From the sequence record ON113170.1: DNA of 64,000 nucleotides. One strand, written 5' to 3'. The stretch is from Enterococcus phage vB_OCPT_CCS1. Positions 1 to 64,000 of the stretch are shown piece after piece. The position numbers were made by a program, and so were the translations under genes. Position 1 is the first letter of the stretch. Each line of letters starts with the position of its first letter. The notes under the pieces were generated by a model. The model ran no database searches. It was not told the DNA's origin and worked only from the letters and a program-made list of their open reading frames with translations.

Positions 1-4
1 GGAC

Positions 5-304
5 TTGACACAACACGGGGCAATCAGTGGAATGGTTGGCGGTTTGATTTACTACCACGAAACGACTCAATTTTTTAACGAACACCGTGACGAGATTCTC
101 GCAATGTTACACGAACTGAAAGAAGATACAGGGCTAGACGAAAAAGGGCTTTTTGGTGACAAGTGGAACGATTGGGAAGACTTACTGGAAGAAGAGGCGG
201 ACGACTTAGACCCGTTAGCAGATACAAACAACCAAAACTTGCTTGCATGGTTTGCGGTGGAAGAACTAGCAAGACAAGAACTTGACGAACTAGAAGAAGC
301 ATAA
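5..304 (+). CDS. hypothetical acidic protein (possibly 5'-truncated at window edge)
   Basis: ORF track 99 aa; acidic D/E-rich C-terminus; no upstream context visible. Confidence 0.4.
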   Translation: MTQHGAISGMVGGLIYYHETTQFFNEHRDEILAMLHELKEDTGLDEKGLFGDKWNDWEDLLEEEADDLDPLADTNNQNLLAWFAVEELARQELDELEEA

Positions 305-422
305 CAAACAAGGCGGGACGTGTTCCCGCCTTACATAAAAAAAATAAAAAAATTTTTATGTTTATCTATTGATAAAAAGCAATAAATTTGATAATATAAA
401 GACATAGAAAGGGAGCATAAGA

Positions 423-701
423 ATGTTAAATATAGAATATTTATATCAGCAACTAGAGAGAAGTTTTTACCCAATAAACGACGTTAAACGTTTATCAGTA
501 TTACACAAGCAAGAAATTAACAACTTAAAGAACCAGACAAGAAAAGGAGCTACACCGGAACACGTAGCCAAACAATTGGAAGAACTAGCAAAAGAAATGA
601 ACGAGCTCTCAAATCTTGCCTGTTCATTAGAGTTATATATTAGAAGTGTAAAGAACCAACTAGGCAACGAACTAGGGAAAAACGTGAATAAACACGAATA
701 A
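423..701 (+). CDS. hypothetical early protein
   Basis: ORF track 92 aa; upstream TTGATA-N17-TAATAT promoter-like element and AAGGGAG RBS. Confidence 0.6.
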   Translation: MLNIEYLYQQLERSFYPINDVKRLSVLHKQEINNLKNQTRKGATPEHVAKQLEELAKEMNELSNLACSLELYIRSVKNQLGNELGKNVNKHE

Positions 702-788
702 AAAAATTTAAAAAAAGTTATTGACAAAAGACAATAAATGCTATACAATAAACTTGTAAGATAAATAAGAGAAAGAGGGAACTAAAAA

Positions 789-1202
789 ATGAGTAAAAAA
801 GTTGAAACAGTTATCACACTAATGAAACGAGCAGAAAAGAAAGGGAAAGCAATCAAACGAGCAAGACAAAGAGACCGATGGGGCGTGGGAGACTTAAAAG
901 AAGTCTATAGAGTAGAAAACGATGGTAAAACAGTAAGCTTATACCACTATGAAACACTAACCGCAAAAGTTGACCTTGAAAACATGCAACTAATAGAGAT
1001 ATACGGGGAAAGCCGTTCGGATAGTGATAGCGTGGCAACTTTCTTATCTGAGTTAGGTTTTAAAAACTTCGACTTTGGTTTTAAACCCGTGAACGGTGGT
1101 TTTTGGTTATTCACTTACAAGGACGGGGAAAGACAAGAAGTCTACCTAGATGAACACGGGGAAAATGCCGTTATAAATGAATTTAACCGGGTACAGGCAT
1201 AA
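789..1202 (+). CDS. hypothetical early protein
   Basis: ORF track 137 aa; upstream TTGACA-N17-TACAAT and AGAGGGAA RBS. Confidence 0.6.
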   Translation: MSKKVETVITLMKRAEKKGKAIKRARQRDRWGVGDLKEVYRVENDGKTVSLYHYETLTAKVDLENMQLIEIYGESRSDSDSVATFLSELGFKNFDFGFKPVNGGFWLFTYKDGERQEVYLDEHGENAVINEFNRVQA

Positions 1203-1227
1203 CAAAGAGAGAGAGGAACGGGAAACA

Positions 1228-1419
1228 ATGAAAATAATAACTAGAAAAAGTTATATATTCAGAACTACAGACACACGACTACAGCAATTTAATGATAAGA
1301 GGGTACTCGTTATTAATAAACTATCAGAAGAAGAGGCGGAAGAGTTAAACATGTATAATGTTTGCTTAAACGGTGTAGCTTGCTTTACTGTATACGAGGA
1401 CGAGTTACACGAGGTATAG
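1228..1419 (+). CDS. hypothetical small protein (start moved to ATG with RBS GAGGAACGGGAAACA)
   Basis: ORF track 1177..1419; internal ATG at 1228 has a purine-rich RBS. Confidence 0.4.
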   Translation: MKIITRKSYIFRTTDTRLQQFNDKRVLVINKLSEEEAEELNMYNVCLNGVACFTVYEDELHEV

Positions 1420-1500
1420 GGAGGGAGAGAAGAAACAAGGCAAGAAAGAAAGAAAGAGAGAGAGAAAGGGGGGGGGAGGTAAAGAAGAAAAAGACCTTAG
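1419..1500. repeat. ~80-nt polypurine (GA-rich) tract
   Basis: GGGAGGGAGAGAAGAAACAAGGCAAGAAAGAAAGAAAGAGAGAGAGAAAGGGGGGGGAGGTAAAGAAGAAAAAG, almost no pyrimidines on the plus strand. Confidence 0.7.
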
Positions 1501-2025
1501 AACCTTATAAACCAAAAAGGAGCAAAGAACCCCAGATTTTCAAAACCCGAGCTTTTCGGAACCCGCTTATCAGGGCGCACACTGTTTTCCTATCATTCTA
1601 GCACAAACAGGAAGCTAGAGGGCGCACAATAGCCCTAGGAAGCCACAGGAAGCCCGTAGCGGGGTTTTACATAGATTTATATATAATTATCCATAAATAA
1701 ACAGAACTATGTTAGAATGCTTTAAAATAGCGTAAAATAAATTGAAATATTTAATAGTTTATACTTGCATCGCATCTCTATACATGGTATAGTATAGATA
1801 GTTAAAGGAGAGCTTCACTTATTCGGACGAGAAACAAAACAAAAAAAGTTGAGTTTAATGCTTGACAAGGTAAAATATACATGATAATATAAGGGTGTGG
1901 TTAGGGTTAAACCTTACAGGAAAACGAGCACGACCACACAAAGAAAAAAATTTAAACTTTTCTATTGACATTAAACAATAACTTTGATATACTTAATACA
2001 GATAAGAGAAAGAGAGTGAATAAAA

Positions 2026-2292
2026 ATGAAACTAAAAGACTTTATCAAACTAGCAGAATCCAAGGGCGCTACATTAGAGGCATACAACGAGCTAGGAGGC
2101 TATGAACTAACTAGAGGGAACATAGTAGACCAGAACCCGGTTTTGATTGCTTACATGCAAGGAGCTTACAGTGTAGAAATACCAAACAAGGAACTAGAAA
2201 ATAAGGAGCTATCGGAATTAGTATTTGTTTATAAGAATGTAAGTCTTATCTATCCAAATGAAAAAGAACTATTGTCAGAATTAAAACTATAA
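2026..2292 (+). CDS. hypothetical early protein
   Basis: ORF track 88 aa; TTGACA-N17-TATACT promoter at ~1964-1993; RBS AGAGAGTGA. Confidence 0.55.
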   Translation: MKLKDFIKLAESKGATLEAYNELGGYELTRGNIVDQNPVLIAYMQGAYSVEIPNKELENKELSELVFVYKNVSLIYPNEKELLSELKL

Positions 2293-2357
2293 AAATAATA
2301 TAATACTAGTGAGGAGGCTTTTCCCCCTCACTTACACAAAAAAGGGGCTAACTAAAA

Positions 2358-2600
2358 ATGACCAAGCAACTAATGGAAGAAGCGCTTGACTACCTAAAGA
2401 AAGAGGGAAAACAAATCACTAGAAAACACGTTACACAGTACGGCTTTATCATGTATGAACATCCGACCTGTTCAAGTGCAATTATTATGGTAAAAGATGA
2501 CAAAATTGTAGGACAAACAAACAAAGCTAAAATATTAGAAAACAATAGCAGAACAAGGGAAAAACTAGAAACATCTGACTTTTTAGAATTTACATTATAA
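2358..2600 (+). CDS. hypothetical protein
   Basis: ORF track 80 aa; RBS AAAGGGG upstream. Confidence 0.5.
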   Translation: MTKQLMEEALDYLKKEGKQITRKHVTQYGFIMYEHPTCSSAIIMVKDDKIVGQTNKAKILENNSRTREKLETSDFLEFTL

Positions 2601-2617
2601 AGGGGACTGACTAAAAA

Positions 2618-2926
2618 ATGAATAAAAAGCTAATTATTTCATACCAAAAAGAGTGGGACGAAAACGGGACGACATACCGGCAAACGGTAAAAATACCAAT
2701 GGAATTATTTAACCATATCAATGCTAAACTAAAAGAAGCTATCAAGGACAAGAAGCATAACACTATCACAGATAATTTTAAACATGTTTATATCAAAACG
2801 CTACACAGGGGGAAAAATTACACGACTATCACAACAAGTGGCATTGTTAGGTATGAATTGGAGCAACTAGGTGTAGACGTTAGCAGATACTTAACAGAAA
2901 GAAACACAATTATAGAATCATATTAA
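2618..2926 (+). CDS. hypothetical protein
   Basis: ORF track 102 aa; RBS AAGGGGA upstream. Confidence 0.5.
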   Translation: MNKKLIISYQKEWDENGTTYRQTVKIPMELFNHINAKLKEAIKDKKHNTITDNFKHVYIKTLHRGKNYTTITTSGIVRYELEQLGVDVSRYLTERNTIIESY

Positions 2927-2998
2927 TATAACGGCATATAAAGCCCGTAGCGAGGTTTTAGCGGGCTTTATATATAAATACCTTAAGGAGGAAACAAG

Positions 2999-3139
2999 GT
3001 GCTTACAGTGGAAAATAAGGGCGTTAGGTGGCTAGTGAGTAAAGAAGCATGGAAAGCGGGCTTTGCTATGGAGGTGCTGGGCTTGCCAGATTGTAAGGTT
3101 AAAACCGTGTTAAAAGCGGGTTATAAAATTATTATCTAA
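2999..3139 (+). CDS. possible small GTG-start protein (46 aa)
   Basis: AAGGAGG then 6 nt then GTG; open to TAA at 3139; below ORF-track size cutoff. Confidence 0.3.
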   Translation: MLTVENKGVRWLVSKEAWKAGFAMEVLGLPDCKVKTVLKAGYKIII

Positions 3140-3228
3140 CTATATAATCTTTTTTATTGACATTAAACAATAACTTTGGTATTCTATACTTGTAAGATAA
3201 ATAAAGCAAATGAAAGAGAGTGTTAAGA

Positions 3229-3372
3229 ATGGAAACTAACAAAGCATATGAAAGACTATTGAAAGAAGTAGAACTATTACAAAATGATTTGATGGATATT
3301 GAGGATTATTCCGAAGAAGTGTACCAAGCCTTTGAAAGACTAATCGAAGAACTTGAAGAGGTAGCCGAATAG
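3229..3372 (+). CDS. small acidic protein (47 aa)
   Basis: TTGACA-N17-TATTCT promoter at ~3164-3193 (near-identical to the 1964 promoter); RBS GAAAGAGAG; ATG at 3229; below ORF-track cutoff. Confidence 0.45.
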   Translation: METNKAYERLLKEVELLQNDLMDIEDYSEEVYQAFERLIEELEEVAE

Positions 3373-3564
3373 GACTAGACCAGTATTATAGGACTATACC
3401 AGTTAACCCCACCCCGTGGTTTTGCGACCGTATTTAGGGGCGGGGCTATCAGGGCACCCTCGACCCTCGGGTACCTATTTTTTGGACTGGAAATTTTTTC
3501 TAGAAATTTGGAAAGTCAACACTAAAAGTCAACACCTTACACTAACCCCACCCCGTTGTTTTCT

Positions 3565-3781
3565 CTAGTCGATTTCTTCTATCTGCGTGTTTAATAGATA
3601 CATAGTACCACCCACACCCGTACCCTCTAGAACGATACACTCCAAGAACATTATCCTAGGGGCACTGACATCCTCTAAGGAACTAACTTCTCCATTTAAG
3701 ACATCCGCACCGACCACCTGCACTACATGTCCTAATACTGTCCTGTATTCCTTACCTATTACTACTTGTTCTACCATAGTA
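3565..3781 (-). CDS. hypothetical protein (start chosen at MVEQVV... with strong RBS AAGGGGGAAAG)
   Basis: ORF track 3565..3900; internal ATG at 3781 has a far better RBS than the 3900 ATG. Confidence 0.45.
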
Positions 3782-3832
3782 CTTTCCCCCTTATAAAGAC
3801 CCCACCCCGTTGATAGGGATGAGGTCTTTTTA

Positions 3833-4105
3833 TTAATTCTTACGTACAACCATTTCCTCTGCATAGGGTACAAAATCTGGTTCATGCCCATACAGGTCAT
3901 ATAAGTACGCCTCTAATGAAGATTGGACAAGCGCCTTGACTACATCCATAGGTTCTCCCCTCCAGTAGACTTCTTCATCATAGATTGCCTGTGTGTCACT
4001 ATATCTCACAATTACACGTATACAAGGTTTACCATTAATAAGGGTGTCATCCTTAAGGTTTATGTCGAACCCTCTATATGTGTAATATCTGTATCGTTTC
4101 TTCAT
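3833..4105 (-). CDS. hypothetical protein
   Basis: ORF track 90 aa. Confidence 0.5.
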   Translation of the reverse strand: MKKRYRYYTYRGFDINLKDDTLINGKPCIRVIVRYSDTQAIYDEEVYWRGEPMDVVKALVQSSLEAYLYDLYGHEPDFVPYAEEMVVRKN

Positions 4106-4122
4106 GCTAATGCTCCTAACTA

Positions 4123-4533
4123 CTAAAATTTAAGTGTGTCTTTTAATAACCATATAGTAGTAACTCGAGTACCTTTATGATTCCCTGTTACCAAGCAGAA
4201 CTGTGCGGACTCTCCTTCGTAGATACCGTCCTCTACGTGATGTAAGGCTTCTGTAACACCTAAGTCATCAAGCCCTAAGTATTCTAGATTATGTTCAATC
4301 GTACCAATTTCTACAGCGAAGTGGTTAGCTCGAATACCCATCCATAGGTTATCTGCTTCTGTATGGGAATAAATCTCTTCTGCATGGAACCCTCCAAGAA
4401 TAACCATTAGGCTTTCTTCGTCTACGATACCTTGAAGCGTAATAGTAGTTCGGTTACCTTGCATGATAATCTTCCCTATATACTTTGCGCCTTCTAAGCG
4501 TTCTTCCCAGTTTTCTTGTTTTTTGTTTTCCAT
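4123..4533 (-). CDS. hypothetical protein
   Basis: ORF track 136 aa; RBS AGGAGGAAGAA upstream. Confidence 0.55.
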   Translation of the reverse strand: MENKKQENWEERLEGAKYIGKIIMQGNRTTITLQGIVDEESLMVILGGFHAEEIYSHTEADNLWMGIRANHFAVEIGTIEHNLEYLGLDDLGVTEALHHVEDGIYEGESAQFCLVTGNHKGTRVTTIWLLKDTLKF

Positions 4534-4770
4534 TTATTCTTCCTCCTTTGATATTTCATAGCTTTTTAACATACGATAAGATATTAACTCCAGTATAGCT
4601 GTAAGGTCTAGTATTACAACAGTTAAGACACACATCCCTACAATAAACCAAGGTGTAGGTGCGCTTGATACGGTTGTTAATTCGTGATACACAATATAGC
4701 CTATTAAGTAATTAAGGAATGCTAAAAGTGTACCTGCTATTAATAGTGTGCAATAAACCAAATATTTCAT
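4534..4770 (-). CDS. small membrane protein
   Basis: ORF track 78 aa; two hydrophobic segments; start/stop overlap with neighbours (operon packing). Confidence 0.5.
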   Translation of the reverse strand: MKYLVYCTLLIAGTLLAFLNYLIGYIVYHELTTVSSAPTPWFIVGMCVLTVVILDLTAILELISYRMLKSYEISKEEE

Positions 4771-4994
4771 TTAGTCTCCCCCACTATAAATCGTGCTTTA
4801 GCCTTTAACGGTGCGTATTCCTTTTCTTTTAACCTTACATACTTATAATTAACTCCCAACACTCCCGGAGAACATACGTAAGCAACTACACCCCAGTCTT
4901 TGACTTCGATTACTGTAGCAAAACATCCCCCAAATACAGCATCAAAATGCGGGACTATTTGAACAACATCATATAACTCTGTGTGATACTTCAT
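4767..4994 (-). CDS. hypothetical protein
   Basis: ORF track 75 aa; overlaps the next gene by 4 nt. Confidence 0.5.
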   Translation of the reverse strand: MKYHTELYDVVQIVPHFDAVFGGCFATVIEVKDWGVVAYVCSPGVLGVNYKYVRLKEKEYAPLKAKARFIVGETK

Positions 4995-5222
4995 TTAGTT
5001 TTCCTCCGTACTTAATGGGTCTTGCAGATAGAAGTCAGATATTCCCCATTTGTTTACATAAGTGATTTCTCCTTCTTTACTACCTGTCACCTGTTTTAGT
5101 TTGTATGTGACTTCTTCCCCGTCTTCACGAGAGTTTCCGTCTTTGTCCACTACAAACAATGGAGTCTTCTCCGTGTCTAATAGCTCATAACGTTCACCTG
5201 TTAGCTTGTGTATATAAATCAT
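4995..5222 (-). CDS. hypothetical protein
   Basis: ORF track 75 aa. Confidence 0.5.
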   Translation of the reverse strand: MIYIHKLTGERYELLDTEKTPLFVVDKDGNSREDGEEVTYKLKQVTGSKEGEITYVNKWGISDFYLQDPLSTEEN

Positions 5223-5223
5223 G

Positions 5224-5457
5224 TTATCTCTCCTTTAGAATAATACACATATAGATACAATCACCATAGTTTTCACTGTCATATGTGATATAGTCTACTT
5301 CATAGTCCAGTAATTGTTCCGGGAAATCTTTTGGGTAAAACTCCGTACACCACGACTGTTCTGCACAATAGGGTTCCCCGTCAAAGTCGTTAATATAGAT
5401 TCGGAAAGAGTCACCAACTGATAAGATGTCTCTAACTTGTCTAAGTGTTAGTTTCAA
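5224..5457 (-). CDS. hypothetical protein
   Basis: ORF track 77 aa. Confidence 0.5.
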   Translation of the reverse strand: MKLTLRQVRDILSVGDSFRIYINDFDGEPYCAEQSWCTEFYPKDFPEQLLDYEVDYITYDSENYGDCIYMCIILKER

Positions 5458-5523
5458 ATGTCTTGCACCTCGTTTCCATGATTTCTAAGACAGCTATTAT
5501 CTGTAGCTTACACTTAAAGTGTA

Positions 5524-6042
5524 CTACTCTCCGCTTAAAAAGTCTATGTCCATTCGAACTCTACTAAGAGCTTTACCTAATAAGTTTAGCCCCTGCCATT
5601 GTTCTGGGTAGTTAATACGTAGGTCATTCTCTTTTAGTCCAACACCCCAAATTCTATCGTAAGGGCTAGCTTCAACAAATACTGTATCCTTCGGAAAGCT
5701 TAGCAGGAAGTCCAATAGCTCCTTATTCTGTGTAAACTTATAAAAATTTCCGTAGTAAACAATGCGTTCTCTAACAAGTTGCCATTCAGACTCATCGAAG
5801 TTCTTCACTTGTCTTCCTAATGCCTTTGCTTCTTTAGGTGTAGCAACTTGTAGTATCTTACTCCCTGTATCAAAATCACCAAAATAAATAGCTTTGTTAT
5901 ACATCATAAAATGTTCGCATGTAGGAAAAGATATGGTACCTTCTAAGGCGGTGAATGATGCGGGATACCATTGTGATAAACACTCTTTTCCTATTTTGTT
6001 TGGATTTTTAGCAATATGTCCCCAAAAAGGCACAATAGCCAT
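5524..6042 (-). CDS. NADAR (YbiA-like) domain protein
   Basis: C-terminal VFVEASPYDRIWGVGL matches the NADAR family LvEasp.D.iWGiG signature; upstream EHFMMYNKA...F segment also fits. Confidence 0.7.
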   Translation of the reverse strand: MAIVPFWGHIAKNPNKIGKECLSQWYPASFTALEGTISFPTCEHFMMYNKAIYFGDFDTGSKILQVATPKEAKALGRQVKNFDESEWQLVRERIVYYGNFYKFTQNKELLDFLLSFPKDTVFVEASPYDRIWGVGLKENDLRINYPEQWQGLNLLGKALSRVRMDIDFLSGE

Positions 6043-6054
6043 AATTAATTCCCC

Positions 6055-6252
6055 CTATACCCATGAAATCTTTCTATTTTGTTGCGGACGGAACACTTCT
6101 ACCTTACGTGTGTGAATGTCCCTACCTATAATAGCGTAAGGACTGTAATCTATCACTTCATACAAACGTACAGTGTAGAGGTGTTCTTCTCTTATAAAGC
6201 TACTAGCTTCTGCAATACTGAAAACCTTGTTAACAATACGTACTGCTTTCAT
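6055..6252 (-). CDS. hypothetical protein
   Basis: ORF track 65 aa. Confidence 0.4.
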   Translation of the reverse strand: MKAVRIVNKVFSIAEASSFIREEHLYTVRLYEVIDYSPYAIIGRDIHTRKVEVFRPQQNRKISWV

Positions 6253-6419
6253 TACACACTACTGTACCTTTCTTGCTCTTCATAAATAGCCCTGTCTTCT
6301 TGTAGTTCTATTTCTCTGTCTATACAACTATAACAGATTTCGAAGGTGTAATCGAAGTCACAGTCTAGTTCACTTACTAATTTCCCGCAGTTAACGCAAC
6401 ATAACTCACTCTTCATATA
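6252..6419 (-). CDS. small zinc-ribbon protein (CxxC...CxxC)
   Basis: ORF track 6252..6518; start moved to MKSELCCVNCG with RBS AAAGAGGT; two Cys pairs. Confidence 0.4.
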   Translation of the reverse strand, partial: YMKSELCCVNCGKLVSELDCDFDYTFEICYSCIDREIELQEDRAIYEEQERYSSV

Positions 6420-6828
6420 GTCCGACCTCTTTAAGAATTTCTGTAACAGTCTCAGCCTTCTCTTCTTCTGTCGGAGATTCATACGTCCAATCTGATTGTC
6501 TATCATAATAAGTCCCATGTCCTACGTGGTAACCATTAAGACTATCTTTTATAGCCTCAGTTAATCCGTCCACGAGTTCGTCAGCTATATAGGCTTTAAC
6601 AGGTTTACTAGCTAAAAACTGCACATTGTAGTAGTATTTAGCAAATGATAGGTCACGTTCTTGTAGATATGTTTTAATTTTTTCGTGAGTAAATTCCTCT
6701 GGTAAGTATAGTTGCTCATATCTCGTTTGGAAATCAGCATGTTCCATTATTACATCTAGGTCGTCACTGTCTACCTCTGGGTGCTCAGCCTCTGTAATGA
6801 CCACAGTATGTTTAATTAATTCAATCAT
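6406..6828 (-). CDS. hypothetical protein
   Basis: ORF track 140 aa; RBS GGAGGTATACAAG upstream. Confidence 0.5.
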   Translation of the reverse strand: MIELIKHTVVITEAEHPEVDSDDLDVIMEHADFQTRYEQLYLPEEFTHEKIKTYLQERDLSFAKYYYNVQFLASKPVKAYIADELVDGLTEAIKDSLNGYHVGHGTYYDRQSDWTYESPTEEEKAETVTEILKEVGLYEE

Positions 6829-6978
6829 TCTTGTATACCTCCAATAAAATTACAGTACCAATAAACAAAATATGTCCTAAGATATAAATTCCTACAATAC
6901 TCAAAGTAACAAGTACAGGGTGGTTAGCAAACCCACCCCATACATTGTAAAAAATGTCGAGCATCTGTTTGACCTTCG

Positions 6979-8223
6979 CTATTTAGCCTTAAAATTGTAA
7001 ACAGGCTTAACAATCTTTTGAATATCTACTGTATCTTTGATGATTTCTTTGATTTCGTCAGCATTCTTGTAGGCTTTTGGTGCTTCATCTAGTGTACTTT
7101 GAACAACAGATGTTGTATAGATACCAGACATTGTTTGTTTAAATTCGTCTAAATCGAGCAGTTCTTTTGCTTTAGAACGAGACAATACACGTCCTGCTCC
7201 ATGGGGTGCAGAATTATTCCAATCAGTGTTTCCTTTTCCTACACCGATGATAGAGCCCTCTTTCATATTTAAAGGGATAACGAGTCTAACACCTTCCTGT
7301 GCATCTGTGGCACCTTTACGAATAGTGTTGGAATCTACATCAATATAATTATGAATAGAATCAAATAAGTCAACTACAGTCCAACCCATGTTAGAAACAA
7401 TCTTATCAATGATAGTTTTACGATTCATGTAAGCATAACGTTGTGCTAGTTGCATATCGTTTAAATAATCATCCACTGCGGAACCTTCTAAGTATGGCAA
7501 TTGTGGTTTAACATTGACAGCTTTAAAATTCTTAATAGCCTCTTGAATTTCTGACTGTCTGCCTTCTTGCTTAAGTGTCTCAATCATAGTTGCTAAACCT
7601 TTGTCATCACGTTCATGGTATAAATCCGCTTTCTTCTGGTGATATTGGGCTACTTTAAGTCCTAAAGAGCGGGAACCTGTGTGAACTAACAAGTAGTAAT
7701 TGTTTTCGTCATCTTTACTTAATTCGATAAAATGGTTTCCACCACCTAAAGTACCTAAAGACAAGGTAACACGTTCAATAAATGGTTCTTCTGTTGCACC
7801 TTTAAACGTCATAGATTCTAACATGTGCTTAATCGTATTCGGTACATTAGGATGAAGTTCGTCCAAATTTTCTCTAATGTTAAACCCAGAAGGAACCACT
7901 TTGTTAATCACTGCATCCAATTTAGCCCATTCGGTATCTGTCGTGTCTTCTGGCTTTTCAATTTGAGCTACCATAATACCACAACCTACATCTACGCCAA
8001 CAATAGAGGGTACAACTCGATTAATACCGTCTGGATAATGAATCGTTGTACCAACTGTGGAACCTTTACCATAATGTGCATCTGGCATAATTCTAACAAT
8101 GCCACCTTCTGTTACTGGTTCATTAATCATTGTTGTAACCTGACCGATAGTGCCTTCATCCACCGTGTTAATAAACATTTTCGCATCGGTATACTTACCG
8201 TTAAGTTCAATTAAGTTATTCAT
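6979..8223 (-). CDS. rtcB: RtcB-family RNA 3'-phosphate/5'-OH ligase
   Basis: 414 aa; TLGGGNHFIELS matches the conserved RtcB GGNHF metal-binding motif; length and the HYGKG/HTGSRSLG segments are consistent with RtcB. Confidence 0.85.
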   Translation of the reverse strand: MNNLIELNGKYTDAKMFINTVDEGTIGQVTTMINEPVTEGGIVRIMPDAHYGKGSTVGTTIHYPDGINRVVPSIVGVDVGCGIMVAQIEKPEDTTDTEWAKLDAVINKVVPSGFNIRENLDELHPNVPNTIKHMLESMTFKGATEEPFIERVTLSLGTLGGGNHFIELSKDDENNYYLLVHTGSRSLGLKVAQYHQKKADLYHERDDKGLATMIETLKQEGRQSEIQEAIKNFKAVNVKPQLPYLEGSAVDDYLNDMQLAQRYAYMNRKTIIDKIVSNMGWTVVDLFDSIHNYIDVDSNTIRKGATDAQEGVRLVIPLNMKEGSIIGVGKGNTDWNNSAPHGAGRVLSRSKAKELLDLDEFKQTMSGIYTTSVVQSTLDEAPKAYKNADEIKEIIKDTVDIQKIVKPVYNFKAK

Positions 8224-8404
8224 CAGTTTTCTCCCCCACTAATACTTTCTTCATCTTTTCATCTAGTCTCTGTATAATCTCTTGTTGTTCCTGAGCTAGC
8301 TTTGCATGGTGTTCACGCTGTTTTTTATACTTAGCATAAGCAAATAGTTCTTCTGTAGTTAGTTCTTCCAACTTACGTGTAAATGGTGTAGCCTCAAATT
8401 CCAT
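8216..8404 (-). CDS. hypothetical protein
   Basis: ORF track 62 aa; overlaps rtcB start. Confidence 0.45.
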   Translation of the reverse strand: MEFEATPFTRKLEELTTEELFAYAKYKKQREHHAKLAQEQQEIIQRLDEKMKKVLVGEKTDE

Positions 8405-8492
8405 TACAAGTACCTCCTTGTTTTCTATACTTAAAGTATATCCTGTAAGATAAAAAGAAGCAAGCAGTTTTTACACTACTTGCTATATTTTT

Positions 8493-9236
8493 TTAAACAA
8501 ATTCTTCTCTTACTTCTCCCCAACTTTGGTCTGGGTCTGGTAAGCTAAAAGGTAGCTTATCCTGTTCTTCCTTAGATAAGCTCTGATAACACTTCTCATG
8601 TACTGCAATGGTTCCAGAACTCCCCTGAGCAACAGGTAACACACTAATCAATTCCCGCATAGCTTCCCTAAACTTTTTATAATCTTCGTCATCATCGTTA
8701 TCGACTAGGGCATACACATCGCATTCTGCTTTACGTGCATTTGCAATGTTTTCCTCACTAGGAGCATCATAGAAATTTTTTCTTTGTAATTCAAGATACT
8801 TGACTGCTTTAATTAGTCTTTTAGCATAGTTTTTAGCTATCGGGTCAACATCAATACCATTTTGTAAATATTCTACTAATTGATACTTCGCATCCCCTGA
8901 TGAGATACCGAATAAAGATAAGTAACTTGTAGATAAAATATCTCCACTTAGAAGTATCTTGTTAGAACCAAAATGGTGAGAATCCGCCCTACCAAACTCT
9001 GAATCACATATTTCAGAATGGCTATTGGGGTTTGGAACACCATCTGTTGTATGGTCTTTCCCTCTATAGTTCTTATCTTCCACGACACCACCATACTCAT
9101 TGTAATGTCCTACCGTTTCTCCAATTAATTTTCCTTGTCTGATATGTTTTAAACGACAAAGTTCCCCACCTTTAAAGCAGTCACCCACAATCTGTGTATT
9201 ACATACTGGACAAATATAACCAAAACATCCCATCAC
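8493..9236 (-). CDS. hypothetical Cys-rich protein
   Basis: ORF track 247 aa; N-terminal CPVCN...C..C cluster. Confidence 0.5.
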   Translation of the reverse strand: MMGCFGYICPVCNTQIVGDCFKGGELCRLKHIRQGKLIGETVGHYNEYGGVVEDKNYRGKDHTTDGVPNPNSHSEICDSEFGRADSHHFGSNKILLSGDILSTSYLSLFGISSGDAKYQLVEYLQNGIDVDPIAKNYAKRLIKAVKYLELQRKNFYDAPSEENIANARKAECDVYALVDNDDDEDYKKFREAMRELISVLPVAQGSSGTIAVHEKCYQSLSKEEQDKLPFSLPDPDQSWGEVREEFV

Positions 9237-9817
9237 TCTTCCCCCGTTTTCTTTTTAATAAGATTAAAAACGTCATCAACGTCTTTAGGTGTTGTTGCAC
9301 CAAATAACTGACATAGTTCACGTTCAATACGTTCTTGCTGTACTCTGGCATTGAGTATTTTTTTATATTCAGTTATCAACTCAACATATCTGATAAGTTG
9401 GTCTGGGTCTAGTTTATTTAAGTCAATGTCTAATTTTGTAGGTACAGGTCTAATATTAAAGTAACTTGCCCTTACACTTGCTCCTGATTTTCGCAGTAAG
9501 CTTTCTGCGCTCGCTTTTTCTATTTCATCTGGACGGTCAATATAAAGATAAATGAGTGGACTATTTGGATACCATGAGTGCTTCCCCTCATATTTGTACT
9601 TAGCCTCAGCGATAACGTATTTTCTTCCCTTAACTAGAGGTGCCTCCGTATCTTCAAAACTTTTATCTACTCCTGCTCCAATGTACTCAACAATGTCACC
9701 CTCTTTAAATGGGAAATAATCAAATGGAACAACTTCATGTACACCTCGCATATTTAAACTATGCTGAGCTTCTACAAACTTCATAAAATCGAAATGTTTT
9801 TCATCAACAAGTGGCAT
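9233..9817 (-). CDS. hypothetical protein
   Basis: ORF track 194 aa; 4-nt overlap with the downstream gene. Confidence 0.5.
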   Translation of the reverse strand: MPLVDEKHFDFMKFVEAQHSLNMRGVHEVVPFDYFPFKEGDIVEYIGAGVDKSFEDTEAPLVKGRKYVIAEAKYKYEGKHSWYPNSPLIYLYIDRPDEIEKASAESLLRKSGASVRASYFNIRPVPTKLDIDLNKLDPDQLIRYVELITEYKKILNARVQQERIERELCQLFGATTPKDVDDVFNLIKKKTGEE

Positions 9818-9913
9818 TTTGTACCCCTCCTACAAAGTGTAGCCTCTCATTTTTAAAAGAGGCTTCTTTAGCTTTCTCTATCTGCTCTAATATGCGGTCA
9901 CCTTCTGCTGACA

Positions 9914-10768
9914 TCACTGCACACCCACTCCAATCTCTTTCCCTAGTTTTAGAGATTTGATTTTATTGTTAAACATGTCAGCTTGTTCGTTATAATGAAA
10001 AGCTAGCAACGTTTTAATGTTATTTTCAAATTCAGATGCTTTTGAATCTACATATGATTCCCCCACTAGTGAATACATTGTGATGTTATCTTTACAAAAT
10101 GCCCAAAGAGGTGTATCCAACTCACTTTTTAGCACACGAGTTTTAAACAGATAGTCTGGCTCTTTACTACGGTTTTCAATCTGTTTCTCGGTAATTTTCA
10201 AGTCTTCTTCTCGGACTTTCATTATACGAGTGGTACAAGTAAAGCCTCCTTCGATTACTTCTGATGGTCTAACATCTACTCGTACACCAACTAAATATAA
10301 AGAATCCTCTCTTGAAATGTATACGGGTTCAATATCTACAATCTTAGTAAATGGACACTCGTAACCATTCTTAGCAAACCAATCTGTGATTAAGGACTGT
10401 AACTCATCTTGCTTATCTTCTGGAATCTCATCTGTTAAGTAGTAGTCCTCTGCAACTTCTCCAACTTCTTCATAGACCATCTCTTGTGTACGTTCTAAGA
10501 ATGAATCAACATCTACAGGGAGATAAACCGGAGCCACTCTTCCAACTACAAAACTGTTGACTGGTTCTTCTGGAAGAAAACCTAAAATGTCCTCTACGTG
10601 TTCCCAAATCTCCTCTACAAAAGTTTTTCCATTTCTAATCGCATCTACAGCTAGTTTACCTGCATGAATAGCCTCTTCCTTGGTGTCGAAATAAGCACAA
10701 GCCCTCCAAACTTCCACATCTGTATCACTTGCACACATCCATTTTCCTACTAAAGACTCATTACTCAT
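9914..10768 (-). CDS. hypothetical protein
   Basis: ORF track 284 aa. Confidence 0.5.
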   Translation of the reverse strand: MSNESLVGKWMCASDTDVEVWRACAYFDTKEEAIHAGKLAVDAIRNGKTFVEEIWEHVEDILGFLPEEPVNSFVVGRVAPVYLPVDVDSFLERTQEMVYEEVGEVAEDYYLTDEIPEDKQDELQSLITDWFAKNGYECPFTKIVDIEPVYISREDSLYLVGVRVDVRPSEVIEGGFTCTTRIMKVREEDLKITEKQIENRSKEPDYLFKTRVLKSELDTPLWAFCKDNITMYSLVGESYVDSKASEFENNIKTLLAFHYNEQADMFNNKIKSLKLGKEIGVGVQ

Positions 10769-11079
10769 TTTTTCTTTCCTCCTGTTTTATCCTTATCCAG
10801 ACCCCATATATGTGCCCATTTACGACAAAAGTGTTTATCATAATCTAAGTTCATACCGGTAGCACCTTCGAAGTCTTTAAACTCTTCATAAAATTCCGAT
10901 TCTTTAAACCCATCCCACTTTTTCAATTCAACCATCCTATACATAAGTTGGTCAAATTGATAATCTGGTATTATAATTGCATCTAATTCATAATACAGAT
11001 AACTGTGTAGTAGTAAAGCACGCTCTGTCATGTTAATAAAAGACAAGTTATCTAGTATAGTATTATTTACAACAGTCAC
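10765..11079 (-). CDS. hypothetical protein
   Basis: ORF track 104 aa. Confidence 0.5.
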   Translation of the reverse strand: MTVVNNTILDNLSFINMTERALLLHSYLYYELDAIIIPDYQFDQLMYRMVELKKWDGFKESEFYEEFKDFEGATGMNLDYDKHFCRKWAHIWGLDKDKTGGKKK

Positions 11080-11081
11080 TA

Positions 11082-11564
11082 TTACTCCTCCGGAATTGAA
11101 ATTGTAACTTCTATACCTAACACAGCCATAATCTTGAACAAGGACGGTAAGCTAATTACAGTTAACCCATTTTCATATGTAGAGATGGCTTTCTGTGTAA
11201 TGCCTGCCTTCGTAGCTAATGCCCGTTGGGATAACCCTTGCTCTTCTCTTGTGCTGTGAATATATCCTCGTAGTGTATCAGATAGAGCACGTGTATACTC
11301 TTCCGTATCATCTTTATTAACACCTAGTTCAGTAACTACTTCATTCAAGTTAATCTTTTCCATTACTTGTCCTTTACTATTCTCCCAGTCCTGCGGGTTT
11401 AAATCAATGACAGATACATAGTTCTGTTCTTCTGATAATACAACTGGAATCCCACTATGGTCAACTACCCATACTGGATATACTTTATTCTCTATAAACT
11501 TGTCATTGGTACTAGACAAATATTTAATAGTGTCTCCATGTTTTAAATTCGATGATTTAAGCAT
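11082..11564 (-). CDS. XRE-family HTH DNA-binding protein
   Basis: C-terminal GLSQRALATKAGITQKAISTYENG is a classic HTH_3 helix-turn-helix. Confidence 0.65.
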   Translation of the reverse strand: MLKSSNLKHGDTIKYLSSTNDKFIENKVYPVWVVDHSGIPVVLSEEQNYVSVIDLNPQDWENSKGQVMEKINLNEVVTELGVNKDDTEEYTRALSDTLRGYIHSTREEQGLSQRALATKAGITQKAISTYENGLTVISLPSLFKIMAVLGIEVTISIPEE

Positions 11565-11644
11565 ATCTTCTCCCCCTTACCTTTCTATACTCATAGTATA
11601 TCAGATACCTTTCAGTACGTCAACAACTTTAAATAAAAAAAATC

Positions 11645-12007
11645 CTAGTATTTACTAGGATTTTTCTCTCTTTTTATTGCATCTGCGAGCATCTCACTAA
11701 AACAGGTTCCCCCATTATAGAAGGTAAATAAAAAGTTATACATGTCTGGCTCACCTTCCACAGGAGTAAGCACGGATACTTCATCATTACCTAAAATAGT
11801 TTGTTCGACCGCATGATAAAGGTCATCCCCTACTTTGACATAGCTATCATAATTCTCTTCTAAAAACCACTCCATGTCACTATCATAATAACTAGGTCGC
11901 TCTCCTCTACTTTGTGTAAACAAGCTAACTGCTTGATACTGTTCTGCTTCTGTAAGCTTACGTACCTTACCTACCCGTGTTTCCATTTCTGACATCATTT
12001 CTGACAT
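11645..12007 (-). CDS. hypothetical protein
   Basis: ORF track 120 aa. Confidence 0.5.
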   Translation of the reverse strand: MSEMMSEMETRVGKVRKLTEAEQYQAVSLFTQSRGERPSYYDSDMEWFLEENYDSYVKVGDDLYHAVEQTILGNDEVSVLTPVEGEPDMYNFLFTFYNGGTCFSEMLADAIKREKNPSKY

Positions 12008-12498
12008 TATAATCGCTCCTGCATTAATTTTATTTTGCTTTCAATGATTCCCTTAACACACTCCCAGTACCACATTAGGTGCTGATATTCATTCTCAGAT
12101 ACTTGTGTTGTTAGGAGGCTACATTGTTCAGGTATTTTTTCATGCTTATTAAAATACAATAATATTTGGTTTCCATCGAATATAGCTGTTGTTAATTCCC
12201 GTTTTGGGCGGTCACTAATGTGCATCTCTAAAATGGTATACAACCTTTGTATATTATATTCCTTGTCTAGGTTTATACTTATCATAGACAAACCTCGCTC
12301 TTTATAGCGGTTTTCGCACTCCATAATCATTGTATTTACTAACTGGTTATGCTTGATGTAGTCTTTACTTTTTACATGCACAAATATCCACTCCTTAAAT
12401 ATGGTCTTCGTCTTTAAACGTTTCGTAAGAATAATGTACCTGCGTTCTAACATAGAAGACCTTATTACAGCTTGGGCACGTTGTTTCCCAAATTGCAC
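12007..12498 (-). CDS. hypothetical protein
   Basis: ORF track 163 aa. Confidence 0.5.
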   Translation of the reverse strand: MQFGKQRAQAVIRSSMLERRYIILTKRLKTKTIFKEWIFVHVKSKDYIKHNQLVNTMIMECENRYKERGLSMISINLDKEYNIQRLYTILEMHISDRPKRELTTAIFDGNQILLYFNKHEKIPEQCSLLTTQVSENEYQHLMWYWECVKGIIESKIKLMQERL

Positions 12499-12625
12499 CC
12501 TCCTCTACGTTATCTGAGCTATAGATTCCAGAGTGATATAAATCATCCTCGTCTTTCATAGTTTCTTCACAAAATGGACAAGTGGGGTATAATTCCTTCT
12601 CTTCTATAATAAACCCTTTATACAT
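12395..12625 (-). CDS. small zinc-ribbon protein
   Basis: ORF track 76 aa; CPFCEE...CPSCNKVF. Confidence 0.4.
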   Translation of the reverse strand: MYKGFIIEEKELYPTCPFCEETMKDEDDLYHSGIYSSDNVEEGAIWETTCPSCNKVFYVRTQVHYSYETFKDEDHI

Positions 12626-12636
12626 AGTGACTCTCC

Positions 12637-12933
12637 CTATCTAAACGATTCATCTAAATCGAGTTCACGTTTTGCGATTTCAGTAATTTCTTCAATAGCT
12701 TCTTGGTACTCACGAATAGTCGTAACATCTTTCCCATTCCCACCTAGTACCCAATGATGCTGAATCATGTGCAATGCTTTAGTAAGATTTCCTTGGTAAC
12801 CGATGAGGGAAGTTCTTTCTTTTCCCTTTTTATCATAAAGAACCTCACCTGTTTCATTACGAACTACTCGTCTCACCGTTACGTTATCTGCATCACTGGT
12901 AATACGGTAGTCTAATAATTTCATGTTTAACAT
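12637..12933 (-). CDS. hypothetical protein
   Basis: ORF track 98 aa. Confidence 0.5.
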   Translation of the reverse strand: MLNMKLLDYRITSDADNVTVRRVVRNETGEVLYDKKGKERTSLIGYQGNLTKALHMIQHHWVLGGNGKDVTTIREYQEAIEEITEIAKRELDLDESFR

Positions 12934-13424
12934 TATTTCTCTCTCCTTTTCATTCGTTGGTTCCCTGTACGAGGTTTAAATTTACGTGGTAAAACACGGG
13001 TGTTGCGCTTGACTTCCTGATACTTACGTTTAAGCCGAATCTTCTTGTCTGATTGGCGTTCAAACATATCTGCAAGAGAAGAACAATAGTCAATCTCTGC
13101 ACGTAACTTTTCACCTACATATTTAGCTAGGTAATATTCATCAGTAGCTAACATGTAATAGTCAATGGTATTACTGCCAATAATGAGGACTCGTTCAACT
13201 GTGTATTTATCATAGATAGAAAAGCGTAATCGAATAATCAATTGGTCATATTGCGCATCATAAAAGACTGGTTTATAGTAAGCCATCTTGAGACGATTGT
13301 CTATTTCGTATAGATGGTCTTTTGTATAGTCTAATAGAAGAGTAATACGATTCTCTGTTTCATTTGTTCCTAAATCCATATATTTTCCTTTCCGGTGTGC
13401 GTGAATAGAGTCTAAGATACACAC
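12933..13424 (-). CDS. hypothetical protein
   Basis: ORF track 163 aa. Confidence 0.5.
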   Translation of the reverse strand: MCILDSIHAHRKGKYMDLGTNETENRITLLLDYTKDHLYEIDNRLKMAYYKPVFYDAQYDQLIIRLRFSIYDKYTVERVLIIGSNTIDYYMLATDEYYLAKYVGEKLRAEIDYCSSLADMFERQSDKKIRLKRKYQEVKRNTRVLPRKFKPRTGNQRMKRREK

Positions 13425-13565
13425 CTTAGCTGAAAGCTTACTTGATTAGACTCGGATAAAAGCCCCTTACCTAGACCTGTCCGCTAACAGCGGAGGTTAC
13501 TATCTAGGTAAGGGCTAAGGATAAACACACCCTATACATACCGTTAGTGTGACACGCCCGGTTTG

Positions 13566-13994
13566 CTACTGTTTTAAAATGAGGTCTGTTGGTGATACTG
13601 AATAGCTTTCTCCATTCCTCTTAGCAATTCCGTCTTTATTAAGAACTACTACTTTAAGTTTGTCTTCATCATAACCTGTTATCATCAAATTAGCTCCCAC
13701 TAGTTGTTCATTTCTTGTATAAAGTCCTGCCGGTGAGTAGAGAACACAATCTCCAATGTTAAATACTCCCTTAAGGTGCCTACTGCACATTGGGCAATAC
13801 TTAATAAATGTTCTAGCTTCTGCGGTCATTGTCGTACGAACATTCCCGTAACTATGGAAGCCAAATTGTACACGTAGTACATTATGGTCTATGTCTACTC
13901 CGATACCTCCGGATTCGTCCTCTAAATTATAAAGTAATGCTCCACCCTCACACCAATTACACATGTTGCTCCTCCTTCGCTTTTTGAATTTCAC
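13566..13994 (-). CDS. hypothetical Cys-rich protein
   Basis: ORF track 142 aa; CNWC...CPMC. Confidence 0.5.
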   Translation of the reverse strand: MKFKKRRRSNMCNWCEGGALLYNLEDESGGIGVDIDHNVLRVQFGFHSYGNVRTTMTAEARTFIKYCPMCSRHLKGVFNIGDCVLYSPAGLYTRNEQLVGANLMITGYDEDKLKVVVLNKDGIAKRNGESYSVSPTDLILKQ

Positions 13995-14220
13995 TTTGTA
14001 AAAAATTAATGTACCTTGGATTTTCTATATTAAACATGTCTTGAACATATACGGCTCCTAGTTCTCTATGATACGCATAGTCCACACCAATACGTCTATA
14101 GAACTCATGGTTAACATGATACATAAACTGATGGAATCTTGTGTGATGTCCTTTTAAGTCATACAGCTCCTGTAATAGGTCACAGATTTGTACAAATTCT
14201 TCCTTTGTTCCACTTGCCAT
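13957..14220 (-). CDS. hypothetical protein
   Basis: ORF track 87 aa. Confidence 0.45.
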   Translation of the reverse strand: MASGTKEEFVQICDLLQELYDLKGHHTRFHQFMYHVNHEFYRRIGVDYAYHRELGAVYVQDMFNIENPRYINFLQSEIQKAKEEQHV

Positions 14221-14295
14221 GATTTAGCTCCTCCTTACCTGTTACCTAAAGTATATCAAAGCCCAAAGCATCTGTCAACACTCTGGGTACTTTTT

Positions 14296-15936
14296 TTATT
14301 GTACAGATAATAAGGAGGCTACGTTAATATAAGTAATCAAACCTTTTTCTACGTCCTGTACAATCGGGTACTCTGCTTTGTCTTCATACATGATGTTATC
14401 TCGTACATATAGCATCTCTGATTCAACATAGCGGAAGATAGCATCTGAACTACCTGTTGTTGCTAATCGTATCCGTTTCTTATCCGTAGGGTTTGCTATA
14501 ATTGCCTGATTTTTACTTAGCTTACATAACAACTTAAACATTCTTGTAATGTTTTCGTCTTCTAAAGCCGGAGAATATGCTGTTTTCTTCTTCAATCGTT
14601 GTTCCATATAAATTGGAATTGCTTGTGCAGATAACTTCATTGTAGTATCACTATTTAAGAAGTACTCTGTAGTAGTTAAAACAGTCTTTGATTGTTCTAG
14701 GAACTTAAGCTGTAAATAGCATCGCAAGTCATCTTCTGAGAATGATTTTTGGTATTTTGAATGGTCTGCATTTATCCATTCTACGATGCTACTTAAGAAG
14801 GTTACAGGTCTCTTACCAGAGTAAGAAACACTGATATAGTCAGACGTATTTATTATCTCTTTTGCACAAGAGATTTCATATATAGTAGCTCCCTCTAGGT
14901 CGCTGTCTTCCCCGATAAAAATAGTAGTTAAGAAGCTACTTGGGACAAATCCTACATGGATAAATTCTTGGGTTTCTGGTAGATGTGACTCAATAAAACT
15001 ACCTAAAAGTTCTTTCCATAAGAACTGCTCTTCCTTGACTAGTGCTTCTTTCTTTTGAAGTTTATAGAACAGAAGGTCAAACGCAGTATACCAATCTTCG
15101 GAAATTTTTAGTTTAGTTAATTCTTCATCTACTGGAACATCAATAGTAACAGACGTGTCTTCCTTAACTTCCGTGCTATCTAAATCATTATCCCATAAAT
15201 CAAATGTTTTACGGAGACAAAACTCTCTCCATAATGTATCACTTGGGTCTTCTCCATATTGCAATAGCATTTGCTTTCCAATTGAAGTTAATGTAACCTT
15301 ACCTCGACTATTGATACCTTCGTTGTAATCTTGAATACACCCTTTATATCGCAAAGAAAGTAACATAGCGTTCGTTGCTTTATCTTCAATAAGTTTTAAT
15401 ATTTGTTTATATCCATACTCCATATAGAAGACAGGGAAGTTCTTTTGCTCAACAAAAGCTTCGTGCTCCACCTCTAACCCACGTTTTTGTCTGCCTAGTT
15501 TATCAATTATACGAAGTGCCTCTAATTCTCGTTCCTCAATAGTTACAACATACTGACTGATTTTGTTTTCATAAGCTAAAGCGGTGTTCATCTCTTGCAA
15601 AATCTGTTTAAATAAATCGTTTGCATCTTTTGCCTTCTGAGTCTTAAATGTTCTGATTGTCGTATCATAGAAACGTTCATGACTCGAAATAGCAAACTGC
15701 CCAATATATCGTTTACCTTTTAAATTTAAACGGTTTTCATTACGATTTCCTAGGGTAAACGTTACGTAGACAGACTCACTAGACTTAGAAAAATAAATGT
15801 CTTGAACAACTATGCCAATAGTTTCAAGCTCGTCTATACGTTTAGTAAAATCACTCTCATATTGTGGTCTGTTTATATTTTTGCAGTGTTTTCTATAATG
15901 TACTGCAACAGTTTTCGATTCTTTTGCCACATCCAA
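14296..15936 (-). CDS. large hypothetical protein
   Basis: ORF track 546 aa; no motif recognised by eye. Confidence 0.55.
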   Translation of the reverse strand: MDVAKESKTVAVHYRKHCKNINRPQYESDFTKRIDELETIGIVVQDIYFSKSSESVYVTFTLGNRNENRLNLKGKRYIGQFAISSHERFYDTTIRTFKTQKAKDANDLFKQILQEMNTALAYENKISQYVVTIEERELEALRIIDKLGRQKRGLEVEHEAFVEQKNFPVFYMEYGYKQILKLIEDKATNAMLLSLRYKGCIQDYNEGINSRGKVTLTSIGKQMLLQYGEDPSDTLWREFCLRKTFDLWDNDLDSTEVKEDTSVTIDVPVDEELTKLKISEDWYTAFDLLFYKLQKKEALVKEEQFLWKELLGSFIESHLPETQEFIHVGFVPSSFLTTIFIGEDSDLEGATIYEISCAKEIINTSDYISVSYSGKRPVTFLSSIVEWINADHSKYQKSFSEDDLRCYLQLKFLEQSKTVLTTTEYFLNSDTTMKLSAQAIPIYMEQRLKKKTAYSPALEDENITRMFKLLCKLSKNQAIIANPTDKKRIRLATTGSSDAIFRYVESEMLYVRDNIMYEDKAEYPIVQDVEKGLITYINVASLLSVQ

Positions 15937-15945
15937 TTACCTCTC

Positions 15946-16266
15946 TTATCTTTCTTCTTTTGCAACATATGCCTCTAATACAATGGTTCTAATAGGTTCT
16001 ATTTCGTGTACTTCATCTTTGACCTTCTTGATTACACCTTCTCTTAGCAGTCCTTCTCCTAACTTATGTGAAGCTTCTAGCATTCGTAAGTTTACAAGTT
16101 CATCACTGTCAAATACACTCACATCTAACCTTACTCTGTAAGGTAATACTTGTTGGTGTACACGGGTGACTGTTAGAGGTTCCCCTATAAGAGGACTCTT
16201 TCCAACTCGAGAAAATGCCCAGTTATCTAGTTTTTGGTTAAACCGCTTCTTTAACCTGTCTAACAT
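15946..16266 (-). CDS. hypothetical protein
   Basis: ORF track 106 aa; promoter gtgTTGACTT-N18-TATACT at 16287-16316; RBS GGAGGTGAAAAC. Confidence 0.55.
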   Translation of the reverse strand: MLDRLKKRFNQKLDNWAFSRVGKSPLIGEPLTVTRVHQQVLPYRVRLDVSVFDSDELVNLRMLEASHKLGEGLLREGVIKKVKDEVHEIEPIRTIVLEAYVAKEER

Positions 16267-16286
16267 GTTTTCACCTCCATGTACAT

Positions 16287-16316
16287 AGTATACATGTTAA
16301 GCCTTACAAAAGTCAA
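16287..16316 (-). promoter_or_regulatory. promoter (TTGACT-N18-TATACT)
   Basis: upstream of 15946..16266. Confidence 0.5.
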
Positions 16317-16339
16317 CAATAAAATAAAAAAACATACAA

Positions 16340-17080
16340 CTAAGTATGTTTTTTCGGTACGAAATATTTCTCTTGAATATTGCCGTCTTTATCTACAACA
16401 ATGCCGTTTAACTGTCCGCCATAGGCACAGGCACCATCAATATATATTGTACGGTCTCCTAAATAAATATCACAGTTATTGCCTTTATGAAAGTTCACTG
16501 TAGGGGTATGCCCAACAATGATAGTTTTACTTGTCTCGTTCTTTTGGAGTGGATTCGGTCTAGTCCAAAGCATTTCATGTTCTTCTGCTGTTTTCCAGTC
16601 TGGTTGTCTCCATCTAGGAATACCACCATGTACAAATAGCACGTTACCGAACTCGTAGTAAGGTTCTAGCAGTTCTAGGGTGTCTTTTACGTTAGACTTG
16701 CTAAGAAGCTCCATACGTAACGCTAGGGCACTCCAAGAAGCTGTATTCACCTCCAGAATAGAATCAGCAGTCTCTCGACCTCCCTGATTGTACCATACTG
16801 AATATATATCTTTTAAATCCTCAAAATCGGCATCTCGTACCAAAGGAAAACTAAGGAAGTCTAACAACATCTGGTCATGGTTACCTTTGATTGCTGTTCC
16901 ACCAGAAGCCATGTGCTCATAAACAAACCCTAGAACTTCTTTTGATTGGAGACCTCTGTCTACATAGTCTCCTAAAAGAACCAATTCTTGTTCTTCACGA
17001 TTCCAATATTTTAATAACTCCATAAACTCATCGTACATACCATGTATATCTGATACTACGAACACTTTCTCTTTGCTCAT
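16340..17080 (-). CDS. calcineurin-like metallophosphoesterase (PP2A/ApaH-like Ser/Thr phosphatase fold)
   Basis: VVSDIHGMYDEF...LLGDYVDRG...GNHD are the canonical MPP motifs I-III. Confidence 0.7.
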   Translation of the reverse strand: MSKEKVFVVSDIHGMYDEFMELLKYWNREEQELVLLGDYVDRGLQSKEVLGFVYEHMASGGTAIKGNHDQMLLDFLSFPLVRDADFEDLKDIYSVWYNQGGRETADSILEVNTASWSALALRMELLSKSNVKDTLELLEPYYEFGNVLFVHGGIPRWRQPDWKTAEEHEMLWTRPNPLQKNETSKTIIVGHTPTVNFHKGNNCDIYLGDRTIYIDGACAYGGQLNGIVVDKDGNIQEKYFVPKKHT

Positions 17081-17337
17081 TAATCGTCCTCTACTTTCTC
17101 AAAATAACGAAAGAACGCATACCAATCATATCGTTCAGTAACCTGCTTACTCTCGTACATAAATACAAACTCAACGTATTTGTGTTTAACTGCATGAGGG
17201 TCTATTGGTTCCCAAGGAAGCCTGCGAGGGTAATCATAGTAAACTCTTGTTGGAATGACTTCTCGCATTAATAATTTAGGGTACCGCTTTTTAGGACGGT
17301 ACCTCTTTCCTAAAACATGTTCGTATGTCGGTCTCAT
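17080..17337 (-). CDS. hypothetical basic protein
   Basis: ORF track 85 aa. Confidence 0.45.
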   Translation of the reverse strand: MRPTYEHVLGKRYRPKKRYPKLLMREVIPTRVYYDYPRRLPWEPIDPHAVKHKYVEFVFMYESKQVTERYDWYAFFRYFEKVEDD

Positions 17338-17942
17338 TCTATTGTACCATGTTTCGTATAAGTTAAGCCGGACTCATTGAAATGCTTTTCCTTTTCTTCA
17401 ATCAGGTTAATACACTCTTTAATTGTGTATGGTGTCCCAAAAGGATGTAAAGTTAATTCTGGTGAATCGACACCTACATTTAATAAGTTAGGTTCTTGAT
17501 AAGCCATTTCGTGAATGTGTCCATGTAAGTTTACTCGGTTTCCTCGACTACCAATAATAAGTGGATAGTGTGTTAAATGGATGATTTTTCTTTCTTGCTT
17601 TAGTATTACGCCAACATCACTCCAAAATACTCGTTCACGTAATTCCTCATCCCGATTAATTGTTTTTAAAAGCTTGGTACTGTCGTGGTTTCCTTTAACC
17701 ATGATAATGATACCGTTTAGCTTACGAAGAATCTCTAGAGTATCCTTTGGTTTCTGGTTCATAGCAAAGTCACCTAGATGGTACACAGTGTCTTCCTGTT
17801 TTACCCGTTTGTTCCATGTTTTGATTAAGTAAGCGTTCATCTCATCTACATCAGCAAACCTGCGCCTTGTTTCTACAAAGCCATCTTCTCCACAAATATT
17901 GTGGTGATTAAAGTGCATGTCTGAAATTACATATGTTTTCAT
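17334..17942 (-). CDS. metallophosphoesterase
   Basis: VISDMHFNHHN...YHLGDF...KGNHD...HGHIH MPP motifs. Confidence 0.7.
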   Translation of the reverse strand: MKTYVISDMHFNHHNICGEDGFVETRRRFADVDEMNAYLIKTWNKRVKQEDTVYHLGDFAMNQKPKDTLEILRKLNGIIIMVKGNHDSTKLLKTINRDEELRERVFWSDVGVILKQERKIIHLTHYPLIIGSRGNRVNLHGHIHEMAYQEPNLLNVGVDSPELTLHPFGTPYTIKECINLIEEKEKHFNESGLTYTKHGTIE

Positions 17943-18514
17943 TCTAGCAACCCTCCCAATTCAAAGTTATCGAAGCACTCTGCATTGTATACATTTTGAA
18001 TGGCATTCCGATAGAACTCTACAGTTTCTAGACTAACTGGGGTGAAGTTGTGTACGTCTACCCCTACGTTAAGAGCATTACGTTTTACTTTTTGCTTTTC
18101 ATGAATATGTCCGAATAAGCCAAAATACCCGTCTTTGATTTTATCTTCTGAATAGCTCATATGAGAAGGCTCATGGACAAGAACTAATTTTTGGTCTACA
18201 AGGGTGACAGCTGTTCCTTTTCGAACAAACTCAAAGTAGTTTTCTTGTTCCGGAGTAATAAATCCACCTTTTCCATCCCGTTCGTAGTTACCAAATAATA
18301 AATGAATTTTACCTTTAAGCTGTTTAGCTACTTCGAAGTTACCGAAATCTCCTAAATGGTAAACGGTGTCCTCTTCATCTACAACATCGTTCCACCGTTC
18401 TATCATAGCTAAATCAGCATGTTCTACATTATCAAAATACATACCTCGCATGGAGTATTTGAAAGTACGTTCTTGTCCAAAGTGTGTGTCGGACGTAAAC
18501 CAAATCTTACTCAT
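17939..18514 (-). CDS. metallophosphoesterase (tandem paralog of the previous)
   Basis: FTSDTHFGQ...YHLGDFGN...FGNYE...GHIHE; shared DTVYHLGDF block with 17334..17942. Confidence 0.7.
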   Translation of the reverse strand: MSKIWFTSDTHFGQERTFKYSMRGMYFDNVEHADLAMIERWNDVVDEEDTVYHLGDFGNFEVAKQLKGKIHLLFGNYERDGKGGFITPEQENYFEFVRKGTAVTLVDQKLVLVHEPSHMSYSEDKIKDGYFGLFGHIHEKQKVKRNALNVGVDVHNFTPVSLETVEFYRNAIQNVYNAECFDNFELGGLLE

Positions 18515-19048
<534 letters not shown>

Positions 19049-19075
19049 TTACTCCTCTATGCAATTTAATTATGG

Positions 19076-19426
19076 TTATGTTGTGACTATTAATAGAATT
19101 AACAATTGAAGGTAATGAACTGTTTGGTCAATTGTTAATTGTGTTTTGGGGTCTGGTACTATCGAAGGAAACCATGTACTTTGTGCTTTGAGATAGTCCA
19201 TTACAAAGTGTGGTAACCATAGAACAAGTAAAATGTGTGCTAATGTAATAGACAAACCAATTAGGTAACCTGTCATAGCAATTGTAAAAGTCCAAATAGT
19301 TGCATGGATAAATAACACGTATAGGTCTCTTGTTTTTTCTCTTGCAATATATTCACTTTGTAGTGCATAGTCTCCTACAGCATGTGCTCCTACTAACATA
19401 ACAAACATAGTAATATATGGCGTCAT
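19076..19426 (-). CDS. multi-pass membrane protein
   Basis: ORF track 116 aa; 3-4 hydrophobic helices. Confidence 0.5.
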   Translation of the reverse strand: MTPYITMFVMLVGAHAVGDYALQSEYIAREKTRDLYVLFIHATIWTFTIAMTGYLIGLSITLAHILLVLWLPHFVMDYLKAQSTWFPSIVPDPKTQLTIDQTVHYLQLLILLIVTT

Positions 19427-19992
19427 TCTTGTTCCTCCCTACAATCGTGATAACCTTCTCGGTAAGCTTTAAGCCAATATTCAAGTTCATCCATATCTGA
19501 TGAGAGGTTAATTCTATTTAGCACTGTGTTAATTGGTATTTTAATATCTTCGGTTACTTCTGGTTCAAACGCTTTGTATAATAGCTTGTCGTACCAGTCT
19601 TGATTCCACTGTGTACCTGCCTTATCTTTTATATAGTATTTGTTCCCAATATACTCGATAGGGTAGCATTCACCCTTAATAAACAATGTGCTACTTCCAT
19701 ACATAAATGTCTTTTTACACAACAGATATTTATGTTCATTTAGTTTAATCAATTGCTTTTCCTCCGTATGCTTAGACTCGGTATCTTCAATTAGTTCAGT
19801 AAGCGGTATATACTCTATTGTTCTCCTAAGAACTATATCTCCCGCTTCTTCATCTGTATCTAGCCAACGTTTAGTGCCATCACTCATCCAAATAAGGCGT
19901 AATGGGTAACCCATTTCGTCATATTGGATAATATTAGTTCGGTTACTAACTGTCGGTTCTGGTTTCTTTTTTAGGGATTTAAACAAGTTCAC
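19423..19992 (-). CDS. hypothetical protein
   Basis: ORF track 189 aa. Confidence 0.5.
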   Translation of the reverse strand: MNLFKSLKKKPEPTVSNRTNIIQYDEMGYPLRLIWMSDGTKRWLDTDEEAGDIVLRRTIEYIPLTELIEDTESKHTEEKQLIKLNEHKYLLCKKTFMYGSSTLFIKGECYPIEYIGNKYYIKDKAGTQWNQDWYDKLLYKAFEPEVTEDIKIPINTVLNRINLSSDMDELEYWLKAYREGYHDCREEQE

Positions 19993-20249
19993 CTTGTCAC
20001 CTTCCTGATTAAGGAAGCTGTTACCTCTACAGGAACAACCTCTAGGTTTCTATACTTATTATTATATTTGCCTTCTTTTAGCAAAATTCGAATCATTGTG
20101 TCTCTTCTGCCTACCGCAGATTCACGCATGGGGTACATTTGAGCATATGACGGGTTAGAAGACCACGCATGGAGAGTTAAACCGGCTGTATAATACATAT
20201 ACATCTCCCACTCTGTATCATAGGCTCTTATAACAAACTGAGTGCTCAT
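19989..20249 (-). CDS. hypothetical protein
   Basis: ORF track 86 aa. Confidence 0.45.
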   Translation of the reverse strand: MSTQFVIRAYDTEWEMYMYYTAGLTLHAWSSNPSYAQMYPMRESAVGRRDTMIRILLKEGKYNNKYRNLEVVPVEVTASLIRKVTR

Positions 20250-20516
20250 TTAGTTATCTTCCTCAACTTCTTCATAAGTGTCTGCAAAGATGTCTGGTTT
20301 ACATGGATAAACTTCACCTTGAACACCTTGAATGATGTAGTCTCCCACAGAAACGTGCATCCAACCTTCAAGTGTTTTAATATAAAGTTCTCCTTCTTCA
20401 AAACTATAATCTGCATTTAATATCCATTCTGGGACATAGTAGTTTCCTGTGGAATCCATAAAATCCCCATCAAATTTAAATGCCTCAATTACTACTGGTT
20501 TCTTTCTGTACTTCAT
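20250..20516 (-). CDS. hypothetical protein
   Basis: ORF track 88 aa. Confidence 0.5.
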   Translation of the reverse strand: MKYRKKPVVIEAFKFDGDFMDSTGNYYVPEWILNADYSFEEGELYIKTLEGWMHVSVGDYIIQGVQGEVYPCKPDIFADTYEEVEEDN

Positions 20517-20609
20517 ATGTTACCTCCGTATTTACTATATTTTGTAATATAAAAGATACTTCTACACCACGAAAGTCTTTGTGTGGCTTAGTTCATATTT
20601 CCATTTTAA

Positions 20610-20807
20610 TTACTTCCTTCCTTTTGTTGGTCTTGTTCCGTTTCCTTGTACTTTTGTTCCCCTATACTTAATAGCACAGTCAGCGTGCTGTAGTCTCCAA
20701 TAGCCATTCTTTCTTTCAAAATGACCTTGACCTTTCTCTACAAAGTTACCGCACCTGTAGCAATAACCCGGATACTTGTTGCGCATAGTAGTCTCCCCTT
20801 TACACAA
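20610..20807 (-). CDS. small Cys/His-rich protein
   Basis: ORF track 65 aa; CYRCGN...H...C. Confidence 0.4.
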   Translation of the reverse strand: MCKGETTMRNKYPGYCYRCGNFVEKGQGHFERKNGYWRLQHADCAIKYRGTKVQGNGTRPTKGRK

Positions 20808-21363
20808 GTTCTAACGAAATACTTAATATACCAGAATATTTATCTTTTACAGCTTCCTCTACTTGGTTAACTGCTTCTTCCAGTGAAATAGTTGTATTTA
20901 TATCCTCGGAATAAGTCTTAGCTAAAATTCGTATTGCATGAACTTGGGAAACCTCTTTTAGTTCAACTGAGGTTTTGTCTGCATCATCCACATAAGCTTG
21001 CTCTTTGTATATCTCTAAAGCTTTGCTAGGACTATAAGCTGATATAAGAGCAAAATAAGGACTAGTTACTTCATAGAACTTAATTCCTGTTAAGTTAAAG
21101 AAAGGTGTTACGTAGTCCATTACGCCTTTTTTCATACGTAGTTCATTTGAATGTTTTAAACTATCATAGTGTTCTTTTTCTACTACAACAACCTCGACTA
21201 CTTTACCTTTTTCTACTTCATTTGGTGTACGTAGTCTATCTTTAGCTCCAAGATAGCTACACATTAGTGCATCTTTAACTATCGTTCCGGAAGCAGTATT
21301 ATATCCTGTTTTATAAAAGCCATCTTCTCTTACTGCAACATATAATTTTAACGGCTCACTCAT
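20800..21363 (-). CDS. hypothetical protein
   Basis: ORF track 187 aa; RBS GGGGAGGAAAAT. Confidence 0.5.
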   Translation of the reverse strand: MSEPLKLYVAVREDGFYKTGYNTASGTIVKDALMCSYLGAKDRLRTPNEVEKGKVVEVVVVEKEHYDSLKHSNELRMKKGVMDYVTPFFNLTGIKFYEVTSPYFALISAYSPSKALEIYKEQAYVDDADKTSVELKEVSQVHAIRILAKTYSEDINTTISLEEAVNQVEEAVKDKYSGILSISLELV

Positions 21364-21463
21364 CTTAATTTTCCTCCCCTAAATTCTCACTCTTAGCTCC
21401 ACAGTAAGGACATTTATCTGGTACTAAAACCTTACTCATGATTTGTTCACCTTTCATGTATAC

Positions 21464-21491
21464 AGTATACCTCTATGGTATCAGTAAGTCA
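21464..21491 (-). promoter_or_regulatory. promoter (gtgTTGACTT-N16-TATACT)
   Basis: upstream of 20800..21363. Confidence 0.5.
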
Positions 21492-21531
21492 ACACTTTTT
21501 TTACAAAAAAAAGAACAGCATTTCTGCTGTC

Positions 21532-21735
21532 CTAAAAATCACACCAATCATCTTTATCATAAGAATCATCTGTGTAGTGTTCTTTACCTTTAATGTTCTT
21601 AACATTAACATGCTCATCTTCCTCTGGTTGCTCTTCTTTATTTTTCTTGACAAAGTAGTAACCAATAGAGAAAGCTATACCCCCAAGCAACAGTATAATA
21701 AGAGCGATAAAGAATTTAGCAATGAAGAATCCCAT
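21532..21735 (-). CDS. small membrane protein (possible NfeD-like partner of the SPFH protein)
   Basis: ORF track 67 aa; N-terminal TM helix then acidic tail; immediately downstream of the SPFH gene. Confidence 0.4.
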   Translation of the reverse strand: MGFFIAKFFIALIILLLGGIAFSIGYYFVKKNKEEQPEEDEHVNVKNIKGKEHYTDDSYDKDDWCDF

Positions 21736-22610
21736 TACTTATCAGTGTCCACGATTGCTTGTCCGTCACCGATTGTAGTAGTAACCCAACCGTGTTCCTT
21801 ACGAGCTTGTGCTTCTTCGTAACGAACTAGTTCATCCGTAACAGATTCTGCAATTTTCTTGTTAGCTTCTGCTTGTGCATTAGCTTTGTCTTTAATAGCT
21901 TGGGCTTCTGCTTGGGCTTTCAAAGTAACTTTTGTAGCCTCAGTTTCTGCTTGCGTTTTTTGAGTTTTAGCATCTAACTCAGCTTTTTTAGCTTCTTGTC
22001 CTGAACGGATGATTGCATCAATTGATTTTTGTGTTTCTGGGTCAACGTCAGGTACACCTACCGTTACGTTTTCAACTAAGAAACCTTTACCTTCAACTGA
22101 ATCAGAGAAACGAGCTAGCACTTCTCCCTCAACCTCAGAAGACTTACCTGAAAGAACATCTAGCAAGCTGTACTTAGAGTAAACTTCACGAGCAGTCTTT
22201 TGTAGACGAGATTTCAACCAACCTTTTTCAATATCCTCAGATGTTACGTTACCGAACTCTTTGTACATTTTAGTTGCTTGTTTAGGGTCTACTTTGTAGT
22301 CATACTTAATGTTAACTACAGTTTTCTTACCGTCAGATGTAGAAACCGCAACATCTTTAGCTTGGATAGTTTGTAAACGGATTGGGTATTGTGTTACTTT
22401 GTCAATACCTACCCATTTAACACCGGGCTGTAATGCTTCGGATTTAACACCACCGTTAGGTGAGAAACGTACACCTACATAACCGTTGTCGATTCGTTCG
22501 AAGAAACGGAACGCACCGATTGTACCTCCAATCAATAAAATAACTGCAACCACTCCGGTTACGACTAGGCGTTTAAACGTCTTCTCGCTCATAAAAAATA
22601 ATTCCTCCAA
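21735..22610 (-). CDS. SPFH/band-7 (prohibitin/HflKC-like) membrane protein
   Basis: N-terminal TM; core GYVGVRF...IRLQTI...DVAVSTSDG typical of SPFH domain; long Ala/Gln/Lys coiled-coil tail. Confidence 0.7.
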   Translation of the reverse strand: MEELFFMSEKTFKRLVVTGVVAVILLIGGTIGAFRFFERIDNGYVGVRFSPNGGVKSEALQPGVKWVGIDKVTQYPIRLQTIQAKDVAVSTSDGKKTVVNIKYDYKVDPKQATKMYKEFGNVTSEDIEKGWLKSRLQKTAREVYSKYSLLDVLSGKSSEVEGEVLARFSDSVEGKGFLVENVTVGVPDVDPETQKSIDAIIRSGQEAKKAELDAKTQKTQAETEATKVTLKAQAEAQAIKDKANAQAEANKKIAESVTDELVRYEEAQARKEHGWVTTTIGDGQAIVDTDK

Positions 22611-22652
22611 TATTTAGTTTTTTTATGTGTAAGTTTTCCCCTTACAAATAAC

Positions 22653-22681
22653 AGTATACCTTACACTTTATAACAAGTCAA
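22653..22681 (-). promoter_or_regulatory. promoter (TTGACT-N17-TATACT)
   Basis: upstream of the SPFH gene. Confidence 0.5.
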
Positions 22682-22690
22682 CAACTTCTT

Positions 22691-23305
22691 TTATTTTCTT
22701 GTAGAAAATAATTTAATGGGTGTATGTTCTTCTCCTTCAAGATATTTACCATCTTCCCACAAGACCACTGAGCCTTTCTCTAGGCTTCTCTGTACATCAA
22801 TGATACGTTGATTCCATGAACCACGGAAAACAAGGTTAGGGTTGAATTTATCCTGCTCAAAACGCCCATCTACGAGTACATCTACGTAAGATAATAGTTC
22901 AAGCTTATCTTCCCAATTTTCAGCGTTATAATCTGTAAGCTCTTCAAAAGTATAGCCTGACCAAGACCATATTGTTTTACCTGTTAGCTCCGATTTAATA
23001 CGTTTAGCTAAAGGCAGTAGAACTTGTGTATTTAAGAAAGGTTCTCCACCTAACAAAGTAATACCATCACAATAATCTTGTGCAATGTCTTTAAGGATTT
23101 GGTCTTCTACTTCTTGGGTATAGTCTTTTCCCCAACTAAAGTTTTGTGCTTTTTTATTATAACACCCTAAGCAATTAAACGGGCAACCGGAGACGTATAT
23201 ACTTCCACGTACCCCGATACCGTCTACCATTACAGGAAATTTATAATCAGCATATTTACCCTTAGACAGCCTTTCTGCTGTCCATGTCATTGGGTCTTTA
23301 CTCAT
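22691..23305 (-). CDS. nrdG: anaerobic ribonucleotide reductase activating protein (radical SAM)
   Basis: GCPFNCLGCYN is the CxxxCxxC radical-SAM cluster in NrdG context; start moved to MSKDPMTW with RBS AAGAGGGAAA; ORF track gives 22691..23440. Confidence 0.8.
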   Translation of the reverse strand: MSKDPMTWTAERLSKGKYADYKFPVMVDGIGVRGSIYVSGCPFNCLGCYNKKAQNFSWGKDYTQEVEDQILKDIAQDYCDGITLLGGEPFLNTQVLLPLAKRIKSELTGKTIWSWSGYTFEELTDYNAENWEDKLELLSYVDVLVDGRFEQDKFNPNLVFRGSWNQRIIDVQRSLEKGSVVLWEDGKYLEGEEHTPIKLFSTRK

Positions 23306-23591
23306 CTGTATTTCCCTCTTTCTTAACATGTAACCCTTCGTCATAACCTGATTGGGTAAACTTAGCTTGGCAAATTGCACACTTATAGGCTTTATACCCC
23401 AAATTATTATACGGTACCACTTGGTCTTCTCCGTCTTCATCTTGATGGGTACATGTTTTTTGTAATGCTTCTAGTATTTCATTTCTTTGCTTAATTAATT
23501 GTTCTTTCTTCGCAAGATGTCTACGCTCTTCATGTAAAATCGCAGACTCCGCAATAGCTAAAAGATTTTGTAAAGAGGAAGCTGTACTCAT
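23298..23591 (-). CDS. hypothetical protein
   Basis: ORF track 97 aa; CAICQAKF C-terminal motif. Confidence 0.45.
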   Translation of the reverse strand: MSTASSLQNLLAIAESAILHEERRHLAKKEQLIKQRNEILEALQKTCTHQDEDGEDQVVPYNNLGYKAYKCAICQAKFTQSGYDEGLHVKKEGNTDE

Positions 23592-24472
23592 TAGATTGCC
23601 ACCTCGTAATTAAATCTTCCGTTATGTTTGTAGCCTTCAACCTTAAGTTCAGATAGTGGGCACTCAAAGAAGTTAGTCATGCCAGCTTCTTCCCAAGGTA
23701 ATACTAGCTTAGGTTCTGCGTTTAAAACTTCCTCTGTCATAGGAGCAGTTACTTGTTCGACAGCCCGTTCCATATGACGGTCGTAGATATGTGCATTGTC
23801 AATATTCCAGAACATAGTTCCTAGTTCTAAATCAGATACCTTAGCCATAACTACATGTAACGCATGATACTGCAATACATTAAATGGAAGCCCTAAACAA
23901 ACGTCACCGGAACGTTGCTTAACATGTAAATTCAATTTACCACTCTGAACTGTCCAGTGAGTAGCCCATACACAAGGTTCTAGCGCCATCTCGTCTAAGT
24001 CTTCAACATCCCACAAAGTAGTCATAATTCTGCGAGAACTAGGGTTGTGCTTCAACTGGTGAACAACATAGCTAACTTGGTCAAAAATCTGGGAGAACTC
24101 CCCAATAGAAGATGCCGGAACCCATCTTTTTTTATTAGCTAATTGCCAACCATAAGCTTTTCCAATTGTTCCGTCCTCTTGCGCCCACTCGTCCCAAATA
24201 GTAACCCCACGTTCCTGTAACCACTTGACATCGTTAGACATTGCTTGCCAAATCCACTCTAATTCTGTAAATGCCCACTTAGACCCTACAAACTTACTTT
24301 TAAGAATTGGTAGCCCCATGTCTGGTGTAATTTTAAAGCTTACACCCTCAATCGCATAAGCAGGAGCGGGTTCTCCATCTGCATAATGTGCTCGTACCTC
24401 ATCGGGGTTTTGCAAAATACCTTTTTCTTTAATAGCCAACACAAGGTCAGCATAAATTTTATCAAAACTCAT
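23591..24472 (-). CDS. thyA: thymidylate synthase family enzyme (ThyA-like; could alternatively be a dUMP/dCMP hydroxymethylase)
   Basis: 293 aa; active-site-like LEPC and C-terminal ...HVKQRSGDVCLGLPFNV...NIDNAHIYDRH typical of TS/HMase fold. Confidence 0.75.
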   Translation of the reverse strand: MSFDKIYADLVLAIKEKGILQNPDEVRAHYADGEPAPAYAIEGVSFKITPDMGLPILKSKFVGSKWAFTELEWIWQAMSNDVKWLQERGVTIWDEWAQEDGTIGKAYGWQLANKKRWVPASSIGEFSQIFDQVSYVVHQLKHNPSSRRIMTTLWDVEDLDEMALEPCVWATHWTVQSGKLNLHVKQRSGDVCLGLPFNVLQYHALHVVMAKVSDLELGTMFWNIDNAHIYDRHMERAVEQVTAPMTEEVLNAEPKLVLPWEEAGMTNFFECPLSELKVEGYKHNGRFNYEVAI

Positions 24473-24487
24473 GTGCGTTCTCCTTCT

Positions 24488-25117
24488 CTATGTTCGTCTA
24501 ACTATATTGATAGATTCTGTGTATCCTTTTCTGCGTACCCAGTCTGTGTAGCTATTGTGCTCTTCTTGCGCAATTGCTTTTAAAGAACCATACCACTTCT
24601 TGACTTCTTCCCGTTTTTTACGTTTGAATACTAATGGTTTGTTTTTGTCTATGACGTTGACAATCTTACTTACCCCACCAGTATTATCTATAAACATTAA
24701 TCGTGAAATAGTAGGTTTTGGAGGAAATAGCTTTTTGCATCCCTTACACAGCTCCTCCGGCTCTTTTTTCCTATTTAGCACACTCAAATCTGGTAGGGCT
24801 CTACCACAACGTATGCACTCAGTTCCATAATTAAGTTCATAGTAGTTTACACCCTTACGAGGTGACTTTGACGTAAGTCTCAATTTAGTTTGAGCTACTT
24901 TAACTCTTTTTCTTAGTACTATTTTGTTTTTCTTAACCTTAACACCAACTGGGTCATTACCATCAAAATTAAAAGAAAAACTAATTGCTCCAGAAGAGTT
25001 AACTACCTGAGTAACTGCATTGCGTTCTTCTCGGGCTGCTAACACCCGAACATCTGTTATACGTTTACGTCTTTTCTTTGTGAATAAACGTCCTCGTGTG
25101 TAGTCTATACCTTGCAT
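24488..25117 (-). CDS. basic Zn-ribbon protein (possible mobile endonuclease remnant next to thyA)
   Basis: 209 aa, very K/R-rich; CIRCG...CKGCKK. Confidence 0.4.
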   Translation of the reverse strand: MQGIDYTRGRLFTKKRRKRITDVRVLAAREERNAVTQVVNSSGAISFSFNFDGNDPVGVKVKKNKIVLRKRVKVAQTKLRLTSKSPRKGVNYYELNYGTECIRCGRALPDLSVLNRKKEPEELCKGCKKLFPPKPTISRLMFIDNTGGVSKIVNVIDKNKPLVFKRKKREEVKKWYGSLKAIAQEEHNSYTDWVRRKGYTESINIVRRT

Positions 25118-25118
25118 A

Positions 25119-25937
25119 TTACAAACCTAGCCATGAACGAACTTTGCTGAAAGGAGGTTTCTTTTCAGGCTCCTTGTACTCAGAGTTTGTACGTTTTAAC
25201 TTATCATTGTAGTTATCTGCAAGTGTTAACAATTCATCAGGATTTACTGTTTCACAATAAAAAGCAATCTCTTCCCCAGTTAGCTCTCTATTTTCTTCAA
25301 TCAGCTTATCGAGAGTCAAATCGCAATATTCATCTTCCCAGTCAGCTAAGAAGTACATACGTTCCATGACATAATCTGATGTCTCATCTAGGAATACACC
25401 GAATAGAATTGGGTCTTTATCTCGATTATCTTTTGCTACTTGTTGACCTACTTCATCTGTATAGTCTGTAAACATGACAACTAAGCGGTCAAATTTATCT
25501 TGTACACGTTCAATTACAGGAACAACCTCATCCGGTATTTCACGAGGAAAATCTTTAAGGTCAGCTAGTTTAACTGTGCGATTTTCTACGTTTTCAATAA
25601 AATTCTCAACGTCTTCTGAGTATACAAAGGTTGTAATACCCATATCACGAATTTCTTTTTCTAGTTGAATCGTTCGAATGTGATGACGTAGCAATGATAT
25701 TTGTCGGTCTTGCTTCGTTTTAATTGCTTTCTCTAGCATACGTAGTGCATTTGCGTAATAACGGTCTAGGTCAGCATCTTGGTTTTCTTTTTTACTTTGT
25801 TTCACCCGTTCGAAAAATTCTGTTGGTGAAAGTTCCTCTACTGATTTAGTTGTTAAGTTTTCAGTCATGATATTTCCTCCTAAAAAAATATTCCTTACAG
25901 TAAGTAATATACCATCTGTAAGGAATAAAGTCAACAC
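25119..25937 (-). CDS. hypothetical protein
   Basis: ORF track 272 aa; promoter gtgTTGACTT-N17-TATATT at 25906-25934. Confidence 0.5.
   Translation of the reverse strand: MLTLFLTDGILLTVRNIFLGGNIMTENLTTKSVEELSPTEFFERVKQSKKENQDADLDRYYANALRMLEKAIKTKQDRQISLLRHHIRTIQLEKEIRDMGITTFVYSEDVENFIENVENRTVKLADLKDFPREIPDEVVPVIERVQDKFDRLVVMFTDYTDEVGQQVAKDNRDKDPILFGVFLDETSDYVMERMYFLADWEDEYCDLTLDKLIEENRELTGEEIAFYCETVNPDELLTLADNYNDKLKRTNSEYKEPEKKPPFSKVRSWLGL
25906..25934 (-). promoter_or_regulatory. promoter (gtgTTGACTT-N17-TATATT)
   Basis: upstream of 25119..25937. Confidence 0.5.
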
Positions 25938-25941
25938 TGTA

Positions 25942-26409
25942 TTAGAAAATTGTTGTAAACATGTTGCTATGGTCTAGGGCTAATGTTGCATCTCCTGTAA
26001 TTCTACCATCACGATACAAGATAATTGTAGTATCATCAGTAGAAAGGTCTACTTTTGCTTCGTGAGAAGTAGCAACAAACCATACATAATCACTGTCTGT
26101 TTCATCTTTTTTACGTTCAGCATCTTGTTTCATTTGAGCAACGTAAAACTGAGCTACATTATGTCCTGATGGGTCTCTAGAAGGTTCTCCGAAGATGGTT
26201 GATGCACTAATTGATTCTTCTTGACCATCTAAACCAAGCTCCTCTAAAACACTGTGTGCAGTCATTTCAGGTGTATCCGTAGCTCCCAAGAAAGCATTAG
26301 GTATTTCGTATACCCCTTCTTGAACTCGGTGTAGCAACACCATACCTCCTGTTTCGGGACGGTATCTTAATGGTAATAATGTAATGTTAAATCCTACTTT
26401 TTCAATCAT
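25942..26409 (-). CDS. Nudix-like hydrolase (degenerate Nudix box)
   Basis: GATDTPEMTAHSVLEELGL resembles Gx5Ex7..EExGU with substitutions; context of NAD-salvage genes. Confidence 0.35.
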   Translation of the reverse strand: MIEKVGFNITLLPLRYRPETGGMVLLHRVQEGVYEIPNAFLGATDTPEMTAHSVLEELGLDGQEESISASTIFGEPSRDPSGHNVAQFYVAQMKQDAERKKDETDSDYVWFVATSHEAKVDLSTDDTTIILYRDGRITGDATLALDHSNMFTTIF

Positions 26410-26423
26410 GTTAATTCCTCCAT

Positions 26424-27161
26424 TTATTCAATAACTTTTTGTTTAGTTAATTTGCCACTTTCATCATACCACGCATAGATTGCTGTGACAACATTTGTTT
26501 GGTATAAAACATCTCGAATTGCAAACCAGTAGTTCCCAGAACCAAAGTCTAACAAGAACCAGAAGAAATTACTTGCGAACCATCCCCACCATGAGAAGTC
26601 AATTCGCATAATCATTAAGAATTGTGATACGATTCCTAGCAAGTAAGCAATAATGTTACCCCAATACATGATGTTACCCATTAGGGAACCATCTGTAGTA
26701 AAACCAATTTTATCTCCGTACATAATTAAAACAATTAAACCTACAATCGTGAATGCTAAAGTAAATACTACCCAAAAAGCGTTCATCTTACCTACTTTAA
26801 TACGCCCATCTTCATCTTGATTAGACTCTTTAGTCCACTCTTTTAACCCAATAATGTGTGTAATACCGTAATAAATACCTGCAAAAGCCAAACCGAAGTT
26901 CCCGAACATAGTATTAATAATAATTTCACCAACGTTAGAACTAATACCTAAGATATTTCCCATTTTAGGATAACGGTCTGCTAAAGATACCACACAAGGT
27001 ACACCTAAACAGTAAGCTGTGATATAGAATAACCAGTTAGTTTTATCTGACCAGTCAGTGACAAACACACCTACAACCAGTCCCAGTACCACCAAAGTAA
27101 TTGCGTACTGTTTGCGCCACTTCCCATTGGCTAGTGAAATATTGTCCATAAATATTTTCAT
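26424..27161 (-). CDS. pnuC: PnuC-like nicotinamide riboside transporter
   Basis: 245 aa; 7-8 hydrophobic helices; Trp-rich loops; sits next to the NadR-like gene. Confidence 0.55.
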   Translation of the reverse strand: MKIFMDNISLANGKWRKQYAITLVVLGLVVGVFVTDWSDKTNWLFYITAYCLGVPCVVSLADRYPKMGNILGISSNVGEIIINTMFGNFGLAFAGIYYGITHIIGLKEWTKESNQDEDGRIKVGKMNAFWVVFTLAFTIVGLIVLIMYGDKIGFTTDGSLMGNIMYWGNIIAYLLGIVSQFLMIMRIDFSWWGWFASNFFWFLLDFGSGNYWFAIRDVLYQTNVVTAIYAWYDESGKLTKQKVIE

Positions 27162-27162
27162 A

Positions 27163-27528
27163 TTATTTCTCCTCCTTTGTTTTTGCCCAAGAAATTATAA
27201 CTACTCTTACCGGTTCCCCATTGATGTAACTATGCGTTTTAGCATTTACTGTAAAACCTCTTTCTGTCAAAACCTCTGACAGAACTTGCTCCTGACTATA
27301 AAACATCTTCCACGCTAACGCATTTTTGTTTGAAGCTAAAATTAATTCTCTACTATGGGGAGCCTGTTCCTTGATTAAACCTAAAATGTAATTAAGCTCT
27401 TTTCTATAGTTTTCTTTCGCATAGAGCTGTCTAGCACTTTCAGCATTAAAGTCTGCCAACTTTCTCTCTTCTACTAGCCCATTTAAAAACTCATCTGCCC
27501 AAGAATATTCTTCTTTTTCACTCATCAT
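27163..27528 (-). CDS. hypothetical protein
   Basis: ORF track 121 aa. Confidence 0.5.
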   Translation of the reverse strand: MMSEKEEYSWADEFLNGLVEERKLADFNAESARQLYAKENYRKELNYILGLIKEQAPHSRELILASNKNALAWKMFYSQEQVLSEVLTERGFTVNAKTHSYINGEPVRVVIISWAKTKEEK

Positions 27529-28652
27529 ATTTCCTCCTTTTTAGTCCAAATTTCGTCAACGTATAATTGCAATGTATCAACTGTAGTTCCTTCTAGGTAC
27601 TTTTCGATAATTTTCTTGCAAAGTTCATAACGAGTTTCATAATCACTCGCAGTTACTTCCACATATGGGATATGATTCTCCGCATATAATTTCTTCAACA
27701 GTTTTTGGAAGTCTTGTCTACGTTTTTCATCACCGATTAAACGCATACCATCGTCTACCCATTTAGTCGAATTATCTAACAAAATAACCAAGTCAAATCG
27801 GTCATTATCAATCTTATCTTGTACAGACGGATGTGGTTTTCCTTCATACGTAATACAAAAAGCTTGTGTGGCTACGTAATCTGTATCAGAAATAGTAAAT
27901 CTGTTAGCATTACGTCTTGCAAATCTAACGTCTTGATAGTGACCATTAGCAATTGCTTGGTAGTCACTATACTGTAACGCACTCTCATCTCCGCCTAATT
28001 CAAGTTCACAGTAGTTACGACCGTATTCCCAAACAGTCGTAGTAGCAAAGTAGTTACCTAGCTTATCTACCATCAAAGTTTTACCACTAGACTCTCCTCC
28101 TGCAATTACAATTGTAGGAGCCAATGCTTCCCGGCTAGCACGAGGTAGATAGTCCCAGTACTTAATAGGGTTGTTACGTACTTTTGTTGCACTAATGTTA
28201 ACATTAGAACGCTCTGGGTCTACTAATATTGTAGGACAGCCAAAGTATTTTTGATAGCCTTCCGCATCCTGTGGTTCACTTGAAAAGAATGTTGCTTCCT
28301 CCCAATCAAAACCTCTTTCAGCCAACACACGATTACCTGTTACAGTCTCTTTCACAAGGTTTGCCCATGCTTCCCACCCATTAGGGTATTCTGGAATGTT
28401 TGATTCATCTACTAATACGGGAATAATGACATCTCGTTGAACTTGGAAAGTCTTTTGAACAATTCGTAGCTTATCTCGTGCCGTTAGTGGACGTTTCATA
28501 TTAGAATCCACGTATAAATGGTCATCTCTACTATCTGAGTGGCTTACTACTACAACAAGAGTCTCTACTTGTGTGCTTGCTTTTTGAATCATATCTACAT
28601 GTCCTTTGTGTAAGGGATAAAATTTCCCAACTACTACTCCGAACTTTTTCAT
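27525..28652 (-). CDS. nadR: NadR-like bifunctional NMN adenylyltransferase / ribosylnicotinamide kinase (no HTH domain)
   Basis: N-terminal GVVVGKFYPLHKGH ((H/T)xGH nucleotidyltransferase motif); C-terminal IAGGESSGKT Walker A typical of the NR kinase domain. Confidence 0.8.
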   Translation of the reverse strand: MKKFGVVVGKFYPLHKGHVDMIQKASTQVETLVVVVSHSDSRDDHLYVDSNMKRPLTARDKLRIVQKTFQVQRDVIIPVLVDESNIPEYPNGWEAWANLVKETVTGNRVLAERGFDWEEATFFSSEPQDAEGYQKYFGCPTILVDPERSNVNISATKVRNNPIKYWDYLPRASREALAPTIVIAGGESSGKTLMVDKLGNYFATTTVWEYGRNYCELELGGDESALQYSDYQAIANGHYQDVRFARRNANRFTISDTDYVATQAFCITYEGKPHPSVQDKIDNDRFDLVILLDNSTKWVDDGMRLIGDEKRRQDFQKLLKKLYAENHIPYVEVTASDYETRYELCKKIIEKYLEGTTVDTLQLYVDEIWTKKEEI

Positions 28653-28690
28653 ACCTTATTCCTCCTTTTAGGTATTTTTTACTATAATTA

Positions 28691-28718
28691 ATTATATCAC
28701 ACTTTATAGTATAGTCAA
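28691..28718 (-). promoter_or_regulatory. promoter (TTGACT-N16-TATAAT)
   Basis: upstream of the NadR-like gene; RBS AAAGGAGGAATAAGG. Confidence 0.55.
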
Positions 28719-28737
28719 CAAGTTTTCATGAAATTTT

Positions 28738-29100
28738 TCAACGATTAAACTGTTTATAAATTTCTCTCCAATTGACTTGTTCAGTAGTATGCCCCTTATC
28801 GTCAATATACACGTCAGCTCCAAGCTTACGGCTGTTATTTCCATATGCTTTCATCAAATCTGGATGATTCTCATTGATGTAGTGGTAATTAATACCACAT
28901 TCTGCCAAAAACCTTTTTGCTTGTTCTAACTCTTCGCCTTCACGACATGTCCATATAAGAATTTGTTTTCCTGACTTGTATAGGCTGTTAATTACTTCTT
29001 TTGCATGTGGTTGTAGCCCTACAATACTTGGAAATTCACTTCTTACAATAGTGTCATCAAAGTCGATAGCTATGTATTTACACTTTGATAAATCTTTCAT
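28738..29100 (-). CDS. HAD-superfamily phosphatase
   Basis: IAIDFDDTIV (DxDxT motif I); promoter gtgTTGACTT-N17-TATACT at 29152-29180. Confidence 0.65.
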   Translation of the reverse strand: MKDLSKCKYIAIDFDDTIVRSEFPSIVGLQPHAKEVINSLYKSGKQILIWTCREGEELEQAKRFLAECGINYHYINENHPDLMKAYGNNSRKLGADVYIDDKGHTTEQVNWREIYKQFNR

Positions 29101-29151
29101 TTGCTTCTCCTTTCAAATAAAAAAGGTATACCCTTCTTTGCTACAAGAAGA

Positions 29152-29180
29152 AGTATACCTTATGAGTATCACTAAGTCAA
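29152..29180 (-). promoter_or_regulatory. promoter (gtgTTGACTT-N17-TATACT)
   Basis: upstream of the HAD phosphatase gene. Confidence 0.55.
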
Positions 29181-29194
29181 CACTATCTTACAAA

Positions 29195-29434
29195 TTATTT
29201 GTAAGAATTTTTTATTTCTTTAATTTTTCCCATTTGTACACCCGTAAAACTAATACCTGTAGACGTTTCTACGTAAGGTAATGAAGTTACGGACTTATTA
29301 ACTAAATAATCTCTGGCTGTTGGGTCTTCATCAATGTTTCGTTCTTCAAAGAGAATTTTCTCCCCTTCAAGCATACGTTTCACGAATGTACACTGACCAC
29401 AACCATTTTTTGAGTAGACTGTTACTTTAGGCAT
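29195..29434 (-). CDS. nrdH: glutaredoxin/NrdH-like redoxin
   Basis: 79 aa; VTVYSKNGCGQC CxxC active site in thioredoxin-fold context. Confidence 0.7.
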   Translation of the reverse strand: MPKVTVYSKNGCGQCTFVKRMLEGEKILFEERNIDEDPTARDYLVNKSVTSLPYVETSTGISFTGVQMGKIKEIKNSYK

Positions 29435-30191
29435 GAGGAGCCTCCTTTTTAAACCATTTAGAGTTTGTAAATGCTAATACATCATTTGCTAGATATAACA
29501 TGTAAGTTAGCATTAGTACATAAACTGCATGTCCATGTAAAGCTGTTTGAATCCATAGAGCTACTGACATTAGTCCTTGGAAAGTCCAGAAGTAATATTG
29601 TGCTCTAAAGCCTTTCACACACAGTACAGCTCCAACTAAACCAATCATTGCACTTGTTGCATCTAAGAAAGCCTGCGGTGAATGTAAAACAACCGTATCT
29701 AATAAATATAAAGCAACCCAGAAAACAACAATAAGACCTAATGTTTTAAGCATGTGTACAGGTTGCATTTTACGAGGTTTCAAACCCTCATTCCATTGTT
29801 TAGAGAAGATGATAGGAATATCTAACAAAACAATATAAGCAGTTTGCATAATAATATCACTGTAATTACCTGTTACAGTTGCTACACCGATTAATAAAAT
29901 AGCAGAAATAAATCCTAAAATACCATTAATTGATTTACCCATTGTAATTGTTACAGTACATGTAAATCCAATAATTCCTGCAATTGTAGCAGTAAACCCG
30001 GTCATTGTTAACCCTTGACCTTGTAGCATAGGTAGAATAATACCGGTAAATACTTGGACTGCCATTCCGACAAACCATAATACACGAGCTGATTTGTTCC
30101 AACCAGTTAAACCATCTTTATAATATTCGTAAGTGAATAATTTTTCAATATTTTCTTTGTTATCTTTCCAAAACTTTTTTAACTTGTCCAT
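29427..30191 (-). CDS. PnuC-like membrane transporter (second copy)
   Basis: 254 aa polytopic membrane protein; similar layout to 26424..27161. Confidence 0.5.
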   Translation of the reverse strand: MDKLKKFWKDNKENIEKLFTYEYYKDGLTGWNKSARVLWFVGMAVQVFTGIILPMLQGQGLTMTGFTATIAGIIGFTCTVTITMGKSINGILGFISAILLIGVATVTGNYSDIIMQTAYIVLLDIPIIFSKQWNEGLKPRKMQPVHMLKTLGLIVVFWVALYLLDTVVLHSPQAFLDATSAMIGLVGAVLCVKGFRAQYYFWTFQGLMSVALWIQTALHGHAVYVLMLTYMLYLANDVLAFTNSKWFKKEAPHA

Positions 30192-30208
30192 TTGTTATTT
30201 TTCCTCCA

Positions 30209-31030
30209 TTAAATAGCTTTCTCTAGTGTGTATAAGTCTTGATTGTCAGTAAACTTGCTTAATTCATGGAAAGGTAGTTTACCCTCTAATCTATTGTATA
30301 GCTTCAATGCAACTTGTGTAGCGTGGTCTTTACACCAAGGTAAGCCATTTAACTCACATAAACATTTAACCGTATCTACAGTAGATAGTGCCCCGACTTC
30401 ACACAACTTACTCAAAATAATTGTTAACAAGTAAACACGGTCTCCTTTATCATTCACAAAGTCTTTATCTGTTACATCTAAAACAATTTTAGGGAATCCC
30501 ATATCTTTTTGTAACCAATTTTGATAGTTCTCATGATGCCGTTTAAAGTATTCGTATAATTCAGTACCCTCTTCTACTTTCTCAAACTCACGGGCACGTG
30601 CATTGATTCGTTTGATTTCTTCTTCAAAAGAACAATTTAATACAATCATTAAATCGGGAGTTTTTTTAGGTAATGGTTCTAATTCTTTTAACATACGATT
30701 AAGCAATCGGTGATAAACTCCCTGTTCCATTTCTGTGACATGACCCTCTTGTACTAGTTGGTCTAAGAAGATACTGTCTTCAAAAATAGAACGGTCTAAA
30801 ATACCGTTATCTACACTCATAGCTTCTTGAATCATTTCGAAGCGTTTAGACAACATATCTATTTGGAAAAGTAGTCCATACTTTGCTTTATCTTGGTAGA
30901 ACAATTCAAGCATTGGATTTTCCTCTACCGGTTCATAAACTGCTTTTGTATTTAAAAGATTTGCTAATATTTCTGTCATTGATGATTTACCTACACCAAT
31001 AACTCCGGCTAATGTAATTATCATAACCAT
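30209..31030 (-). CDS. deoxynucleoside kinase
   Basis: IITLAGVIGVGKSS P-loop, DRSIFEDSIF (dNK motif), and the ERxxxRxRxxE lid segment ARAREFEKVEE. Confidence 0.75.
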   Translation of the reverse strand: MVMIITLAGVIGVGKSSMTEILANLLNTKAVYEPVEENPMLELFYQDKAKYGLLFQIDMLSKRFEMIQEAMSVDNGILDRSIFEDSIFLDQLVQEGHVTEMEQGVYHRLLNRMLKELEPLPKKTPDLMIVLNCSFEEEIKRINARAREFEKVEEGTELYEYFKRHHENYQNWLQKDMGFPKIVLDVTDKDFVNDKGDRVYLLTIILSKLCEVGALSTVDTVKCLCELNGLPWCKDHATQVALKLYNRLEGKLPFHELSKFTDNQDLYTLEKAI

Positions 31031-31093
31031 CTCCTCTAACTTTTTCTTATTTTTGACAATATTAAGAGCCTGACTAGCAGGCTCTAATAAACC

Positions 31094-32094
31094 TTACATA
31101 TGTTTCACACGTGCATCTATTTCTTTTTTACGTCCGTGTGCATTAGGACGAGCTTGTGGTTGACCTATAAAATCAAGAACAAGTTTACGAGTATCTTCCC
31201 AGTTTGTGTTATCAAGACGTAAAAGCGGTATGTTGTTTTCCAAGCAGTAATTTGTCTTTACAGTATCTCGATATACACTATCTCGGTATTCCTCTTCATT
31301 TGAATAAAATATAGAACTAGGGTTACTATGCTGTTTACCATCGTATTCAATTATTGCTAGTACATTCTCATTTTCATCCACTAAGGAAAAATCAAACATT
31401 AAACCTCTAATACCATTTTTAGGGTTAACAATTCTTGGGTATTGATACCTGTAATTGACATTAGCTTCTGTAAGTATACGGTTTACCATAGTCTCTCCGG
31501 AAGACATTCCACAATGAATGCAGTAGCCACCTCTTGTAGAAAAATCATACGGAGAAACTTTTGATATTGAACCGCACTTCGTATGTTCTATTTCTATCGG
31601 CATCTTAGAGCGCTTGTAAGTGCCTAACACAACATACTCCCCATTGTAATCTTCAATAAGCTTGTAAAAGGCTTTTTTAACCCAAGGGGTGTTACTAAAA
31701 CAATTAGGACATTTAGTACCCATAGTTATTGGTAAGTCCGCTCTTGTTGAGTAAACAGTTCCACAAGATATATGTCTAACCGTTATGTCCTCTTTGTTAG
31801 TTTTATACTCACTTAATAACTCATAGTCACTACCCATAATTTCCATAAACTGTTTTCTATAGGATTCTGGGCTTTTTCTTCTTGACGTATCTTTGTAACA
31901 ATGTCTGCAAGTAAAACCATACTTGTAAATGTTGCTTGGTGTTCTCTCAATAATATTGCCACAGCTATGTTCAATACCCACTTTTTCTCTAGTACTAACA
32001 TAGGGTCTTACTATTGAGTACTCACCGTTAGTATTGTTTTCATCAAAATAGTCCAAGAATTTTTGTTTACTTTTCTCAATATTTTTTGTCATGT
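31094..32094 (-). CDS. homing-endonuclease-like protein (Zn-finger repeats + Vsr/DUF559-like nuclease motif) with NrdD-mimicking C-terminal tail
   Basis: three Cys-rich repeats in the N-terminal half; LAIIEYDGKQH matches the (V/I)EYDG..H nuclease motif; last 23 aa near-identical to the NrdD C-terminus; start moved to MTKNIEK with RBS AGGAGG. Confidence 0.55.
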
Positions 32095-32149
32095 TCACAA
32101 CCTCCTGTACATAAATAATATAGCACAAGACGTTGTGAACCGACAGCGA

Positions 32150-34321
32150 CTACATATGTTTTGCTCTGTGGTCGATTTCTACTTTTCTTCCGTGTGGCAT
32201 AGGTCTAGCTTGTGGATTTCCGAGATAGCCACATGTTCGTTTAACGACATCGCATGTTGCGGGGTCATTATTCCCACATTGTGGACATTCGTAGCCATCT
32301 GATGTGGGGTTAAACTCTCCGTCAAAACCACATTCATGACATTTATCAATTGGAGTGTTTGTTCCTAAGTAACCAACTTTATCATAGCTGTAGTCCCAAA
32401 CAGCTTCTAACGCCTTAAGGTTATGAACTAGTTTAGGATACTCTACATAGTGAATAAAACCACCAGAAGCATATTTTGGAAACTCTTTCTCAAAGTCAAT
32501 CTTTTCAAAAGGTGTTGGAGCTTTACGAACATCATAGTGGAAACTATTTGTATAGTATTCTTTGTCTGTAATGTTCTCGATGATTCCATATTTTTCTGTG
32601 TCCATACGACAGAATCTATCGGTTAGACTTTCACTTGGTGTTGAGTAGATAGAGAACCAGATGCCTGTCTCTTTTGTCCATTCATCCTTTTTATCATAAA
32701 GCTTACGTAGAACGTCTAAAGCAAACTCTTTTGCTTCTTCATGTCTTGGGTCTGTTTTATCTTGCCAGTCACCACCATAGAACATGCTAGCAACCTCGTA
32801 CAGCCCGATATAGCCCATAGAAACCGTTGCACGGTTATTTATGAACAATTGTTTTACATCGTCATCATCGGTTAAATTAGCCCCAAAAGCACCATGTTTG
32901 TACAAGATAGGAGCATTCTTTGGTTGAGCTTCGTAAGTACGTTCAATTCGATAAACCAAAGCATCATGTAATACCTTAGCTCGTTCTTCAAAAATTTCCC
33001 AGAAGACTTCTTTATCCCCTTCTGATTCAATAGCAATACGTGGTAAGTTAAGGGTTACTACTCCTAAATTCATACGACCAGAGTTTACTTCGTTTCCATG
33101 TTCATCTTTCCATCCTTGTAAGAATGAACGACAACCCATAGGACATTTAAATGAACCTGTTAGCTCAACAATTTTGTCATAGTTCAAAATATCAGGGTAC
33201 ATACGTTTAGCTGAACATTCTAATGCTAACTGTTTTACTTCATAGTTAGGGTCTTCTGGTTTACGGTTAACTCCGTCTTTAATAGTGAATAATAATTTAG
33301 GGAAGATTGCTGTACGTCCTTCTGTTCCTAGACCTTGGATACGTACTTTAAAAATAGCTTTTTGGATTTCTCTTTCCCAACGACCTGTACCTAAACCAAA
33401 GCCAATAGAGGTGAAAGGAGTTTGACCATTCGATGTAAATAACGTATTGATTTCATACTCTAGGCTTTGCATTGCATCGTAAATATCTTTGTTTGTTTTC
33501 TCGATTGCATATGTTTCTGGTTCAGGAATACGGTAACGTTTAGCATCCGCCATATGTTTTTGGTAATTCATTTCAGCATAAGGGGCTAATACTTCATCAA
33601 TGCGGTCAAACGAACAACCACCATATTGACTGGAAGCCACATTCGCAATAATTTGTGCTGTTTGTGCTGTAGCTGTTTGAATGGAATGAGGTGAACCAAT
33701 TTCTGCATTACCCATTTTAAACCCGTTCTTCAACATATATTCAAAGTCAATCAAACAACAATTAGTCATTGGACGGTAAGGTTGGTAGTCTAAATCGTGA
33801 TAATGAATATCTCCACGTAAATGTGCGTTAGCTACATGAGGAGGGAGCATTTTAAGACCCTCAACTTTGTTAACTGTACCTGCTGTAAGGTCTCGTTCTG
33901 TTGCAAAGGTATTTGAGTCCTTATTTGCATTCTCATTGACAATAGTTTTGTCCTTTTCTTGTAGCTTACGTAATCTTACATTAATATCTGTATCACCTGC
34001 ACGTTCAGCATCACGTAAAGAACGAAACTCAATATAGTTTCTAGCTACGTTTTTAGCAAAAGATTTCATTAATTCCTGCTCTACAATACTTTGGAGTTTT
34101 GCAATATCGACACGTCCTGTATCGCTGTAATGCTTCACTACAAAGCGTTTAACACGTTCAGCTATAATCTCTCCTAAATCTGTTTTAGCGCCCGTAGCAT
34201 CCTTCTCAGCTCGTCCTACGGCACGTACAATCCTTCCTTCATTAAACTTGACAGTTCTTCCATCTCGTTTAACTACAAAAATCTGTTTTGTCTTAACATC
34301 TACATCTTGTGTTTCTTGCAC
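32150..34321 (-). CDS. nrdD: anaerobic ribonucleoside-triphosphate reductase (class III)
   Basis: 723 aa; N-terminal ATP-cone (VVKRDGRTVKFNEGRI); C-terminal CxxC...CxxC zinc site and glycyl-radical motif RTCGYLG. Confidence 0.9.
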   Translation of the reverse strand: MQETQDVDVKTKQIFVVKRDGRTVKFNEGRIVRAVGRAEKDATGAKTDLGEIIAERVKRFVVKHYSDTGRVDIAKLQSIVEQELMKSFAKNVARNYIEFRSLRDAERAGDTDINVRLRKLQEKDKTIVNENANKDSNTFATERDLTAGTVNKVEGLKMLPPHVANAHLRGDIHYHDLDYQPYRPMTNCCLIDFEYMLKNGFKMGNAEIGSPHSIQTATAQTAQIIANVASSQYGGCSFDRIDEVLAPYAEMNYQKHMADAKRYRIPEPETYAIEKTNKDIYDAMQSLEYEINTLFTSNGQTPFTSIGFGLGTGRWEREIQKAIFKVRIQGLGTEGRTAIFPKLLFTIKDGVNRKPEDPNYEVKQLALECSAKRMYPDILNYDKIVELTGSFKCPMGCRSFLQGWKDEHGNEVNSGRMNLGVVTLNLPRIAIESEGDKEVFWEIFEERAKVLHDALVYRIERTYEAQPKNAPILYKHGAFGANLTDDDDVKQLFINNRATVSMGYIGLYEVASMFYGGDWQDKTDPRHEEAKEFALDVLRKLYDKKDEWTKETGIWFSIYSTPSESLTDRFCRMDTEKYGIIENITDKEYYTNSFHYDVRKAPTPFEKIDFEKEFPKYASGGFIHYVEYPKLVHNLKALEAVWDYSYDKVGYLGTNTPIDKCHECGFDGEFNPTSDGYECPQCGNNDPATCDVVKRTCGYLGNPQARPMPHGRKVEIDHRAKHM

Positions 34322-34471
34322 TCAAAGTTCCACCTTTCTTACAATATCTAGTATACTTAGTATAGCATAACAATACTTACAGTGCAAGATGTAATTGTTA
34401 ACAAAAAATAAAAGACTACAAACTAAGTTGTAGTCTTTTTCAACAAATATTACAAATTGATTAATTTTTTC

Positions 34472-34741
34472 TCAGATTAGTTCACCTAAGAAATCCTCAC
34501 CATCATCTGGTTTCTTGTTCTTATACTCGTCTGTTTTAAGCATTAAATACTTATTACCAGTTTCTACCTGTAATCTCTCAAATGCTCTACGGTACTCTTC
34601 GGCACTAGATGTAGCATCTAGTAAGAACTTAGCATTAAGAATAGCTAACACTGCTAGTAAGTCTTCTCTACTACCAGACATCTGTACCTTGACTGCACCA
34701 TCCTCAGTTGTATAAGCTCCGATTTTATTCTTAATTGCCAC
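34472..34741 (-). CDS. hypothetical protein
   Basis: ORF track 89 aa. Confidence 0.45.
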   Translation of the reverse strand: MAIKNKIGAYTTEDGAVKVQMSGSREDLLAVLAILNAKFLLDATSSAEEYRRAFERLQVETGNKYLMLKTDEYKNKKPDDGEDFLGELI

Positions 34742-34760
34742 AGTTACACCTCTTAATCTT

Positions 34761-35588
34761 TTAATTTAATTTAATTTTAGGCATAGCTTCAAGAAGTTTA
34801 TTATTGAACTTTCCAGAAATAACAGCTTCCCCAAGTTCATTCGTTACCACGGAAATCCAGTAAGGAGACTTCGGTTTCAAACGATTATTGTTAACATCTA
34901 AAAATGCTCGGAACAATCGAGGGAAAGAGGTCACCCCTACTAGTTTACTAGCAAGGTCATGTGCAATAACTTTCTTAGTGAAACGCTCTGCATTAAATGA
35001 GTCTAGCGTATATAACAAGAAATAAACTCCCTGCAACTGTGTGTTTGACCTAAAATCTGTTGAATCAATAAACTTTTGATAGGACTGAGCAAACTTGACA
35101 TATTCTTTATAGTTACGGAAACGGAATGCACCATCACGTACAACATCTGTTTTTCTTCCTGCTGTACTACTATAGCCTAGCGCAGTAGCAATAGTAGAGG
35201 ACACCCGTAATGCCGGATACGTGGACATCAAGTTCAATAGTTGTTTATAACTTTGGTATCCTGATTCGGCATACTTATGGATGTAGTCTTCGACCTTCCA
35301 TGATTTACTTGTACTATTCAATTCTGCAACGTCAATGTCACTGTCATCGAACGTATAAGTAATAGGTAACCCAAGCTCACGAGCTACAGCTAAACGGTGT
35401 TGTCCGTCAATAACTTCCATCTTTCGATTTACTTTAATCTCGGTAAGAACCCCACGTTTCGCAATTGAGTCTCGTAAAGCCTTAGAAATTTTAACTGGTC
35501 TGTTTCCTTTTAGTTGTTTGAACTTAGACAAGTCTGCTGTTTCATAGACCTGTTTTACTGCTTTATCTTGCTTCTTTTCTTTAGACAC
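34761..35588 (-). CDS. ParB/sulfiredoxin-like nuclease-domain protein
   Basis: RDSIAKRGVLTEIKV...IDGQHRLAVARELGL is the ParB N-terminal (ParBc) signature. Confidence 0.65.
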   Translation of the reverse strand: MSKEKKQDKAVKQVYETADLSKFKQLKGNRPVKISKALRDSIAKRGVLTEIKVNRKMEVIDGQHRLAVARELGLPITYTFDDSDIDVAELNSTSKSWKVEDYIHKYAESGYQSYKQLLNLMSTYPALRVSSTIATALGYSSTAGRKTDVVRDGAFRFRNYKEYVKFAQSYQKFIDSTDFRSNTQLQGVYFLLYTLDSFNAERFTKKVIAHDLASKLVGVTSFPRLFRAFLDVNNNRLKPKSPYWISVVTNELGEAVISGKFNNKLLEAMPKIKLN

Positions 35589-35606
35589 CTGTCATCTCTC
35601 CCTTAA

Positions 35607-35918
35607 TTATTTTTTGTATTGAATGCTTTGACTTACCTCAGTAATCTTCTTAACCTTTTTAAATACATTAGGATAGCATTTTTCTAAGGTATTTCGGTCT
35701 ACACCAATGCGTTCATAGGCGCTAATAAGTTTGAAAGTTCCGTATTGAGATTCAACTTTTGTTTTCTTAAGTTGAATCATTTGTTCAAGAATTTCTTTTC
35801 TAAGTTCATCTCTTTGCTCGTTTAAAGAATCGAGCAATTCCTGAACACGTTTGTATTCCTTAAAGTTGCGCTCTAATTCTTTTTCTTTTACTTCTGTAGT
35901 TGTTAGTCTCATGACCAT
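35607..35918 (-). CDS. coiled-coil protein
   Basis: ORF track 103 aa; heptad-rich; promoter at 35944-35972. Confidence 0.5.
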   Translation of the reverse strand: MVMRLTTTEVKEKELERNFKEYKRVQELLDSLNEQRDELRKEILEQMIQLKKTKVESQYGTFKLISAYERIGVDRNTLEKCYPNVFKKVKKITEVSQSIQYKK

Positions 35919-35943
35919 CTCTCCCTTTATTTACTATACTCAA

Positions 35944-35972
35944 AGTATATCATTACATATTATAAAAGTCAA
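35944..35972 (-). promoter_or_regulatory. promoter (gtgTTGACTT-N17-TATACT)
   Basis: exact TTGACT/TATACT with 17-nt spacer upstream of 35607..35918. Confidence 0.55.
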
Positions 35973-36012
35973 CACCTATCTTACAAAAAATTGCCAAAAA
36001 AATATTTGGCAA

Positions 36013-36243
36013 TCAGTTTTTGTCATCAGGTTCTAATAGCTTGTCCGCAGGCATATCAAAAATCCGAGCTAATTTAGCTTGATTATTTGCTCTGGGTTTT
36101 TTGATTCCATGCTCCCAATAGGATACAGTTGACCAGTGTACACCTAGTTTTTTAGCTACAGAACGCAAGGATTCATGCTTTTCTTCACGAACACGTTTCA
36201 GCACCAAGGGTTTTGGCTTGCTTTCCACGATTCTCCCCTCCAT
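36013..36243 (-). CDS. XRE-family HTH regulator
   Basis: LRSVAKKLGVHWSTVSYWEHG helix-turn-helix. Confidence 0.65.
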   Translation of the reverse strand: MEGRIVESKPKPLVLKRVREEKHESLRSVAKKLGVHWSTVSYWEHGIKKPRANNQAKLARIFDMPADKLLEPDDKN

Positions 36244-36286
36244 TCTATATGTAACTACAGCCCTAGGAAATCCTAGGGCAAACAGA

Positions 36287-37822
36287 TTATTTAAGTGCTT
36301 CTTTTACAAAGTCGTATTCTGGTTTATTTAACACAGACAACATCATTTCTTCTGGGGAAGTAACTTCTCCACCTAGTACTTGCGATAAAATATTTGTGGA
36401 GAATCCAGAAACTAACGCAACATTATCTTCGTTAAACCGTACTGGTAGATTATCATGACGAGATTGTACATTCCAGAAAATAATAGCAGGTAACTCGTAG
36501 CCATGATTTGCAAACTCCTGTTTTGCTTGCTCAAAGTTTGTTCTTTGTCCTCGTTCACAAGCAGTATTAAATTCCATATCACTGATAATAATAATCTTGG
36601 ATGGTAGTTCTTCTTGCGGTGTGTTATGCTTAACCGCAGTATCAAGAATCAATCGGAACACTGCTTGAATATTAGTAGAATAGCCAACTCTTGCACGGTT
36701 ATATACTCTCATACGGTCATACACAGTATCCTGTGGATTCAAATATACTAAACTAGGTTCTGATGCAAATGTAATGAAGTGATTAGCGAAAGTACCGTTT
36801 AATTTTTCAGCCGTGTATAATGCCAAACCTTGCGCAACATCCCAAGGGTAAACCCCGTTCGTTTCTGTCCAAGTCATTGAACTAGAAGAATCAGCAACTA
36901 CAATTGCGTTATCTTCCACATCCTTAATAACATCATCTAAAGACTGCCAAGTAGCTTCTAAAGAACGATTTACACCCTGACCTGCACGTGCTTTACGGTA
37001 TGCTCCTGTAATCTCGTGAGGTAATACCAAACTTGCATTAAGCTTTCCTTCACCCGACTCCACCTTTTCCATAAGCGCTTCATATTCATCTGGCATGTGT
37101 AATTGCAAAGCTTTACGGTATTTGAATAATGCTTTAGAGGATACTTGGTTCAAATCAATCTTATGGTATTCCTTGCTTGCTAACCGAACTTCAATTACAT
37201 TTAAGTAATCACGTAATTTAGCAATCATTTTACGATAACGAGTTAGACCTGCTTTGCCTTCAAAACCTAAATAGTTAGCAATACGAGCACCTTGATTACG
37301 TTTCTTACTATTTGGAGAACTTACATTAGCTAACCATTTACCTAGTAATGAAACAGGTTTACCCTCTGACATATTTTTAATATCTGATGTTAGTTGGTTC
37401 CCGATGATACGTGCACCTTCTGTATCCACAAAGTGGATACTACGTTTGTGTGCGTATTCCATAGTTTCAAATAAGTCTGTCCAACGACCAACATATGCCA
37501 TGTACTCCATTAAAGTAACGATTACTTGCTTGTTTTGGTTACGACCATCCACTAAGTATTTGATTGCTTCTAGGTAAGCGGAACGTTCACCCAATCCACC
37601 TAAACGGATATTACGTAAGTGTACCAAATTGCGTAATGCTAACTCTGGGTTTTCAGCATAAGCTTTAGAAAACATGTTTCGTACATCTTCTAAACGACCA
37701 CGCATAGCCCCTGCTTGTGCAAAGAAGTCTAAGTTAGCGTTTAAAGTTGATGTGTAAGTTTTAGCTCCATTTTCTGTATGTCCAACAGTTGTTTCTTCTT
37801 TTAGGTTGTCTAAAAATGACAT
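36287..37822 (-). CDS. rsr: Ro60/Rsr-like protein: helical TROVE-like N-terminal region + C-terminal vWA domain (also consistent with phage DUF2828-type annotation)
   Basis: 511 aa; ~310-aa helical N-terminal part; C-terminal vWA with MIDAS VVADSSSSMTW (DxSxS) and downstream IIISDMEF; architecture and size match Ro60; promoter 37864-37892 and RBS AAAGGAGAGATG. Confidence 0.55.
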   Translation of the reverse strand: MSFLDNLKEETTVGHTENGAKTYTSTLNANLDFFAQAGAMRGRLEDVRNMFSKAYAENPELALRNLVHLRNIRLGGLGERSAYLEAIKYLVDGRNQNKQVIVTLMEYMAYVGRWTDLFETMEYAHKRSIHFVDTEGARIIGNQLTSDIKNMSEGKPVSLLGKWLANVSSPNSKKRNQGARIANYLGFEGKAGLTRYRKMIAKLRDYLNVIEVRLASKEYHKIDLNQVSSKALFKYRKALQLHMPDEYEALMEKVESGEGKLNASLVLPHEITGAYRKARAGQGVNRSLEATWQSLDDVIKDVEDNAIVVADSSSSMTWTETNGVYPWDVAQGLALYTAEKLNGTFANHFITFASEPSLVYLNPQDTVYDRMRVYNRARVGYSTNIQAVFRLILDTAVKHNTPQEELPSKIIIISDMEFNTACERGQRTNFEQAKQEFANHGYELPAIIFWNVQSRHDNLPVRFNEDNVALVSGFSTNILSQVLGGEVTSPEEMMLSVLNKPEYDFVKEALK

Positions 37823-37863
37823 CTGACATCTCTCCTTTGTATGATAGTATTTTATCTAACACC

Positions 37864-37892
37864 ACTATAACATGTAATATTATGTAAGTCAA
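37864..37892 (-). promoter_or_regulatory. sigma-A-type promoter of the Ro60-like gene (gtgTTGACTT-N17-TATAGT family)
   Basis: minus strand TTGACT at 37887-37892, TATAGT at 37864-37869, 17-nt spacer. Confidence 0.55.
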
Positions 37893-38060
37893 CGCCTTTT
37901 ATAAATAAAAAACCCATCCATTTAAGAATGAGTTTTTTCATCTTAACCAGTAGTTAAGCGGGGGGGGCGCAACACCTTTTATTTAACTTGTCATTATAAT
38001 ATCAAGAACCACAGGCTTAATAATTAGATTTGAAAGGTTTAGTCTATTAGTAGTTGATTG

Positions 38061-38140
38061 CTGTAGGGTTCTTTATGCTCTGGCAACCTAGTAGGTTAGA
38101 GCTATGGCAAATTGCCAAAACCTTTTTATTATGTACAAGA
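38061..38140. repeat. structured ~80-nt repeat, copy 1 (two hairpins supported by compensatory changes)
   Basis: GCTCT-[AACCT-agt-AGGTT]-AGAGC then TGGCA-aat-TGCCA then AAAACCTTTTTAT. Confidence 0.5.
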
Positions 38141-38156
38141 ATCTATTTTATACGTT

Positions 38157-38213
38157 GCTCTAACCAAACTGAGCTACGGGAGGATGATTCCTCCCGGCAG
38201 GACTCGAACCTGC
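38157..38213 (-). ncRNA. tRNA-mimic module 1 (T arm + closed acceptor hairpin + D arm; no anticodon arm): YrlA-like Y-RNA candidate
   Basis: on the minus strand: GCAGG-TTCGAGT-CCTGC (T arm), CGGGAGG-aatcat-CCTCCCG (7-bp hairpin where acceptor strands would pair), TA, GCTCAGTTTGGTTAGAGC (canonical D arm). Confidence 0.5.
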
Positions 38214-38244
38214 GACCCACGGCTCCATAGGCAATAAAAATCGC

Positions 38245-38325
38245 TGTTAGATTCTTTATGTTCCGGCACCCATTAAGGATGGAACTATAGCTATGCTAAA
38301 ACCGTTTTATTTATGTAACAAGAAC
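38245..38325. repeat. structured ~80-nt repeat, copy 2
   Basis: GTTCC-[CCAT-taagg-ATGG]-GGAAC then TAGC-tat-GCTA then AAAACCGTTTTAT; stems covary with copies 1 and 3. Confidence 0.5.
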
Positions 38326-38338
38326 GCATTAACTTTAA

Positions 38339-38390
38339 GCTTTACCAATTAAGCTATACCACCAATGGTGGCAGTTGGATTCGAACCAAC
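38339..38390 (-). ncRNA. tRNA-mimic module 2 (same permuted architecture)
   Basis: GTTGG-TTCGAAT-CCAAC (T arm), TGCCACC-att-GGTGGTA (hairpin), TA, GCTTAATTGGTAAAGC (D arm). Confidence 0.5.
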
Positions 38391-38427
38391 AACTCACATT
38401 TTTCAGATGTATTAGTTTTAAAAATTT

Positions 38428-38510
38428 GCTGTGGCGTTCTTTATGTTCCGGCTACCTGTTAGGTTGGAACTATGACATATGTCAAAACCTTTTTATCTTG
38501 TCTTTATAAT
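38428..38510. repeat. structured ~80-nt repeat, copy 3
   Basis: GTTCC-[ACCT-gtt-AGGT]-GGAAC then TGACA-ta-TGTCA then AAAACCTTTTTAT. Confidence 0.5.
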
Positions 38511-38558
38511 AGCATAAGCTATTTAAACTGTCAAGTATTAATTTAAATATATTGAAAC

Positions 38559-38783
38559 TTATTTAAAAGCTCCAATATATTTAACAGTACCTTTGCATTT
38601 ACGTGCAAAAGCTTCTAGCTCTTTACGAGCACCTAAACGGTCTGGTTGAGAAGACTGTACTGTAACTTCTTTTGGCACAGTAATTTCACGAGTTTTCTTA
38701 ACTGTCTTTCCGTTTTTTAACTTTTGTTCATACTCTTCTGTACGAGTAGAAGTTGTTGAAATAATTCCATAAAATTTAGACAT
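38559..38783 (-). CDS. hypothetical basic protein
   Basis: ORF track 74 aa; RBS CCGGAGGT. Confidence 0.45.
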   Translation of the reverse strand: MSKFYGIISTTSTRTEEYEQKLKNGKTVKKTREITVPKEVTVQSSQPDRLGARKELEAFARKCKGTVKYIGAFK

Positions 38784-38814
38784 GTTATGTGACCTCCGGT
38801 CATTTTATTTTAAT

Positions 38815-38895
38815 GGGGAGTGATGGAGTTGCACCACCCGAGCTTTCGCAACTGATTTACAGTCAGCCCCGCTACTACTTACGGTATAACTCCCC
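38815..38895 (-). tRNA. atypical type-II tRNA-like (anticodon GUA, Tyr?) with noncanonical T loop
   Basis: acceptor GGGGAGT/ACTCCCC 7 bp; anticodon hairpin GCTGA-CTGTAAA-TCAGT; extra arm; T loop reads TGCAACT rather than TTCRANY. Confidence 0.35.
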
Positions 38896-39091
38896 GTATA
38901 AGTATGTATATATCAATACAATGTACAAGAACTTTTAGTGAGGTAGCTCTCATAGTGTATTAATGGGGTACATTGTGTAACTTCAACTAGTATTGCCTCA
39001 CACGTGACTAGTCTTATATACACAATGCCTACATACAACCCGATAGACCACCCTTGGTACGCATATTAAGAGGCGCAGGGTGGTACGAATA

Positions 39092-39162
39092 TATGGATTG
39101 CAGGATTTGAACCCGCACCTTTTTGACGGAAGCCAAAAATACTACCCTTATATTAAATCCAC
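39092..39162 (-). tRNA. tRNA-Gly(UCC)
   Basis: T arm GCGGG-TTCAAAT-CCTGC; acceptor 6/7 + G-U; anticodon loop CTTCCGT; AT-rich D arm. Confidence 0.5.
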
Positions 39163-39282
39163 ATAGTGTTAATAGGCGGGTACCCGACAGCGAAGTATCA
39201 TTCCTGTCTTGTCATTCTCCTATTAACTCCATAATACCTTGCCTAGAGTTGAGCTAGGTCTCACATTTATCGAAGGTACTAA

Positions 39283-39355
39283 TCGGGAAAGCAGGACTTG
39301 AACCTGCGACCCCACGCTCCCAAAGCGTGTGCGCTACCAACTGCGCTATTTCCCG
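39283..39355 (-). tRNA. tRNA-Pro(UGG)
   Basis: acceptor CGGGAAA/TTTCCCG exact; D arm GCGCAGTTGGTAGCGC; anticodon stem CACGC/GCGTG with loop TTTGGGA; T arm GCAGG-TTCAAGT-CCTGC. Confidence 0.8.
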
Positions 39356-39432
39356 TTAACTTATACATACATTATAACACAAACTTACATGCTGTAAACA
39401 ACTATTTGTAAGTTTTTTTAATTTATCCATTC

Positions 39433-39510
39433 GGGACAGTGTGCTTTAACCATTCAGCCACCCGCAGGGGCAACCCGCAGGACGGGAATCGAACCCGTAT
39501 AACACTGTCC
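39433..39510 (-). ncRNA. tRNA-mimic module 3, closed by a 9-bp stem at the anticodon-stem position: YrlA-like Y-RNA candidate
   Basis: GGACAGTGT-tat-ACGGG-TTCGATT-CCCGT (T arm)-CCTGCGGG-ttgcc-CCTGCGGG (8-bp self-complementary hairpin with two G-U)-tg-GCTGAATGGTTAAAGC (D arm)-ACACTGTCC; the terminal 9-bp stem GGACAGTGT/ACACTGTCC encloses the whole unit. Confidence 0.55.
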
Positions 39511-39675
39511 TATTGGATAGGCTTGTGTACCTGTCATCTTCCGATTACACACACCTAGTCTAGTTACCGTACCAATAGATTTGACAGGAATCTAGGGTAA
39601 CGCCCAATATGGTGTTAATTCACCTCGTATTCTGTTACAGGTTTGCAACCCTGAACAAGGATGACCAATCCTAAT

Positions 39676-39743
39676 GATATGCGAGGGGATTTGAACCCCT
39701 ATCTACTTCATAGGTCACTTTATCCACTTAAGCTACGCATACC
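39676..39743 (-). tRNA. irregular tRNA-like element (short; possible pseudogene)
   Basis: canonical T arm AGGGG-TTCAAAT-CCCCT and 7-bp acceptor (one G-U); only ~16 nt between D arm and T arm, so no standard anticodon arm fits. Confidence 0.3.
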
Positions 39744-39799
39744 TATTTAATTTCTAGCTAGGTAACTAAATTCACTGCACCTTGCGCAGAGTACAGCTA

Positions 39800-39872
39800 T
39801 GGAGCATAGCGGACTTGAACCGCTGACATCTACCTTGCAAGGGTAGCGCTCTCCCAACTGAGCTAATGCCCC
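39800..39872 (-). tRNA. tRNA-Ala(UGC)
   Basis: acceptor GGGGCAU with G3:U70 wobble (Ala identity); D arm GCTCAGTTGGGAGAGC; anticodon loop CTTGCAA; T arm AGCGG-TTCAAGT-CCGCT. Confidence 0.85.
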
Positions 39873-39877
39873 GAAAA

Positions 39878-39950
39878 CACCTCCGCTGAGATTTGAACTC
39901 AGAATGCGGGATTAGAAATCCTGTGGTTTATCCAATTAGCCTACGGAGAT
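39878..39950 (-). tRNA. tRNA-Arg(UCU)
   Basis: T arm CTGAG-TTCAAAT-CTCAG; anticodon stem CAGGA/TCCCG with loop TTTCTAA; acceptor 7 bp with one G-U. Confidence 0.7.
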
Positions 39951-39954
39951 ATAC

Positions 39955-40119
39955 TTACTTAAACGGAAGATAAATTGTTTGACCAATTCTAATTTTATTA
40001 GGGTCTTTAATATTCCTATTCTGACCATGTAACCAAATTAGTCTCCATAACCAAGGCTTGCCATAATATTTTCTAGCAATAGAATACAATGTGTCACCTT
40101 TTTTAACTGTGTATTTCAT
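39955..40119 (-). CDS. small LysM-domain protein (54 aa)
   Basis: MKYTVKKGDTLYSIARKYYG...IGQTIYLP is a LysM consensus; RBS AGGGGG; below ORF-track cutoff. Confidence 0.45.
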   Translation of the reverse strand: MKYTVKKGDTLYSIARKYYGKPWLWRLIWLHGQNRNIKDPNKIRIGQTIYLPFK

Positions 40120-40148
40120 AACAATTACCCCCTAATTTATAAATATGG

Positions 40149-40517
40149 CTATATATAGGATACTCCTGTAAACAATTCAATTGCTTCAATTTCAGTATGG
40201 AAGTTTTCCCATTCTAAACATTCATAGAAATCTTGTAAGATATGCTTGTCTTTCCTGTAAACAGTCTCACCTTTATGGGCTTTCTCACAGATTTCTCTAA
40301 CAGCATCCACATTATATTTACCACCAGTTTTATACTGTTCTAAACCAGAATCTAGTAAAACTCGTTGTACTTCTTCACTCTTATCTCCTGCTTTCCAAGA
40401 GTCAAAAGCTTTATCATACAATGTATCTTCCATGTTTTCACCTTCTACTTCCATGATTGATTGAATAAATCTTTGCCACTTAGAAGGCTCTTTGTGTTTA
40501 CCTTTACGAAAACTCAT
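40149..40517 (-). CDS. hypothetical protein
   Basis: ORF track 122 aa; RBS GGAGG upstream. Confidence 0.5.
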   Translation of the reverse strand: MSFRKGKHKEPSKWQRFIQSIMEVEGENMEDTLYDKAFDSWKAGDKSEEVQRVLLDSGLEQYKTGGKYNVDAVREICEKAHKGETVYRKDKHILQDFYECLEWENFHTEIEAIELFTGVSYI

Positions 40518-40543
40518 TATTAGCCTCCATTATCTTTAATGAA

Positions 40544-40630
40544 CCGAGGAGGAGGGACTCGAACCCCCAAACGCTTTTACACGTCTACATGATTTCAAAT
40601 CACGCTGAATACCAGTTATGATACTCCCCG
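40544..40630 (-). tRNA. tRNA-Ser(UGA), type II
   Basis: 87 nt; acceptor CGGGGAG pairs CTCCTCG with G-U; anticodon loop TTTGAAA; long variable arm; T arm GGGGG-TTCGAGT-CCCTC. Confidence 0.65.
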
Positions 40631-40741
40631 AAAAAGAAACTGATTGACTAGTACTGTTAGTTGACTAGTCAACCGGAACTACTTAAACCGAACTCTTTAA
40701 ACAGCTTTAGTAGTTATTATTTAGGTTTTTAAATAAACAAC

Positions 40742-41002
40742 TTACCAAAACCAAACTAGATTTAATGCTAGTCGTTTACTAATAATAGGTGATTTTCTAT
40801 GTCTAACCGATTTAAACTTACGTACATTCCCCTTATATGGTGTAAAGTCAATCTTACAAGGTTCAACATAATTAAATTTACGGTTAGCTCGTTTAATTAC
40901 TGCTTGCTTTTGTTTAGAAGCTTTAATTTCTTTTTCAAATGCTTCTTTTTCAATGTTGTTAGCTATGGTTGCTAAATGTTCAGTCATAAAGCTCATGTCC
41001 AT
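40742..41002 (-). CDS. hypothetical basic protein
   Basis: ORF track 86 aa between two tRNA-Ser genes; RBS AGGAGAGATG. Confidence 0.4.
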   Translation of the reverse strand: MDMSFMTEHLATIANNIEKEAFEKEIKASKQKQAVIKRANRKFNYVEPCKIDFTPYKGNVRKFKSVRHRKSPIISKRLALNLVWFW

Positions 41003-41019
41003 CTCTCCTTACACGTTCT

Positions 41020-41106
41020 ATGGAAGGCATGGGATTCGAACCCACACATGCTGTTACACATCTACTTGGTTTCCAACCAAGCCTCTTTACCGTTTGAGTA
41101 ACCTTC
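41020..41106 (-). tRNA. tRNA-Ser(GGA), type II
   Basis: 87 nt; acceptor GGAAGGT/GCCTTCC; D stem CTC/GAG 3 bp; anticodon stem CTTGG/CCAAG with loop TTGGAAA; long variable arm; T arm GTGGG-TTCGAAT-CCCAT. Confidence 0.75.
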
Positions 41107-41202
41107 CGTCTTGGGAGCAGGCGGGTTTGTGTCAAGTACACAATACCTAATCTTCTGTGCATGTTGTTCCCTAGGCTTTATGCACACCCTACTATCTGCA
41201 TA

Positions 41203-41388
41203 CTAACAGACCTGCCAATTTTCTAACACTTTTTCTAATGCTTCGTATGGACACATTACTGTCTTACCGTGAACACCATGTATTCTCAAAATAATATAAT
41301 GTTCATTTATCTCAGAGGTAACAAAGTATATCTTGTCTTTCACTAAACCTAAACTTCCGTTTAAACCAATGAATTTTAAATACATCAT
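41203..41388 (-). CDS. hypothetical protein
   Basis: ORF track 61 aa; RBS AAGGAGGT. Confidence 0.4.
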   Translation of the reverse strand: MMYLKFIGLNGSLGLVKDKIYFVTSEINEHYIILRIHGVHGKTVMCPYEALEKVLENWQVC

Positions 41389-42132
41389 GTTACCTCCTTA
41401 TTATGTATAACCCATGAAGCATCATGGGGGGACTGTAGTATGCCCAACCTGCGGGGATGCTCCGCTCTGAATCCGTAGAAATCAGCCACAATTCGATATT
41501 TATTTAATGAAAAAATTAGATAGGATTCGACTGCTTGACAAAGGCAGTCTATGGAGTAGACGGGACTCGAACCCGTGTCCTAACGTAGAACCATACAAAA
41601 TTCTACGGGCGTAGTTACTAGTTTTAATCTACGTTAAGGTTACAACTAATAACTGAAATTACCTTAACTGAGTGGTAAAGCCTCTCCTGAGTTATCCACT
41701 TTTACCTCAGCGTTGTCGGTTGATGAGTCCTCTAGGTAGAACCGACCCTAGTCTAGAGGGGTAAGTGTGTAGCTAGTCTAAAACTAGGCTACAGCTAATA
41801 ATTCTTCGTTTTTAGCAGTTATATTTACTGCGATGATTAAGTCATCACTCTGCCCGCTATTCATATACTCCTTACGCCAGTCGAAACCAAAACTACCCCA
41901 ACATAAGAATTTCTTTTGACTAACCCTACCCTTCCGGCAGGGTCTAATCAAAAGTATACAATTAAAAAAATGAAAATGAGTTACGGAAAATGTAACGTCT
42001 CCACCACCGGACTATAAGGGTAAGTTGTTCCGGTCTTTAACCTAAGTACTTTACTTAAATCTAACAGGACAGCCTTCATTACGTAAACTACTTAACCATG
42101 TAAAACGTAAAGGTCAATTTCCGTTGACCTAA

Positions 42133-42206
42133 TGCAAGAGGGGGGATTCGAACCCCCACTGAATAGATTCTAAGTCTACTTCCTCTGCCAGTTGGGATAC
42201 TCTCGC
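42133..42206 (-). tRNA. tRNA with anticodon UAG (Leu by anticodon; short variable arm, atypical D arm)
   Basis: perfect T arm GGGGG-TTCGAAT-CCCCC; acceptor 7 bp with one G-U; anticodon hairpin GTAGA-CTTAGAA-TCTAT. Confidence 0.5.
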
Positions 42207-42291
42207 ATAATAACAGCCCTACCCAACCGCTGTTCTGCTAGCATATAGCTTGCAGGCTTTTTATCTGTGTTATAAAAACCAGAAAGGCTAT

Positions 42292-42375
42292 ACGGGTAAC
42301 AGGAGTCGAACCTGCATGTCACAAGGGACAATGGATTTTAAGTCCACAGCGTATACCAGTTCCGCCATACCCGCA
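42292..42375 (-). tRNA. tRNA-Leu(UAA), type II
   Basis: 84 nt; acceptor GCGGGTA/TACCCGT (G-U); anticodon loop CTTAAAA; variable hairpin TGTC-ACAAGG-GACA; T arm GCAGG-TTCGACT-CCTGT. Confidence 0.75.
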
Positions 42376-42552
42376 TAATCACTTTTTAAACTAGATTATT
42401 TATGATTTCCCACTTCTGAAAAAAATACCACTTTATATATCAACATTTTTCTTATGAATGGGTTAAGATATGTTTTAACGAAAAAGAGGCTAAAAGAGTA
42501 TTTCCTCAAAATTTTTTGTCAAGTTAATCTAGTAAGGAAAAGTGTAACCTTA

Positions 42553-42624
42553 TGTGACTGCTCAGAATCGAACTGAGATTCATGTTTCCACAGAACACTG
42601 CCTTACCGTTAGGCTACAGTCACC
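42553..42624 (-). tRNA. tRNA-His(GUG)
   Basis: acceptor GTGACTG/CAGTCAC exact with an extra encoded 5' G (G-1, His hallmark); anticodon loop CTGTGGA; T arm CTCAG-TTCGATT-CTGAG. Confidence 0.8.
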
Positions 42625-42647
42625 ATCATGTGTTCCTTACAAGAATT

Positions 42648-42676
42648 ACTATACAGCATCTTGTAAGGAAAGTCAA
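42648..42676 (-). promoter_or_regulatory. promoter (gtgTTGACTT-N17-TATAGT) preceding tRNA-His
   Basis: motif match; drives the tRNA sub-cluster. Confidence 0.5.
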
Positions 42677-42695
42677 CACTTAAATGTAATTTTAT

Positions 42696-42917
42696 TTAAA
42701 AAAGTTTTGATGAATCTAATTGAGAGAAACTTTCAGGTAGAGAACCTAGTTCTTCCATATACTCTTGGTCAATCTCATAAACAGATAACTCGGTTACTTC
42801 GTTTTCAATAGTAAGTTTCATTGCTTCTGCTGTTTGTATACTGTGTCCTTCTATTTGAAGTTTATCATCAAGATAAATACCTTCCCAGTCTTCTGCAACT
42901 ACATAGTCTGCTTTCAA
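42696..42917 (-). CDS. hypothetical acidic protein
   Basis: ORF track 73 aa. Confidence 0.4.
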   Translation of the reverse strand: MKADYVVAEDWEGIYLDDKLQIEGHSIQTAEAMKLTIENEVTELSVYEIDQEYMEELGSLPESFSQLDSSKLF

Positions 42918-42925
42918 GATATTAC

Positions 42926-43177
42926 CTACTTTCTTCTCAATTTCTGATAAAAATTATTATTCTTGTAATCATCCTCGTGGGCATAGAATTTTTTCATGTC
43001 ATATGTCCAACAAGTTTCTTCTACTCGTTTATGATGTGTCAATGTTACTTCGTCATCAAAACAACCTTGATTTAATTTATGCCTGTAATTTCTATTAACC
43101 ATTCTTTTTATATCTCGAACAGTTGAATCTTTCATACAAACATAACGGTAATAGGGTTTTCTGTAACTTCTACTCAT
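42926..43177 (-). CDS. hypothetical basic protein
   Basis: ORF track 83 aa; RBS AGGAGGACTTAC. Confidence 0.4.
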   Translation of the reverse strand: MSRSYRKPYYRYVCMKDSTVRDIKRMVNRNYRHKLNQGCFDDEVTLTHHKRVEETCWTYDMKKFYAHEDDYKNNNFYQKLRRK

Positions 43178-43331
43178 TGTAAGTCCTCCTTAATAGATAC
43201 TTACAATTTAGACAATACTTTCTTCACAGGAACCACTCCTTATTAATAAAAGCTACCTCCCGAAAAACGTTTCTTCACCAAAGTGTAAGACGTAAACTAA
43301 CGACAGGTCATAGTTTTCCAATTAAGGCAAA

Positions 43332-43405
43332 TACCAGTGAGAGGATTTGAACCTCTGACACCCGCCTTATCAAGACGATGCTCTAACCAACTGAGCTACA
43401 CTGGT
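43332..43405 (-). tRNA. tRNA-Ile(GAU)
   Basis: acceptor ACCAGTG/CACTGGT exact; D arm GCTCAGTTGGTTAGAGC; anticodon loop TTGATAA; T arm AGAGG-TTCAAAT-CCTCT. Confidence 0.8.
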
Positions 43406-43558
43406 GTGACCCATGTGTCAGGACTTTCACCTGTTCTCGGGGTGCCCCGCCTCTCTACTAATCTCCTCATTCGGTGCCCCTACTAGAGTGACTAGAGATA
43501 GTTAGCAATAAAAATTATATATCATGAATCAAATTTTTACTGCATCCTATATACACGA

Positions 43559-43630
43559 TACCGTCTACAGGATTTGAACCTGTGACATCCACCTTGTAAG
43601 GGTGACGTTCTCCCACTGAACTAAGACGGT
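43559..43630 (-). tRNA. tRNA-Val(UAC)
   Basis: acceptor ACCGTCT/AGACGGT exact; D arm GTTCAGTGGGAGAAC; anticodon loop CTTACAA; T arm ACAGG-TTCAAAT-CCTGT. Confidence 0.75.
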
Positions 43631-43759
43631 GAAATATGGAACCCTACCAGAGGATTTCTTTCGGTATTACAGTCACCTCGGCATGAACAAAGCCAGATAT
43701 TGAGGTCTGGACTTCTCACGCCCCGGGAGTCGAACCCAGTATAGACAAACCATATTTTA

Positions 43760-43854
43760 TACGGAAGACAGGATTCGAACCTGCGATATAGGAGTTTTAG
43801 TGCACTTATTGTCTCCACGGTATCCGTTGCGTATGCCCTACACGCCACTTCCGT
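43760..43854 (-). tRNA. long (95 nt) tRNA-like element, unassigned
   Basis: canonical T arm GCAGG-TTCGAAT-CCTGT with exact 7-bp acceptor ACGGAAG/CTTCCGT; D-arm-like GCGTGTAGGGCATACGC; ~44 nt between D and T arms (long variable arm or insertion); anticodon not resolved. Confidence 0.35.
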
Positions 43855-43861
43855 ATGTTAA

Positions 43862-43934
43862 CCGACAGTAAAGGAATCGAACCTCTATCACTAGATTCGT
43901 AGTCTAGTATCCTATCCAATTGAACGAACTGTCG
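43862..43934 (-). tRNA. tRNA-Arg(ACG)
   Basis: acceptor CGACAGT/ACTGTCG exact; anticodon stem CTAGA/TCTAG with loop CTACGAA; T arm AGAGG-TTCGATT-CCTTT. Confidence 0.75.
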
Positions 43935-44027
43935 CTCTAGGCTAGCAATTACGCAGACTGACTATGGGCACCTTCGTCCCGTCCCCTGTAAGTGCCCTCC
44001 TACAGGTTGTCCGTGGCACCGCAATGT

Positions 44028-44101
44028 ACTAACCGATGTCCCCACAGGGATTTGAACCCCGAACCTCCCGATTAAAAGTCGGGTGCTCTAGCCGATTGAG
44101 C
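44028..44101 (-). tRNA. tRNA-Lys(UUU)
   Basis: D arm GCTCAATCGGCTAGAGC; anticodon stem CCCGA/TCGGG with loop CTTTTAA; T arm CGGGG-TTCAAAT-CCCTG; acceptor 7 bp with two G-U. Confidence 0.8.
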
Positions 44102-44167
44102 TATGAAGACAGTTGTGTTTTTCAAGATAACCCTCTCGAAAAACCGTTACTAATAGAAAAACTAAGG

Positions 44168-44241
44168 GTCTCGACTGACAGATTTGAACTGCCTGCTCCT
44201 CCTAAGAGGCGTGTTACCAAAGCCATACACCAACTCTTCGA
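44168..44241 (-). tRNA. degenerate tRNA-like element (possible pseudogene)
   Basis: good T arm GGCAG-TTCAAAT-CTGTC but the acceptor pairs only 5/7 and no convincing D or anticodon arm. Confidence 0.25.
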
Positions 44242-44243
44242 GA

Positions 44244-44317
44244 ATATCCCCTACAGGATTCGAACCTGTGACCCCCTGATTAAGAGTCAGGTGCTACCAC
44301 CAACTGAGCTAAGGAGA
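44244..44317 (-). tRNA. tRNA-Lys(CUU)
   Basis: T arm ACAGG-TTCGAAT-CCTGT exact; D arm GCTCAGTTGGTGGTAGC; anticodon stem CCTGA/TCAGG with loop CTCTTAA; acceptor with one G-U. Confidence 0.6.
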
Positions 44318-44330
44318 TAAGATTACCAAT

Positions 44331-44406
44331 AGCTAGTTAAGCCTTACGGAATCGAACCGCCATGAGGTTATGAAGCTCACATAGACCACTAGACACAAAA
44401 CTAGCT
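44331..44406 (-). tRNA. noncanonical tRNA-like element (7-nt insertion between T arm and acceptor)
   Basis: perfect 7-bp terminal stem AGCTAGT/ACTAGCT and T-arm-like GGCGG-TTCGATT-CCGTA, but 7 extra nt (AAGGCTT) separate the T arm from the 3' acceptor strand; D arm weak. Confidence 0.3.
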
Positions 44407-44501
44407 TATTGATAAAATTCTATATAGATAATTGTATGCAATGTTCGCACTAACTAACCAGATAACTAGCCAATCATTCAAAACATTAATTTGTGAGTTT
44501 C

Positions 44502-44573
44502 CGCTCACAATGCTGATTGAGAGAATCGAACTCCCATTCCCGGGTTACAAAGCCGGAGTAATAGCCGTTATAC
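44502..44573 (-). tRNA. tRNA-Thr(UGU)
   Basis: acceptor GCTGATT/AATCAGC exact; anticodon stem CCGG/CCGG with loop TTTGTAA; T arm GGGAG-TTCGATT-CTCTC. Confidence 0.7.
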
Positions 44574-44607
44574 TAAATCAGCGTAACCCCTCAATAGAGG
44601 GGAATTA

Positions 44608-45699
44608 TTATACTAGGTTACCATACCCGTAGGTATTTGTTTGAGCTTGTTTAAACATGATGCTCTTGATAGTTAAGTCGTTGTACTTTTCATCGTCTTC
44701 ATCATCAAGGTACACATCAACGTTAACGTTCTTACCGGAAATACCGATTGTTTCGTCTTTACCAACTGTTAAGTCTTTACTGTTGAATGATACATCAAAG
44801 TAGATGCTATCTTCTTTTGTACGACTACCGAACGAAACTCTGTCACCGAATAAATCTAAGCTTCGAGAGTTGATTACAACAGGTTGTAACCCACCTTCGA
44901 ATTGAATAGTTACTGTGTAATATTGATTTTCAATATTAAGGATGTTTAAGTCAGCAATAGCTTCACCAAATGGGATACCAAAGTTTAATTCCAACGCAAT
45001 AGCTCGTAAGCAGTCATAATTTAACTTAATTCTACGGCTAAACTTAACAACACTGTCAATTTCACCATAGTAAGCTTCGTCTAACTTATCTTGCAAGTAA
45101 GTACGAATTTCATCTGCATCAGGATATTCGAAACGTAAATGGTAATGAAAACGTCCCGGACGGTTAAGCATAAAGTCATTTACACGATTTAAGCTATTAA
45201 CAGTAAGAGCGTAGATACGTTTACGTTGTGATAAACCATCGAATAAGCTCAATAGTTTTTCTTGTGGTTCACGACCGTCACGGTCATTGAATACTTTTTC
45301 AAACTCATCGAACAGGATAAGAGACTCTTGGTCAATACTGTCAATAAATTCTGCAATCCCCGGATAAGCTTCTGTAATTAAGATAACAGGCATACCCTCT
45401 TCAATAGCTCGTTGAGATAAGATTTGAGTAAATAGTGATTTACCAATCCCTTTGTCTCCACTTAAAATGATTCCTAAGCTACGATTAATTGTTTTAAATG
45501 TGTGTAGCACTTTTTCAATTTTAGCTAAACGGTCACCGTAAACTTTAGGTTCTTTCAAATCAAAATCGTCTGTTACTACTAGCGAGAACCCTGACATTTG
45601 ATTGAACCGAACTTTATAAGTTTGCGCAGGTAACTTATCATAAGTTTTAAGGTCGTTTGCATAAATTTCATAGTTACTACCATAGTTGATTACTTTCAT
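44608..45699 (-). CDS. AAA+ ATPase
   Basis: Walker A SGDKGIGKS, Walker B LILFDEFE, sensor/Arg-finger region NRPGRFHYHLRF; start moved to MKVINYG (RBS AAGGGG) because the longer ORF-track start overlaps tRNA-Phe. Confidence 0.7.
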   Translation of the reverse strand: MKVINYGSNYEIYANDLKTYDKLPAQTYKVRFNQMSGFSLVVTDDFDLKEPKVYGDRLAKIEKVLHTFKTINRSLGIILSGDKGIGKSLFTQILSQRAIEEGMPVILITEAYPGIAEFIDSIDQESLILFDEFEKVFNDRDGREPQEKLLSLFDGLSQRKRIYALTVNSLNRVNDFMLNRPGRFHYHLRFEYPDADEIRTYLQDKLDEAYYGEIDSVVKFSRRIKLNYDCLRAIALELNFGIPFGEAIADLNILNIENQYYTVTIQFEGGLQPVVINSRSLDLFGDRVSFGSRTKEDSIYFDVSFNSKDLTVGKDETIGISGKNVNVDVYLDDEDDEKYNDLTIKSIMFKQAQTNTYGYGNLV

Positions 45700-45738
45700 A
45701 AATATTCCCCTTATTCGTGTTTTACTAGCATTTGCTAA

Positions 45739-45812
45739 TGGAGAGGGGTGGAATTGAACCACCGACCCCTAGGGTTTCAATCTAGTGCTCTAACCTACTG
45801 AGCTACCTCTCC
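45739..45812 (-). tRNA. tRNA-Phe(GAA)
   Basis: acceptor GGAGAGG/CCTCTCC exact; D arm GCTCAGTAGGTTAGAGC; anticodon loop TTGAAAC; T arm GGTGG-TTCAATT-CCACC. Confidence 0.75.
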
Positions 45813-45943
45813 GTGTCAATTTGGACTTATCCCCCACGTGGTTACTAAGATAAGTCCTATGCCTTTGAAGTGTGGATACTCAAAAATGAGTACAGGTACT
45901 AAAAATCTGATGACAAGTCAGATTTATATCATAAGCAGAAGGT

Positions 45944-46015
45944 GAGATTCGAACTCACATTCAGGGGTTTGCAATCCCTAGCCTTAACCACTTGGCTACT
46001 TCCGCAATATCAAAA
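45944..46015 (-). tRNA. tRNA-Cys(GCA)
   Basis: D arm GCCAAGTGGTTAAGGC; anticodon stem AGGGA/TCCCT with loop TTGCAAA; T arm GTGAG-TTCGAAT-CTCAC. Confidence 0.8.
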
Positions 46016-46027
46016 TACACGCTGTGA

Positions 46028-46099
46028 AGGATTCGAACCCCCGTCTTCCGGGTTGGAGCCGGAAATGATAGCCACTACACCAACAGCGCAAGATTCGGA
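46028..46099 (-). tRNA. tRNA-Trp(CCA)
   Basis: anticodon stem TCCGG/CCGGA with loop CTCCAAC; T arm GGGGG-TTCGAAT-CCTTC; acceptor with terminal G-U. Confidence 0.75.
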
Positions 46100-46226
46100 G
46101 GGGAGGGACTAGCAACCCTCCGAAAGATGTAAGATAATGAGAGATTAAAACATACCACTATTAAAAGTGGAATAGGTAATTAAGGATTCGAACCTTACAA
46201 GCCCTTACTGCTTACCTTGTAAACTT

Positions 46227-46255
46227 ATAGTATCATGTGTTGTACCGAAAGTCAA
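46227..46255 (-). promoter_or_regulatory. promoter (gtgTTGACTT-N17-TACTAT) preceding tRNA-Trp/Cys/Phe
   Basis: motif match. Confidence 0.45.
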
Positions 46256-46300
46256 CACTTTTTATAAAAATAATAGGGAGAAATATTTCTCCCTAAAAAA

Positions 46301-46373
46301 TGGACTACTTGGGAATCGAACCCAAACCTGTCAGTTATGAGCTGACGGCTCTGACCTACTGAGCTAATAGTCC
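46301..46373 (-). tRNA. tRNA-Met(CAU), elongator-type (could be the lysidine Ile2 tRNA)
   Basis: D arm GCTCAGTAGGTCAGAGC; anticodon stem GTCAG/CTGAC with loop CTCATAA; T arm TTGGG-TTCGATT-CCCAA; no initiator features (no C1:A72, no GGG/CCC anticodon stem). Confidence 0.8.
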
Positions 46374-46580
46374 GTGTAATAATACCACGAAATAAACCTT
46401 AGTAAGTCATACAGTCCCAGAAAGGGAGGCATATGATACTAGTGTTGAGTGCCATAATCGTTTAATAAATGTGACTGAGAGAGTAATAAATTTCTTAGGC
46501 ATGTCCATATGCCTCCTTTCCAATAATGATAGTTTTAAGATATAAACAGAATAAATAAAAGAGAAAATAATAATGAATAA

Positions 46581-46652
46581 TAGCGCATGAGAGAGTCGAA
46601 CTCTCGATTCCGGTTCGAAAGACCGGTGTCTTGACCGCTTGACCAATGCGCC
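46581..46652 (-). tRNA. tRNA-Glu(UUC)
   Basis: D arm GTCAAGCGGTCAAGAC; anticodon stem CCGGT/ACCGG with loop CTTTCGA; T arm GAGAG-TTCGACT-CTCTC. Confidence 0.8.
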
Positions 46653-46657
46653 ATAAA

Positions 46658-46732
46658 CGAGCTATATGGGACTTGAACCCATGACCTTCTCCGTGACAGG
46701 GAGACGAGCACTCCTGACTGCTCCAATAGCCC
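46658..46732 (-). tRNA. tRNA-Asp(GUC)
   Basis: anticodon stem TCTCC/GGAGA with loop CTGTCAC; D stem GAGC/GCTC; T arm ATGGG-TTCAAGT-CCCAT. Confidence 0.8.
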
Positions 46733-47986
46733 AATGTTTCCCCAACCACCGCCACCTAGGGGATTCGTACGTCTACGTGAGTTTTTTGGTTATAGTTCCT
46801 TGTTTAAGACAAGGAAGTACGAGTGGACTACCAATTTACCACTCTGCGGTTCTGATTGCGGTAGGTGGGATATGTAAGATAAAAAGACCACTCTTAGAAT
46901 GATTTAATCTGTAAAAAACACATCGCATAAACGAGATGCAGTTATAGCTCTATCAAGCAACCTACACCGATTCCGTCGATTACTACCGACATCGCCTTGC
47001 TCGTGTACTTTGAGCGCCCATTTCCAACCCTCGGTTGCTAATGTTTCTCTCCTAACCTACACCTGAGAGTGGCACACGTCTGTGCTAGTATTTTATGCCT
47101 ATTAACTGATTCGCAGGCACACTGCTTAATTCAGCCAACCAATCGGCATCCGATAAGATTGATTGTTTCCGTAGGTTCTTTAAGTCACTGGAGTGGTACT
47201 GCCCCACTCACGCCTATTAAAGTGTTAACTTAATAGATAAAAACTACTCATAACAGGTTTACTACCATAGCATTCTCTACTTCCGCCACAGTGACATGTT
47301 TAAAAACTCAAAACTTAATAGATTAAGGGCTTTTCTTCCTGCTTCATATACACTCACTGCATTCGGTCACATACTCAGAGAGGCTGAACCATCGGGAGCT
47401 ACCCGATAGCTTCTCTCTGCCTTTAATGTATGGTCTAGCACGGTGGCTAACAACGTTCACCTAAACATTCAGCTATTAAAAGTATTAATTAACATATATC
47501 CTTATGTCTTCTATAATATTTTCATCAAAAGCTGACTTAGGCTACTTGTACCAAGGTCTCTTGTTAAACCTGTATTTCTACAGTTCTCGTCAAAGGGAGT
47601 CTTTTGAGTTTTCCAAGGTCTGCCAAGCTTCTCACACTTCCACCTAACTTGGATTCTTTTCCACAGGAACGTCTATTGTATCCCCCAAGAGTCTTGTACC
47701 TTACAATCCATGTATACTCCACATAACGCTTAACTGATATTAGCTTTTACTAATAGTTACTCCTATGTTACCATAAGACCTACCTGCAACCCAAAGCACT
47801 ATCGCACCTTCGGTTACATTCAGATTCACGCCACGCTATCCTAGCAAGCTGTTCAAACTTTCTGCACTAGGTTCAAAATCTATTAAGTTTTCAATTTTTA
47901 ACCACTAACTTGTGGTGTAATACTAATATAGCATAACATTACAAAGTTGTAAACACCTTTTTGTAAGTTTTTTTGATTTTTTTTTG

Positions 47987-48074
47987 ATGGAAGGTAAGGG
48001 GGTCGAACCCTTACACCGGATTTCTCCGACCTAACTGATTAGCAATCAGCCCTATTACCATTTGAGTAACCTTC
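47987..48074 (-). tRNA. tRNA-Ser(GCU), type II
   Basis: 88 nt; acceptor GGAAGGT/ACCTTCC exact; anticodon loop TTGCTAA; variable hairpin; T arm AAGGG-TTCGACC-CCCTT. Confidence 0.75.
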
Positions 48075-48075
48075 C

Positions 48076-48112
48076 AAAAACAAAAAGGGAACCCCTGTAA
48101 TTAAACAGGGGT
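48076..48112 (-). terminator. minus-strand terminator between tRNA-Gln and tRNA-Ser
   Basis: minus strand ACCCCTGT-ttaatt-ACAGGGGT followed by TCCCTTTTTGTTTTT. Confidence 0.6.
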
Positions 48113-48184
48113 AAGAGAGATGTCTCTAAAAGCCTACAACCATTATAACATAGAAACATAGTTTGTACAGCCGTAACTGTACAA

Positions 48185-48256
48185 CTGTCAGGACAGGGTT
48201 CGAACCTGTATCGTAACTTCCAAAGAGTTATGTCCTACCTATTAGACGACCTGACA
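48185..48256 (-). tRNA. tRNA-Gln(UUG)
   Basis: acceptor TGTCAGG/CCTGACA exact; D arm GTCTAATAGGTAGGAC; anticodon stem TAACT/AGTTA with loop CTTTGGA; T arm ACAGG-TTCGAAC-CCTGT. Confidence 0.8.
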
Positions 48257-48347
48257 AAAGGTGGAACCTCCCTAAATTTGGGGAAGAGGGAGGTTATCAT
48301 GCTATTAACAAACACGAATCTGCTAACCAAGTAATCTTGACTAGCAA

Positions 48348-48418
48348 CTCACCTAGCAGGACTTGAACCTACAAGAACTGGTTAACAGCCAGTCATGATA
48401 CCGTTTCATCATAGGTGA
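48348..48418 (-). tRNA. tRNA-Asn(GUU)
   Basis: acceptor TCACCTA/TAGGTGA exact; anticodon stem ACTGG/CCAGT with loop CTGTTAA; T arm GTAGG-TTCAAGT-CCTGC. Confidence 0.8.
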
Positions 48419-48422
48419 ATTT

Positions 48423-48473
48423 TAGTTCTATCAACATTATAACACAAAAGCTGATAGAACTAGCAACTTTTTT
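48423..48473 (+). terminator. plus-strand terminator-like 11-bp hairpin + T-run at the edge of the tRNA block
   Basis: TAGTTCTATCA...TGATAGAACTA then GCAACTTTTTT. Confidence 0.5.
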
Positions 48474-48668
48474 ACAAACTTAACAACTTTTTTCTTAACT
48501 ACTGATTCAGCAACTTACTCAATAGTTAAAGACTTAAAGAAAGAGGAAGTAATTGAGGTATGTCAATCACTAACTAAAGTATACAACATTTTTATCATCC
48601 TGACAACAACTAAATACAAAAAGTTCAAAAAAGATTATAAATAGTTAAATTATCAGAATATTCAAATT

Positions 48669-48802
48669 AATGTCCTATTTTAAATTTTTGACCTCCTTAT
48701 ATACTTAATACTATATATTAAATATATATATCTAAATTATATAAATATTAGACTATATATTATTAATATATATAAGACTTGCAAAAAATTAAAATAGGAC
48801 AT
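48669..48802. repeat. AT-rich element A bounded by an 18-20-nt inverted repeat (AATGTCCTATTTTAAATTTTT ... AAAAATTAAAATAGGACATT)
   Basis: arms are exact reverse complements ~95 nt apart; core TCCTTATATACTTAATACTATATAT; second copy at 52853..52971. Confidence 0.6.
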
Positions 48803-48852
48803 TTTTCTGACAATTCACTTTTAGATAAAAAGAAAGAGAGCAAAATGCCCTC

Positions 48853-49191
48853 TTACCGTGTTTCAAAGTATTCCTTGATTGTATACTCTCTAGCTTCTTT
48901 AGCTTCATCAGTTTCATCTTTAGGAGCTAAATACAAGTCAGTAATTGTAGCAGGTACCTCTACCATCTTGTAGTCAATAAAAGTAGCTTGACGTAGATTT
49001 AAGTATCGAATACCTGTTGTTCTATCAGTACCTGTATGAACAGGCAAGAAAGTTAATTCTTTACCTCTGACAGAGCCATTAGCTTGTGTTAGTGCATCAA
49101 CTACAGTTCCGCCCATATAGCGTGGAAATAGGTAAACCTTGTCAGTACCTACTGTAATTTCTGCGACCTTTTCGTGTGTTGGATAGTTCAC
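48853..49191 (-). CDS. hypothetical protein
   Basis: ORF track 112 aa; RBS AAAGGAGAAATT. Confidence 0.5.
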   Translation of the reverse strand: MNYPTHEKVAEITVGTDKVYLFPRYMGGTVVDALTQANGSVRGKELTFLPVHTGTDRTTGIRYLNLRQATFIDYKMVEVPATITDLYLAPKDETDEAKEAREYTIKEYFETR

Positions 49192-49245
49192 TTATAATTT
49201 CTCCTTTCAGAATATGCTATAATTACAGTATAAGTATAACATATT

Positions 49246-49593
49246 CTATGGTTTAAAAATGCTGAACACGTAAGTCACAACCGCACCGAGAACAATCATG
49301 AAGATGTTCTCCACGATGTCTCTTTTATGGTCAAACTCTTTATCGTTTACACCTTCGAGAGCATCAATGGTTTCTTCCAGTTTTGTAATCTGGTACGTAA
49401 GATGTGAATATTTCTCTTCATGAACAGCTAACCTTTTATCAAGACTGTTAACGATGTCCTTCAATTCACTAACTGCATTATTCAGTTCTGTGTTGTCCTG
49501 TTTAATGCCCTTCTCAGTTAGTTCTCCATGTTGGAGCTTGTCTTCCAATCGTTGCAGTCTTAATACTAGGTCACCTATTTGGTAATCGTTCAT
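49246..49593 (-). CDS. coiled-coil protein with C-terminal TM anchor
   Basis: ORF track 115 aa; RBS GAGGGGGAGCAC. Confidence 0.5.
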   Translation of the reverse strand: MNDYQIGDLVLRLQRLEDKLQHGELTEKGIKQDNTELNNAVSELKDIVNSLDKRLAVHEEKYSHLTYQITKLEETIDALEGVNDKEFDHKRDIVENIFMIVLGAVVTYVFSIFKP

Positions 49594-49632
49594 TTGTGCT
49601 CCCCCTCTCGGTTGTATAGCTCAATCTCCCGG

Positions 49633-49890
49633 TCAGTTAGAAAACCACATGTAACCGCCTATGCCCAGAATACATCCGACAAGGTAAATAATTGGAGTAT
49701 ACAGCCCAATGAAGAGCATAACCACGCTACCAACACTAAGTCCGTATAATATCAAAAGATACTTATACGATGCCAAAGGACTTAAATCTGCTTGCAGTTT
49801 TTTGTACTGTATAGCTCGGGTGACATAGTAGGATGCTGAGTAAACGAACAACTGTAGTAATAACATAGCAATAAATGCTAGTCGGTACAT
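49633..49890 (-). CDS. small polytopic membrane protein (holin-like)
   Basis: 85 aa, three hydrophobic segments. Confidence 0.4.
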   Translation of the reverse strand: MYRLAFIAMLLLQLFVYSASYYVTRAIQYKKLQADLSPLASYKYLLILYGLSVGSVVMLFIGLYTPIIYLVGCILGIGGYMWFSN

Positions 49891-50008
49891 TCTATCGCCT
49901 CTCTTCTTTCCTAGAGCTATCTTTAATATAGTACACCAAAGCCTTTATAATCAGGTGTGCTAGATTAAATATGTAGGCTAAAAAATACAAACGGAAGAGT
50001 GAGAAAAA

Positions 50009-50278
50009 GTGAAGGTACGGAAAAAACTATTATACAAATCAATTTTTATCACCATCTCTGTTATCATCATGATTTGTGCAAGCAAGCTGATTGCAGATGT
50101 GCTAGGCTTAGAACAACATTTTACAGCAACAATGCTTGTAGGAGGTTCTTTGTGGGCTTGGATAGCTAGTATTGTCTTTGATTCTTATGAGAAGAGAAAA
50201 AAGAAGGACAATCTACAGCAACAGCTTAATGAAGCACTGCGTGATTTAAAAGAGATAAAAGCGTTAATCAAAAAATAA
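50009..50278 (+). CDS. membrane protein (GTG start)
   Basis: ORF track 89 aa; two TM helices then KKK and coiled coil. Confidence 0.45.
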   Translation: MKVRKKLLYKSIFITISVIIMICASKLIADVLGLEQHFTATMLVGGSLWAWIASIVFDSYEKRKKKDNLQQQLNEALRDLKEIKALIKK

Positions 50279-50288
50279 TTAATAAGGG

Positions 50289-50576
50289 GTGGAGGATATG
50301 TCCCTTACAAGAGAAGAAATAAAGCAAAAAAGGCAGTATATTTTTAGCAAAGCTCAAAAGACGACAAATATACGAAAAGGGGATAAACGCATAGCAAGTG
50401 CTACACGGATGTGTGCAGTATGTGGAAGACCGTTGTCTAGACTTGTTCTTACTAATGGTTCTGCAATAGTTACTACAGCACATGTAAGCTGTAAGATGTC
50501 AGATTTAGTACGATTGAACATGTGTGAAGACATACGGTCTTGCTATGCGTATACAAGTAAAAAGGGGGAGGAATAG
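50289..50576 (+). CDS. hypothetical Cys-containing protein
   Basis: ORF track 95 aa; RBS AGGGGTGGAGGAT. Confidence 0.45.
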   Translation: MEDMSLTREEIKQKRQYIFSKAQKTTNIRKGDKRIASATRMCAVCGRPLSRLVLTNGSAIVTTAHVSCKMSDLVRLNMCEDIRSCYAYTSKKGEE

Positions 50577-50580
50577 CCAC

Positions 50581-51009
50581 ATGAGTATGGCAGACCGTAT
50601 TAAAGAAAATGCTGAACAAAAGAAAATGGAACGTACATCCGAACAACGATTACGTGACACATTTAATAATGCTTCTCTCACGTTAATTAACCAGTTCATG
50701 GCTAAAGTTATGGCAGGTTCAATAGATATAGATGACGTTGGAGATTTAACCCGTCTATTCCAAATCTACATGCAGATTAATAATATCAATGCAGGAATGC
50801 AAGAGGGAACTGGTCAGTTACCTGCTCTTAGTGCTACGCAAAAAGATATTATTGCAGACAAGGTAAGCACTGAAAAGGCTACCATAGATGGAGAGGAGGA
50901 GGAAGTTGTTTCGTTGGAGGAATTAGCTAAATTATCGGATGAAGAAATTGATAAGATGCTATTGGATAAGGAAATCCAAATGAACAAAGAAAACGAAGCA
51001 ACGTTTTAA
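50581..51009 (+). CDS. possible terminase small subunit
   Basis: ORF track 50524..51009; start moved to MSMADRIKEN with RBS AAGGGGGAGGAA; position immediately 5' of the large terminase; acidic C-terminus. Confidence 0.4.
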   Translation: MSMADRIKENAEQKKMERTSEQRLRDTFNNASLTLINQFMAKVMAGSIDIDDVGDLTRLFQIYMQINNINAGMQEGTGQLPALSATQKDIIADKVSTEKATIDGEEEEVVSLEELAKLSDEEIDKMLLDKEIQMNKENEATF

Positions 51010-52844
51010 TGACAAATAAAGCACAACATATTGCTAAAATGGCAAAAGAAATGTATGGGACGGACAAAATAACAACTGCACAGCTTGCCTACATCACAGA
51101 CATGTTAACTCCGTCCACATATTTACTAAGAAACCACTCCGTTCGTAATCATCCGATTACATTTATGATTTCCGGACGTGACCAACAAAAAGCCCAAGCG
51201 CATAGACCTTGGCAAGTAAAAATTATTAATGACCAACATCGAACAAAGGCAGTTATTAAATCACGGCAATTAGGGCTTTCAGAAATGGGAGTAGGAACCA
51301 TGCTACACTTTGCAGATACACATAGTTACGATGCAGTTAAGTGTTTGTATACCTTCCCAACAAATGAACAAATGACTAAATTTGTACAAACACGTCTTGA
51401 CCCAGTATTACAACGTGGTTACTACAGTACGATTATTGACCCAGAAGTAGACTCATTAAAGGCTAAGAAGATTCGTAATAGCTTTTTATACTTCCGTTCA
51501 AGTTCTAAACCGGGAGCTGTAGAAGGGGTCGATATTGATTACCTGTCTATGGATGAGTACGACCGTGTTCCTGCATTAGCCGAAGCTTCTGCATTGGAAT
51601 CTATGTCATCTTCTCCATATAAGATTGTTACTCGTTGGTCTACTCCATCAGCTCCTGATGTAGGTATCCATGCTTTGTTTGAACAGTCTGACCAATACTG
51701 GTATCTACACAAATGTGACAAGTGCAATCATTATAACCAAATGAACTATGAAGACTATGTACCGGAGGCACCAGTGGAACGCAGAGGGAATATTCTTTGT
51801 GTAAACCCTAAAGGGGTAGACCCAATTGCCAAAACAGTTGTGGATGGCTCCTTCCAATTCGTTTGTCAAAAATGTGGAGAACCATTAGACCGTTGGTACA
51901 ATGGTATATGGGTTCCTAAATACCCAGACCGTACTAAAAATGGTCTAGGTATTCGAGGATACATGATTTCTCAAATGAATGCTGTTTGGGTATCTGCTGA
52001 CCAATTAAAAACAAAAGAATTAACATCACTATCAAAACAAGCGTTCTATAACTATACATTGGGTTACCCTTATGCTGACCAGAAACTTACAGTTAATGCT
52101 AGTGACGTAGAACGTAATAGACGTGGAGACCTCCCAGAATCTCCTAGAGACCGTGGAGATTACAAGTTTATCTCTGTAGGTATTGACTGGGGAAACAGAC
52201 ACTGGGTGTCCATTCATGGCGTTAGAACGAATGGTCAAGTAGATTTAATTAAATTGTTCTCTGTAGGTAAAGCTAACCCGTTAAACCCTGATGCAATTGA
52301 TACAGATATTCAGTCAATTCGATTACAATTAGCACCATATGAACCTGATATTATCGTTGCTGATGTTGGTGACTCTGGTGATAAAGTTGCTAAACTGATT
52401 CAGATTTATGGTAAAGACCGTGTATTTGGTTGTGTATACCCATCTACACCTAAATCTACAGGTAACTTAGTGCCTAGTTGGAATGTTCAAGGTAACAAGG
52501 TATCTGCTGATAAGCTAATGCAGAATAAACGATACATCTCAAACATGAAAGATGGAGTTATTGGTTTCTACCATAAAATGGATAGTGAACTAATGCTTTA
52601 CATTGAACACTGGGGAAATGTAGTAATTCGTGATGAAGAGGATGAAAAATCTCCTACAGGATTCCGACAAACTATTGGACGTAAAGGTGATGACCACTAT
52701 TCACAAGCTAGTGTTTATTCCATGTTAGGTTATGAACATTTGATGAACGTATTTACAGGGGCAGATGACTACGGGTTTAACTCTGATTGGATTTCTACTC
52801 AATTGAACCCTACACCTCCTGATATTTTTACTCAATTTACTTAA
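51009..52844 (+). CDS. terL: terminase large subunit
   Basis: 611 aa directly upstream of portal; ATPase-like N-terminal half (KSRQLG.SE region) and nuclease-like C-terminal half with acidic DxxD/DWG blocks. Confidence 0.75.
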   Translation: MTNKAQHIAKMAKEMYGTDKITTAQLAYITDMLTPSTYLLRNHSVRNHPITFMISGRDQQKAQAHRPWQVKIINDQHRTKAVIKSRQLGLSEMGVGTMLHFADTHSYDAVKCLYTFPTNEQMTKFVQTRLDPVLQRGYYSTIIDPEVDSLKAKKIRNSFLYFRSSSKPGAVEGVDIDYLSMDEYDRVPALAEASALESMSSSPYKIVTRWSTPSAPDVGIHALFEQSDQYWYLHKCDKCNHYNQMNYEDYVPEAPVERRGNILCVNPKGVDPIAKTVVDGSFQFVCQKCGEPLDRWYNGIWVPKYPDRTKNGLGIRGYMISQMNAVWVSADQLKTKELTSLSKQAFYNYTLGYPYADQKLTVNASDVERNRRGDLPESPRDRGDYKFISVGIDWGNRHWVSIHGVRTNGQVDLIKLFSVGKANPLNPDAIDTDIQSIRLQLAPYEPDIIVADVGDSGDKVAKLIQIYGKDRVFGCVYPSTPKSTGNLVPSWNVQGNKVSADKLMQNKRYISNMKDGVIGFYHKMDSELMLYIEHWGNVVIRDEEDEKSPTGFRQTIGRKGDDHYSQASVYSMLGYEHLMNVFTGADDYGFNSDWISTQLNPTPPDIFTQFT

Positions 52845-52852
52845 AAAAGCAA

Positions 52853-52971
52853 AATGTCCTATTTTAATTTTTCTACGTCCTTATATATTAATACTATATA
52901 TCTATATACCTATATCTAGTTATTAAGTATATATAGTATAATATATTATATAAGGGAGACAAAAATTTAAA
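52853..52971. repeat. AT-rich element B (second copy of the inverted-repeat-bounded element)
   Basis: AATGTCCTATTTTAATTTTT ... AAAAATTTAAAATAGGACATT; core TCCTTATATATTAATACTATATAT shared with copy A; same orientation. Confidence 0.6.
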
Positions 52972-53087
52972 ATAGGACATTTTTATCAAATTAGCTATTG
53001 ATTGACAAAAAATAATATGCTATTATACTACTTGTCAATAATAGCACTAGTTATTTTTCTTGTCATAACAATAAAGGAGACGTTTAC

Positions 53088-53933
53088 ATGAATGACAATC
53101 AAGAATACCAAGCTCTTGTTGATAATCTTCTTAGTTCTGTTCCAGAGATTAAACCTGTAGAAGCTACAGTTAGTAAGTCCTTTTTAGAAGGTATGCTAGG
53201 TAAGAAGTTAAACTACGGGTACGTTATATCAGAAAATGAAAAATTATCAAAAGACTATTCACATATTGTGAAGGCTTATGGTTTTAACTCCTTTTATGAC
53301 CTATACTGCTACGCTGATAGTTGTGATTCACTAAATGACTATTTAATTAAAGGCGGTCAAAAAGATTTATCAAAGTTGAAGCCAGTTAAAAGACGAGTAA
53401 TGAGAAATGGTAAAATGATGACAACTACTATCTACGAAGACAGTTCCGGAGAAAACGATGATAAAAACCCACTAGATAAGGACACTCAAACAGAGGAAAA
53501 TGTTGAACCAAGAAATGCTAGAGATTTAAGCAAAACAATTATTGGGGATGACCATAATGGTATAGACCCAAAACAAATTGCTAAACTTAAAACTGAGGCA
53601 GGCAGGTTAAACGGGACATTTTCAACTGATTGTTCTTCATACTTAGTTCTTCAAGGAGAAACCGGAGAACTTGGTGGTGTGGCAGGTTATCGTAAAGAGG
53701 GTAGCTATTTATATCTAGCTTTCTATCAATCAGACGACCTTACAAGTGGAGTGGCTTATGTAGCATTTACACAACTATTGTTACGTGCTCGTAAACTTGG
53801 CTTAGGTGCTAAGATTGATGCTACTGATGACCCGTTAGCACTAGAATTATTTAAAGAATACGGACTTAAAAAAAGTGGTAGTTGTTATATAATTTCCAAG
53901 AGTTCCCTACTGGAAGCGCTTGGGGAGCCATGA
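53088..53933 (+). CDS. hypothetical protein
   Basis: ORF track 281 aa; promoter TTGACA-N16-TATACT and RBS AAAGGAGA. Confidence 0.5.
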   Translation: MNDNQEYQALVDNLLSSVPEIKPVEATVSKSFLEGMLGKKLNYGYVISENEKLSKDYSHIVKAYGFNSFYDLYCYADSCDSLNDYLIKGGQKDLSKLKPVKRRVMRNGKMMTTTIYEDSSGENDDKNPLDKDTQTEENVEPRNARDLSKTIIGDDHNGIDPKQIAKLKTEAGRLNGTFSTDCSSYLVLQGETGELGGVAGYRKEGSYLYLAFYQSDDLTSGVAYVAFTQLLLRARKLGLGAKIDATDDPLALELFKEYGLKKSGSCYIISKSSLLEALGEP

Positions 53934-54757
53934 TTTCAACTTTTGAGTTATTTTTAATTTTAGCCTTCTCAACAACTGTGTTTATATGCTATAATCTTTT
54001 TGTAGCTCAAACAGTCAAGACAATTTTTGATTTGAGAAAAAAGGCACAAGTTGTGCTAACTGAAAGAGCAACTGAGCTAACGAAGAAGTTAACAAACATA
54101 CTGAAAGGGGATGTACAGGAGTTGCCAGAGAAAGAAAACGTAATTATTAACGAACAAACACTCTCTGACTTGTTAGTCGAAAAAGCAAGCGATGCCGACT
54201 ACAAATTGTTCATTGAGAAACTGACAGAGATTGTAAAGGACTTATATTCAAATTATCAATTTCTTCGTCAAGACCCACAGCCCGATGACTTCATGTCAGG
54301 TTATTTTTTAGGGTTCCAAGTTTTTAGAGAGGAATACCCTGTCGAATACGAGTATTTATTCCGATTAGCTATTGACCGTGGGTTAGACGATATTAAAATC
54401 AATAAACTCTTTGTCGAAGCTTTACAAAACGGAGAGGTATTACCATTAGGGGATGCCATTGTTGACCCTAACTTGTCCGGATGCAGTTCTATCCTTCAAG
54501 CACAAGAAGTACGTGTAAACATTGTATTCGCACCTAAAGCATACATGGAGCGTAAAGAAGAGTTGATTGAAGAGAAAACTGCTGAAATGGAAAAGCAGAA
54601 GAAAGAGCAACAAGAACTAGCAATCCAAAAAGACAACGTGGTTAAATCTGCACGTCTTGCTGAGGCTGTCATTAACGAATTAGTGGATGAAGTCGCAGAA
54701 AAACACGAACTACAAGAACTCGTTAAACAAATTAAAGAAAGCATGAGGTATTTCTAA
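53930..54757 (+). CDS. membrane-anchored coiled-coil protein
   Basis: ATGA start/stop overlap with previous gene; N-terminal TM FELFLILAFSTTVFICYNLF. Confidence 0.5.
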   Translation: MISTFELFLILAFSTTVFICYNLFVAQTVKTIFDLRKKAQVVLTERATELTKKLTNILKGDVQELPEKENVIINEQTLSDLLVEKASDADYKLFIEKLTEIVKDLYSNYQFLRQDPQPDDFMSGYFLGFQVFREEYPVEYEYLFRLAIDRGLDDIKINKLFVEALQNGEVLPLGDAIVDPNLSGCSSILQAQEVRVNIVFAPKAYMERKEELIEEKTAEMEKQKKEQQELAIQKDNVVKSARLAEAVINELVDEVAEKHELQELVKQIKESMRYF

Positions 54758-55114
54758 ATGGCAAACCCTACAACCAAAGTAACATTAAATCAAGCATTAA
54801 TCAAAGAATTGCGTGCACTTCAAGGAAAAAGAGAGTCCTTGATTGCAAGCAATCTACATGTACCAGAACCTCAGTCAGTTATGATTCCAATTCCTAATGT
54901 TTTAGTAACAGATGGTGACAAAGAGGTACTAAAATTTATTAAAAATATCGGTTTAATTCGAGCTGATAAATCTTTTGGGTTAGATGTGGCAATTGAAGCA
55001 GGAGAAAAAGTAACCCTTACAGATGGACGGTCTTCCACTATCTTGGAATGTATTTTCTATTACACAGGAGATACAAAAATTGATGAAATTGAGCAATTCT
55101 TAGAACAAAACTAA
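54758..55114 (+). CDS. hypothetical protein
   Basis: ORF track 118 aa; TAAATG junction. Confidence 0.5.
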   Translation: MANPTTKVTLNQALIKELRALQGKRESLIASNLHVPEPQSVMIPIPNVLVTDGDKEVLKFIKNIGLIRADKSFGLDVAIEAGEKVTLTDGRSSTILECIFYYTGDTKIDEIEQFLEQN

Positions 55115-55147
55115 TATTTCCTGATTAAAAAGAGTCTTTTTTACTTG

Positions 55148-55157
55148 TGCTATATTA
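55148..55157 (+). promoter_or_regulatory. conserved late-gene element TGCTATATTA (copy 1 of 6), ~60 nt upstream of the endolysin start
   Basis: same 10-mer recurs at 56582, 57327, 58352, 60548, 62432, each 36-84 nt before a late gene start and often just after a terminator. Confidence 0.5.
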
Positions 55158-55216
55158 ACATTGCACAAGGAAAGAGAACTCTTTTTTTTGTGACTTTTTT
55201 TACAGGAGGTTGCAAG

Positions 55217-56485
55217 ATGGCAGGCGAAGTATTTAGTAGTTTAATTACAAGCGTTAACCCTAAACTGATGAACTCTGGTAGTCGTAATGGTATTGCTATT
55301 GACCGCATTGTTCTACATCACAACGCAACAACAAACAAGGATGTTGCTATGAACACATGGGTAGTAGGTGGTAGTGCAGGTACATCTGCTCACTATGAGG
55401 TTACTCCAACAGAGATTATCGGTTGTGTAGGTGAGCAGTACTCAGCATTCCATGCCGGAGGAACTGGTGGTGCAGATATTCCTAAGATGGCTAACCCTAA
55501 CCAACGCTCAATCGGTATCGAAAACTTAAATTCAAGTGGTGCTCCTAACTGGTCAATTGACCCTCGTACGGTTACAAACTGTGCTCGATTAGTAGCAGAT
55601 ATTTGTAAACGTTACGGTATCCCATGTGACCGCCAACATGTCTTAGGTCATAACGAAGTGACTGCAACAGCATGTCCCGGAGGTATGAACGTAGACGAAG
55701 TTGTACGCCAAGCAAAACAATTTATGGCAGGTGGAAATAACAGCGCACCTAAGCCTAGTCAAACAAACGGTCGTCAAGCATTCTTTGATATTGTGAATGT
55801 AAACTCTGGTGCATTTAACGTACAAGGATGGTTCATTCCTAGCAAGTCTACAAAAGGGCAATCTATCTGGTTATACTTTATGGATAAAGCTACAAACAAA
55901 GAAATTGGGCGTTTCCAAGGTAAACGTGTAGTTCGTGAAGACGTTAAAAAAGTATACCCATCTAACCCTAACGGGGCAGAAGTTGGTTTTAATGTTAATG
56001 GCTTAACCCCACAAAATCTTATGGGTAAAGAGTATTACTTCTTGTTACGTTATAACAACGATAGCAAAGAAGAGCTTTACGTAAAAGATAAAGTCTTTAA
56101 AGCCCCTGCATTAATTAACCGTGGTTGTTTAGACGTAATCAGAGGCGACAAAGGTCAGGTAACACTACACGGATGGCACTTATCTTCTAAACGTAGAGAT
56201 ACTGACAAACACTTCTTATTCATCATGGATAAGAAAACGAATAAAGAAATTGTACGTTTTGACGTTACAAAATCTTCATTCAAGGCTTCTCCTGATATTC
56301 AAAAACTATATGACGGAACGATTGCGCAACGAGGAAACTGTAGATTTGCTTTTGCTCATGCACTAGATGCTAAATCTCCTGCACGTGGTAAAGACATCTA
56401 TATCCTAAGTCGTTATTGCTCCGACCCATTAGGGAATACAGGAATTTCTGACCAGTTACAACTTGGTGGAACTAACAAATTGTAA
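55217..56485 (+). CDS. endolysin: N-acetylmuramoyl-L-alanine amidase (Amidase_2/PGRP) + two C-terminal cell-wall-binding repeats
   Basis: HHNATT...HYEV...GHNEVTATACPG zinc-amidase motifs; two ~90-aa repeats (GWFIPSKS...KEIGRF / GWHLSSKR...KEIVRF); start moved to MAGEVF with RBS ACAGGAGG. Confidence 0.8.
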   Translation: MAGEVFSSLITSVNPKLMNSGSRNGIAIDRIVLHHNATTNKDVAMNTWVVGGSAGTSAHYEVTPTEIIGCVGEQYSAFHAGGTGGADIPKMANPNQRSIGIENLNSSGAPNWSIDPRTVTNCARLVADICKRYGIPCDRQHVLGHNEVTATACPGGMNVDEVVRQAKQFMAGGNNSAPKPSQTNGRQAFFDIVNVNSGAFNVQGWFIPSKSTKGQSIWLYFMDKATNKEIGRFQGKRVVREDVKKVYPSNPNGAEVGFNVNGLTPQNLMGKEYYFLLRYNNDSKEELYVKDKVFKAPALINRGCLDVIRGDKGQVTLHGWHLSSKRRDTDKHFLFIMDKKTNKEIVRFDVTKSSFKASPDIQKLYDGTIAQRGNCRFAFAHALDAKSPARGKDIYILSRYCSDPLGNTGISDQLQLGGTNKL

Positions 56486-56496
56486 CAGTACAATGA

Positions 56497-56525
56497 CCTA
56501 CCTTCGGGTGGGTCTTTTTTATTAC
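56497..56525 (+). terminator. rho-independent terminator after the endolysin gene
   Basis: ACCTACC-ttcg-GGTGGGT hairpin followed by CTTTTTTATT. Confidence 0.6.
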
Positions 56526-56581
56526 TGTAATAATATGTAATAGAACTGTAATGATTTAGGACTACCTTTGTAATACTAATT

Positions 56582-56591
56582 TGCTATATTA
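56582..56591 (+). promoter_or_regulatory. late-gene element TGCTATATTA (copy 2), upstream of the LysM gene
   Basis: exact 10-mer. Confidence 0.5.
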
Positions 56592-56642
56592 GTTCCTGTA
56601 AGCAACACATAAAACTAAAACAACCCAAAGGAGAACGACAAC

Positions 56643-57269
56643 TTGAAGAAAACGACAATTGCAACATTAGGACTTTTAGGACTAGGACTATCATTAGGAT
56701 TGGGAGCTAAAGCTCACGCAGACGAAATCCAAGAAAATGGACAAACTTACTGGCAAGTAGAATCCGGAGATACATTATCAGCTATTGGTAATCGTTACGG
56801 AATTGATTTTAACCTAATTCACCAAGCAAACTCAGACAAAGTTTCAGATGCTAACTTGATTTATGTTGGAGACAAACTATTATTACCATTAAACGGTGAA
56901 GTTCAAGCTCCTGTAGCTCAACCAGTGCAAGAAGCACCAGTTGTAGAACAAGCGCCTGTAGTAGAAGAAACACCTGTAGTAGAACAGGCACCTGTAGTTG
57001 AACAGGCACCCGTTGTTCAAGAACCAGTAGAACAAGCTCCTGCCGTTACATCTAACTCAGCAAAAGAATGGATTGCACAAAAAGAATCTAGCGGTTCTTA
57101 CTCAGCAACTAACGGACGTTACATTGGACGTTACCAATTAGATGCTTCATACTTAAACGGTGACTACTCACCAGAAAACCAAGAACGTGTAGCAGATGCT
57201 TATGTTGCAGGACGTTATGGTTCATGGGAAAATGCACAAGCTTTCTGGTTAGCTAACGGTTGGTACTAA
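56643..57269 (+). CDS. secreted LysM protein with (APVVEQ)n linker and IsaA/Rpf-like transglycosylase-type C-terminal domain
   Basis: signal peptide MKKTTIATLGLLGLGLSLGLGAKAHA; LysM (GDTLSAIGNRYG...GDKLLLP); six APVVEQ-like repeats; C-terminal AQKESSGSYSATNGRYIGRYQLDASYL resembles the ES...GxYQ motif of small lytic transglycosylases. Confidence 0.6.
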   Translation: MKKTTIATLGLLGLGLSLGLGAKAHADEIQENGQTYWQVESGDTLSAIGNRYGIDFNLIHQANSDKVSDANLIYVGDKLLLPLNGEVQAPVAQPVQEAPVVEQAPVVEETPVVEQAPVVEQAPVVQEPVEQAPAVTSNSAKEWIAQKESSGSYSATNGRYIGRYQLDASYLNGDYSPENQERVADAYVAGRYGSWENAQAFWLANGWY

Positions 57270-57326
57270 AATAATAAATACTAACAGATTAAAAAAAGAC
57301 TCTCTTTTTAGGGGGTCTTTTTCTTA

Positions 57327-57336
57327 TGCTATATTA
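57327..57336 (+). promoter_or_regulatory. late-gene element TGCTATATTA (copy 3), upstream of the NlpC/P60 gene
   Basis: exact 10-mer. Confidence 0.5.
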
Positions 57337-57371
57337 TAACTGTAACTTAAAACAAACAGGAAGTGATAGCT

Positions 57372-58316
57372 ATGAGTAACATTAACATGGAAACCGCAAT
57401 TGCGAACATGTACGCTCTAAAAGCAAGAGGTATTACTTACTCAATGAACTACTCCCGAACAGGTGCAGATGGCACAGGGGATTGCTCTGGTACTGTCTAT
57501 GATTCTTTACGTAAGGCAGGGGCTAGTGATGCAGGTTGGGTACTTAACACAGATAGTATGCACAGTTGGCTAGAAAAAAATGGTTTTAAACTGATTGCAC
57601 AAAATCAGGAATGGTCAGCTAAACGTGGAGACGTTGTTATCTTTGGTAAAAAAGGTGCAAGTGGTGGTTCCGCAGGTCACGTGGTTATCTTCATTAGTAG
57701 CACACAGATTATTCACTGTACATGGAAATCCGCAACAGCTAACGGTGTTTACGTAGATAACGAAGCAACTACTTGCCCATATAGCATGGGTTGGTATGTG
57801 TATCGTTTAAATGGTGGAAGTACTCCTCCAAAACCAAACACTAAGAAAGTAAAAGTACTTAAACATGCTACCAACTGGTCTCCATCAAGTAAAGGTGCAA
57901 AAATGGCAAGTTTTGTCAAAGGCGGTACATTTGACGTTAAACAACAACGACCAATTTCTTATTCTTACTCTAATCAAGAATACTTGATTGTAAATAAAGG
58001 AACAGTACTTGGATGGGTTCTTTCCCAAGACATTGAAGGTGGATATGGTTCAGATAGAGTTGGGGGAAGCAAACCTAAACTACCTGCCGGATTTACGAAG
58101 GAAGAAGCTACGTTTATTAATGGTAATGCTCCTATTACTACTCGTAAGAATAAACCAAGCTTATCTTCTCCAACAGCTACACCATTGTATCCGGGACAAT
58201 CTGTAAGATACCTTGGTTGGAAGTCTGCTGAGGGATACATCTGGATTTATGCAAACGATGGACGTTACATCCCTGTACGACCTGTAGGTAAGAAAGCATG
58301 GGGTACATTTAAGTAA
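57372..58316 (+). CDS. NlpC/P60-family peptidoglycan peptidase with SH3-like C-terminal domain
   Basis: GDCSGTVYD (catalytic Cys) ...GHVVIF... (His); start moved to MSNINMET with RBS ACAGGAAGTGA. Confidence 0.6.
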   Translation: MSNINMETAIANMYALKARGITYSMNYSRTGADGTGDCSGTVYDSLRKAGASDAGWVLNTDSMHSWLEKNGFKLIAQNQEWSAKRGDVVIFGKKGASGGSAGHVVIFISSTQIIHCTWKSATANGVYVDNEATTCPYSMGWYVYRLNGGSTPPKPNTKKVKVLKHATNWSPSSKGAKMASFVKGGTFDVKQQRPISYSYSNQEYLIVNKGTVLGWVLSQDIEGGYGSDRVGGSKPKLPAGFTKEEATFINGNAPITTRKNKPSLSSPTATPLYPGQSVRYLGWKSAEGYIWIYANDGRYIPVRPVGKKAWGTFK

Positions 58317-58326
58317 CATGACTTAA

Positions 58327-58350
58327 GAGGGCTATTTAGCCCTCTTTTTT
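58327..58350 (+). terminator. rho-independent terminator
   Basis: AGAGGGC-tattta-GCCCTCT then TTTTTTG. Confidence 0.65.
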
Positions 58351-58351
58351 G

Positions 58352-58361
58352 TGCTATATTA
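58352..58361 (+). promoter_or_regulatory. late-gene element TGCTATATTA (copy 4)
   Basis: exact 10-mer. Confidence 0.5.
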
Positions 58362-58444
58362 AATTAGTAGACAGTGATGAAAAATTGTTACAGGGCTACC
58401 TGTGGTATACTTAAACTAGTACAAATGCTTGGGGGTAAGAATAC

Positions 58445-58789
58445 GTGGCATACTTACAGGACGATACATGGCAAGCAGTAAAACAGTTAGCTAAACAAAA
58501 CGGTTTTGTAGGAGACTGGATTCTAATTATTCACCTCTACTATGAAAACGGTGGAAACAATGTACAAGTTCATACTGCTATAGATAATAAAAATTACCGC
58601 ATACTACGAATCTTAGATAACAAACAGGTTTTATTAGTTGATAGAGAAGGAAACGTTGCTGTAGAGGACTATGAAGTAGTCAATGACAGTCAGAAAGGTT
58701 TCTTTTATAGTGATATGCACAAAGTCGAACTAACACTTCCGGAAGGTTGTAGCTTCAACGGTAAACAAAGAATAAAAATTTATATATGA
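58445..58789 (+). CDS. hypothetical protein
   Basis: ORF track 114 aa. Confidence 0.5.
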   Translation: MAYLQDDTWQAVKQLAKQNGFVGDWILIIHLYYENGGNNVQVHTAIDNKNYRILRILDNKQVLLVDREGNVAVEDYEVVNDSQKGFFYSDMHKVELTLPEGCSFNGKQRIKIYI

Positions 58790-58805
58790 GGTAGGTGTAA
58801 TCAAG

Positions 58806-60494
58806 TTGCCAAAATGGTTAGATAAAGTGTTGGGTGTAGAAGAAGATACTGACATCGTTAAAAGCGAAGAAGTCTACCAAACCTTGCTTAAAGAAATTCA
58901 AGCACAGCCGTTAACAGAAACGGTAGAGAAAGGTATGAATGGTAAACCAGTAGCATACATGCAACCTATAATTGGTGACATGTCAGTAAACCCCGGATTT
59001 AAGACAAAACCTTCTATTAGAAATTCTCAGGATTTACACAAAATGTTGAAGAAGTTTGGTAACAATATCATTCTTAATTCAATTATTAATACACGGTCAA
59101 ATCAGGTATCTATGTATTGTAAACCTGCAAGAAACTCTGAGACAGGTGTAGGTTACGAGGTTCGGCTGAAAGATATTGAACAAGAGCCATCCACACATGA
59201 CATTGCAAATATTAAAAGAATTGAAAGCTTTTTAGAAAATACCGCAGTATTCAAAGACCAAAATAGGGATAATTTTACTGCTTTTTGTAAGAAGATGGTA
59301 CGTGCAACTTATATGTATGACCAAGTTAACTTTGAGAAGGTATTCGATAAAGATGGTAACTTTATTAAATTTGATACTGTAGACCCCACAACAATCTTCT
59401 TAGCTACTAACGGTAAAGGAAAAATTATTGAAAAGGGAGAACGATTTGTACAAGTACTAGACAATCGAATCGTAGCCAAATTTAATGAACGTGAGATGGC
59501 TTTTGCTGTTCGTAACCCACGTGCTGATATTGAAGTAGGTCAGTACGGTTATCCAGAACTAGAGATTGCCTTGAAGCAGTTTATTGCACATGAAAACACC
59601 GAGACGTTTAATGACCGATTTTTCTCTCACGGAGGAACAACACGTGGTATCTTACATGTTAAAGCAGGACAACAACAAAGTCAGCAAGCATTAGATATTT
59701 TCCGTAGAGAATGGAGAAGCTCCTTATCAGGTATTAATGGTTCATGGCAAATCCCAGTAGTATCCGCAGAAGACGTTAAGTTCGTTAACATGACACCATC
59801 TGCTAATGATATGCAGTTTGAAAAATGGTTGAACTATTTAATCAATGTAATTTCTGCGTTGTATGGGATTGACCCCGCTGAAATTAACTTCCCGAATAAT
59901 GGGGGAGCAACTGGTTCTAAAGGTGGTTCTTTAAACGAGGGTAACTCAAAAGAGAAAATGCAAGCTTCCCAAAATAAAGGGTTACAACCATTATTACGCT
60001 TTATTGAAGATACTGTAAATACTTTCATTATTGCTGAGTTTGGAGACAAGTATCAATTCCAATTTAGAGGCGGAGACTTAAGTGCTCAATTAGACAAGAT
60101 TAAGATTCTTGAAGCAGAAGTTAAGGTATTTAAAACAGTTAACGAAGCACGTGCTGAAAAAGGGTTGGAACCAATTAAAGGTGGAGACGTAATCTTAGAC
60201 GGTGTTCTAATTCAATCTATCGGTCAGTTAATGCAACAAGAACAATTTAACTATCAAAGACAACAGGATAAGCTTAACAGGCTCTTAGAGATTTCTGGTG
60301 GCGAAGCAGATGATTCTAATGGAATTAGCTTCCAAGACAAACAACAAGGCTTAGATGGCACCTCAGCTAGCGTAAATGGTAAAGGAGAGTCATCTGTTGG
60401 TAAAGATGGTCAAATTAAAGGTAAAGGCGTAACTAACACCAATTCTGCTAAACAAGGTATGAAAGGTGATAAACCTAACGACTGGCAAAAATAA
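58806..60494 (+). CDS. portal protein (TTG start)
   Basis: 562 aa between terminase and protease/scaffold/capsid; RBS GAGGTAGGTG; gene order. Confidence 0.7.
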   Translation: MPKWLDKVLGVEEDTDIVKSEEVYQTLLKEIQAQPLTETVEKGMNGKPVAYMQPIIGDMSVNPGFKTKPSIRNSQDLHKMLKKFGNNIILNSIINTRSNQVSMYCKPARNSETGVGYEVRLKDIEQEPSTHDIANIKRIESFLENTAVFKDQNRDNFTAFCKKMVRATYMYDQVNFEKVFDKDGNFIKFDTVDPTTIFLATNGKGKIIEKGERFVQVLDNRIVAKFNEREMAFAVRNPRADIEVGQYGYPELEIALKQFIAHENTETFNDRFFSHGGTTRGILHVKAGQQQSQQALDIFRREWRSSLSGINGSWQIPVVSAEDVKFVNMTPSANDMQFEKWLNYLINVISALYGIDPAEINFPNNGGATGSKGGSLNEGNSKEKMQASQNKGLQPLLRFIEDTVNTFIIAEFGDKYQFQFRGGDLSAQLDKIKILEAEVKVFKTVNEARAEKGLEPIKGGDVILDGVLIQSIGQLMQQEQFNYQRQQDKLNRLLEISGGEADDSNGISFQDKQQGLDGTSASVNGKGESSVGKDGQIKGKGVTNTNSAKQGMKGDKPNDWQK

Positions 60495-60547
60495 ATAGAG
60501 GGGTAACACCCTCTATTTACAATTGTCCAACTGTTTAGTGGTAGTTC

Positions 60548-60557
60548 TGCTATATTA
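60548..60557 (+). promoter_or_regulatory. late-gene element TGCTATATTA (copy 5), upstream of the protease gene
   Basis: exact 10-mer. Confidence 0.5.
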
Positions 60558-60593
60558 AAAACAGATGTAAGTTTAGGTGGTGAATGAACAAGA

Positions 60594-61382
60594 ATGCAAG
60601 AAAAGTATAATATTTTCGTTCCCATTGACGTAGCAGGTTCTGTAGAGAAATCTGAACAGGCAAACGATGGTGAATGGTACGTACAGGGTTACGCTACAAC
60701 GCCTGACCTTGACTTGCAAGGAGACATTATTTTACCACAGGGAATTGACATTTCTTACTTTGTTACTAAAGGGTGGGTAAACTACGAACATAAACAAGAT
60801 GCGGAATACATCATCGGTGTACCAACTGACAACTGTTATGTAGACCTTAATAAAGGCTTATTCGTAGAAGCTAAACTTATGAAAGAAAGCAAGTATGCTC
60901 AATCAATGTGGCAGTTAGCTAATACCATTCAAAAATCAGGAATCTCACGTCAGTTAGGTTTCTCAATTGAAGGGGCAGTTACAAGTCGAAATGCAAGAGA
61001 CAATCGTATTATTGAGGGTGTGGCTATCAGAAACGTAGCATTAACTACACATCCTGCTAACCCACAAGCTACGTGGGAAACACTTGTTAAGTCTTGGACA
61101 ACAGGGTATGGAATTACTCCTGAGACACAGACAGATGCAGGGGCATTACGTAGAGAAATGTTTAAAGAAGACATTACAAACTTAACGTATGCAGTTAAAA
61201 CAGTAGCTAAGTTATATGGTAAAAAGCCCGAAGATAAAGAGTTTATATTGCGTGAAGTTGCTAAGAGTTTTGACCAAGAAACCTCTGAACCAGAGTTAAG
61301 TGCATTTATGTTACAATTAACTAGAGGGGTTTCCTTACAAGAAGCTAACAACTTCATTGAAAGTAGAAAGGAGCTAAAATAG
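60594..61382 (+). CDS. prohead protease
   Basis: 262 aa between portal and scaffold; C-terminal TTGYGITPETQTDAGALRRE segment repeated at the N-terminus of the major capsid protein (cleavage/assembly-related propeptide homology). Confidence 0.6.
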   Translation: MQEKYNIFVPIDVAGSVEKSEQANDGEWYVQGYATTPDLDLQGDIILPQGIDISYFVTKGWVNYEHKQDAEYIIGVPTDNCYVDLNKGLFVEAKLMKESKYAQSMWQLANTIQKSGISRQLGFSIEGAVTSRNARDNRIIEGVAIRNVALTTHPANPQATWETLVKSWTTGYGITPETQTDAGALRREMFKEDITNLTYAVKTVAKLYGKKPEDKEFILREVAKSFDQETSEPELSAFMLQLTRGVSLQEANNFIESRKELK

Positions 61383-62398
61383 TGTCTAAAACAATCAATG
61401 ACATTATCGAAGATTTCGATTCAAAAGTGAATGTACAGGAAGTTTCTAAATCTATTGAAGACGAACAAGTAGAACCTGTACAGGAAGAAGCAGTTGAAGC
61501 ACCAGAAACAGTTGAAGAAGGTGTGGAAAGTGACAAGCCGGAAGAACAGCCTGTTGAAGCTGAGGAAGTTAAAGAGGATGCTAAACCAGAATCCGAACCT
61601 GCTGAGTCAGTTGAGAAGTCAGAACCAGAGTCCGAAGTCGCAGAAGAAGCTACGGAACCAGAAGTGGAAGAAGTAGAAAAATCTGATAAGGAATCCGATG
61701 AAGAAGAAAAGAAATCTTCTGACAAAGAGGACGACAAAGAGGACGACAAAGACGATAAAAAGGCTAAAAAAGATAAAGAAGATAAAAAAGAAGATAAAGA
61801 CAAGGAAGATGAAGACAAAGAAGATGTTAAAAAATCTGATGAGTCCGAAGTCTCAGAACCTGTAGAGAAATCTACTATTTCTCCACAAGATATTCTTGGT
61901 GGATTTGAAGCAGTATTCAAAAATATGGCAGGTCTTGTTGATGTCCAAAAATCTTTAACAGATACTATTACAGAATTAAAATCTGAAATTGTAAGCTTAC
62001 GTGAAGCTAGAGAAGCAATTTCTATTGAACCTGAGGAAGTTAATAAATCTATTCTTTTAGATAAAACTAGTGAAGTAACTGTAGAAGGTAAAGCAGTAGG
62101 ATTTGTTACTAAATCTGTAGATGTGCAACCAGATGTAACTTCTGAACAAGAAGACGTTGTTGAAGTAGTAGTAGAAGGTGCTGAACAACAAGAAGAAGCT
62201 CCTGATAAATCTGATGAAGAACAATTGTTTGACAGTGTTCGTGGAATCCGTGACGACTTAATGAGCACATATACTCGTGTTGCAAGTACCGGACAAGCTC
62301 CTCGTGGTGAGTTAGAGGAAATTCGTCAATTATGGGGACGTATTAAATCCCAAGACGAACTAGCTCGTGCACAAGCATTCATTGATAAATACAAATAA
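61382..62398 (+). CDS. scaffolding protein (highly acidic, E/D/K low-complexity)
   Basis: 338 aa, ~40% D+E, coiled-coil C-terminus; position between protease and capsid. Confidence 0.6.
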   Translation: MSKTINDIIEDFDSKVNVQEVSKSIEDEQVEPVQEEAVEAPETVEEGVESDKPEEQPVEAEEVKEDAKPESEPAESVEKSEPESEVAEEATEPEVEEVEKSDKESDEEEKKSSDKEDDKEDDKDDKKAKKDKEDKKEDKDKEDEDKEDVKKSDESEVSEPVEKSTISPQDILGGFEAVFKNMAGLVDVQKSLTDTITELKSEIVSLREAREAISIEPEEVNKSILLDKTSEVTVEGKAVGFVTKSVDVQPDVTSEQEDVVEVVVEGAEQQEEAPDKSDEEQLFDSVRGIRDDLMSTYTRVASTGQAPRGELEEIRQLWGRIKSQDELARAQAFIDKYK

Positions 62399-62422
62399 AT
62401 TTACTAAAATGTAAATTTTTTT
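62397..62422 (+). terminator. terminator after the scaffold gene
   Basis: AAATTTAC-taaaat-GTAAATTT then TTTT. Confidence 0.5.
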
Positions 62423-62431
62423 AAGGTGTAC

Positions 62432-62441
62432 TGCTATATTA
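62432..62441 (+). promoter_or_regulatory. late-gene element TGCTATATTA (copy 6), upstream of the major capsid gene
   Basis: exact 10-mer. Confidence 0.5.
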
Positions 62442-62454
62442 TAGTCAGAACCAA

Positions 62455-62500
62455 TGAGAGACCTGACATTTCCCCCCTGAACCTCCACAGGGTCAGGTCT
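62455..62500 (+). other. 5'UTR stem-loop (11-bp stem) between late element and major capsid start
   Basis: GAGACCTGAC...GGTCAGGTCTC. Confidence 0.5.
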
Positions 62501-62520
62501 CATCTTTGAGAGGAATAAAA

Positions 62521-63942
62521 ATGAAAGGTGATTTATATATAATGCCAGAAGACAAAAAACAAGAAGCTAAATTAAATCCCGTTCAGGAACAAGTAATCAA
62601 AGGATTTACAACTGGTTATGGTATTACTCCTGACACGCAAACTGATGCAGCGGCTTTAAGACGAGAATTTCTAGATGACCAAATTACTATGCTTACATGG
62701 GCAGAAGGAGACTTGTCATTCTATCGTGACATCACAAAACGCCCTGCTACATCTACAGTAGCTAAATATGACGTATACTTAGCACATGGTAAAGTAGGAC
62801 ATACACGTTTCGTTCGTGAAATCGGTGTAGCTCCAATTTCTGACCCAAGCTTACGTCAAAAAACTGTTAACATGAAATACGTTTCTGATACTAAGAACAT
62901 GAGTATCGCATCTGGTTTAGTTAACAACATCGAAGACCCAATGCAAATCTTAACAGACGATGCTATCTCTGTTGTTGCTAAAACAATTGAATGGGCTTCT
63001 TTCTATGGAGATGCTGACTTATCTGAAAACCCAGAACGTGACTCCGGTCTAGAATTTGACGGTTTAGTTAAATTAATTGACAAACATAACGTTATTGATG
63101 CTAAAGGTGAAAGCTTAACAGAAGCATTGCTTAACCAAGCTTCCGTATTAATCGGTAAAGGTTATGGTACTCCAACTGATGCTTACATGCCAATCGGTGT
63201 ACAAGCTGACTTCGTTAACCAACAACTTGACAAACAAGTTCAAGTTATCCGTGACAACGGTCAAAATGTAACAATGGGATTCAACGTTCAAGGGTTCAAC
63301 TCTGCACGTGGATTCATTAAATTACATGGTTCAACAGTAATGGAATTAGAACAAATCTTGGATGAATACCAAATGGTTAGCCCTAATGCTCCACAAAAAG
63401 CTACTGTTCAAACAGCTGTAGAAACTAACAAGAAAGGTACATTCCGTCCAGAAGACATTGCTACTCCTGCTGAGTATAAAGTAGTTGTAGTATCTGACGA
63501 TGCAGAATCTGCTCCATCTGACGTAGCTACTGCTACAATTGCTAATGCTACTGACGGTGTTAAATTATCAATCACTATCAACAGCATGTACCAAGCTCGT
63601 CCTCAATACGTAGCTATCTACCGTAAAGGACATCAAACAGGATTGTTCTACCAAATCGCACGTGTACCTGCAAGTAAAGCAGAAGGCAACGTAATCACTT
63701 TCTACGATTTGAACCAACAAATCCCTGAAACTGCTGACGTATTCGTAGGTGAATTGACTCCATCTGTAGTTCACTTGTTCGAATTACTACCAATGATGCG
63801 TTTACCATTAGCTCAAATGAACGCTTCTGTAACATTCGCAGTTCTATGGTATGGTGCTTTAGCTCTTCGTGCACCTAAGAAATGGGCACGAATCAAGAAC
63901 GTTAAATACATTCCATCTGGAAACGTAATTAACGAACGCTAA
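62521..63942 (+). CDS. major capsid protein
   Basis: ORF track 62506..63942; start moved to MKGDLY with RBS GAGAGGAATAAAA; 5'UTR stem-loop upstream; gene order after the scaffold. Confidence 0.75.
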   Translation: MKGDLYIMPEDKKQEAKLNPVQEQVIKGFTTGYGITPDTQTDAAALRREFLDDQITMLTWAEGDLSFYRDITKRPATSTVAKYDVYLAHGKVGHTRFVREIGVAPISDPSLRQKTVNMKYVSDTKNMSIASGLVNNIEDPMQILTDDAISVVAKTIEWASFYGDADLSENPERDSGLEFDGLVKLIDKHNVIDAKGESLTEALLNQASVLIGKGYGTPTDAYMPIGVQADFVNQQLDKQVQVIRDNGQNVTMGFNVQGFNSARGFIKLHGSTVMELEQILDEYQMVSPNAPQKATVQTAVETNKKGTFRPEDIATPAEYKVVVVSDDAESAPSDVATATIANATDGVKLSITINSMYQARPQYVAIYRKGHQTGLFYQIARVPASKAEGNVITFYDLNQQIPETADVFVGELTPSVVHLFELLPMMRLPLAQMNASVTFAVLWYGALALRAPKKWARIKNVKYIPSGNVINER

Positions 63943-64000
63943 TCTTAGTTAAACTAAGAAAAATTGAATAGAAAACGGAATAGGGAACGGTCTAACTGTT

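What the first reader, a model, noticed from the sequence alone, without database searches (positions are those of the whole stretch)
38061..38510. Three covarying ~80-nt structured repeats interleaved with the tRNA-mimic modules
Copies at 38061-38140, 38245-38325 and 38428-38510 share a frame: ctgtNNNNttctttatg, hairpin 1, ctat, hairpin 2, then AAAACC(T/G)TTTTAT. Both hairpin stems change by compensatory substitutions. The outer stem is GCTCT/AGAGC in copy 1 and GTTCC/GGAAC in copies 2 and 3. Inner stems are AACCT/AGGTT, CCAT/ATGG and ACCT/AGGT. The second hairpin is TGGCA/TGCCA, TAGC/GCTA or TGACA/TGTCA. This covariation argues for selection on RNA structure rather than sequence. The repeats alternate with Y-like modules 1 and 2 and lie between them and the rsr promoter. 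They may be the Ro60-binding or processing elements of a polycistronic ncRNA array.
Basis: seen in the sequence. Interest (0 to 1): 0.6.

Follow-up and report, generated by a model that had tools for sequence, protein, structure and literature searches.

The report
Hairpin cassettes punctuating phage Y-RNA array
The three repeats are a real, previously undescribed two-hairpin RNA element that sits directly in front of each Y-like RNA gene beside a Ro60-like gene in an Enterococcus phage. It most likely marks or protects the start of each Y-like RNA rather than binding the Ro60-like protein.

Summary
The window is an Enterococcus Schiekvirus, and everything here is transcribed from the minus strand. 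One strong promoter (38534-38506) drives three units. Each unit is a ~50-nt cassette (GGUU, hairpin A, hairpin B with a 3-nt GCC bulge that is GCC in all but one copy seen) fused with no spacer to a Y-like RNA module. A terminator follows, then the promoter and gene of a Ro60-fold protein (DUF2828/DUF7788).

Across 54 copies (33 distinct) from relatives, 94.8% of cells pair, against 26-51% when partners are slid, and 11 of 14 pairs show double changes. Hairpin B's outer helix is 100% paired.

CAUAAAGAA-NNNN-ACAG is the 5' strand of the next Y module's basal stem, and NNNN covaries with sequence on the far side of that module.

The cassette occurs only in Schiekvirus and close relatives. More distant homologous loci keep the Y-like frames but replace the cassette with a promoter, a tRNA or nothing. 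It is therefore not the general Ro60 site.

Best reading (about 0.45): a cis-acting punctuation, 5'-end-defining or stabilising element of a polycistronic Y-RNA precursor. No Rfam family or paper found describes it.

The parts
38506..38534 (-). Promoter of the ncRNA array (TTGACA-17-TATTAT with TG, 11 of 12 matches)
   Evidence: Conserved in all related loci.
38437..38496 (-). Cassette 3, first in the transcript: GGUU 38486-38489, hairpin A 38473-38484, hairpin B 38445-38470 with GCC bulge 38450-38452
   Evidence: Covariance-model hit at 76.7 bits. The MFE fold gives both hairpins. Covariation.
38312..38444 (-). Y-like module with tRNA-like domain. Basal stem AAGAACGC/GCGUUCUU; 5'-strand motif ACAGCAA at 38426-38432
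   Evidence: Rfam YrlA 34.3 bits, E 3e-5, below the gathering score of 69. MFE fold. Basal-stem covariation.
38252..38310 (-). Cassette 2: GGUU 38300-38303, hairpin A 38288-38298, hairpin B 38260-38285, GCC 38265-38267
   Evidence: Covariance-model hit at 78.5 bits. Fold.
38130..38259 (-). Y-like module with tRNA-like domain (T-arm GCAGGUUCGAGUCCUGC, D-arm-like GUAGCUCAGUUUGGUUAGAGC). Basal stem AAGAAUCUA/UAGAUUCUU; ACAGCGA at 38241-38247
   Evidence: Rfam YrlA 47.1 bits, E 6e-9, below the gathering score..
38069..38129 (-). Cassette 1, last in the transcript: GGUU 38119-38122, hairpin A 38105-38117, hairpin B 38077-38102, GCC 38082-38084
   Evidence: Covariance-model hit at 79.1 bits. In isolation this copy also has an alternative MFE fold that relatives do not conserve.
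37997..38076 (-). Third Y-like module without a tRNA-like domain. Stem AAGAACC(CU)ACAG/CUGUGGUUCUU encloses a ~45-nt A/U-rich loop; ACAGCAA at 38058-38064
   Evidence: Read from the sequence, MFE fold. Present in all related arrays.
37945..37996 (-). ~50-60-nt insertion found only in this phage and Porthos. It duplicates the array promoter's -10 and start region (TTATAATGACAAGTTAAATAAAAGG) and carries a C8 run
   Evidence: Repeat D4. Locus comparison. In EFP01 the array deletion joins these two repeats.
37905..37940 (-). Terminator-like hairpin plus U-run that ends the array (AAAAAACUCAU...AUGGGUUUUUU)
   Evidence: Inverted repeat I16. Conserved as ACUCAU/AUGAGU plus a U-run in relatives. The terminator scan did not flag it because it has fewer than 3 G-C pairs.
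37864..37892 (-). Promoter of the Ro60-like gene (TTGACT-17-TATAGT with TG)
36287..37822 (-). Ro60-fold protein gene (511 aa; Pfam DUF2828 + DUF7788; PHROG 850 'RNA-binding protein')
   Evidence: AlphaFold model pLDDT 91.8. The top 12 Foldseek PDB hits are all Ro60/TROVE structures: 9kop, 9l5y, 1yvr, 2nvo; E 2e-8 to 1e-5; TM up to 0.64.

Best explanation
The repeats are transcribed from the minus strand as part of one polycistronic ncRNA, running promoter 38534 to terminator ~37905. The transcript holds three units.

Each unit has this layout: an A-rich single-stranded linker; GGUU; hairpin A (4-5 bp, variable loop); AUA; hairpin B (5-bp outer helix, 4-5-bp inner helix, 3-nt GCC bulge on the 3' side). 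A Y-like RNA follows with zero spacer. Its 5' end (R-UAAAGAA-NN) pairs with NN-UUCUUG-Y-UAC on the far side of a variable cargo, which may be a tRNA-like domain, a whole tRNA in a relative, or an unstructured loop.

I propose that the cassette is a cis-acting punctuation element. It marks the 5' boundary of each Y-like RNA in the precursor. A host or phage factor reading the constant GGUU and GCC features would use it either to direct a cut at or near the hairpin B / R-UAAAGAA junction or in the A-rich linker, or to shield the new 5' end from 5'-exonuclease. The Ro60-like protein itself binds the module (basal stem plus ACAGCRA), not the cassette.

Shown: the RNA structure, its strand, its 1:1 position 5' of each module, its narrow phylogenetic range, and its absence from more distant functional homologues.

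Inferred: that cleavage or protection happens, and which factor is involved.
For: 1. Structure under selection: 94.8% paired, 11 of 14 pairs with double changes, hairpin B's outer helix 100% paired with 4 of 5 pairs covarying. Relatives carry UUCG and GUAA tetraloops in hairpin A.
2. Strand: promoter and terminator are on the minus strand, and the G-U cells are only valid there.
3. Position: every cassette is followed by a module. The first cassette follows the promoter, and no cassette follows the last module, in the window, A2, iF6, L132, L133, L134, L136 and L141. A cassette and its module are gained or lost together (iF6/Ben versus the window versus A2).
4. The junction between hairpin B and R-UAAAGAA never varies in length, while the upstream linker does.
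5. In relatives without the cassette, the same nucleotide is reached by other 5'-end-defining devices. In L135, two 11/12 promoters end 6 nt before GUAAAGAA. In L137, the frame begins at the nucleotide after the tRNA-Val discriminator.
6. Precedent: Y RNAs are made from polycistronic precursors, in one case together with a tRNA (D. radiodurans Yrn2-tRNAAsp-Yrn1; M. smegmatis YrlA and YrlB; PMC4201824).
7. EFP01 has lost the whole array together with most of the Ro60-like gene.
8. The model finds no copies elsewhere in the window, in 185,579 species genomes, or outside this phage clade in IMG/VR and JGI metagenomes.
Against: - No transcript ends are known, so cleavage is pure inference.
- The first cassette lies downstream of a promoter that could define a 5' end by itself. 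A separator between modules would not need to be there.
- In L135, L138 and the Listeria phage, some modules abut or have plain A/U linkers. Punctuation by a structured element is therefore not obligatory.
- The near-invariant GCC bulge, the GGUU and the A-U and C-G pairs inside hairpin B suggest specific recognition. That would fit an integral functional domain of the mature RNA equally well.
- Hairpin B is only ~10 bp, short for RNase III.
- Single-copy folding z-scores are modest.
Confidence: 0.45

Rival explanations
1. The cassette is an integral 5' domain of each mature Y-like RNA. It would be a constant docking platform for a second partner (a host nuclease such as PNPase, RNase J or RNase Y, or a phage protein), or a helix that stacks on the Y basal stem. 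The variable cargo would provide specificity.
For: - The 1:1 association includes the promoter-proximal unit.
- The zero-nt junction allows coaxial stacking of hairpin B on the basal stem.
- GCC, GGUU and two base pairs are constant, as expected for a recognition surface.
- Y RNAs are known tethers between Ro60 and PNPase (PMC4201824; PMC12135203).
Against: Modules in L135, L137, L138 and Listeria phage LMTA-94 lack it, although they sit next to homologous Ro60-like genes. In L135 and L137 the 5' end appears to be set exactly where the cassette ends. No candidate partner gene co-varies with presence of the cassette in the loci seen.
Confidence: 0.25
2. One reading: the hairpins are the binding sites of the Ro60-like protein.
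For: They lie next to the Ro60-like gene. Hairpin B is a bulged helix, and some copies read GUUCCAA, which superficially resembles the vertebrate GGUCCGA (motif from PMC4201824).
Against: - The helix sequence covaries freely (GCUCU, GUUCC, GCUUC, GUCUU, GUCCC, GUCUC). That does not fit base-specific recognition.
- The cassette is absent from loci with the same protein family and the same module frame.
- A constant ACAGCRA motif sits on the 5' strand of the terminal stem. That is where GNCGAAN0-1G or the CGAA motif sits in known bacterial and phage Y RNAs.
Confidence: 0.08
3. The cassette is a new small self-cleaving ribozyme, or a minimal mimic that recruits a tRNA-processing nuclease (RNase Z or RNase P) to cut at its 3' edge.
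For: - A compact ~50-nt fold with few constant unpaired nucleotides. GG of GGUU could pair with CC of the GCC bulge as a pseudoknot; this is inference, with no covariation possible.
- Its position is equivalent to a tRNA in L137.
- The junction reads helix-R|UAAA, like the CCA-less phage tRNAs of this window, which are nearly all followed by U.
Against: No Rfam ribozyme, tRNA or other family matches even at E<=10. Hairpin B's bulge is on the opposite strand from a tRNA's topology. There is no T-loop consensus. No experiment exists.
Confidence: 0.07
4. The repeats are DNA-level sites: promoters for each module, or operators for the neighbouring XRE-type HTH protein.
For: Hairpin A is a DNA palindrome (TGACATATGTCA). 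Some copies contain TTGACA. The plus strand gives weak promoter-like matches in copies 1 and 3 at 9 of 12. An HTH gene lies downstream.
Against: - Half-sites differ between copies by compensatory changes (TGACA, TGGCA, TAGC, TGTC, UCGA, CUAAC).
- There is no -10 element at the right spacing on the minus strand.
- G-U pairs and tetraloops are RNA features.
- The HTH gene is also present where the cassette is absent.
Confidence: 0.03

Closest known systems
YrlA-type and Y-like RNAs encoded upstream of Ro60 orthologues in bacteria and phages (Rfam RF02553; Chen et al. 2014, PMC4201824; Thermus phage phiLo Yrl1/Yrl2, PMC12135203)
   Same: The ncRNAs lie upstream of a Ro60-fold gene. Each has a terminal 5'/3' stem with a conserved purine-rich 5'-strand motif and, in some, a tRNA-like T-arm/D-arm domain. 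There are several Y RNAs per locus, made from one precursor.
   Different: The modules here score below the Rfam gathering threshold (47 and 34 bits versus 69). The motif is ACAGCRA rather than GNCGAAN0-1G or CGAA. The protein matches Pfam DUF2828/DUF7788 with no Pfam TROVE match at the threshold used. No 5' two-hairpin cassette appears in the passages of these papers that I read, nor in the Rfam YrlA model.
tRNA punctuation of polycistronic Y-RNA precursors (D. radiodurans Yrn2-tRNAAsp-Yrn1; PMC4201824)
   Same: A structured element between Y RNAs in one transcript. In the related locus L137, a tRNA occupies exactly the cassette's position, ending one nucleotide before the Y frame.
   Different: The cassette is not a tRNA (no ARAGORN or Rfam tRNA hit). 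It is ~50 nt with two simple hairpins, and no nuclease is known to recognise it.
RNase III processing hairpins between genes of phage early transcripts (T7 R1.1-R5; Bacillus phage SP82). Recalled from my own knowledge, not checked here
   Same: Irregular hairpins with an asymmetric internal loop or bulge, repeated between the units of a phage polycistronic RNA. After cleavage they leave protective structures.
   Different: Those hairpins are about 20 bp, whereas hairpin B is about 10 bp. There is no sequence similarity, and cleavage is not shown here.
5'-terminal stabiliser stem-loops in Firmicutes that block RNase J1 (for example the ermC and aprE leaders). Recalled from my own knowledge
   Same: Hairpins close to the 5' end of an RNA in a low-GC Gram-positive host, preceded by an A/U-rich single strand that would suit RNase Y.
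   Different: Stabilisers need no conserved bulge or GGUU. Nothing here shows that the 5' end lies at hairpin A.
HK022 put RNA, a two-stem-loop cis-acting antiterminator. Recalled from my own knowledge
   Same: About 60 nt, two adjacent stem-loops with a bulge, phage-encoded, acting in cis on its own transcript.
   Different: put acts once per transcript, whereas this element is repeated before every module. No similarity was tested or is known.

Membership tests
Rfam YrlA (RF02553), for the flanking modules | Bit score at or above the gathering score of 69 | tested here: not met
   47.1, 34.3 and 30.1 bits; E 6e-9 to 5e-4.
Rfam YrlA (RF02553), for the flanking modules | tRNA-like T-arm and D-arm between the strands of a terminal stem | tested here: met
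   The cmscan alignment shows GCAGGUUCGAGUCCUGC and GUAGCUCAGUUUGGUUAGAGC in register with the consensus. Terminal stem positions N1 and N2 pair in 24 of 24 modules, with 3 and 2 pair types.
Rfam YrlA (RF02553), for the flanking modules | GNCGAAN0-1G motif on the 5' strand (PMC4201824) | tested here: not met
   ACAGCRA (ACAGCGA, ACAGCAA) sits at the equivalent place. It is similar but not the motif.
Y RNA (general definition), for the hairpin cassette itself | A long stem formed by the RNA's 5' and 3' ends that contains the Ro60 site, plus a large internal loop | tested here: not met
   The cassette is two local hairpins with no long-range stem. It is absent from homologous Ro60-like loci.
Ro60/TROVE protein, for ORF 36287-37822 | Ring of HEAT-like repeats plus a vWA domain (fold) | tested here: met
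   AlphaFold pLDDT 91.8, pTM 0.91. The top 12 Foldseek PDB hits are all Ro60/TROVE, full length, TM up to 0.64. vWA domains come next.
Ro60/TROVE protein, for ORF 36287-37822 | Sequence-level match to TROVE or to solved Ro60 structures | tested here: not met
   Pfam gives only DUF2828 and DUF7788 at E<=0.001. phmmer against PDB finds nothing at E<=10. tblastn does link it at 31-34% identity to mycobacteriophage proteins annotated 'Ro-like RNA binding protein'.
Intrinsic terminator | G+C-rich hairpin followed by a U-run on the transcribed strand | tested here: not met
   On the minus strand, hairpin B is followed by AUAAAGAA. The scan flags only a plus-strand match at hairpin A of copy 1.
Sigma-70 promoter | -35 and -10 hexamers at 16-18 nt, conserved between copies | tested here: not met
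   No minus-strand site lies inside any cassette. The TTGACA-like part covaries as a hairpin.
Known self-cleaving ribozymes, riboswitches and sRNAs in Rfam 15 | Covariance-model match | tested here: not met
   No hit covers the cassettes at E<=10 in three searches.
tRNA (as punctuation) | Cloverleaf detected by ARAGORN or Rfam tRNA | tested here: not met
   No tRNA call covers the cassettes as such; the only weak, below-threshold Rfam tRNA hit nearby (38277-38363, 16.1 bits) lies mainly on the adjacent module and its linker.
RNase III processing signal of the T7 R1.1 type | About two helical turns of dsRNA with an asymmetric internal loop, cleaved by RNase III | not testable with these tools
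   An asymmetric 3-nt bulge is present, but the helix is only ~10 bp. Cleavage needs an enzyme assay.
Dispersed repeat or MITE-like element | Copies scattered in unrelated intergenic regions | tested here: not met
   Exactly 3 copies in 64 kb, all in the array. None in bacterial genomes.

The most novel reading that the evidence does not exclude
The cassette is a new class of portable RNA punctuation module. It would be a ~50-nt pseudoknotted two-hairpin fold that either cleaves itself or recruits a host nuclease to cut exactly at its 3' edge. In that role it would replace tRNA punctuation, letting a phage build arrays of up to six or more Ro60-loaded scaffold RNAs that display different cargos, including tRNA mimics and even a whole tRNA.
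Probability: 0.15. Interest if true: 0.7.

Novelty: new variant of a known kind. Interest (0 to 1): 0.5.

Why it matters
Ro60-Y RNA particles are conserved from bacteria to humans, but how bacterial and phage Y RNAs are matured is largely unknown.

This locus gives a compact natural system. It has one promoter and three to six or more Y-like RNAs built on one constant scaffold, each preceded by the same small structured element. Close relatives lack that element, which provides a ready-made comparison.

If the cassette directs processing or stability, it identifies a new cis signal for RNA maturation in Enterococcus and possibly a useful tool for expressing multiple small RNAs.

The work also shows that about 30 sequenced therapeutic-candidate Enterococcus phages carry an unannotated Y-RNA array. 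The DUF2828/DUF7788 'RNA-binding protein' found in about 700 phage genomes has the Ro60 fold, at least in the member modelled here.

Tried and rejected
- **First pattern scan.** CATAAAGAANNNNACAGC in IMG/VR was too loose. It gave 120+ chance singletons and only one real locus.
- **Second pattern scan.** The gap lengths were wrong and it returned two chance hits, L139 and L140. The corrected pattern found 4 contigs.
- **Genome scan.** It gave 30 singletons in unrelated taxa, all scoring 22 bits or less with the model, which is chance level.
- **Metagenome scan.** It gave 35 loci, of which only the 5 multi-copy ones are real.
- **Sequence search against PDB.** The protein found nothing; the link to Ro60 needed a fold search.
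- **Literature.** Searches for DUF2828, Y RNA plus Enterococcus phage, and Schiekvirus transcriptomes found nothing relevant.
- **K-turn.** Rejected by eye because there are no tandem G-A pairs next to the bulge.
- **CRISPR- or ToxI-type repeats.** Rejected because the copies diverge with compensation and are separated by Y modules.
- **Plus-strand structure.** Considered because copy 3 folds better on the plus strand (z = -3.0). That fold pairs the complement of the GCC bulge with bases that are not conserved in other copies. G-U pairs favour the minus strand.
- **GGUU-GCC pseudoknot.** It could not be tested: both partners are essentially constant, and the single GCU bulge variant has an unchanged GGUU leader.
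- **Upstream 74-aa protein.** Considered as a cassette-specific partner, but it is also present where the cassette is absent.
Full report
**What is in the window**

The region 37,800-38,600 has no long ORFs. It lies between a 511-aa ORF (36287-37822) and a 74-aa ORF (38559-38783), both on the minus strand. All neighbouring genes are also on the minus strand: 24 tRNAs, a tmRNA and a ROOL RNA.

BLAST places the window in Enterococcus phages of the genus Schiekvirus (Herelleviridae). The best match is phiSHEF16 at 97.9%. About 30 isolate genomes carry the same region. None of the seven records I inspected annotates any feature in it.

The frame GCTGTNNNNTTCTTTATG occurs exactly three times in 64 kb. 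The stems are as described.

Read in the RNA sense (minus strand), each copy has this layout:
- an A-rich linker;
- GGUU(UU);
- hairpin A;
- AUA;
- hairpin B, made of a 5-bp outer helix, a 4-5-bp inner helix and a 3-nt GCC bulge on the 3' side;
- R-UAAAGAA-NNNN-ACAGCRA.

**Comparative evidence**

Close Schiekvirus relatives (A2, iF6, Ben, TJE1, EFDG1, Porthos) add a fourth cassette type.

I used the Ro60-like protein to find more distant loci. This gave uncultivated relatives at 66-73% protein identity (L132, L133, L134, L136, L141) with two to six cassettes each.

These cassettes have very different stem sequences:
- Hairpin B outer helices are GCUCU/AGAGC, GUUCC/GGAAC, GCUUC/GAAGC, GUCUU/AAGAC, GUCCC/GGGAC and GUCUC/GAGAC.
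- Hairpin A includes GAC-UUCG-GUC and CGA-GUAA-UCG tetraloop hairpins. One variant pair, UCGA/UCGA versus UCGG/CCGA, differs by a compensatory change.

The pair counts are as follows.

| Alignment | Cells paired | When partners slid | Pairs with double changes | Shuffles reaching observed score |
|---|---|---|---|---|
| 22 distinct copies | 94.8% | 26-51% | 11 of 14 | 0 of 500 |
| 54 copies, 33 distinct | 94.8% | 26-50% | 11 of 14 | 0 of 500 |

In both alignments hairpin B's outer helix is 100% paired, and four of its five pairs covary. The second alignment was fitted to the model.

Sixteen G-U cells would be A-C mismatches on the plus strand (94.8% versus 89.9% paired). The minus strand carries an 11/12 promoter at 38534-38506 and a terminator-like hairpin near 37905-37940. 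The element is therefore an RNA structure on the minus-strand transcript.

GGUU, the A before hairpin B, its closing G-C pair, an internal C-G pair and the GCC bulge are invariant in the alignments. One further copy, in L141, has GCU instead of GCC.

**The 'frame' belongs to the neighbours**

MFE folds of whole units show that AAGAA-N1N2(N3) pairs with (N3')N2'N1'-UUCUU on the far side of the following module. A count over 24 distinct modules gives:
- N1 and N2 pair in 24 of 24 modules, with 3 and 2 pair types.
- Observed pairing for N1-N3 is 85%, against 51% in shuffles (maximum 68%).

The UUCUUGYUACAUA that precedes each cassette is the 3' strand and tail of the previous one. Only GGUU, hairpin A and hairpin B are the cassette proper.

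There are three modules, not two:
- Two have tRNA-like domains. Their Rfam YrlA scores are 47.1 and 34.3 bits, significant by E-value but below the gathering score of 69.
- A third, at 37997-38076, has a stem closing an A/U-rich loop.

Cassettes and modules are 1:1 in every locus. The first cassette follows the promoter, and none follows the last module. A cassette and its module are gained or lost together.

**The protein**

Pfam gives DUF2828 + DUF7788. There is no sequence match to PDB.

An AlphaFold model built on 50 homologues has pLDDT 91.8. It matches Ro60 structures over its full length: Thermus phage phiLo Ro60, Xenopus Ro, D. radiodurans Rsr and human Ro60, with E from 2e-8 to 1e-5 and TM up to 0.64.

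tblastn links the protein at 31-34% identity to mycobacteriophage proteins annotated 'Ro-like RNA binding protein', and finds the family in about 700 phage records.

Calling the gene Ro60-like is therefore justified at fold level. Ro60 genes with upstream Y-like RNAs are a known phage feature (PMC4201824; PMC12135203).

**Where the cassette is absent**

The covariance model finds nothing in these more distant loci:

| Locus | Protein identity |
|---|---|
| L135 | 56% |
| L137 | 54% |
| L138 | 51% |
| Listeria phage LMTA-94 | 42% |

All four nevertheless have Y-like frames with the same (A/U)AGAA-NNNN-ACAGCAA ... NNNN-UUC(U/C)UG signature upstream of the homologous gene.

What stands at the cassette's position differs by locus:
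- In L135, two modules are each preceded by an 11/12 promoter whose -10 ends 6 nt before GUAAAGAA. Two others abut the previous module.
- In L137, the first frame starts at the nucleotide after the discriminator of tRNA-Val.

EFP01 has lost the array together with most of the Ro60-like gene.

Pattern scans filtered with the model found the cassette in:
- 4 IMG/VR contigs;
- 5 JGI or ENA metagenome contigs;
- no bacterial or archaeal species genome.

Its range is therefore narrow: Schiekvirus and close kin.

**Interpretation**

The cassette is not needed for a Y-like frame to exist next to this protein family. A constant ACAGCRA motif sits on the 5' strand of the terminal stem, where GNCGAAN0-1G or CGAA sits in known Y RNAs. 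The Ro60-like protein therefore most plausibly binds the module, not the hairpins.

Three things suggest a role tied to the 5' boundary of each Y-like RNA:
- The cassette always lies 5' of a module.
- The junction has a fixed zero-nt spacing.
- A transcription start or a tRNA 3' end falls at the same nucleotide in relatives.

Y RNAs are known to be cut out of polycistronic precursors, in D. radiodurans together with a tRNA.

My best reading, with confidence about 0.45, is a cis-acting punctuation element. It would direct a cut, protect the resulting 5' end, or both, and would be recognised through GGUU and GCC.

What I recall of RNase III sites in T7 and SP82 early RNAs, and of RNase J1-blocking 5' hairpins in Firmicutes, makes both mechanisms plausible. 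None of that was tested here.

The main rival (about 0.25) is that the cassette stays on the mature RNA as a constant docking domain. The constant bulge and the presence of a cassette after the promoter fit that equally well.

Less likely readings:
- Ro60 binding (0.08).
- A new ribozyme or nuclease-recruiting mimic (0.07). No Rfam hit supports it. The helix-R|U junction does resemble the CCA-less tRNAs of this phage.
- DNA-level sites (0.03).

**Novelty**

The locus type (phage Ro60 plus Y-like RNAs) is known. The array in Enterococcus phages is not annotated in the records I inspected and is not described in the searchable literature. The two-hairpin cassette matches no Rfam family.

I rate it a new variant of a known kind. 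It is of moderate interest because its range is narrow and its function unproven. It is also a clean, testable system.

Noticed in passing
window 47309-47895 (-): A full-length ROOL RNA (Rfam RF03087, 267.8 bits, E 9e-61) lies inside the phage tRNA region.
   Followed up: no
window 41549-41899 (-): A phage-encoded tmRNA (Rfam 142.7 bits; ARAGORN tag peptide AKNEELLAVA) lies among the tRNA genes.
   Followed up: no
window 39091-48419 (-): There are 24 tRNA genes. None encodes CCA, and nearly all are followed directly by U after the discriminator. This is the same helix-R|U context as the junction between hairpin B and the Y frame.
   Followed up: partly
window 39420-39520 (-): A third sub-threshold YrlA-like hit (30.1 bits, E 5e-4) lies outside the array, between tRNA-Pro and tRNA-Ala. 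It has no hairpin cassette and no AAGAA/ACAGC frame. Phage Porthos annotates a 'tRNA-Pseudo' in the corresponding interval between its tRNA-Pro and tRNA-Ala genes.
   Followed up: no
window 38816-38893 (-): A tRNA-Tyr-like sequence (anticodon GUA, long variable arm) scores 27.7 bits, just under the Rfam tRNA threshold of 29, and ARAGORN misses it. ARAGORN does call tRNA-Tyr at the syntenic place in L133 and L135.
   Followed up: partly
window 37945-38004 (-): A 50-60-nt insertion is present only here and in phage Porthos. It repeats the array promoter's -10 and start region and contains a C8 homopolymer run (longer in Porthos). In EFP01 the whole array and most of the Ro60-like gene are deleted, with the junction at this repeat.
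   Followed up: partly
L133 2597-2670: One module of a related array is a complete tRNA-Cys (Rfam 52 bits; also called by ARAGORN) embedded between the two strands of a Y-type basal stem. The frame therefore behaves as a scaffold with exchangeable cargo.
   Followed up: partly
L209 (Listeria phage LMTA-94) 1600-1930; L138 5607-7512: Listeria Pecentumvirus phages carry three Y-like frames (AGGAA-NNNN-ACAGCAA ... UUCCUGU) upstream of their DUF2828 gene, with an RtcB ligase gene downstream. L138 also has RtcB. This echoes the bacterial rsr-yrl-rtcBA arrangement. The window phage has NrdD at the corresponding place instead.
   Followed up: partly
L135 1748-1825; L138 1418-1493: ARAGORN calls a tRNA with a four-base anticodon (tgga) in L135 and a suppressor-type tRNA (anticodon tta) in L138, both in related phage contigs.
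   Followed up: no
window 38971-39027 (-): A 21-nt-arm inverted repeat (76% complementary, 15-nt loop) lies in the intergenic region upstream of the tRNA-Tyr-like sequence. Near it is an isolated AGUUCUUGUACAU that resembles the 3' strand of a Y frame but has no partner.
   Followed up: no
L006 (EFDG1) 2521-3093: EFDG1 has a homing endonuclease gene inserted between the 74-aa gene and tRNA-Pro. The window has tRNA-Gly and the tRNA-Tyr-like sequence there.
   Followed up: no

Follow-up and report, generated by a model that had tools for sequence, protein, structure and literature searches.

Conserved inverted-repeat, AT-rich cassettes flanking the terminase genes of an Enterococcus phage are candidate replication origins

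Introduction

What function could explain a pair of AT-rich elements with inverted ends that bracket the terminase genes of Enterococcus phage vB_OCPT_CCS1? The window, by which we mean the whole stretch of DNA analyzed here (64,000 nucleotides of sequence record ON113170.1), comes from a Schiekvirus (Herelleviridae, Brockvirinae) and shares ~98% identity with phage EFDG1. An original prediction, made from the letters of this stretch, had proposed that the two elements serve as a replication origin or packaging site, as bidirectional promoter/terminator cassettes, or as recombination sites able to mobilise or invert the segment between them. Our study places both elements in a three-copy, family-wide element of the SPO1-like phages of Enterococcus, Listeria and Bacillus, a wider family than the one first described, and the reading that we tentatively favor, with a probability of roughly 45%, is that these elements are replication origins acting as protein-bound unwinding cassettes.

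Results

Anatomy of the two elements

Both copies were confirmed as genuine elements, symmetric cassettes of ~130 bp that flank the terminase genes and represent two of the three copies in the genome:

48669..48803, no strand: element copy A, near-palindromic cassette of 135 bp with perfect 15-mer inverted ends (nhmmer E 2e-18)
48671..48680, plus strand: copy A left outer box, TGTCCTATTT
48695..48703, plus strand: copy A left inner box, CCTTATATA, with its partner TATATAAG at 48769-48776
48704..48768, no strand: AT-rich core of copy A, a candidate region of DNA unwinding
48792..48801, minus strand: copy A right outer box (AAATAGGACA on the plus strand)
52853..52981, no strand: element copy B, 129 bp, with perfect 15-mer inverted ends (nhmmer E 1.5e-21)
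52855..52864, plus strand: copy B left outer box, TGTCCTATTT
52888..52946, no strand: AT-rich core of copy B, enclosed by the inner boxes at 52879-52887 and 52947-52955
52970..52979, minus strand: copy B right outer box

Each cassette is organized as an outer box TGTCCTATTT, a T-tract, a variable segment of 5-6 nt, an inner box CCTTATATA and a stretch of 60-65 bp with ~90% AT, followed by the mirror image of these parts. The sequence AATGTCCTATTTTAA has exactly four matches in the 64 kb, which form two inverted pairs, 48669-48683(+) with 48789-48803(-) in copy A and 52853-52867(+) with 52967-52981(-) in copy B; at two or fewer mismatches ~0.5 matches are expected by chance, and four were reached in 0 of 100 shuffles. 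The inverted arms reach about 35-48 nt at 77-83% complementarity (48656-48703 with 48769-48816 in copy A, 77%; 52851-52890 with 52944-52983 in copy B, 83%), and the single-strand DNA fold z is -8.6 for copy A and -6.5 for copy B. When aligned to each other, the copies show 82% column identity, and a profile search of the window returned exactly these two matches. Because the block TCCTTATATA(C)TTAATACTATATAT is common to both copies on the left side only, they lie in direct orientation. The description of two AT-rich elements bounded by inverted repeats and directly oriented therefore held, as did their starts, but not their ends: copy A extends to 48803 and copy B to 52981 instead of 52971.

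The core of copy A is the most AT-rich stretch of the window at 60, 80 and 100 nt (95% AT over 60 nt), and that of copy B ranks third. Among the AT-rich 80-bp stretches of whole genomes, the elements occupy ranks 1, 2 and tied third in EFDG1, where the top stretch is the ortholog of the copy A core, and ranks 1-3 in phiEF24C. In contrast, the phased A/T tracts that had been claimed were not recovered, since AA/TT periodicity at 9-12 bp did not exceed that of shuffled sequences (p 0.09-0.97), and the promoter-like match TTGACC-N18-TATATA, although present in copy A as predicted, occurs neither in copy B nor in the Kochikohdavirus copies.

Gene context in the window

The two copies had been placed at strand-switch points, but neither lies at one, the sole switch being the divergent gap at 49890-50009. 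Copy A is located between minus-strand genes and a minus-strand tRNA array, and copy B between two plus-strand genes. The enclosed genes were as predicted, namely three short minus-strand genes, a membrane protein, a small ORF, TerS and TerL:

48578..48606, minus strand: sigma-A-like promoter TTGTCA-17-TATACT reading toward tRNA-Asn and the tRNA array, separated from copy A by 63 bp
48834..48854, minus strand: canonical intrinsic terminator of the three-gene cluster, a 9-bp stem followed by TCTTTTTATC, between the cluster and copy A
48853..49890, minus strand: three small genes, neighbours of copy A
48853-49191, minus strand: DUF7209 virion protein
49246-49593, minus strand: 'hemolysin'-annotated coiled-coil protein
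49633-49890, minus strand: membrane protein of the minus-strand cluster
49891..50008, no strand: actual strand-switch (divergent) gap
50009..52844, plus strand: gene group up to TerL, assigned in part from the EFDG1 annotation
50009-50278, plus strand: membrane protein
50289-50576, plus strand: phrog_1321 ORF
about 50581-51009, plus strand: TerS
51009-52844, plus strand: TerL
53002..53029, plus strand: sigma-A-like promoter TTGACA-16-TATACT (11/12), 21 bp past copy B and ahead of the virion-protein gene at 53088

Each copy occupies the space that separates the end of a transcription unit from the next promoter. The minus-strand three-gene operon does not need copy A for its termination, because it has the separate canonical terminator at 48834..48854. 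A terminator scan called this terminator and neither of the elements, and we rejected the elements as intrinsic (rho-independent) terminators given their AU-rich stem, their ~95-nt 'loop' and the missing U-tract at copy C, the third copy of the genome. The cumulative GC-skew minimum falls in the divergent gap between copies A and B, a position that would suit an origin but is confounded by the transcription switch.

Distribution and conservation across phages

The original prediction would have failed if close relatives lacked the element; all ~30 Schiekvirus records carry it, at 90-99% identity. According to a profile search, each genome has exactly three loci (54.3, 58.5 and 104.4 kb in EFDG1), and the third, copy C, lies outside the window, ~50 kb from the other two and directly upstream of a module encoding a UvsW-like helicase, a Rep winged-helix (wHTH) protein and a DnaB-like helicase in EFDG1 and phiEF24C. 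Linkage to replication genes is thus seen for copy C, whereas copies A and B flank terminase genes instead. Bacillus phages BM15 and Goe20 probably have more degenerate copies upstream of the helicase module, and Listeria LP-048 has no helicase-proximal copy.

In the Herelleviridae of Listeria, Bacillus and Staphylococcus, the minus-strand three-gene cluster next to copy A and the point where it meets the tRNA array are syntenic, and a cassette with the identical 10-mer occupies this hemolysin-cluster/tRNA junction in Listeria P100, A511 and cka15 and in Bacillus Bcp1, BM15 and Shbh1. The outer box TGTCCTATTT does not vary among the 6/6 copies from two genera, nor in any of the 26 non-redundant elements found in phages of Enterococcus, Listeria and Bacillus. 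The inner box (CCTTATA / TATAAG), conserved in the six Brockvirinae copies, varies among phage lineages yet remains inverted, and the core is preserved in composition but varies in sequence. Arms are no more similar within one element (0.72-0.77) than between elements of the same genome (0.72-0.82); they fit the lineage consensus without pairwise compensation, which argues for protein sites rather than selection for a hairpin.

Occupancy of the other loci differs among lineages. Locus B is empty in Kochikohdavirus, which has a plain terminator in that gap, and locus D is found only in the L048 lineage. Tandem duplicates also exist, with tandem units in phiEF24C and in Listeria phages, and L032, a metagenomic relative, has bracketing copies that are nearly identical, with one inverted relative to the other.

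Comparison with the putative origin of phage K

In Staphylococcus phage K (Kayvirus), the gp190-gp191 gap (NC_005880.2, 39.05-39.53 kb) is a published putative ori, in the literature's reading bound by Rep; it has the lowest GC of the genome and is its sole untranscribed locus, its ori status being inferred from RNA-seq and composition alone. Copy A lies in the same syntenic gap, past the small minus-strand cluster that diverges from the membrane-protein/TerS/TerL genes and before the tRNA genes. The phage K gap holds two tandem AT-rich units, tandem units being present in phiEF24C and the Listeria phages as well, and its units begin with GTACGTATTT, 15 nt and CTCCTATTATATA, compared with TGTCCTATTT, 12 nt and CTCCTTATATA in Enterococcus, a likeness of layout judged by eye. 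However, what phage K has are described as direct repeats, and the right arms of its units are degenerate, unlike the inverted Enterococcus cassette; their 10-mer differs from TGTCCTATTT, and homology by nhmmer was not significant (E 1.7-7.9). No copies are reported near terL or the helicase of phage K, and a profile search of the phiSA12 helicase region gave no match.

Discussion

The replication-origin role is favored by the AT core, the invariant inverted boxes, the copy beside the helicase and Rep genes, and the position shared with the putative phage K ori, and it stands here as a candidate. The elements would be conserved DNA-level cis elements of the Herelleviridae, each consisting of two inverted recognition sites around a 60-95-bp stretch of ~85-95% A+T, the putative site being the invariant TGTCCTATTT followed by a T-tract; such a core (85-95% AT) would serve as the easily melted unwinding region that an initiator-dependent origin requires. 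We infer that a conserved phage protein may bind both boxes head-to-head and that the AT core between them would open, so that the helicase/primase machinery of the phage could be loaded and bidirectional synthesis begin, possibly at three origins per Schiekvirus genome.

The best candidate for the binder is the winged-helix 'Rep', whose gene lies between those of the UvsW-like and DnaB-like helicases, and a small XRE regulator is the alternative. The recognition helix of Rep reads RTxxRY in Enterococcus, Listeria and Bacillus phages that have the box or a one-base variant, and SALSNN in Kayvirus, where the box is different (GTACGTATTT), while the XRE helix is unchanged across the same phages, Kayvirus included. 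This correlation would favor Rep, with essentially one outgroup behind it.

Some observations fit an origin less well. Classical phage and plasmid origins carry iteron arrays, whereas each element has only two putative binding boxes, both inverted invariant 10-mers. Two copies 4 kb apart and another, specific to one lineage, that lies upstream of a baseplate operon have no obvious need in replication, and a generic operon-boundary element would explain them equally well. The empty locus B of Kochikohdavirus, the missing helicase-proximal copy of Listeria LP-048 and the non-significant homology to the phage K units also count against an origin. In addition, the authors of Listeria CKA15 proposed another AT-rich segment as ori, and our search of that segment found no box.

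The main rival, which we consider possible though doubtful, is that of a protein-bound AT-rich spacer that forms a transcription-unit boundary or regulatory element, whether as an insulator, a roadblock terminator, a UP-like or upstream activating region for the next sigma-A promoter, or an XRE operator. Copies A, B and C (EFDG1, phiEF24C) and locus D (L048) all have a stop codon or terminator immediately on one side and a sigma-A-like promoter on the other; at locus B the Schiekvirus element takes the position of the plain Kochikohdavirus terminator, the genes upstream of loci B and C are followed by no further terminator, and loci have been gained and lost among lineages. An XRE operator would also suit the Bacillus phages, where the element is about 230 bp upstream of the gene for this regulator, conserved family-wide, but XRE operators look different from these boxes, which are single, non-palindromic 10-mers with a spacing of about 110 bp, and the XRE recognition helix is the same in Kayvirus despite the different box. 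Boundary functions are further weakened by the distance from element to -35 hexamer, which ranges from 0 to 63 bp, by a U-tract past the right arm that A and B have and C lacks, and by the separate canonical terminator that lies ahead of both copy A and the L048 copy. Three sites per genome are few for a general boundary signal, given dozens of operons, and far too few for a promoter class. The bidirectional promoter/terminator role first proposed is only weakly compatible with the data: a separate terminator and sigma-A-like promoters flank the elements, and the U-tract and the -35-like hexamers are not conserved from copy to copy.

The remaining explanations are less probable still. An element acting in RNA, where transcripts reading through the element fold into an AU-rich hairpin of ~130 nt that serves as an RNase III processing site, stabiliser or unusual bidirectional terminator, seems unlikely to us. 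Self-complementarity is strong in five of six copies (z -4.7 to -8.6), the variable inner box is still inverted, copies B and C immediately follow stop codons, and Bs-RNase III sites are known in SP82, a relative of SPO1. However, the sixth copy has a poor fold (z = -2.3), the two arms within an element lack pairwise compensation beyond the shared consensus, the variable 5-6-nt arm segment is non-complementary in all copies, a stem does not need the invariance across subfamilies of the outer box sequence, the syntenic phage K region is untranscribed, and an Rfam covariance-model search at the gathering score matched neither element. We find it more improbable that a selfish, MITE-like inverted-repeat element without a phage role has spread over several intergenic gaps, even though the terminal inverted repeats (TG...CA) around a small AT-rich body, the multiple copies per genome, the lineage-dependent occupancy (B missing in Kochikohdavirus, D restricted to L048), the tandem duplicates and the inverted L032 copy with its near-identical partner speak for one. 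No consistent target-site duplication surrounds the 26 copies compared, matching flanks extending the inverted repeat instead, and no transposase with matching ends is associated; a scan of bacterial genome contigs gave 19 matches in unrelated taxa against an estimated 17 or so expected by chance, with none in Enterococcus. The synteny of locus A across three subfamilies with an invariant 10-mer points to long purifying selection at a fixed place, not mobility. Least credible of all is a pac site, a genome terminus or a recombination site that inverts or excises the terminase segment. Although terS and terL are nearby and two copies bracket 4 kb (inverted and nearly identical in L032), the termini mapped in the close relatives iF6 (RAGE) and phage 163 (PhageTerm), direct terminal repeats of 2.1 kb, lie about 44 kb away from element A: the iF6 record starts at the left terminal repeat and has the element at 44.4 kb, and phage 163 has the repeat at 104,991-107,095 and the element at 149,542. 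These positions contradict the proposed packaging role. Recombination or mobilisation likewise found no support, as collinearity is seen in all 28 relatives whose coverage of the 5-kb query is 80% or more and bacterial chromosomes hold no copies above chance; a third copy lies 50 kb away at the helicase, and recombination between the direct copies of the window would delete the terminase.

If the elements are origins, their mode of action might resemble that of herpesvirus oriS/oriL or the SV40 ori. Herpes simplex virus oriS/oriL and the SV40 and papillomavirus core origins are palindromic, with inverted initiator sites around an A+T-rich centre, and the herpes origins occur, like the cassettes, in several copies per genome between transcription units. 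The analogy is one of mechanism only: there is no sequence or protein homology, and the AT centre has 60-95 bp in the cassettes compared with about 18 bp in herpes/SV40-type origins. Bacterial MITEs and REP-like palindromes are also short, AT-rich, intergenic and multicopy with terminal inverted repeats, but the cassettes differ from them in lacking target-site duplications and host copies and in having an invariant box and synteny across phage subfamilies. The oriF and oriG of phage T4 combine a promoter with a downstream unwinding element, are primed by R-loops and belong to a genome with several origins. Unlike T4, which needs an inward promoter and has no inverted protein boxes, the cassettes have such boxes and their inward promoter-like hexamers are not conserved; like T4, these are large lytic phages with several candidate origins and a putative AT-rich unwinding element adjoining promoters, and a UvsW-like helicase gene adjoins copy C.

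The two elements and their structure

Forty Enterococcus phage records match a 5-kb query around the elements studied here, 27 of the 40 at 95–99% identity, including EFDG1, phiSHEF16, Porthos, and iF6; on the basis of this similarity, we assign the window to the genus Schiekvirus (subfamily Brockvirinae, Herelleviridae). The original prediction had described two AT-rich elements bounded by inverted repeats around the terminase genes, an observation that our analysis found to be real and more general than was seen at the time. The window contains exactly four copies of the 15-mer AATGTCCTATTTTAA, arranged as two inverted pairs; about 0.5 matches are expected by chance at ≤2 mismatches, and none of 100 shuffles reached four. 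In both copies, the inverted arms extend to 40–48 nt with 77–83% complementarity. The pairs are the following:

48669-48683 (+) with 48789-48803 (-): AATGTCCTATTTTAA pair 1, copy A
52853-52867 (+) with 52967-52981 (-): AATGTCCTATTTTAA pair 2, copy B

Copy B ends at 52981, not at 52971 as previously claimed. The two copies align with 82% column identity and are in direct orientation, as proposed, since the block TCCTTATATA(C)TTAATACTATATAT is found on the left side of both; a profile that draws on every family member matches just these two places in the window. The core of copy A is the top AT stretch of the 64 kb at 60, 80, and 100 nt (95% AT over 60 nt), and that of copy B is the third most AT-rich stretch in the window. 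The supposed phasing of A/T tracts cannot be distinguished from that of shuffles. The enclosed genes are those reported: on the minus strand, a DUF7209 virion protein, a coiled-coil protein annotated as 'hemolysin', and a membrane protein; on the plus strand, a membrane protein, a small ORF, TerS, and TerL. Neither copy, however, lies at a strand switch, as had been stated, the sole switch being the gap 49890-50009. Copy A parts minus-strand genes from the minus-strand tRNA array, and copy B parts two plus-strand genes.

To define the anatomy of the element, we aligned six copies from two genera (A and B of the window, the helicase-side copy C of EFDG1, and A1, A2, and C of phiEF24C). The outer box, TGTCCTATTT, is invariant in all six, and inward from it each arm continues with a T-rich tract, TAAATTTTT, 5–6 variable non-complementary bases, and an inner box, (C/T)CCTTATA. 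This inner inverted box varies by lineage, being CCTTATATA in Brockvirinae, CCTATATTATA in the Listeria phages, and CCCTATTACCTTA in the lineage of the metagenomic contigs L038 and L048. The core between the arms spans 60–65 bp (95 bp between the outer boxes) and keeps its composition of ~85–95% A+T but not its sequence; in a genome-wide ranking by AT content, the EFDG1 elements are first, second, and tied for third, and those of phiEF24C occupy the first three places. Box-to-box lengths are evenly spread from 110 to 131 bp, which rules out helical phasing of the two boxes. Single-strand folding is far above that of shuffles, with z between -4.7 and -8.6 in five copies and -2.3 in one. Beyond the invariant box, the identity between the two arms of one element (0.72–0.77) does not exceed that between arms of different elements in the same genome (0.72–0.82), and consequently the arms resemble examples of a recognition site shared by the lineage rather than partners maintained by compensatory change. 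Neither element matches any Rfam family.

Copies in Enterococcus phages

BLAST searches matched six places per Schiekvirus record and at least three per Kochikohdavirus record. The profile search shows that the six places are actually three loci matched on both strands, because the element is nearly palindromic. The copies in EFDG1 are as follows:

54,255: copy corresponding to copy A of the window
58,439: copy corresponding to copy B of the window
104,333: third copy

The third copy lies between gp086 and a UvsW-like helicase, the first gene of a module encoding helicase, Rep winged-helix protein, and DnaB-like helicase, and abuts a TTGACA-N17-TACAAT promoter. In phiEF24C there is a tandem pair at the junction of the hemolysin cluster and the tRNAs (140,693 and 140,870; locus A) and one copy upstream of the helicase; no element follows terL, where a 100-bp gap holds an ordinary terminator and promoter. 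Each copy stands after the end of one transcription unit and before the sigma-A-like promoter of the next, as the order of features in the window illustrates:

48854-48834 (-): terminator, followed by element A
48606-48578 (-): promoter beyond element A, followed by tRNA-Asn
52844: terL stop, followed by element B
53002-53029 (+): promoter beyond element B
53088: start of the next gene

Two kinds of apparent exception were discarded. Extra TGTCCTATTT matches at 98,921 in EFDG1 and 41,600 in phiEF24C belong to an ordinary terminator hairpin, AAATAGGGCAC...GTGTCCTATTTTTT, of which they form the 3' half. The hairpin is conserved between baseplate genes (EFDG1, L003 48905-48935; phiEF24C, L005 41585-41615), and the 10-mer within it is a coincidence of stem sequence. 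A seemingly natural deletion of copy A in EFGrKN is an assembly gap, since record MW004544.1 has NNN and a collapsed core within the element (L059, ~590-650); evidently, the AT-rich palindrome breaks short-read assembly, which is of practical relevance.

Occurrence beyond Enterococcus phages

The family was scanned with the pattern TGTCCTATTT-N90-120-AAATAGGACA. In bacterial genomes, 19 matches were found in unrelated taxa, where we estimate ~17 by chance, and none in Enterococcus, so the element is not a host repeat or host MITE. In the viral collection, the same pattern identified 26 loci. Among them are a tandem pair in Listeria phage P100, loci in Bacillus phages Bcp1, BM15/Hobo, and Shbh1, and others in metagenomic Brockvirinae-like contigs. 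These phages all share the same outer 10-mer, and in A511/cka15, BM15, and Shbh1 the element occupies the junction syntenic with copy A, namely the tRNA side of the end of the small 'hemolysin' cluster, which is divergent from the membrane-protein/TerS/TerL genes. A probable, more degenerate copy, with a marginal profile match (E ~0.1), lies upstream of the helicase gene in BM15 and in the B. subtilis phage Goe20; the corresponding region of Listeria phage LP-048 has no copy. No box was found in the first 50 kb of SPO1, whose gene order is different.

The metagenomic contigs differ in their sets of loci. L032 (IMG/VR 3300021357_000003) has a tandem pair at locus A and a copy after terL (5059-5347 and 9413-9527), the latter nearly identical to the second locus-A copy, 4 kb off, but inverted; this suggests that the loci recently underwent duplication or gene conversion and shows that the orientation of the element is unconstrained. 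L038 has a copy in the gap after terL, beside a protein 49% identical to its counterpart in the window, and L048 has one ahead of the baseplate operon, where EFDG1 has none. Outward TTGACA hexamers by the arms in these two contigs are not treated as promoters because no matching -10 follows.

The 'transcriptional dead zone' of CKA15, which coincides with a proposed Listeria-phage origin, is not a copy of the element: it holds (TAGGA)n arrays and no box. Two such long arrays lie after a small basic virion protein gene (L060 31330-31680; cka15 126.3-126.7 kb). The TAGGA pentamer is also the core of the box AAATAGGACA. No array of this type is present in the Enterococcus phages examined.

Function of the elements

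The evidence points to a DNA-level, protein-recognized element with an easily melted center, because an invariant asymmetric box occurs in inverted pairs, the composition-conserved AT core is a genome extreme, there are three loci per genome in inter-operon gaps, one copy adjoins the replication-gene module, and the position equals that of the putative Kayvirus origin. Of the roles originally suggested, a replication origin is the best; the most economical reading is that the elements form a set of origins, to which we give a probability of roughly 45%, their function being unproven. In herpesvirus and SV40 origins, a protein binds paired sites and the core opens for helicase loading; by analogy, a phage protein would bind the two outer boxes head-to-head, and the AT core between them would open to load the helicase. 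The cumulative GC-skew minimum falls between A and B, at ~49.5-50 kb, which would fit an origin, although the transcription switch is a confounder.

Two conserved HTH proteins were compared as candidate binders. The Rep-like protein (YP_009218354.1 in EFDG1), whose gene lies between those of the helicases, matches HTH_36/wHTH weakly; its putative recognition helix is RT(V/I/T)xRY(L/I) in those Enterococcus, Listeria, and Bacillus phages with the box or a variant differing by one base, and SALSNNL in Kayvirus, whose box differs. The small XRE/HTH_3 regulator (76 aa, window 36013-36243, minus strand) is conserved in Enterococcus, Listeria, Bacillus, and Staphylococcus phages of Herelleviridae; some ~230 bp separate its gene from the element in the Bacillus phages. 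Its helix, SYWE.G.K.PR, is nearly invariant across the family and the same in Kayvirus, so its phyletic pattern does not discriminate. The comparison favors Rep, which is only suggestive given a single outgroup.

Phage K has the same gene order as the window. Its corresponding gap, gp190-gp191 (39.05-39.53 kb), contains two tandem ~190-bp AT-rich units, each starting with GTACGTATTT, 15 nt, and CTCCTATTATATA, a layout that resembles the Enterococcus arm without statistically significant similarity. Three transcriptome papers treat this gap as the likely origin, describing it as the only untranscribed locus of the genome and the one with the lowest GC, and propose that Rep binds its two direct repeats (PMC9241854; PMC11598898; PMC8952766). 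Our literature search found no paper on the Brockvirinae elements or the TGTCCTATTT box, and the motif query returned unrelated matches only.

The main alternative is a boundary or regulatory role: the elements always precede a promoter, the one at locus B stands where phiEF24C has a plain terminator, and lineage-specific copies occur at the start of other operons. Several observations speak against it, as the distance to the -35 ranges from 0 to 63 bp, the U-tract is not consistent among copies, a canonical terminator is present apart from the element both at A and in L048, and three sites per genome are few; if the elements were only operon-boundary signals, they would be of modest interest. 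A role as an RNA hairpin is disfavored by the invariance of the box, the lack of pairwise compensation between the arms, and the absence of transcription at the phage K locus. Similarly, a MITE-like selfish element is disfavored, as target duplications are missing, hosts lack the element, and its synteny is deep.

The suggestions that the elements are packaging sites or recombination sites fared worse. Published restriction analysis and RAGE place the ends of iF6 in 2,108-bp direct terminal repeats, with the record starting at the left end and element A at 44.4 kb, and published PhageTerm mapping places the terminal repeat of phage 163 at 104,991-107,095, with the element at 149,542; the elements are therefore neither termini nor packaging boundaries. 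Inversion or recombination of the segment is without support, all 28 relatives covering at least 80% of the 5-kb query being collinear.

The elements are an unusually symmetric, multi-copy new case of the phage origin-like AT-rich element with putative initiator boxes. A wider proposal, which we consider doubtful, is a pan-Herelleviridae multi-copy symmetric origin cassette, in which inverted TGTCCTATTT initiator boxes around an unwinding core would be read by the winged-helix Rep. EFDG1, P100/A511, and Bcp1-type phages would then start replication at two to four palindromic origins of the herpesvirus kind, of which the one at the terminase/tRNA junction would be ancestral. Herelleviridae, the SPO1-like myoviruses, include most therapeutic and biocontrol phages of Gram-positive bacteria (phage K, P100/A511, and EFDG1 types), and the element makes replication initiation in this medically used family directly testable: an invariant 10-bp box flanking the most AT-rich spots of the genome in three subfamilies allows a concrete and cheap test. 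It is also a defined element to avoid or exploit in engineering these phages and a stable landmark for aligning and orienting their genomes.

Other features of the window

An array of 24 tRNA genes, with one tmRNA gene among them, lies on the minus strand at 39-48.4 kb. This tmRNA and other features observed in the window are the following:

41549-41899 (-): phage-encoded tmRNA (tag AKNEELLAVA), inside the 24-gene tRNA array
47309-47895 (-): full-length ROOL RNA (RF03087, 267.8 bits), within the tRNA array
38053-38473 (-): three tandem ~184-nt repeats, with sub-threshold YrlA (Y-RNA-like) matches at 38126-38241 (E 4e-9) and 38312-38419 (E 2e-5)
36287-37822 (-): 511-aa DUF2828+DUF7788 protein, adjoining these repeats and annotated as 'RNA-binding protein' in EFDG1
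340-3204 and 62380-62410: near-consensus sigma-A promoter family, TATTGACA...ACAATAA...TATAAT-like, with conserved flanks

The ROOL RNA probably corresponds to 'lncRNA2' of Kayvirus and to the unannotated, hyper-transcribed regions close to the CKA15 tRNAs. The DUF2828+DUF7788 gene and the ~184-nt repeats likely constitute a module of a Ro/Rsr-type protein plus Y-RNA. The TATTGACA-type promoters, which recur ahead of small genes on the plus strand at the window's left end, are probably early host-takeover promoters.
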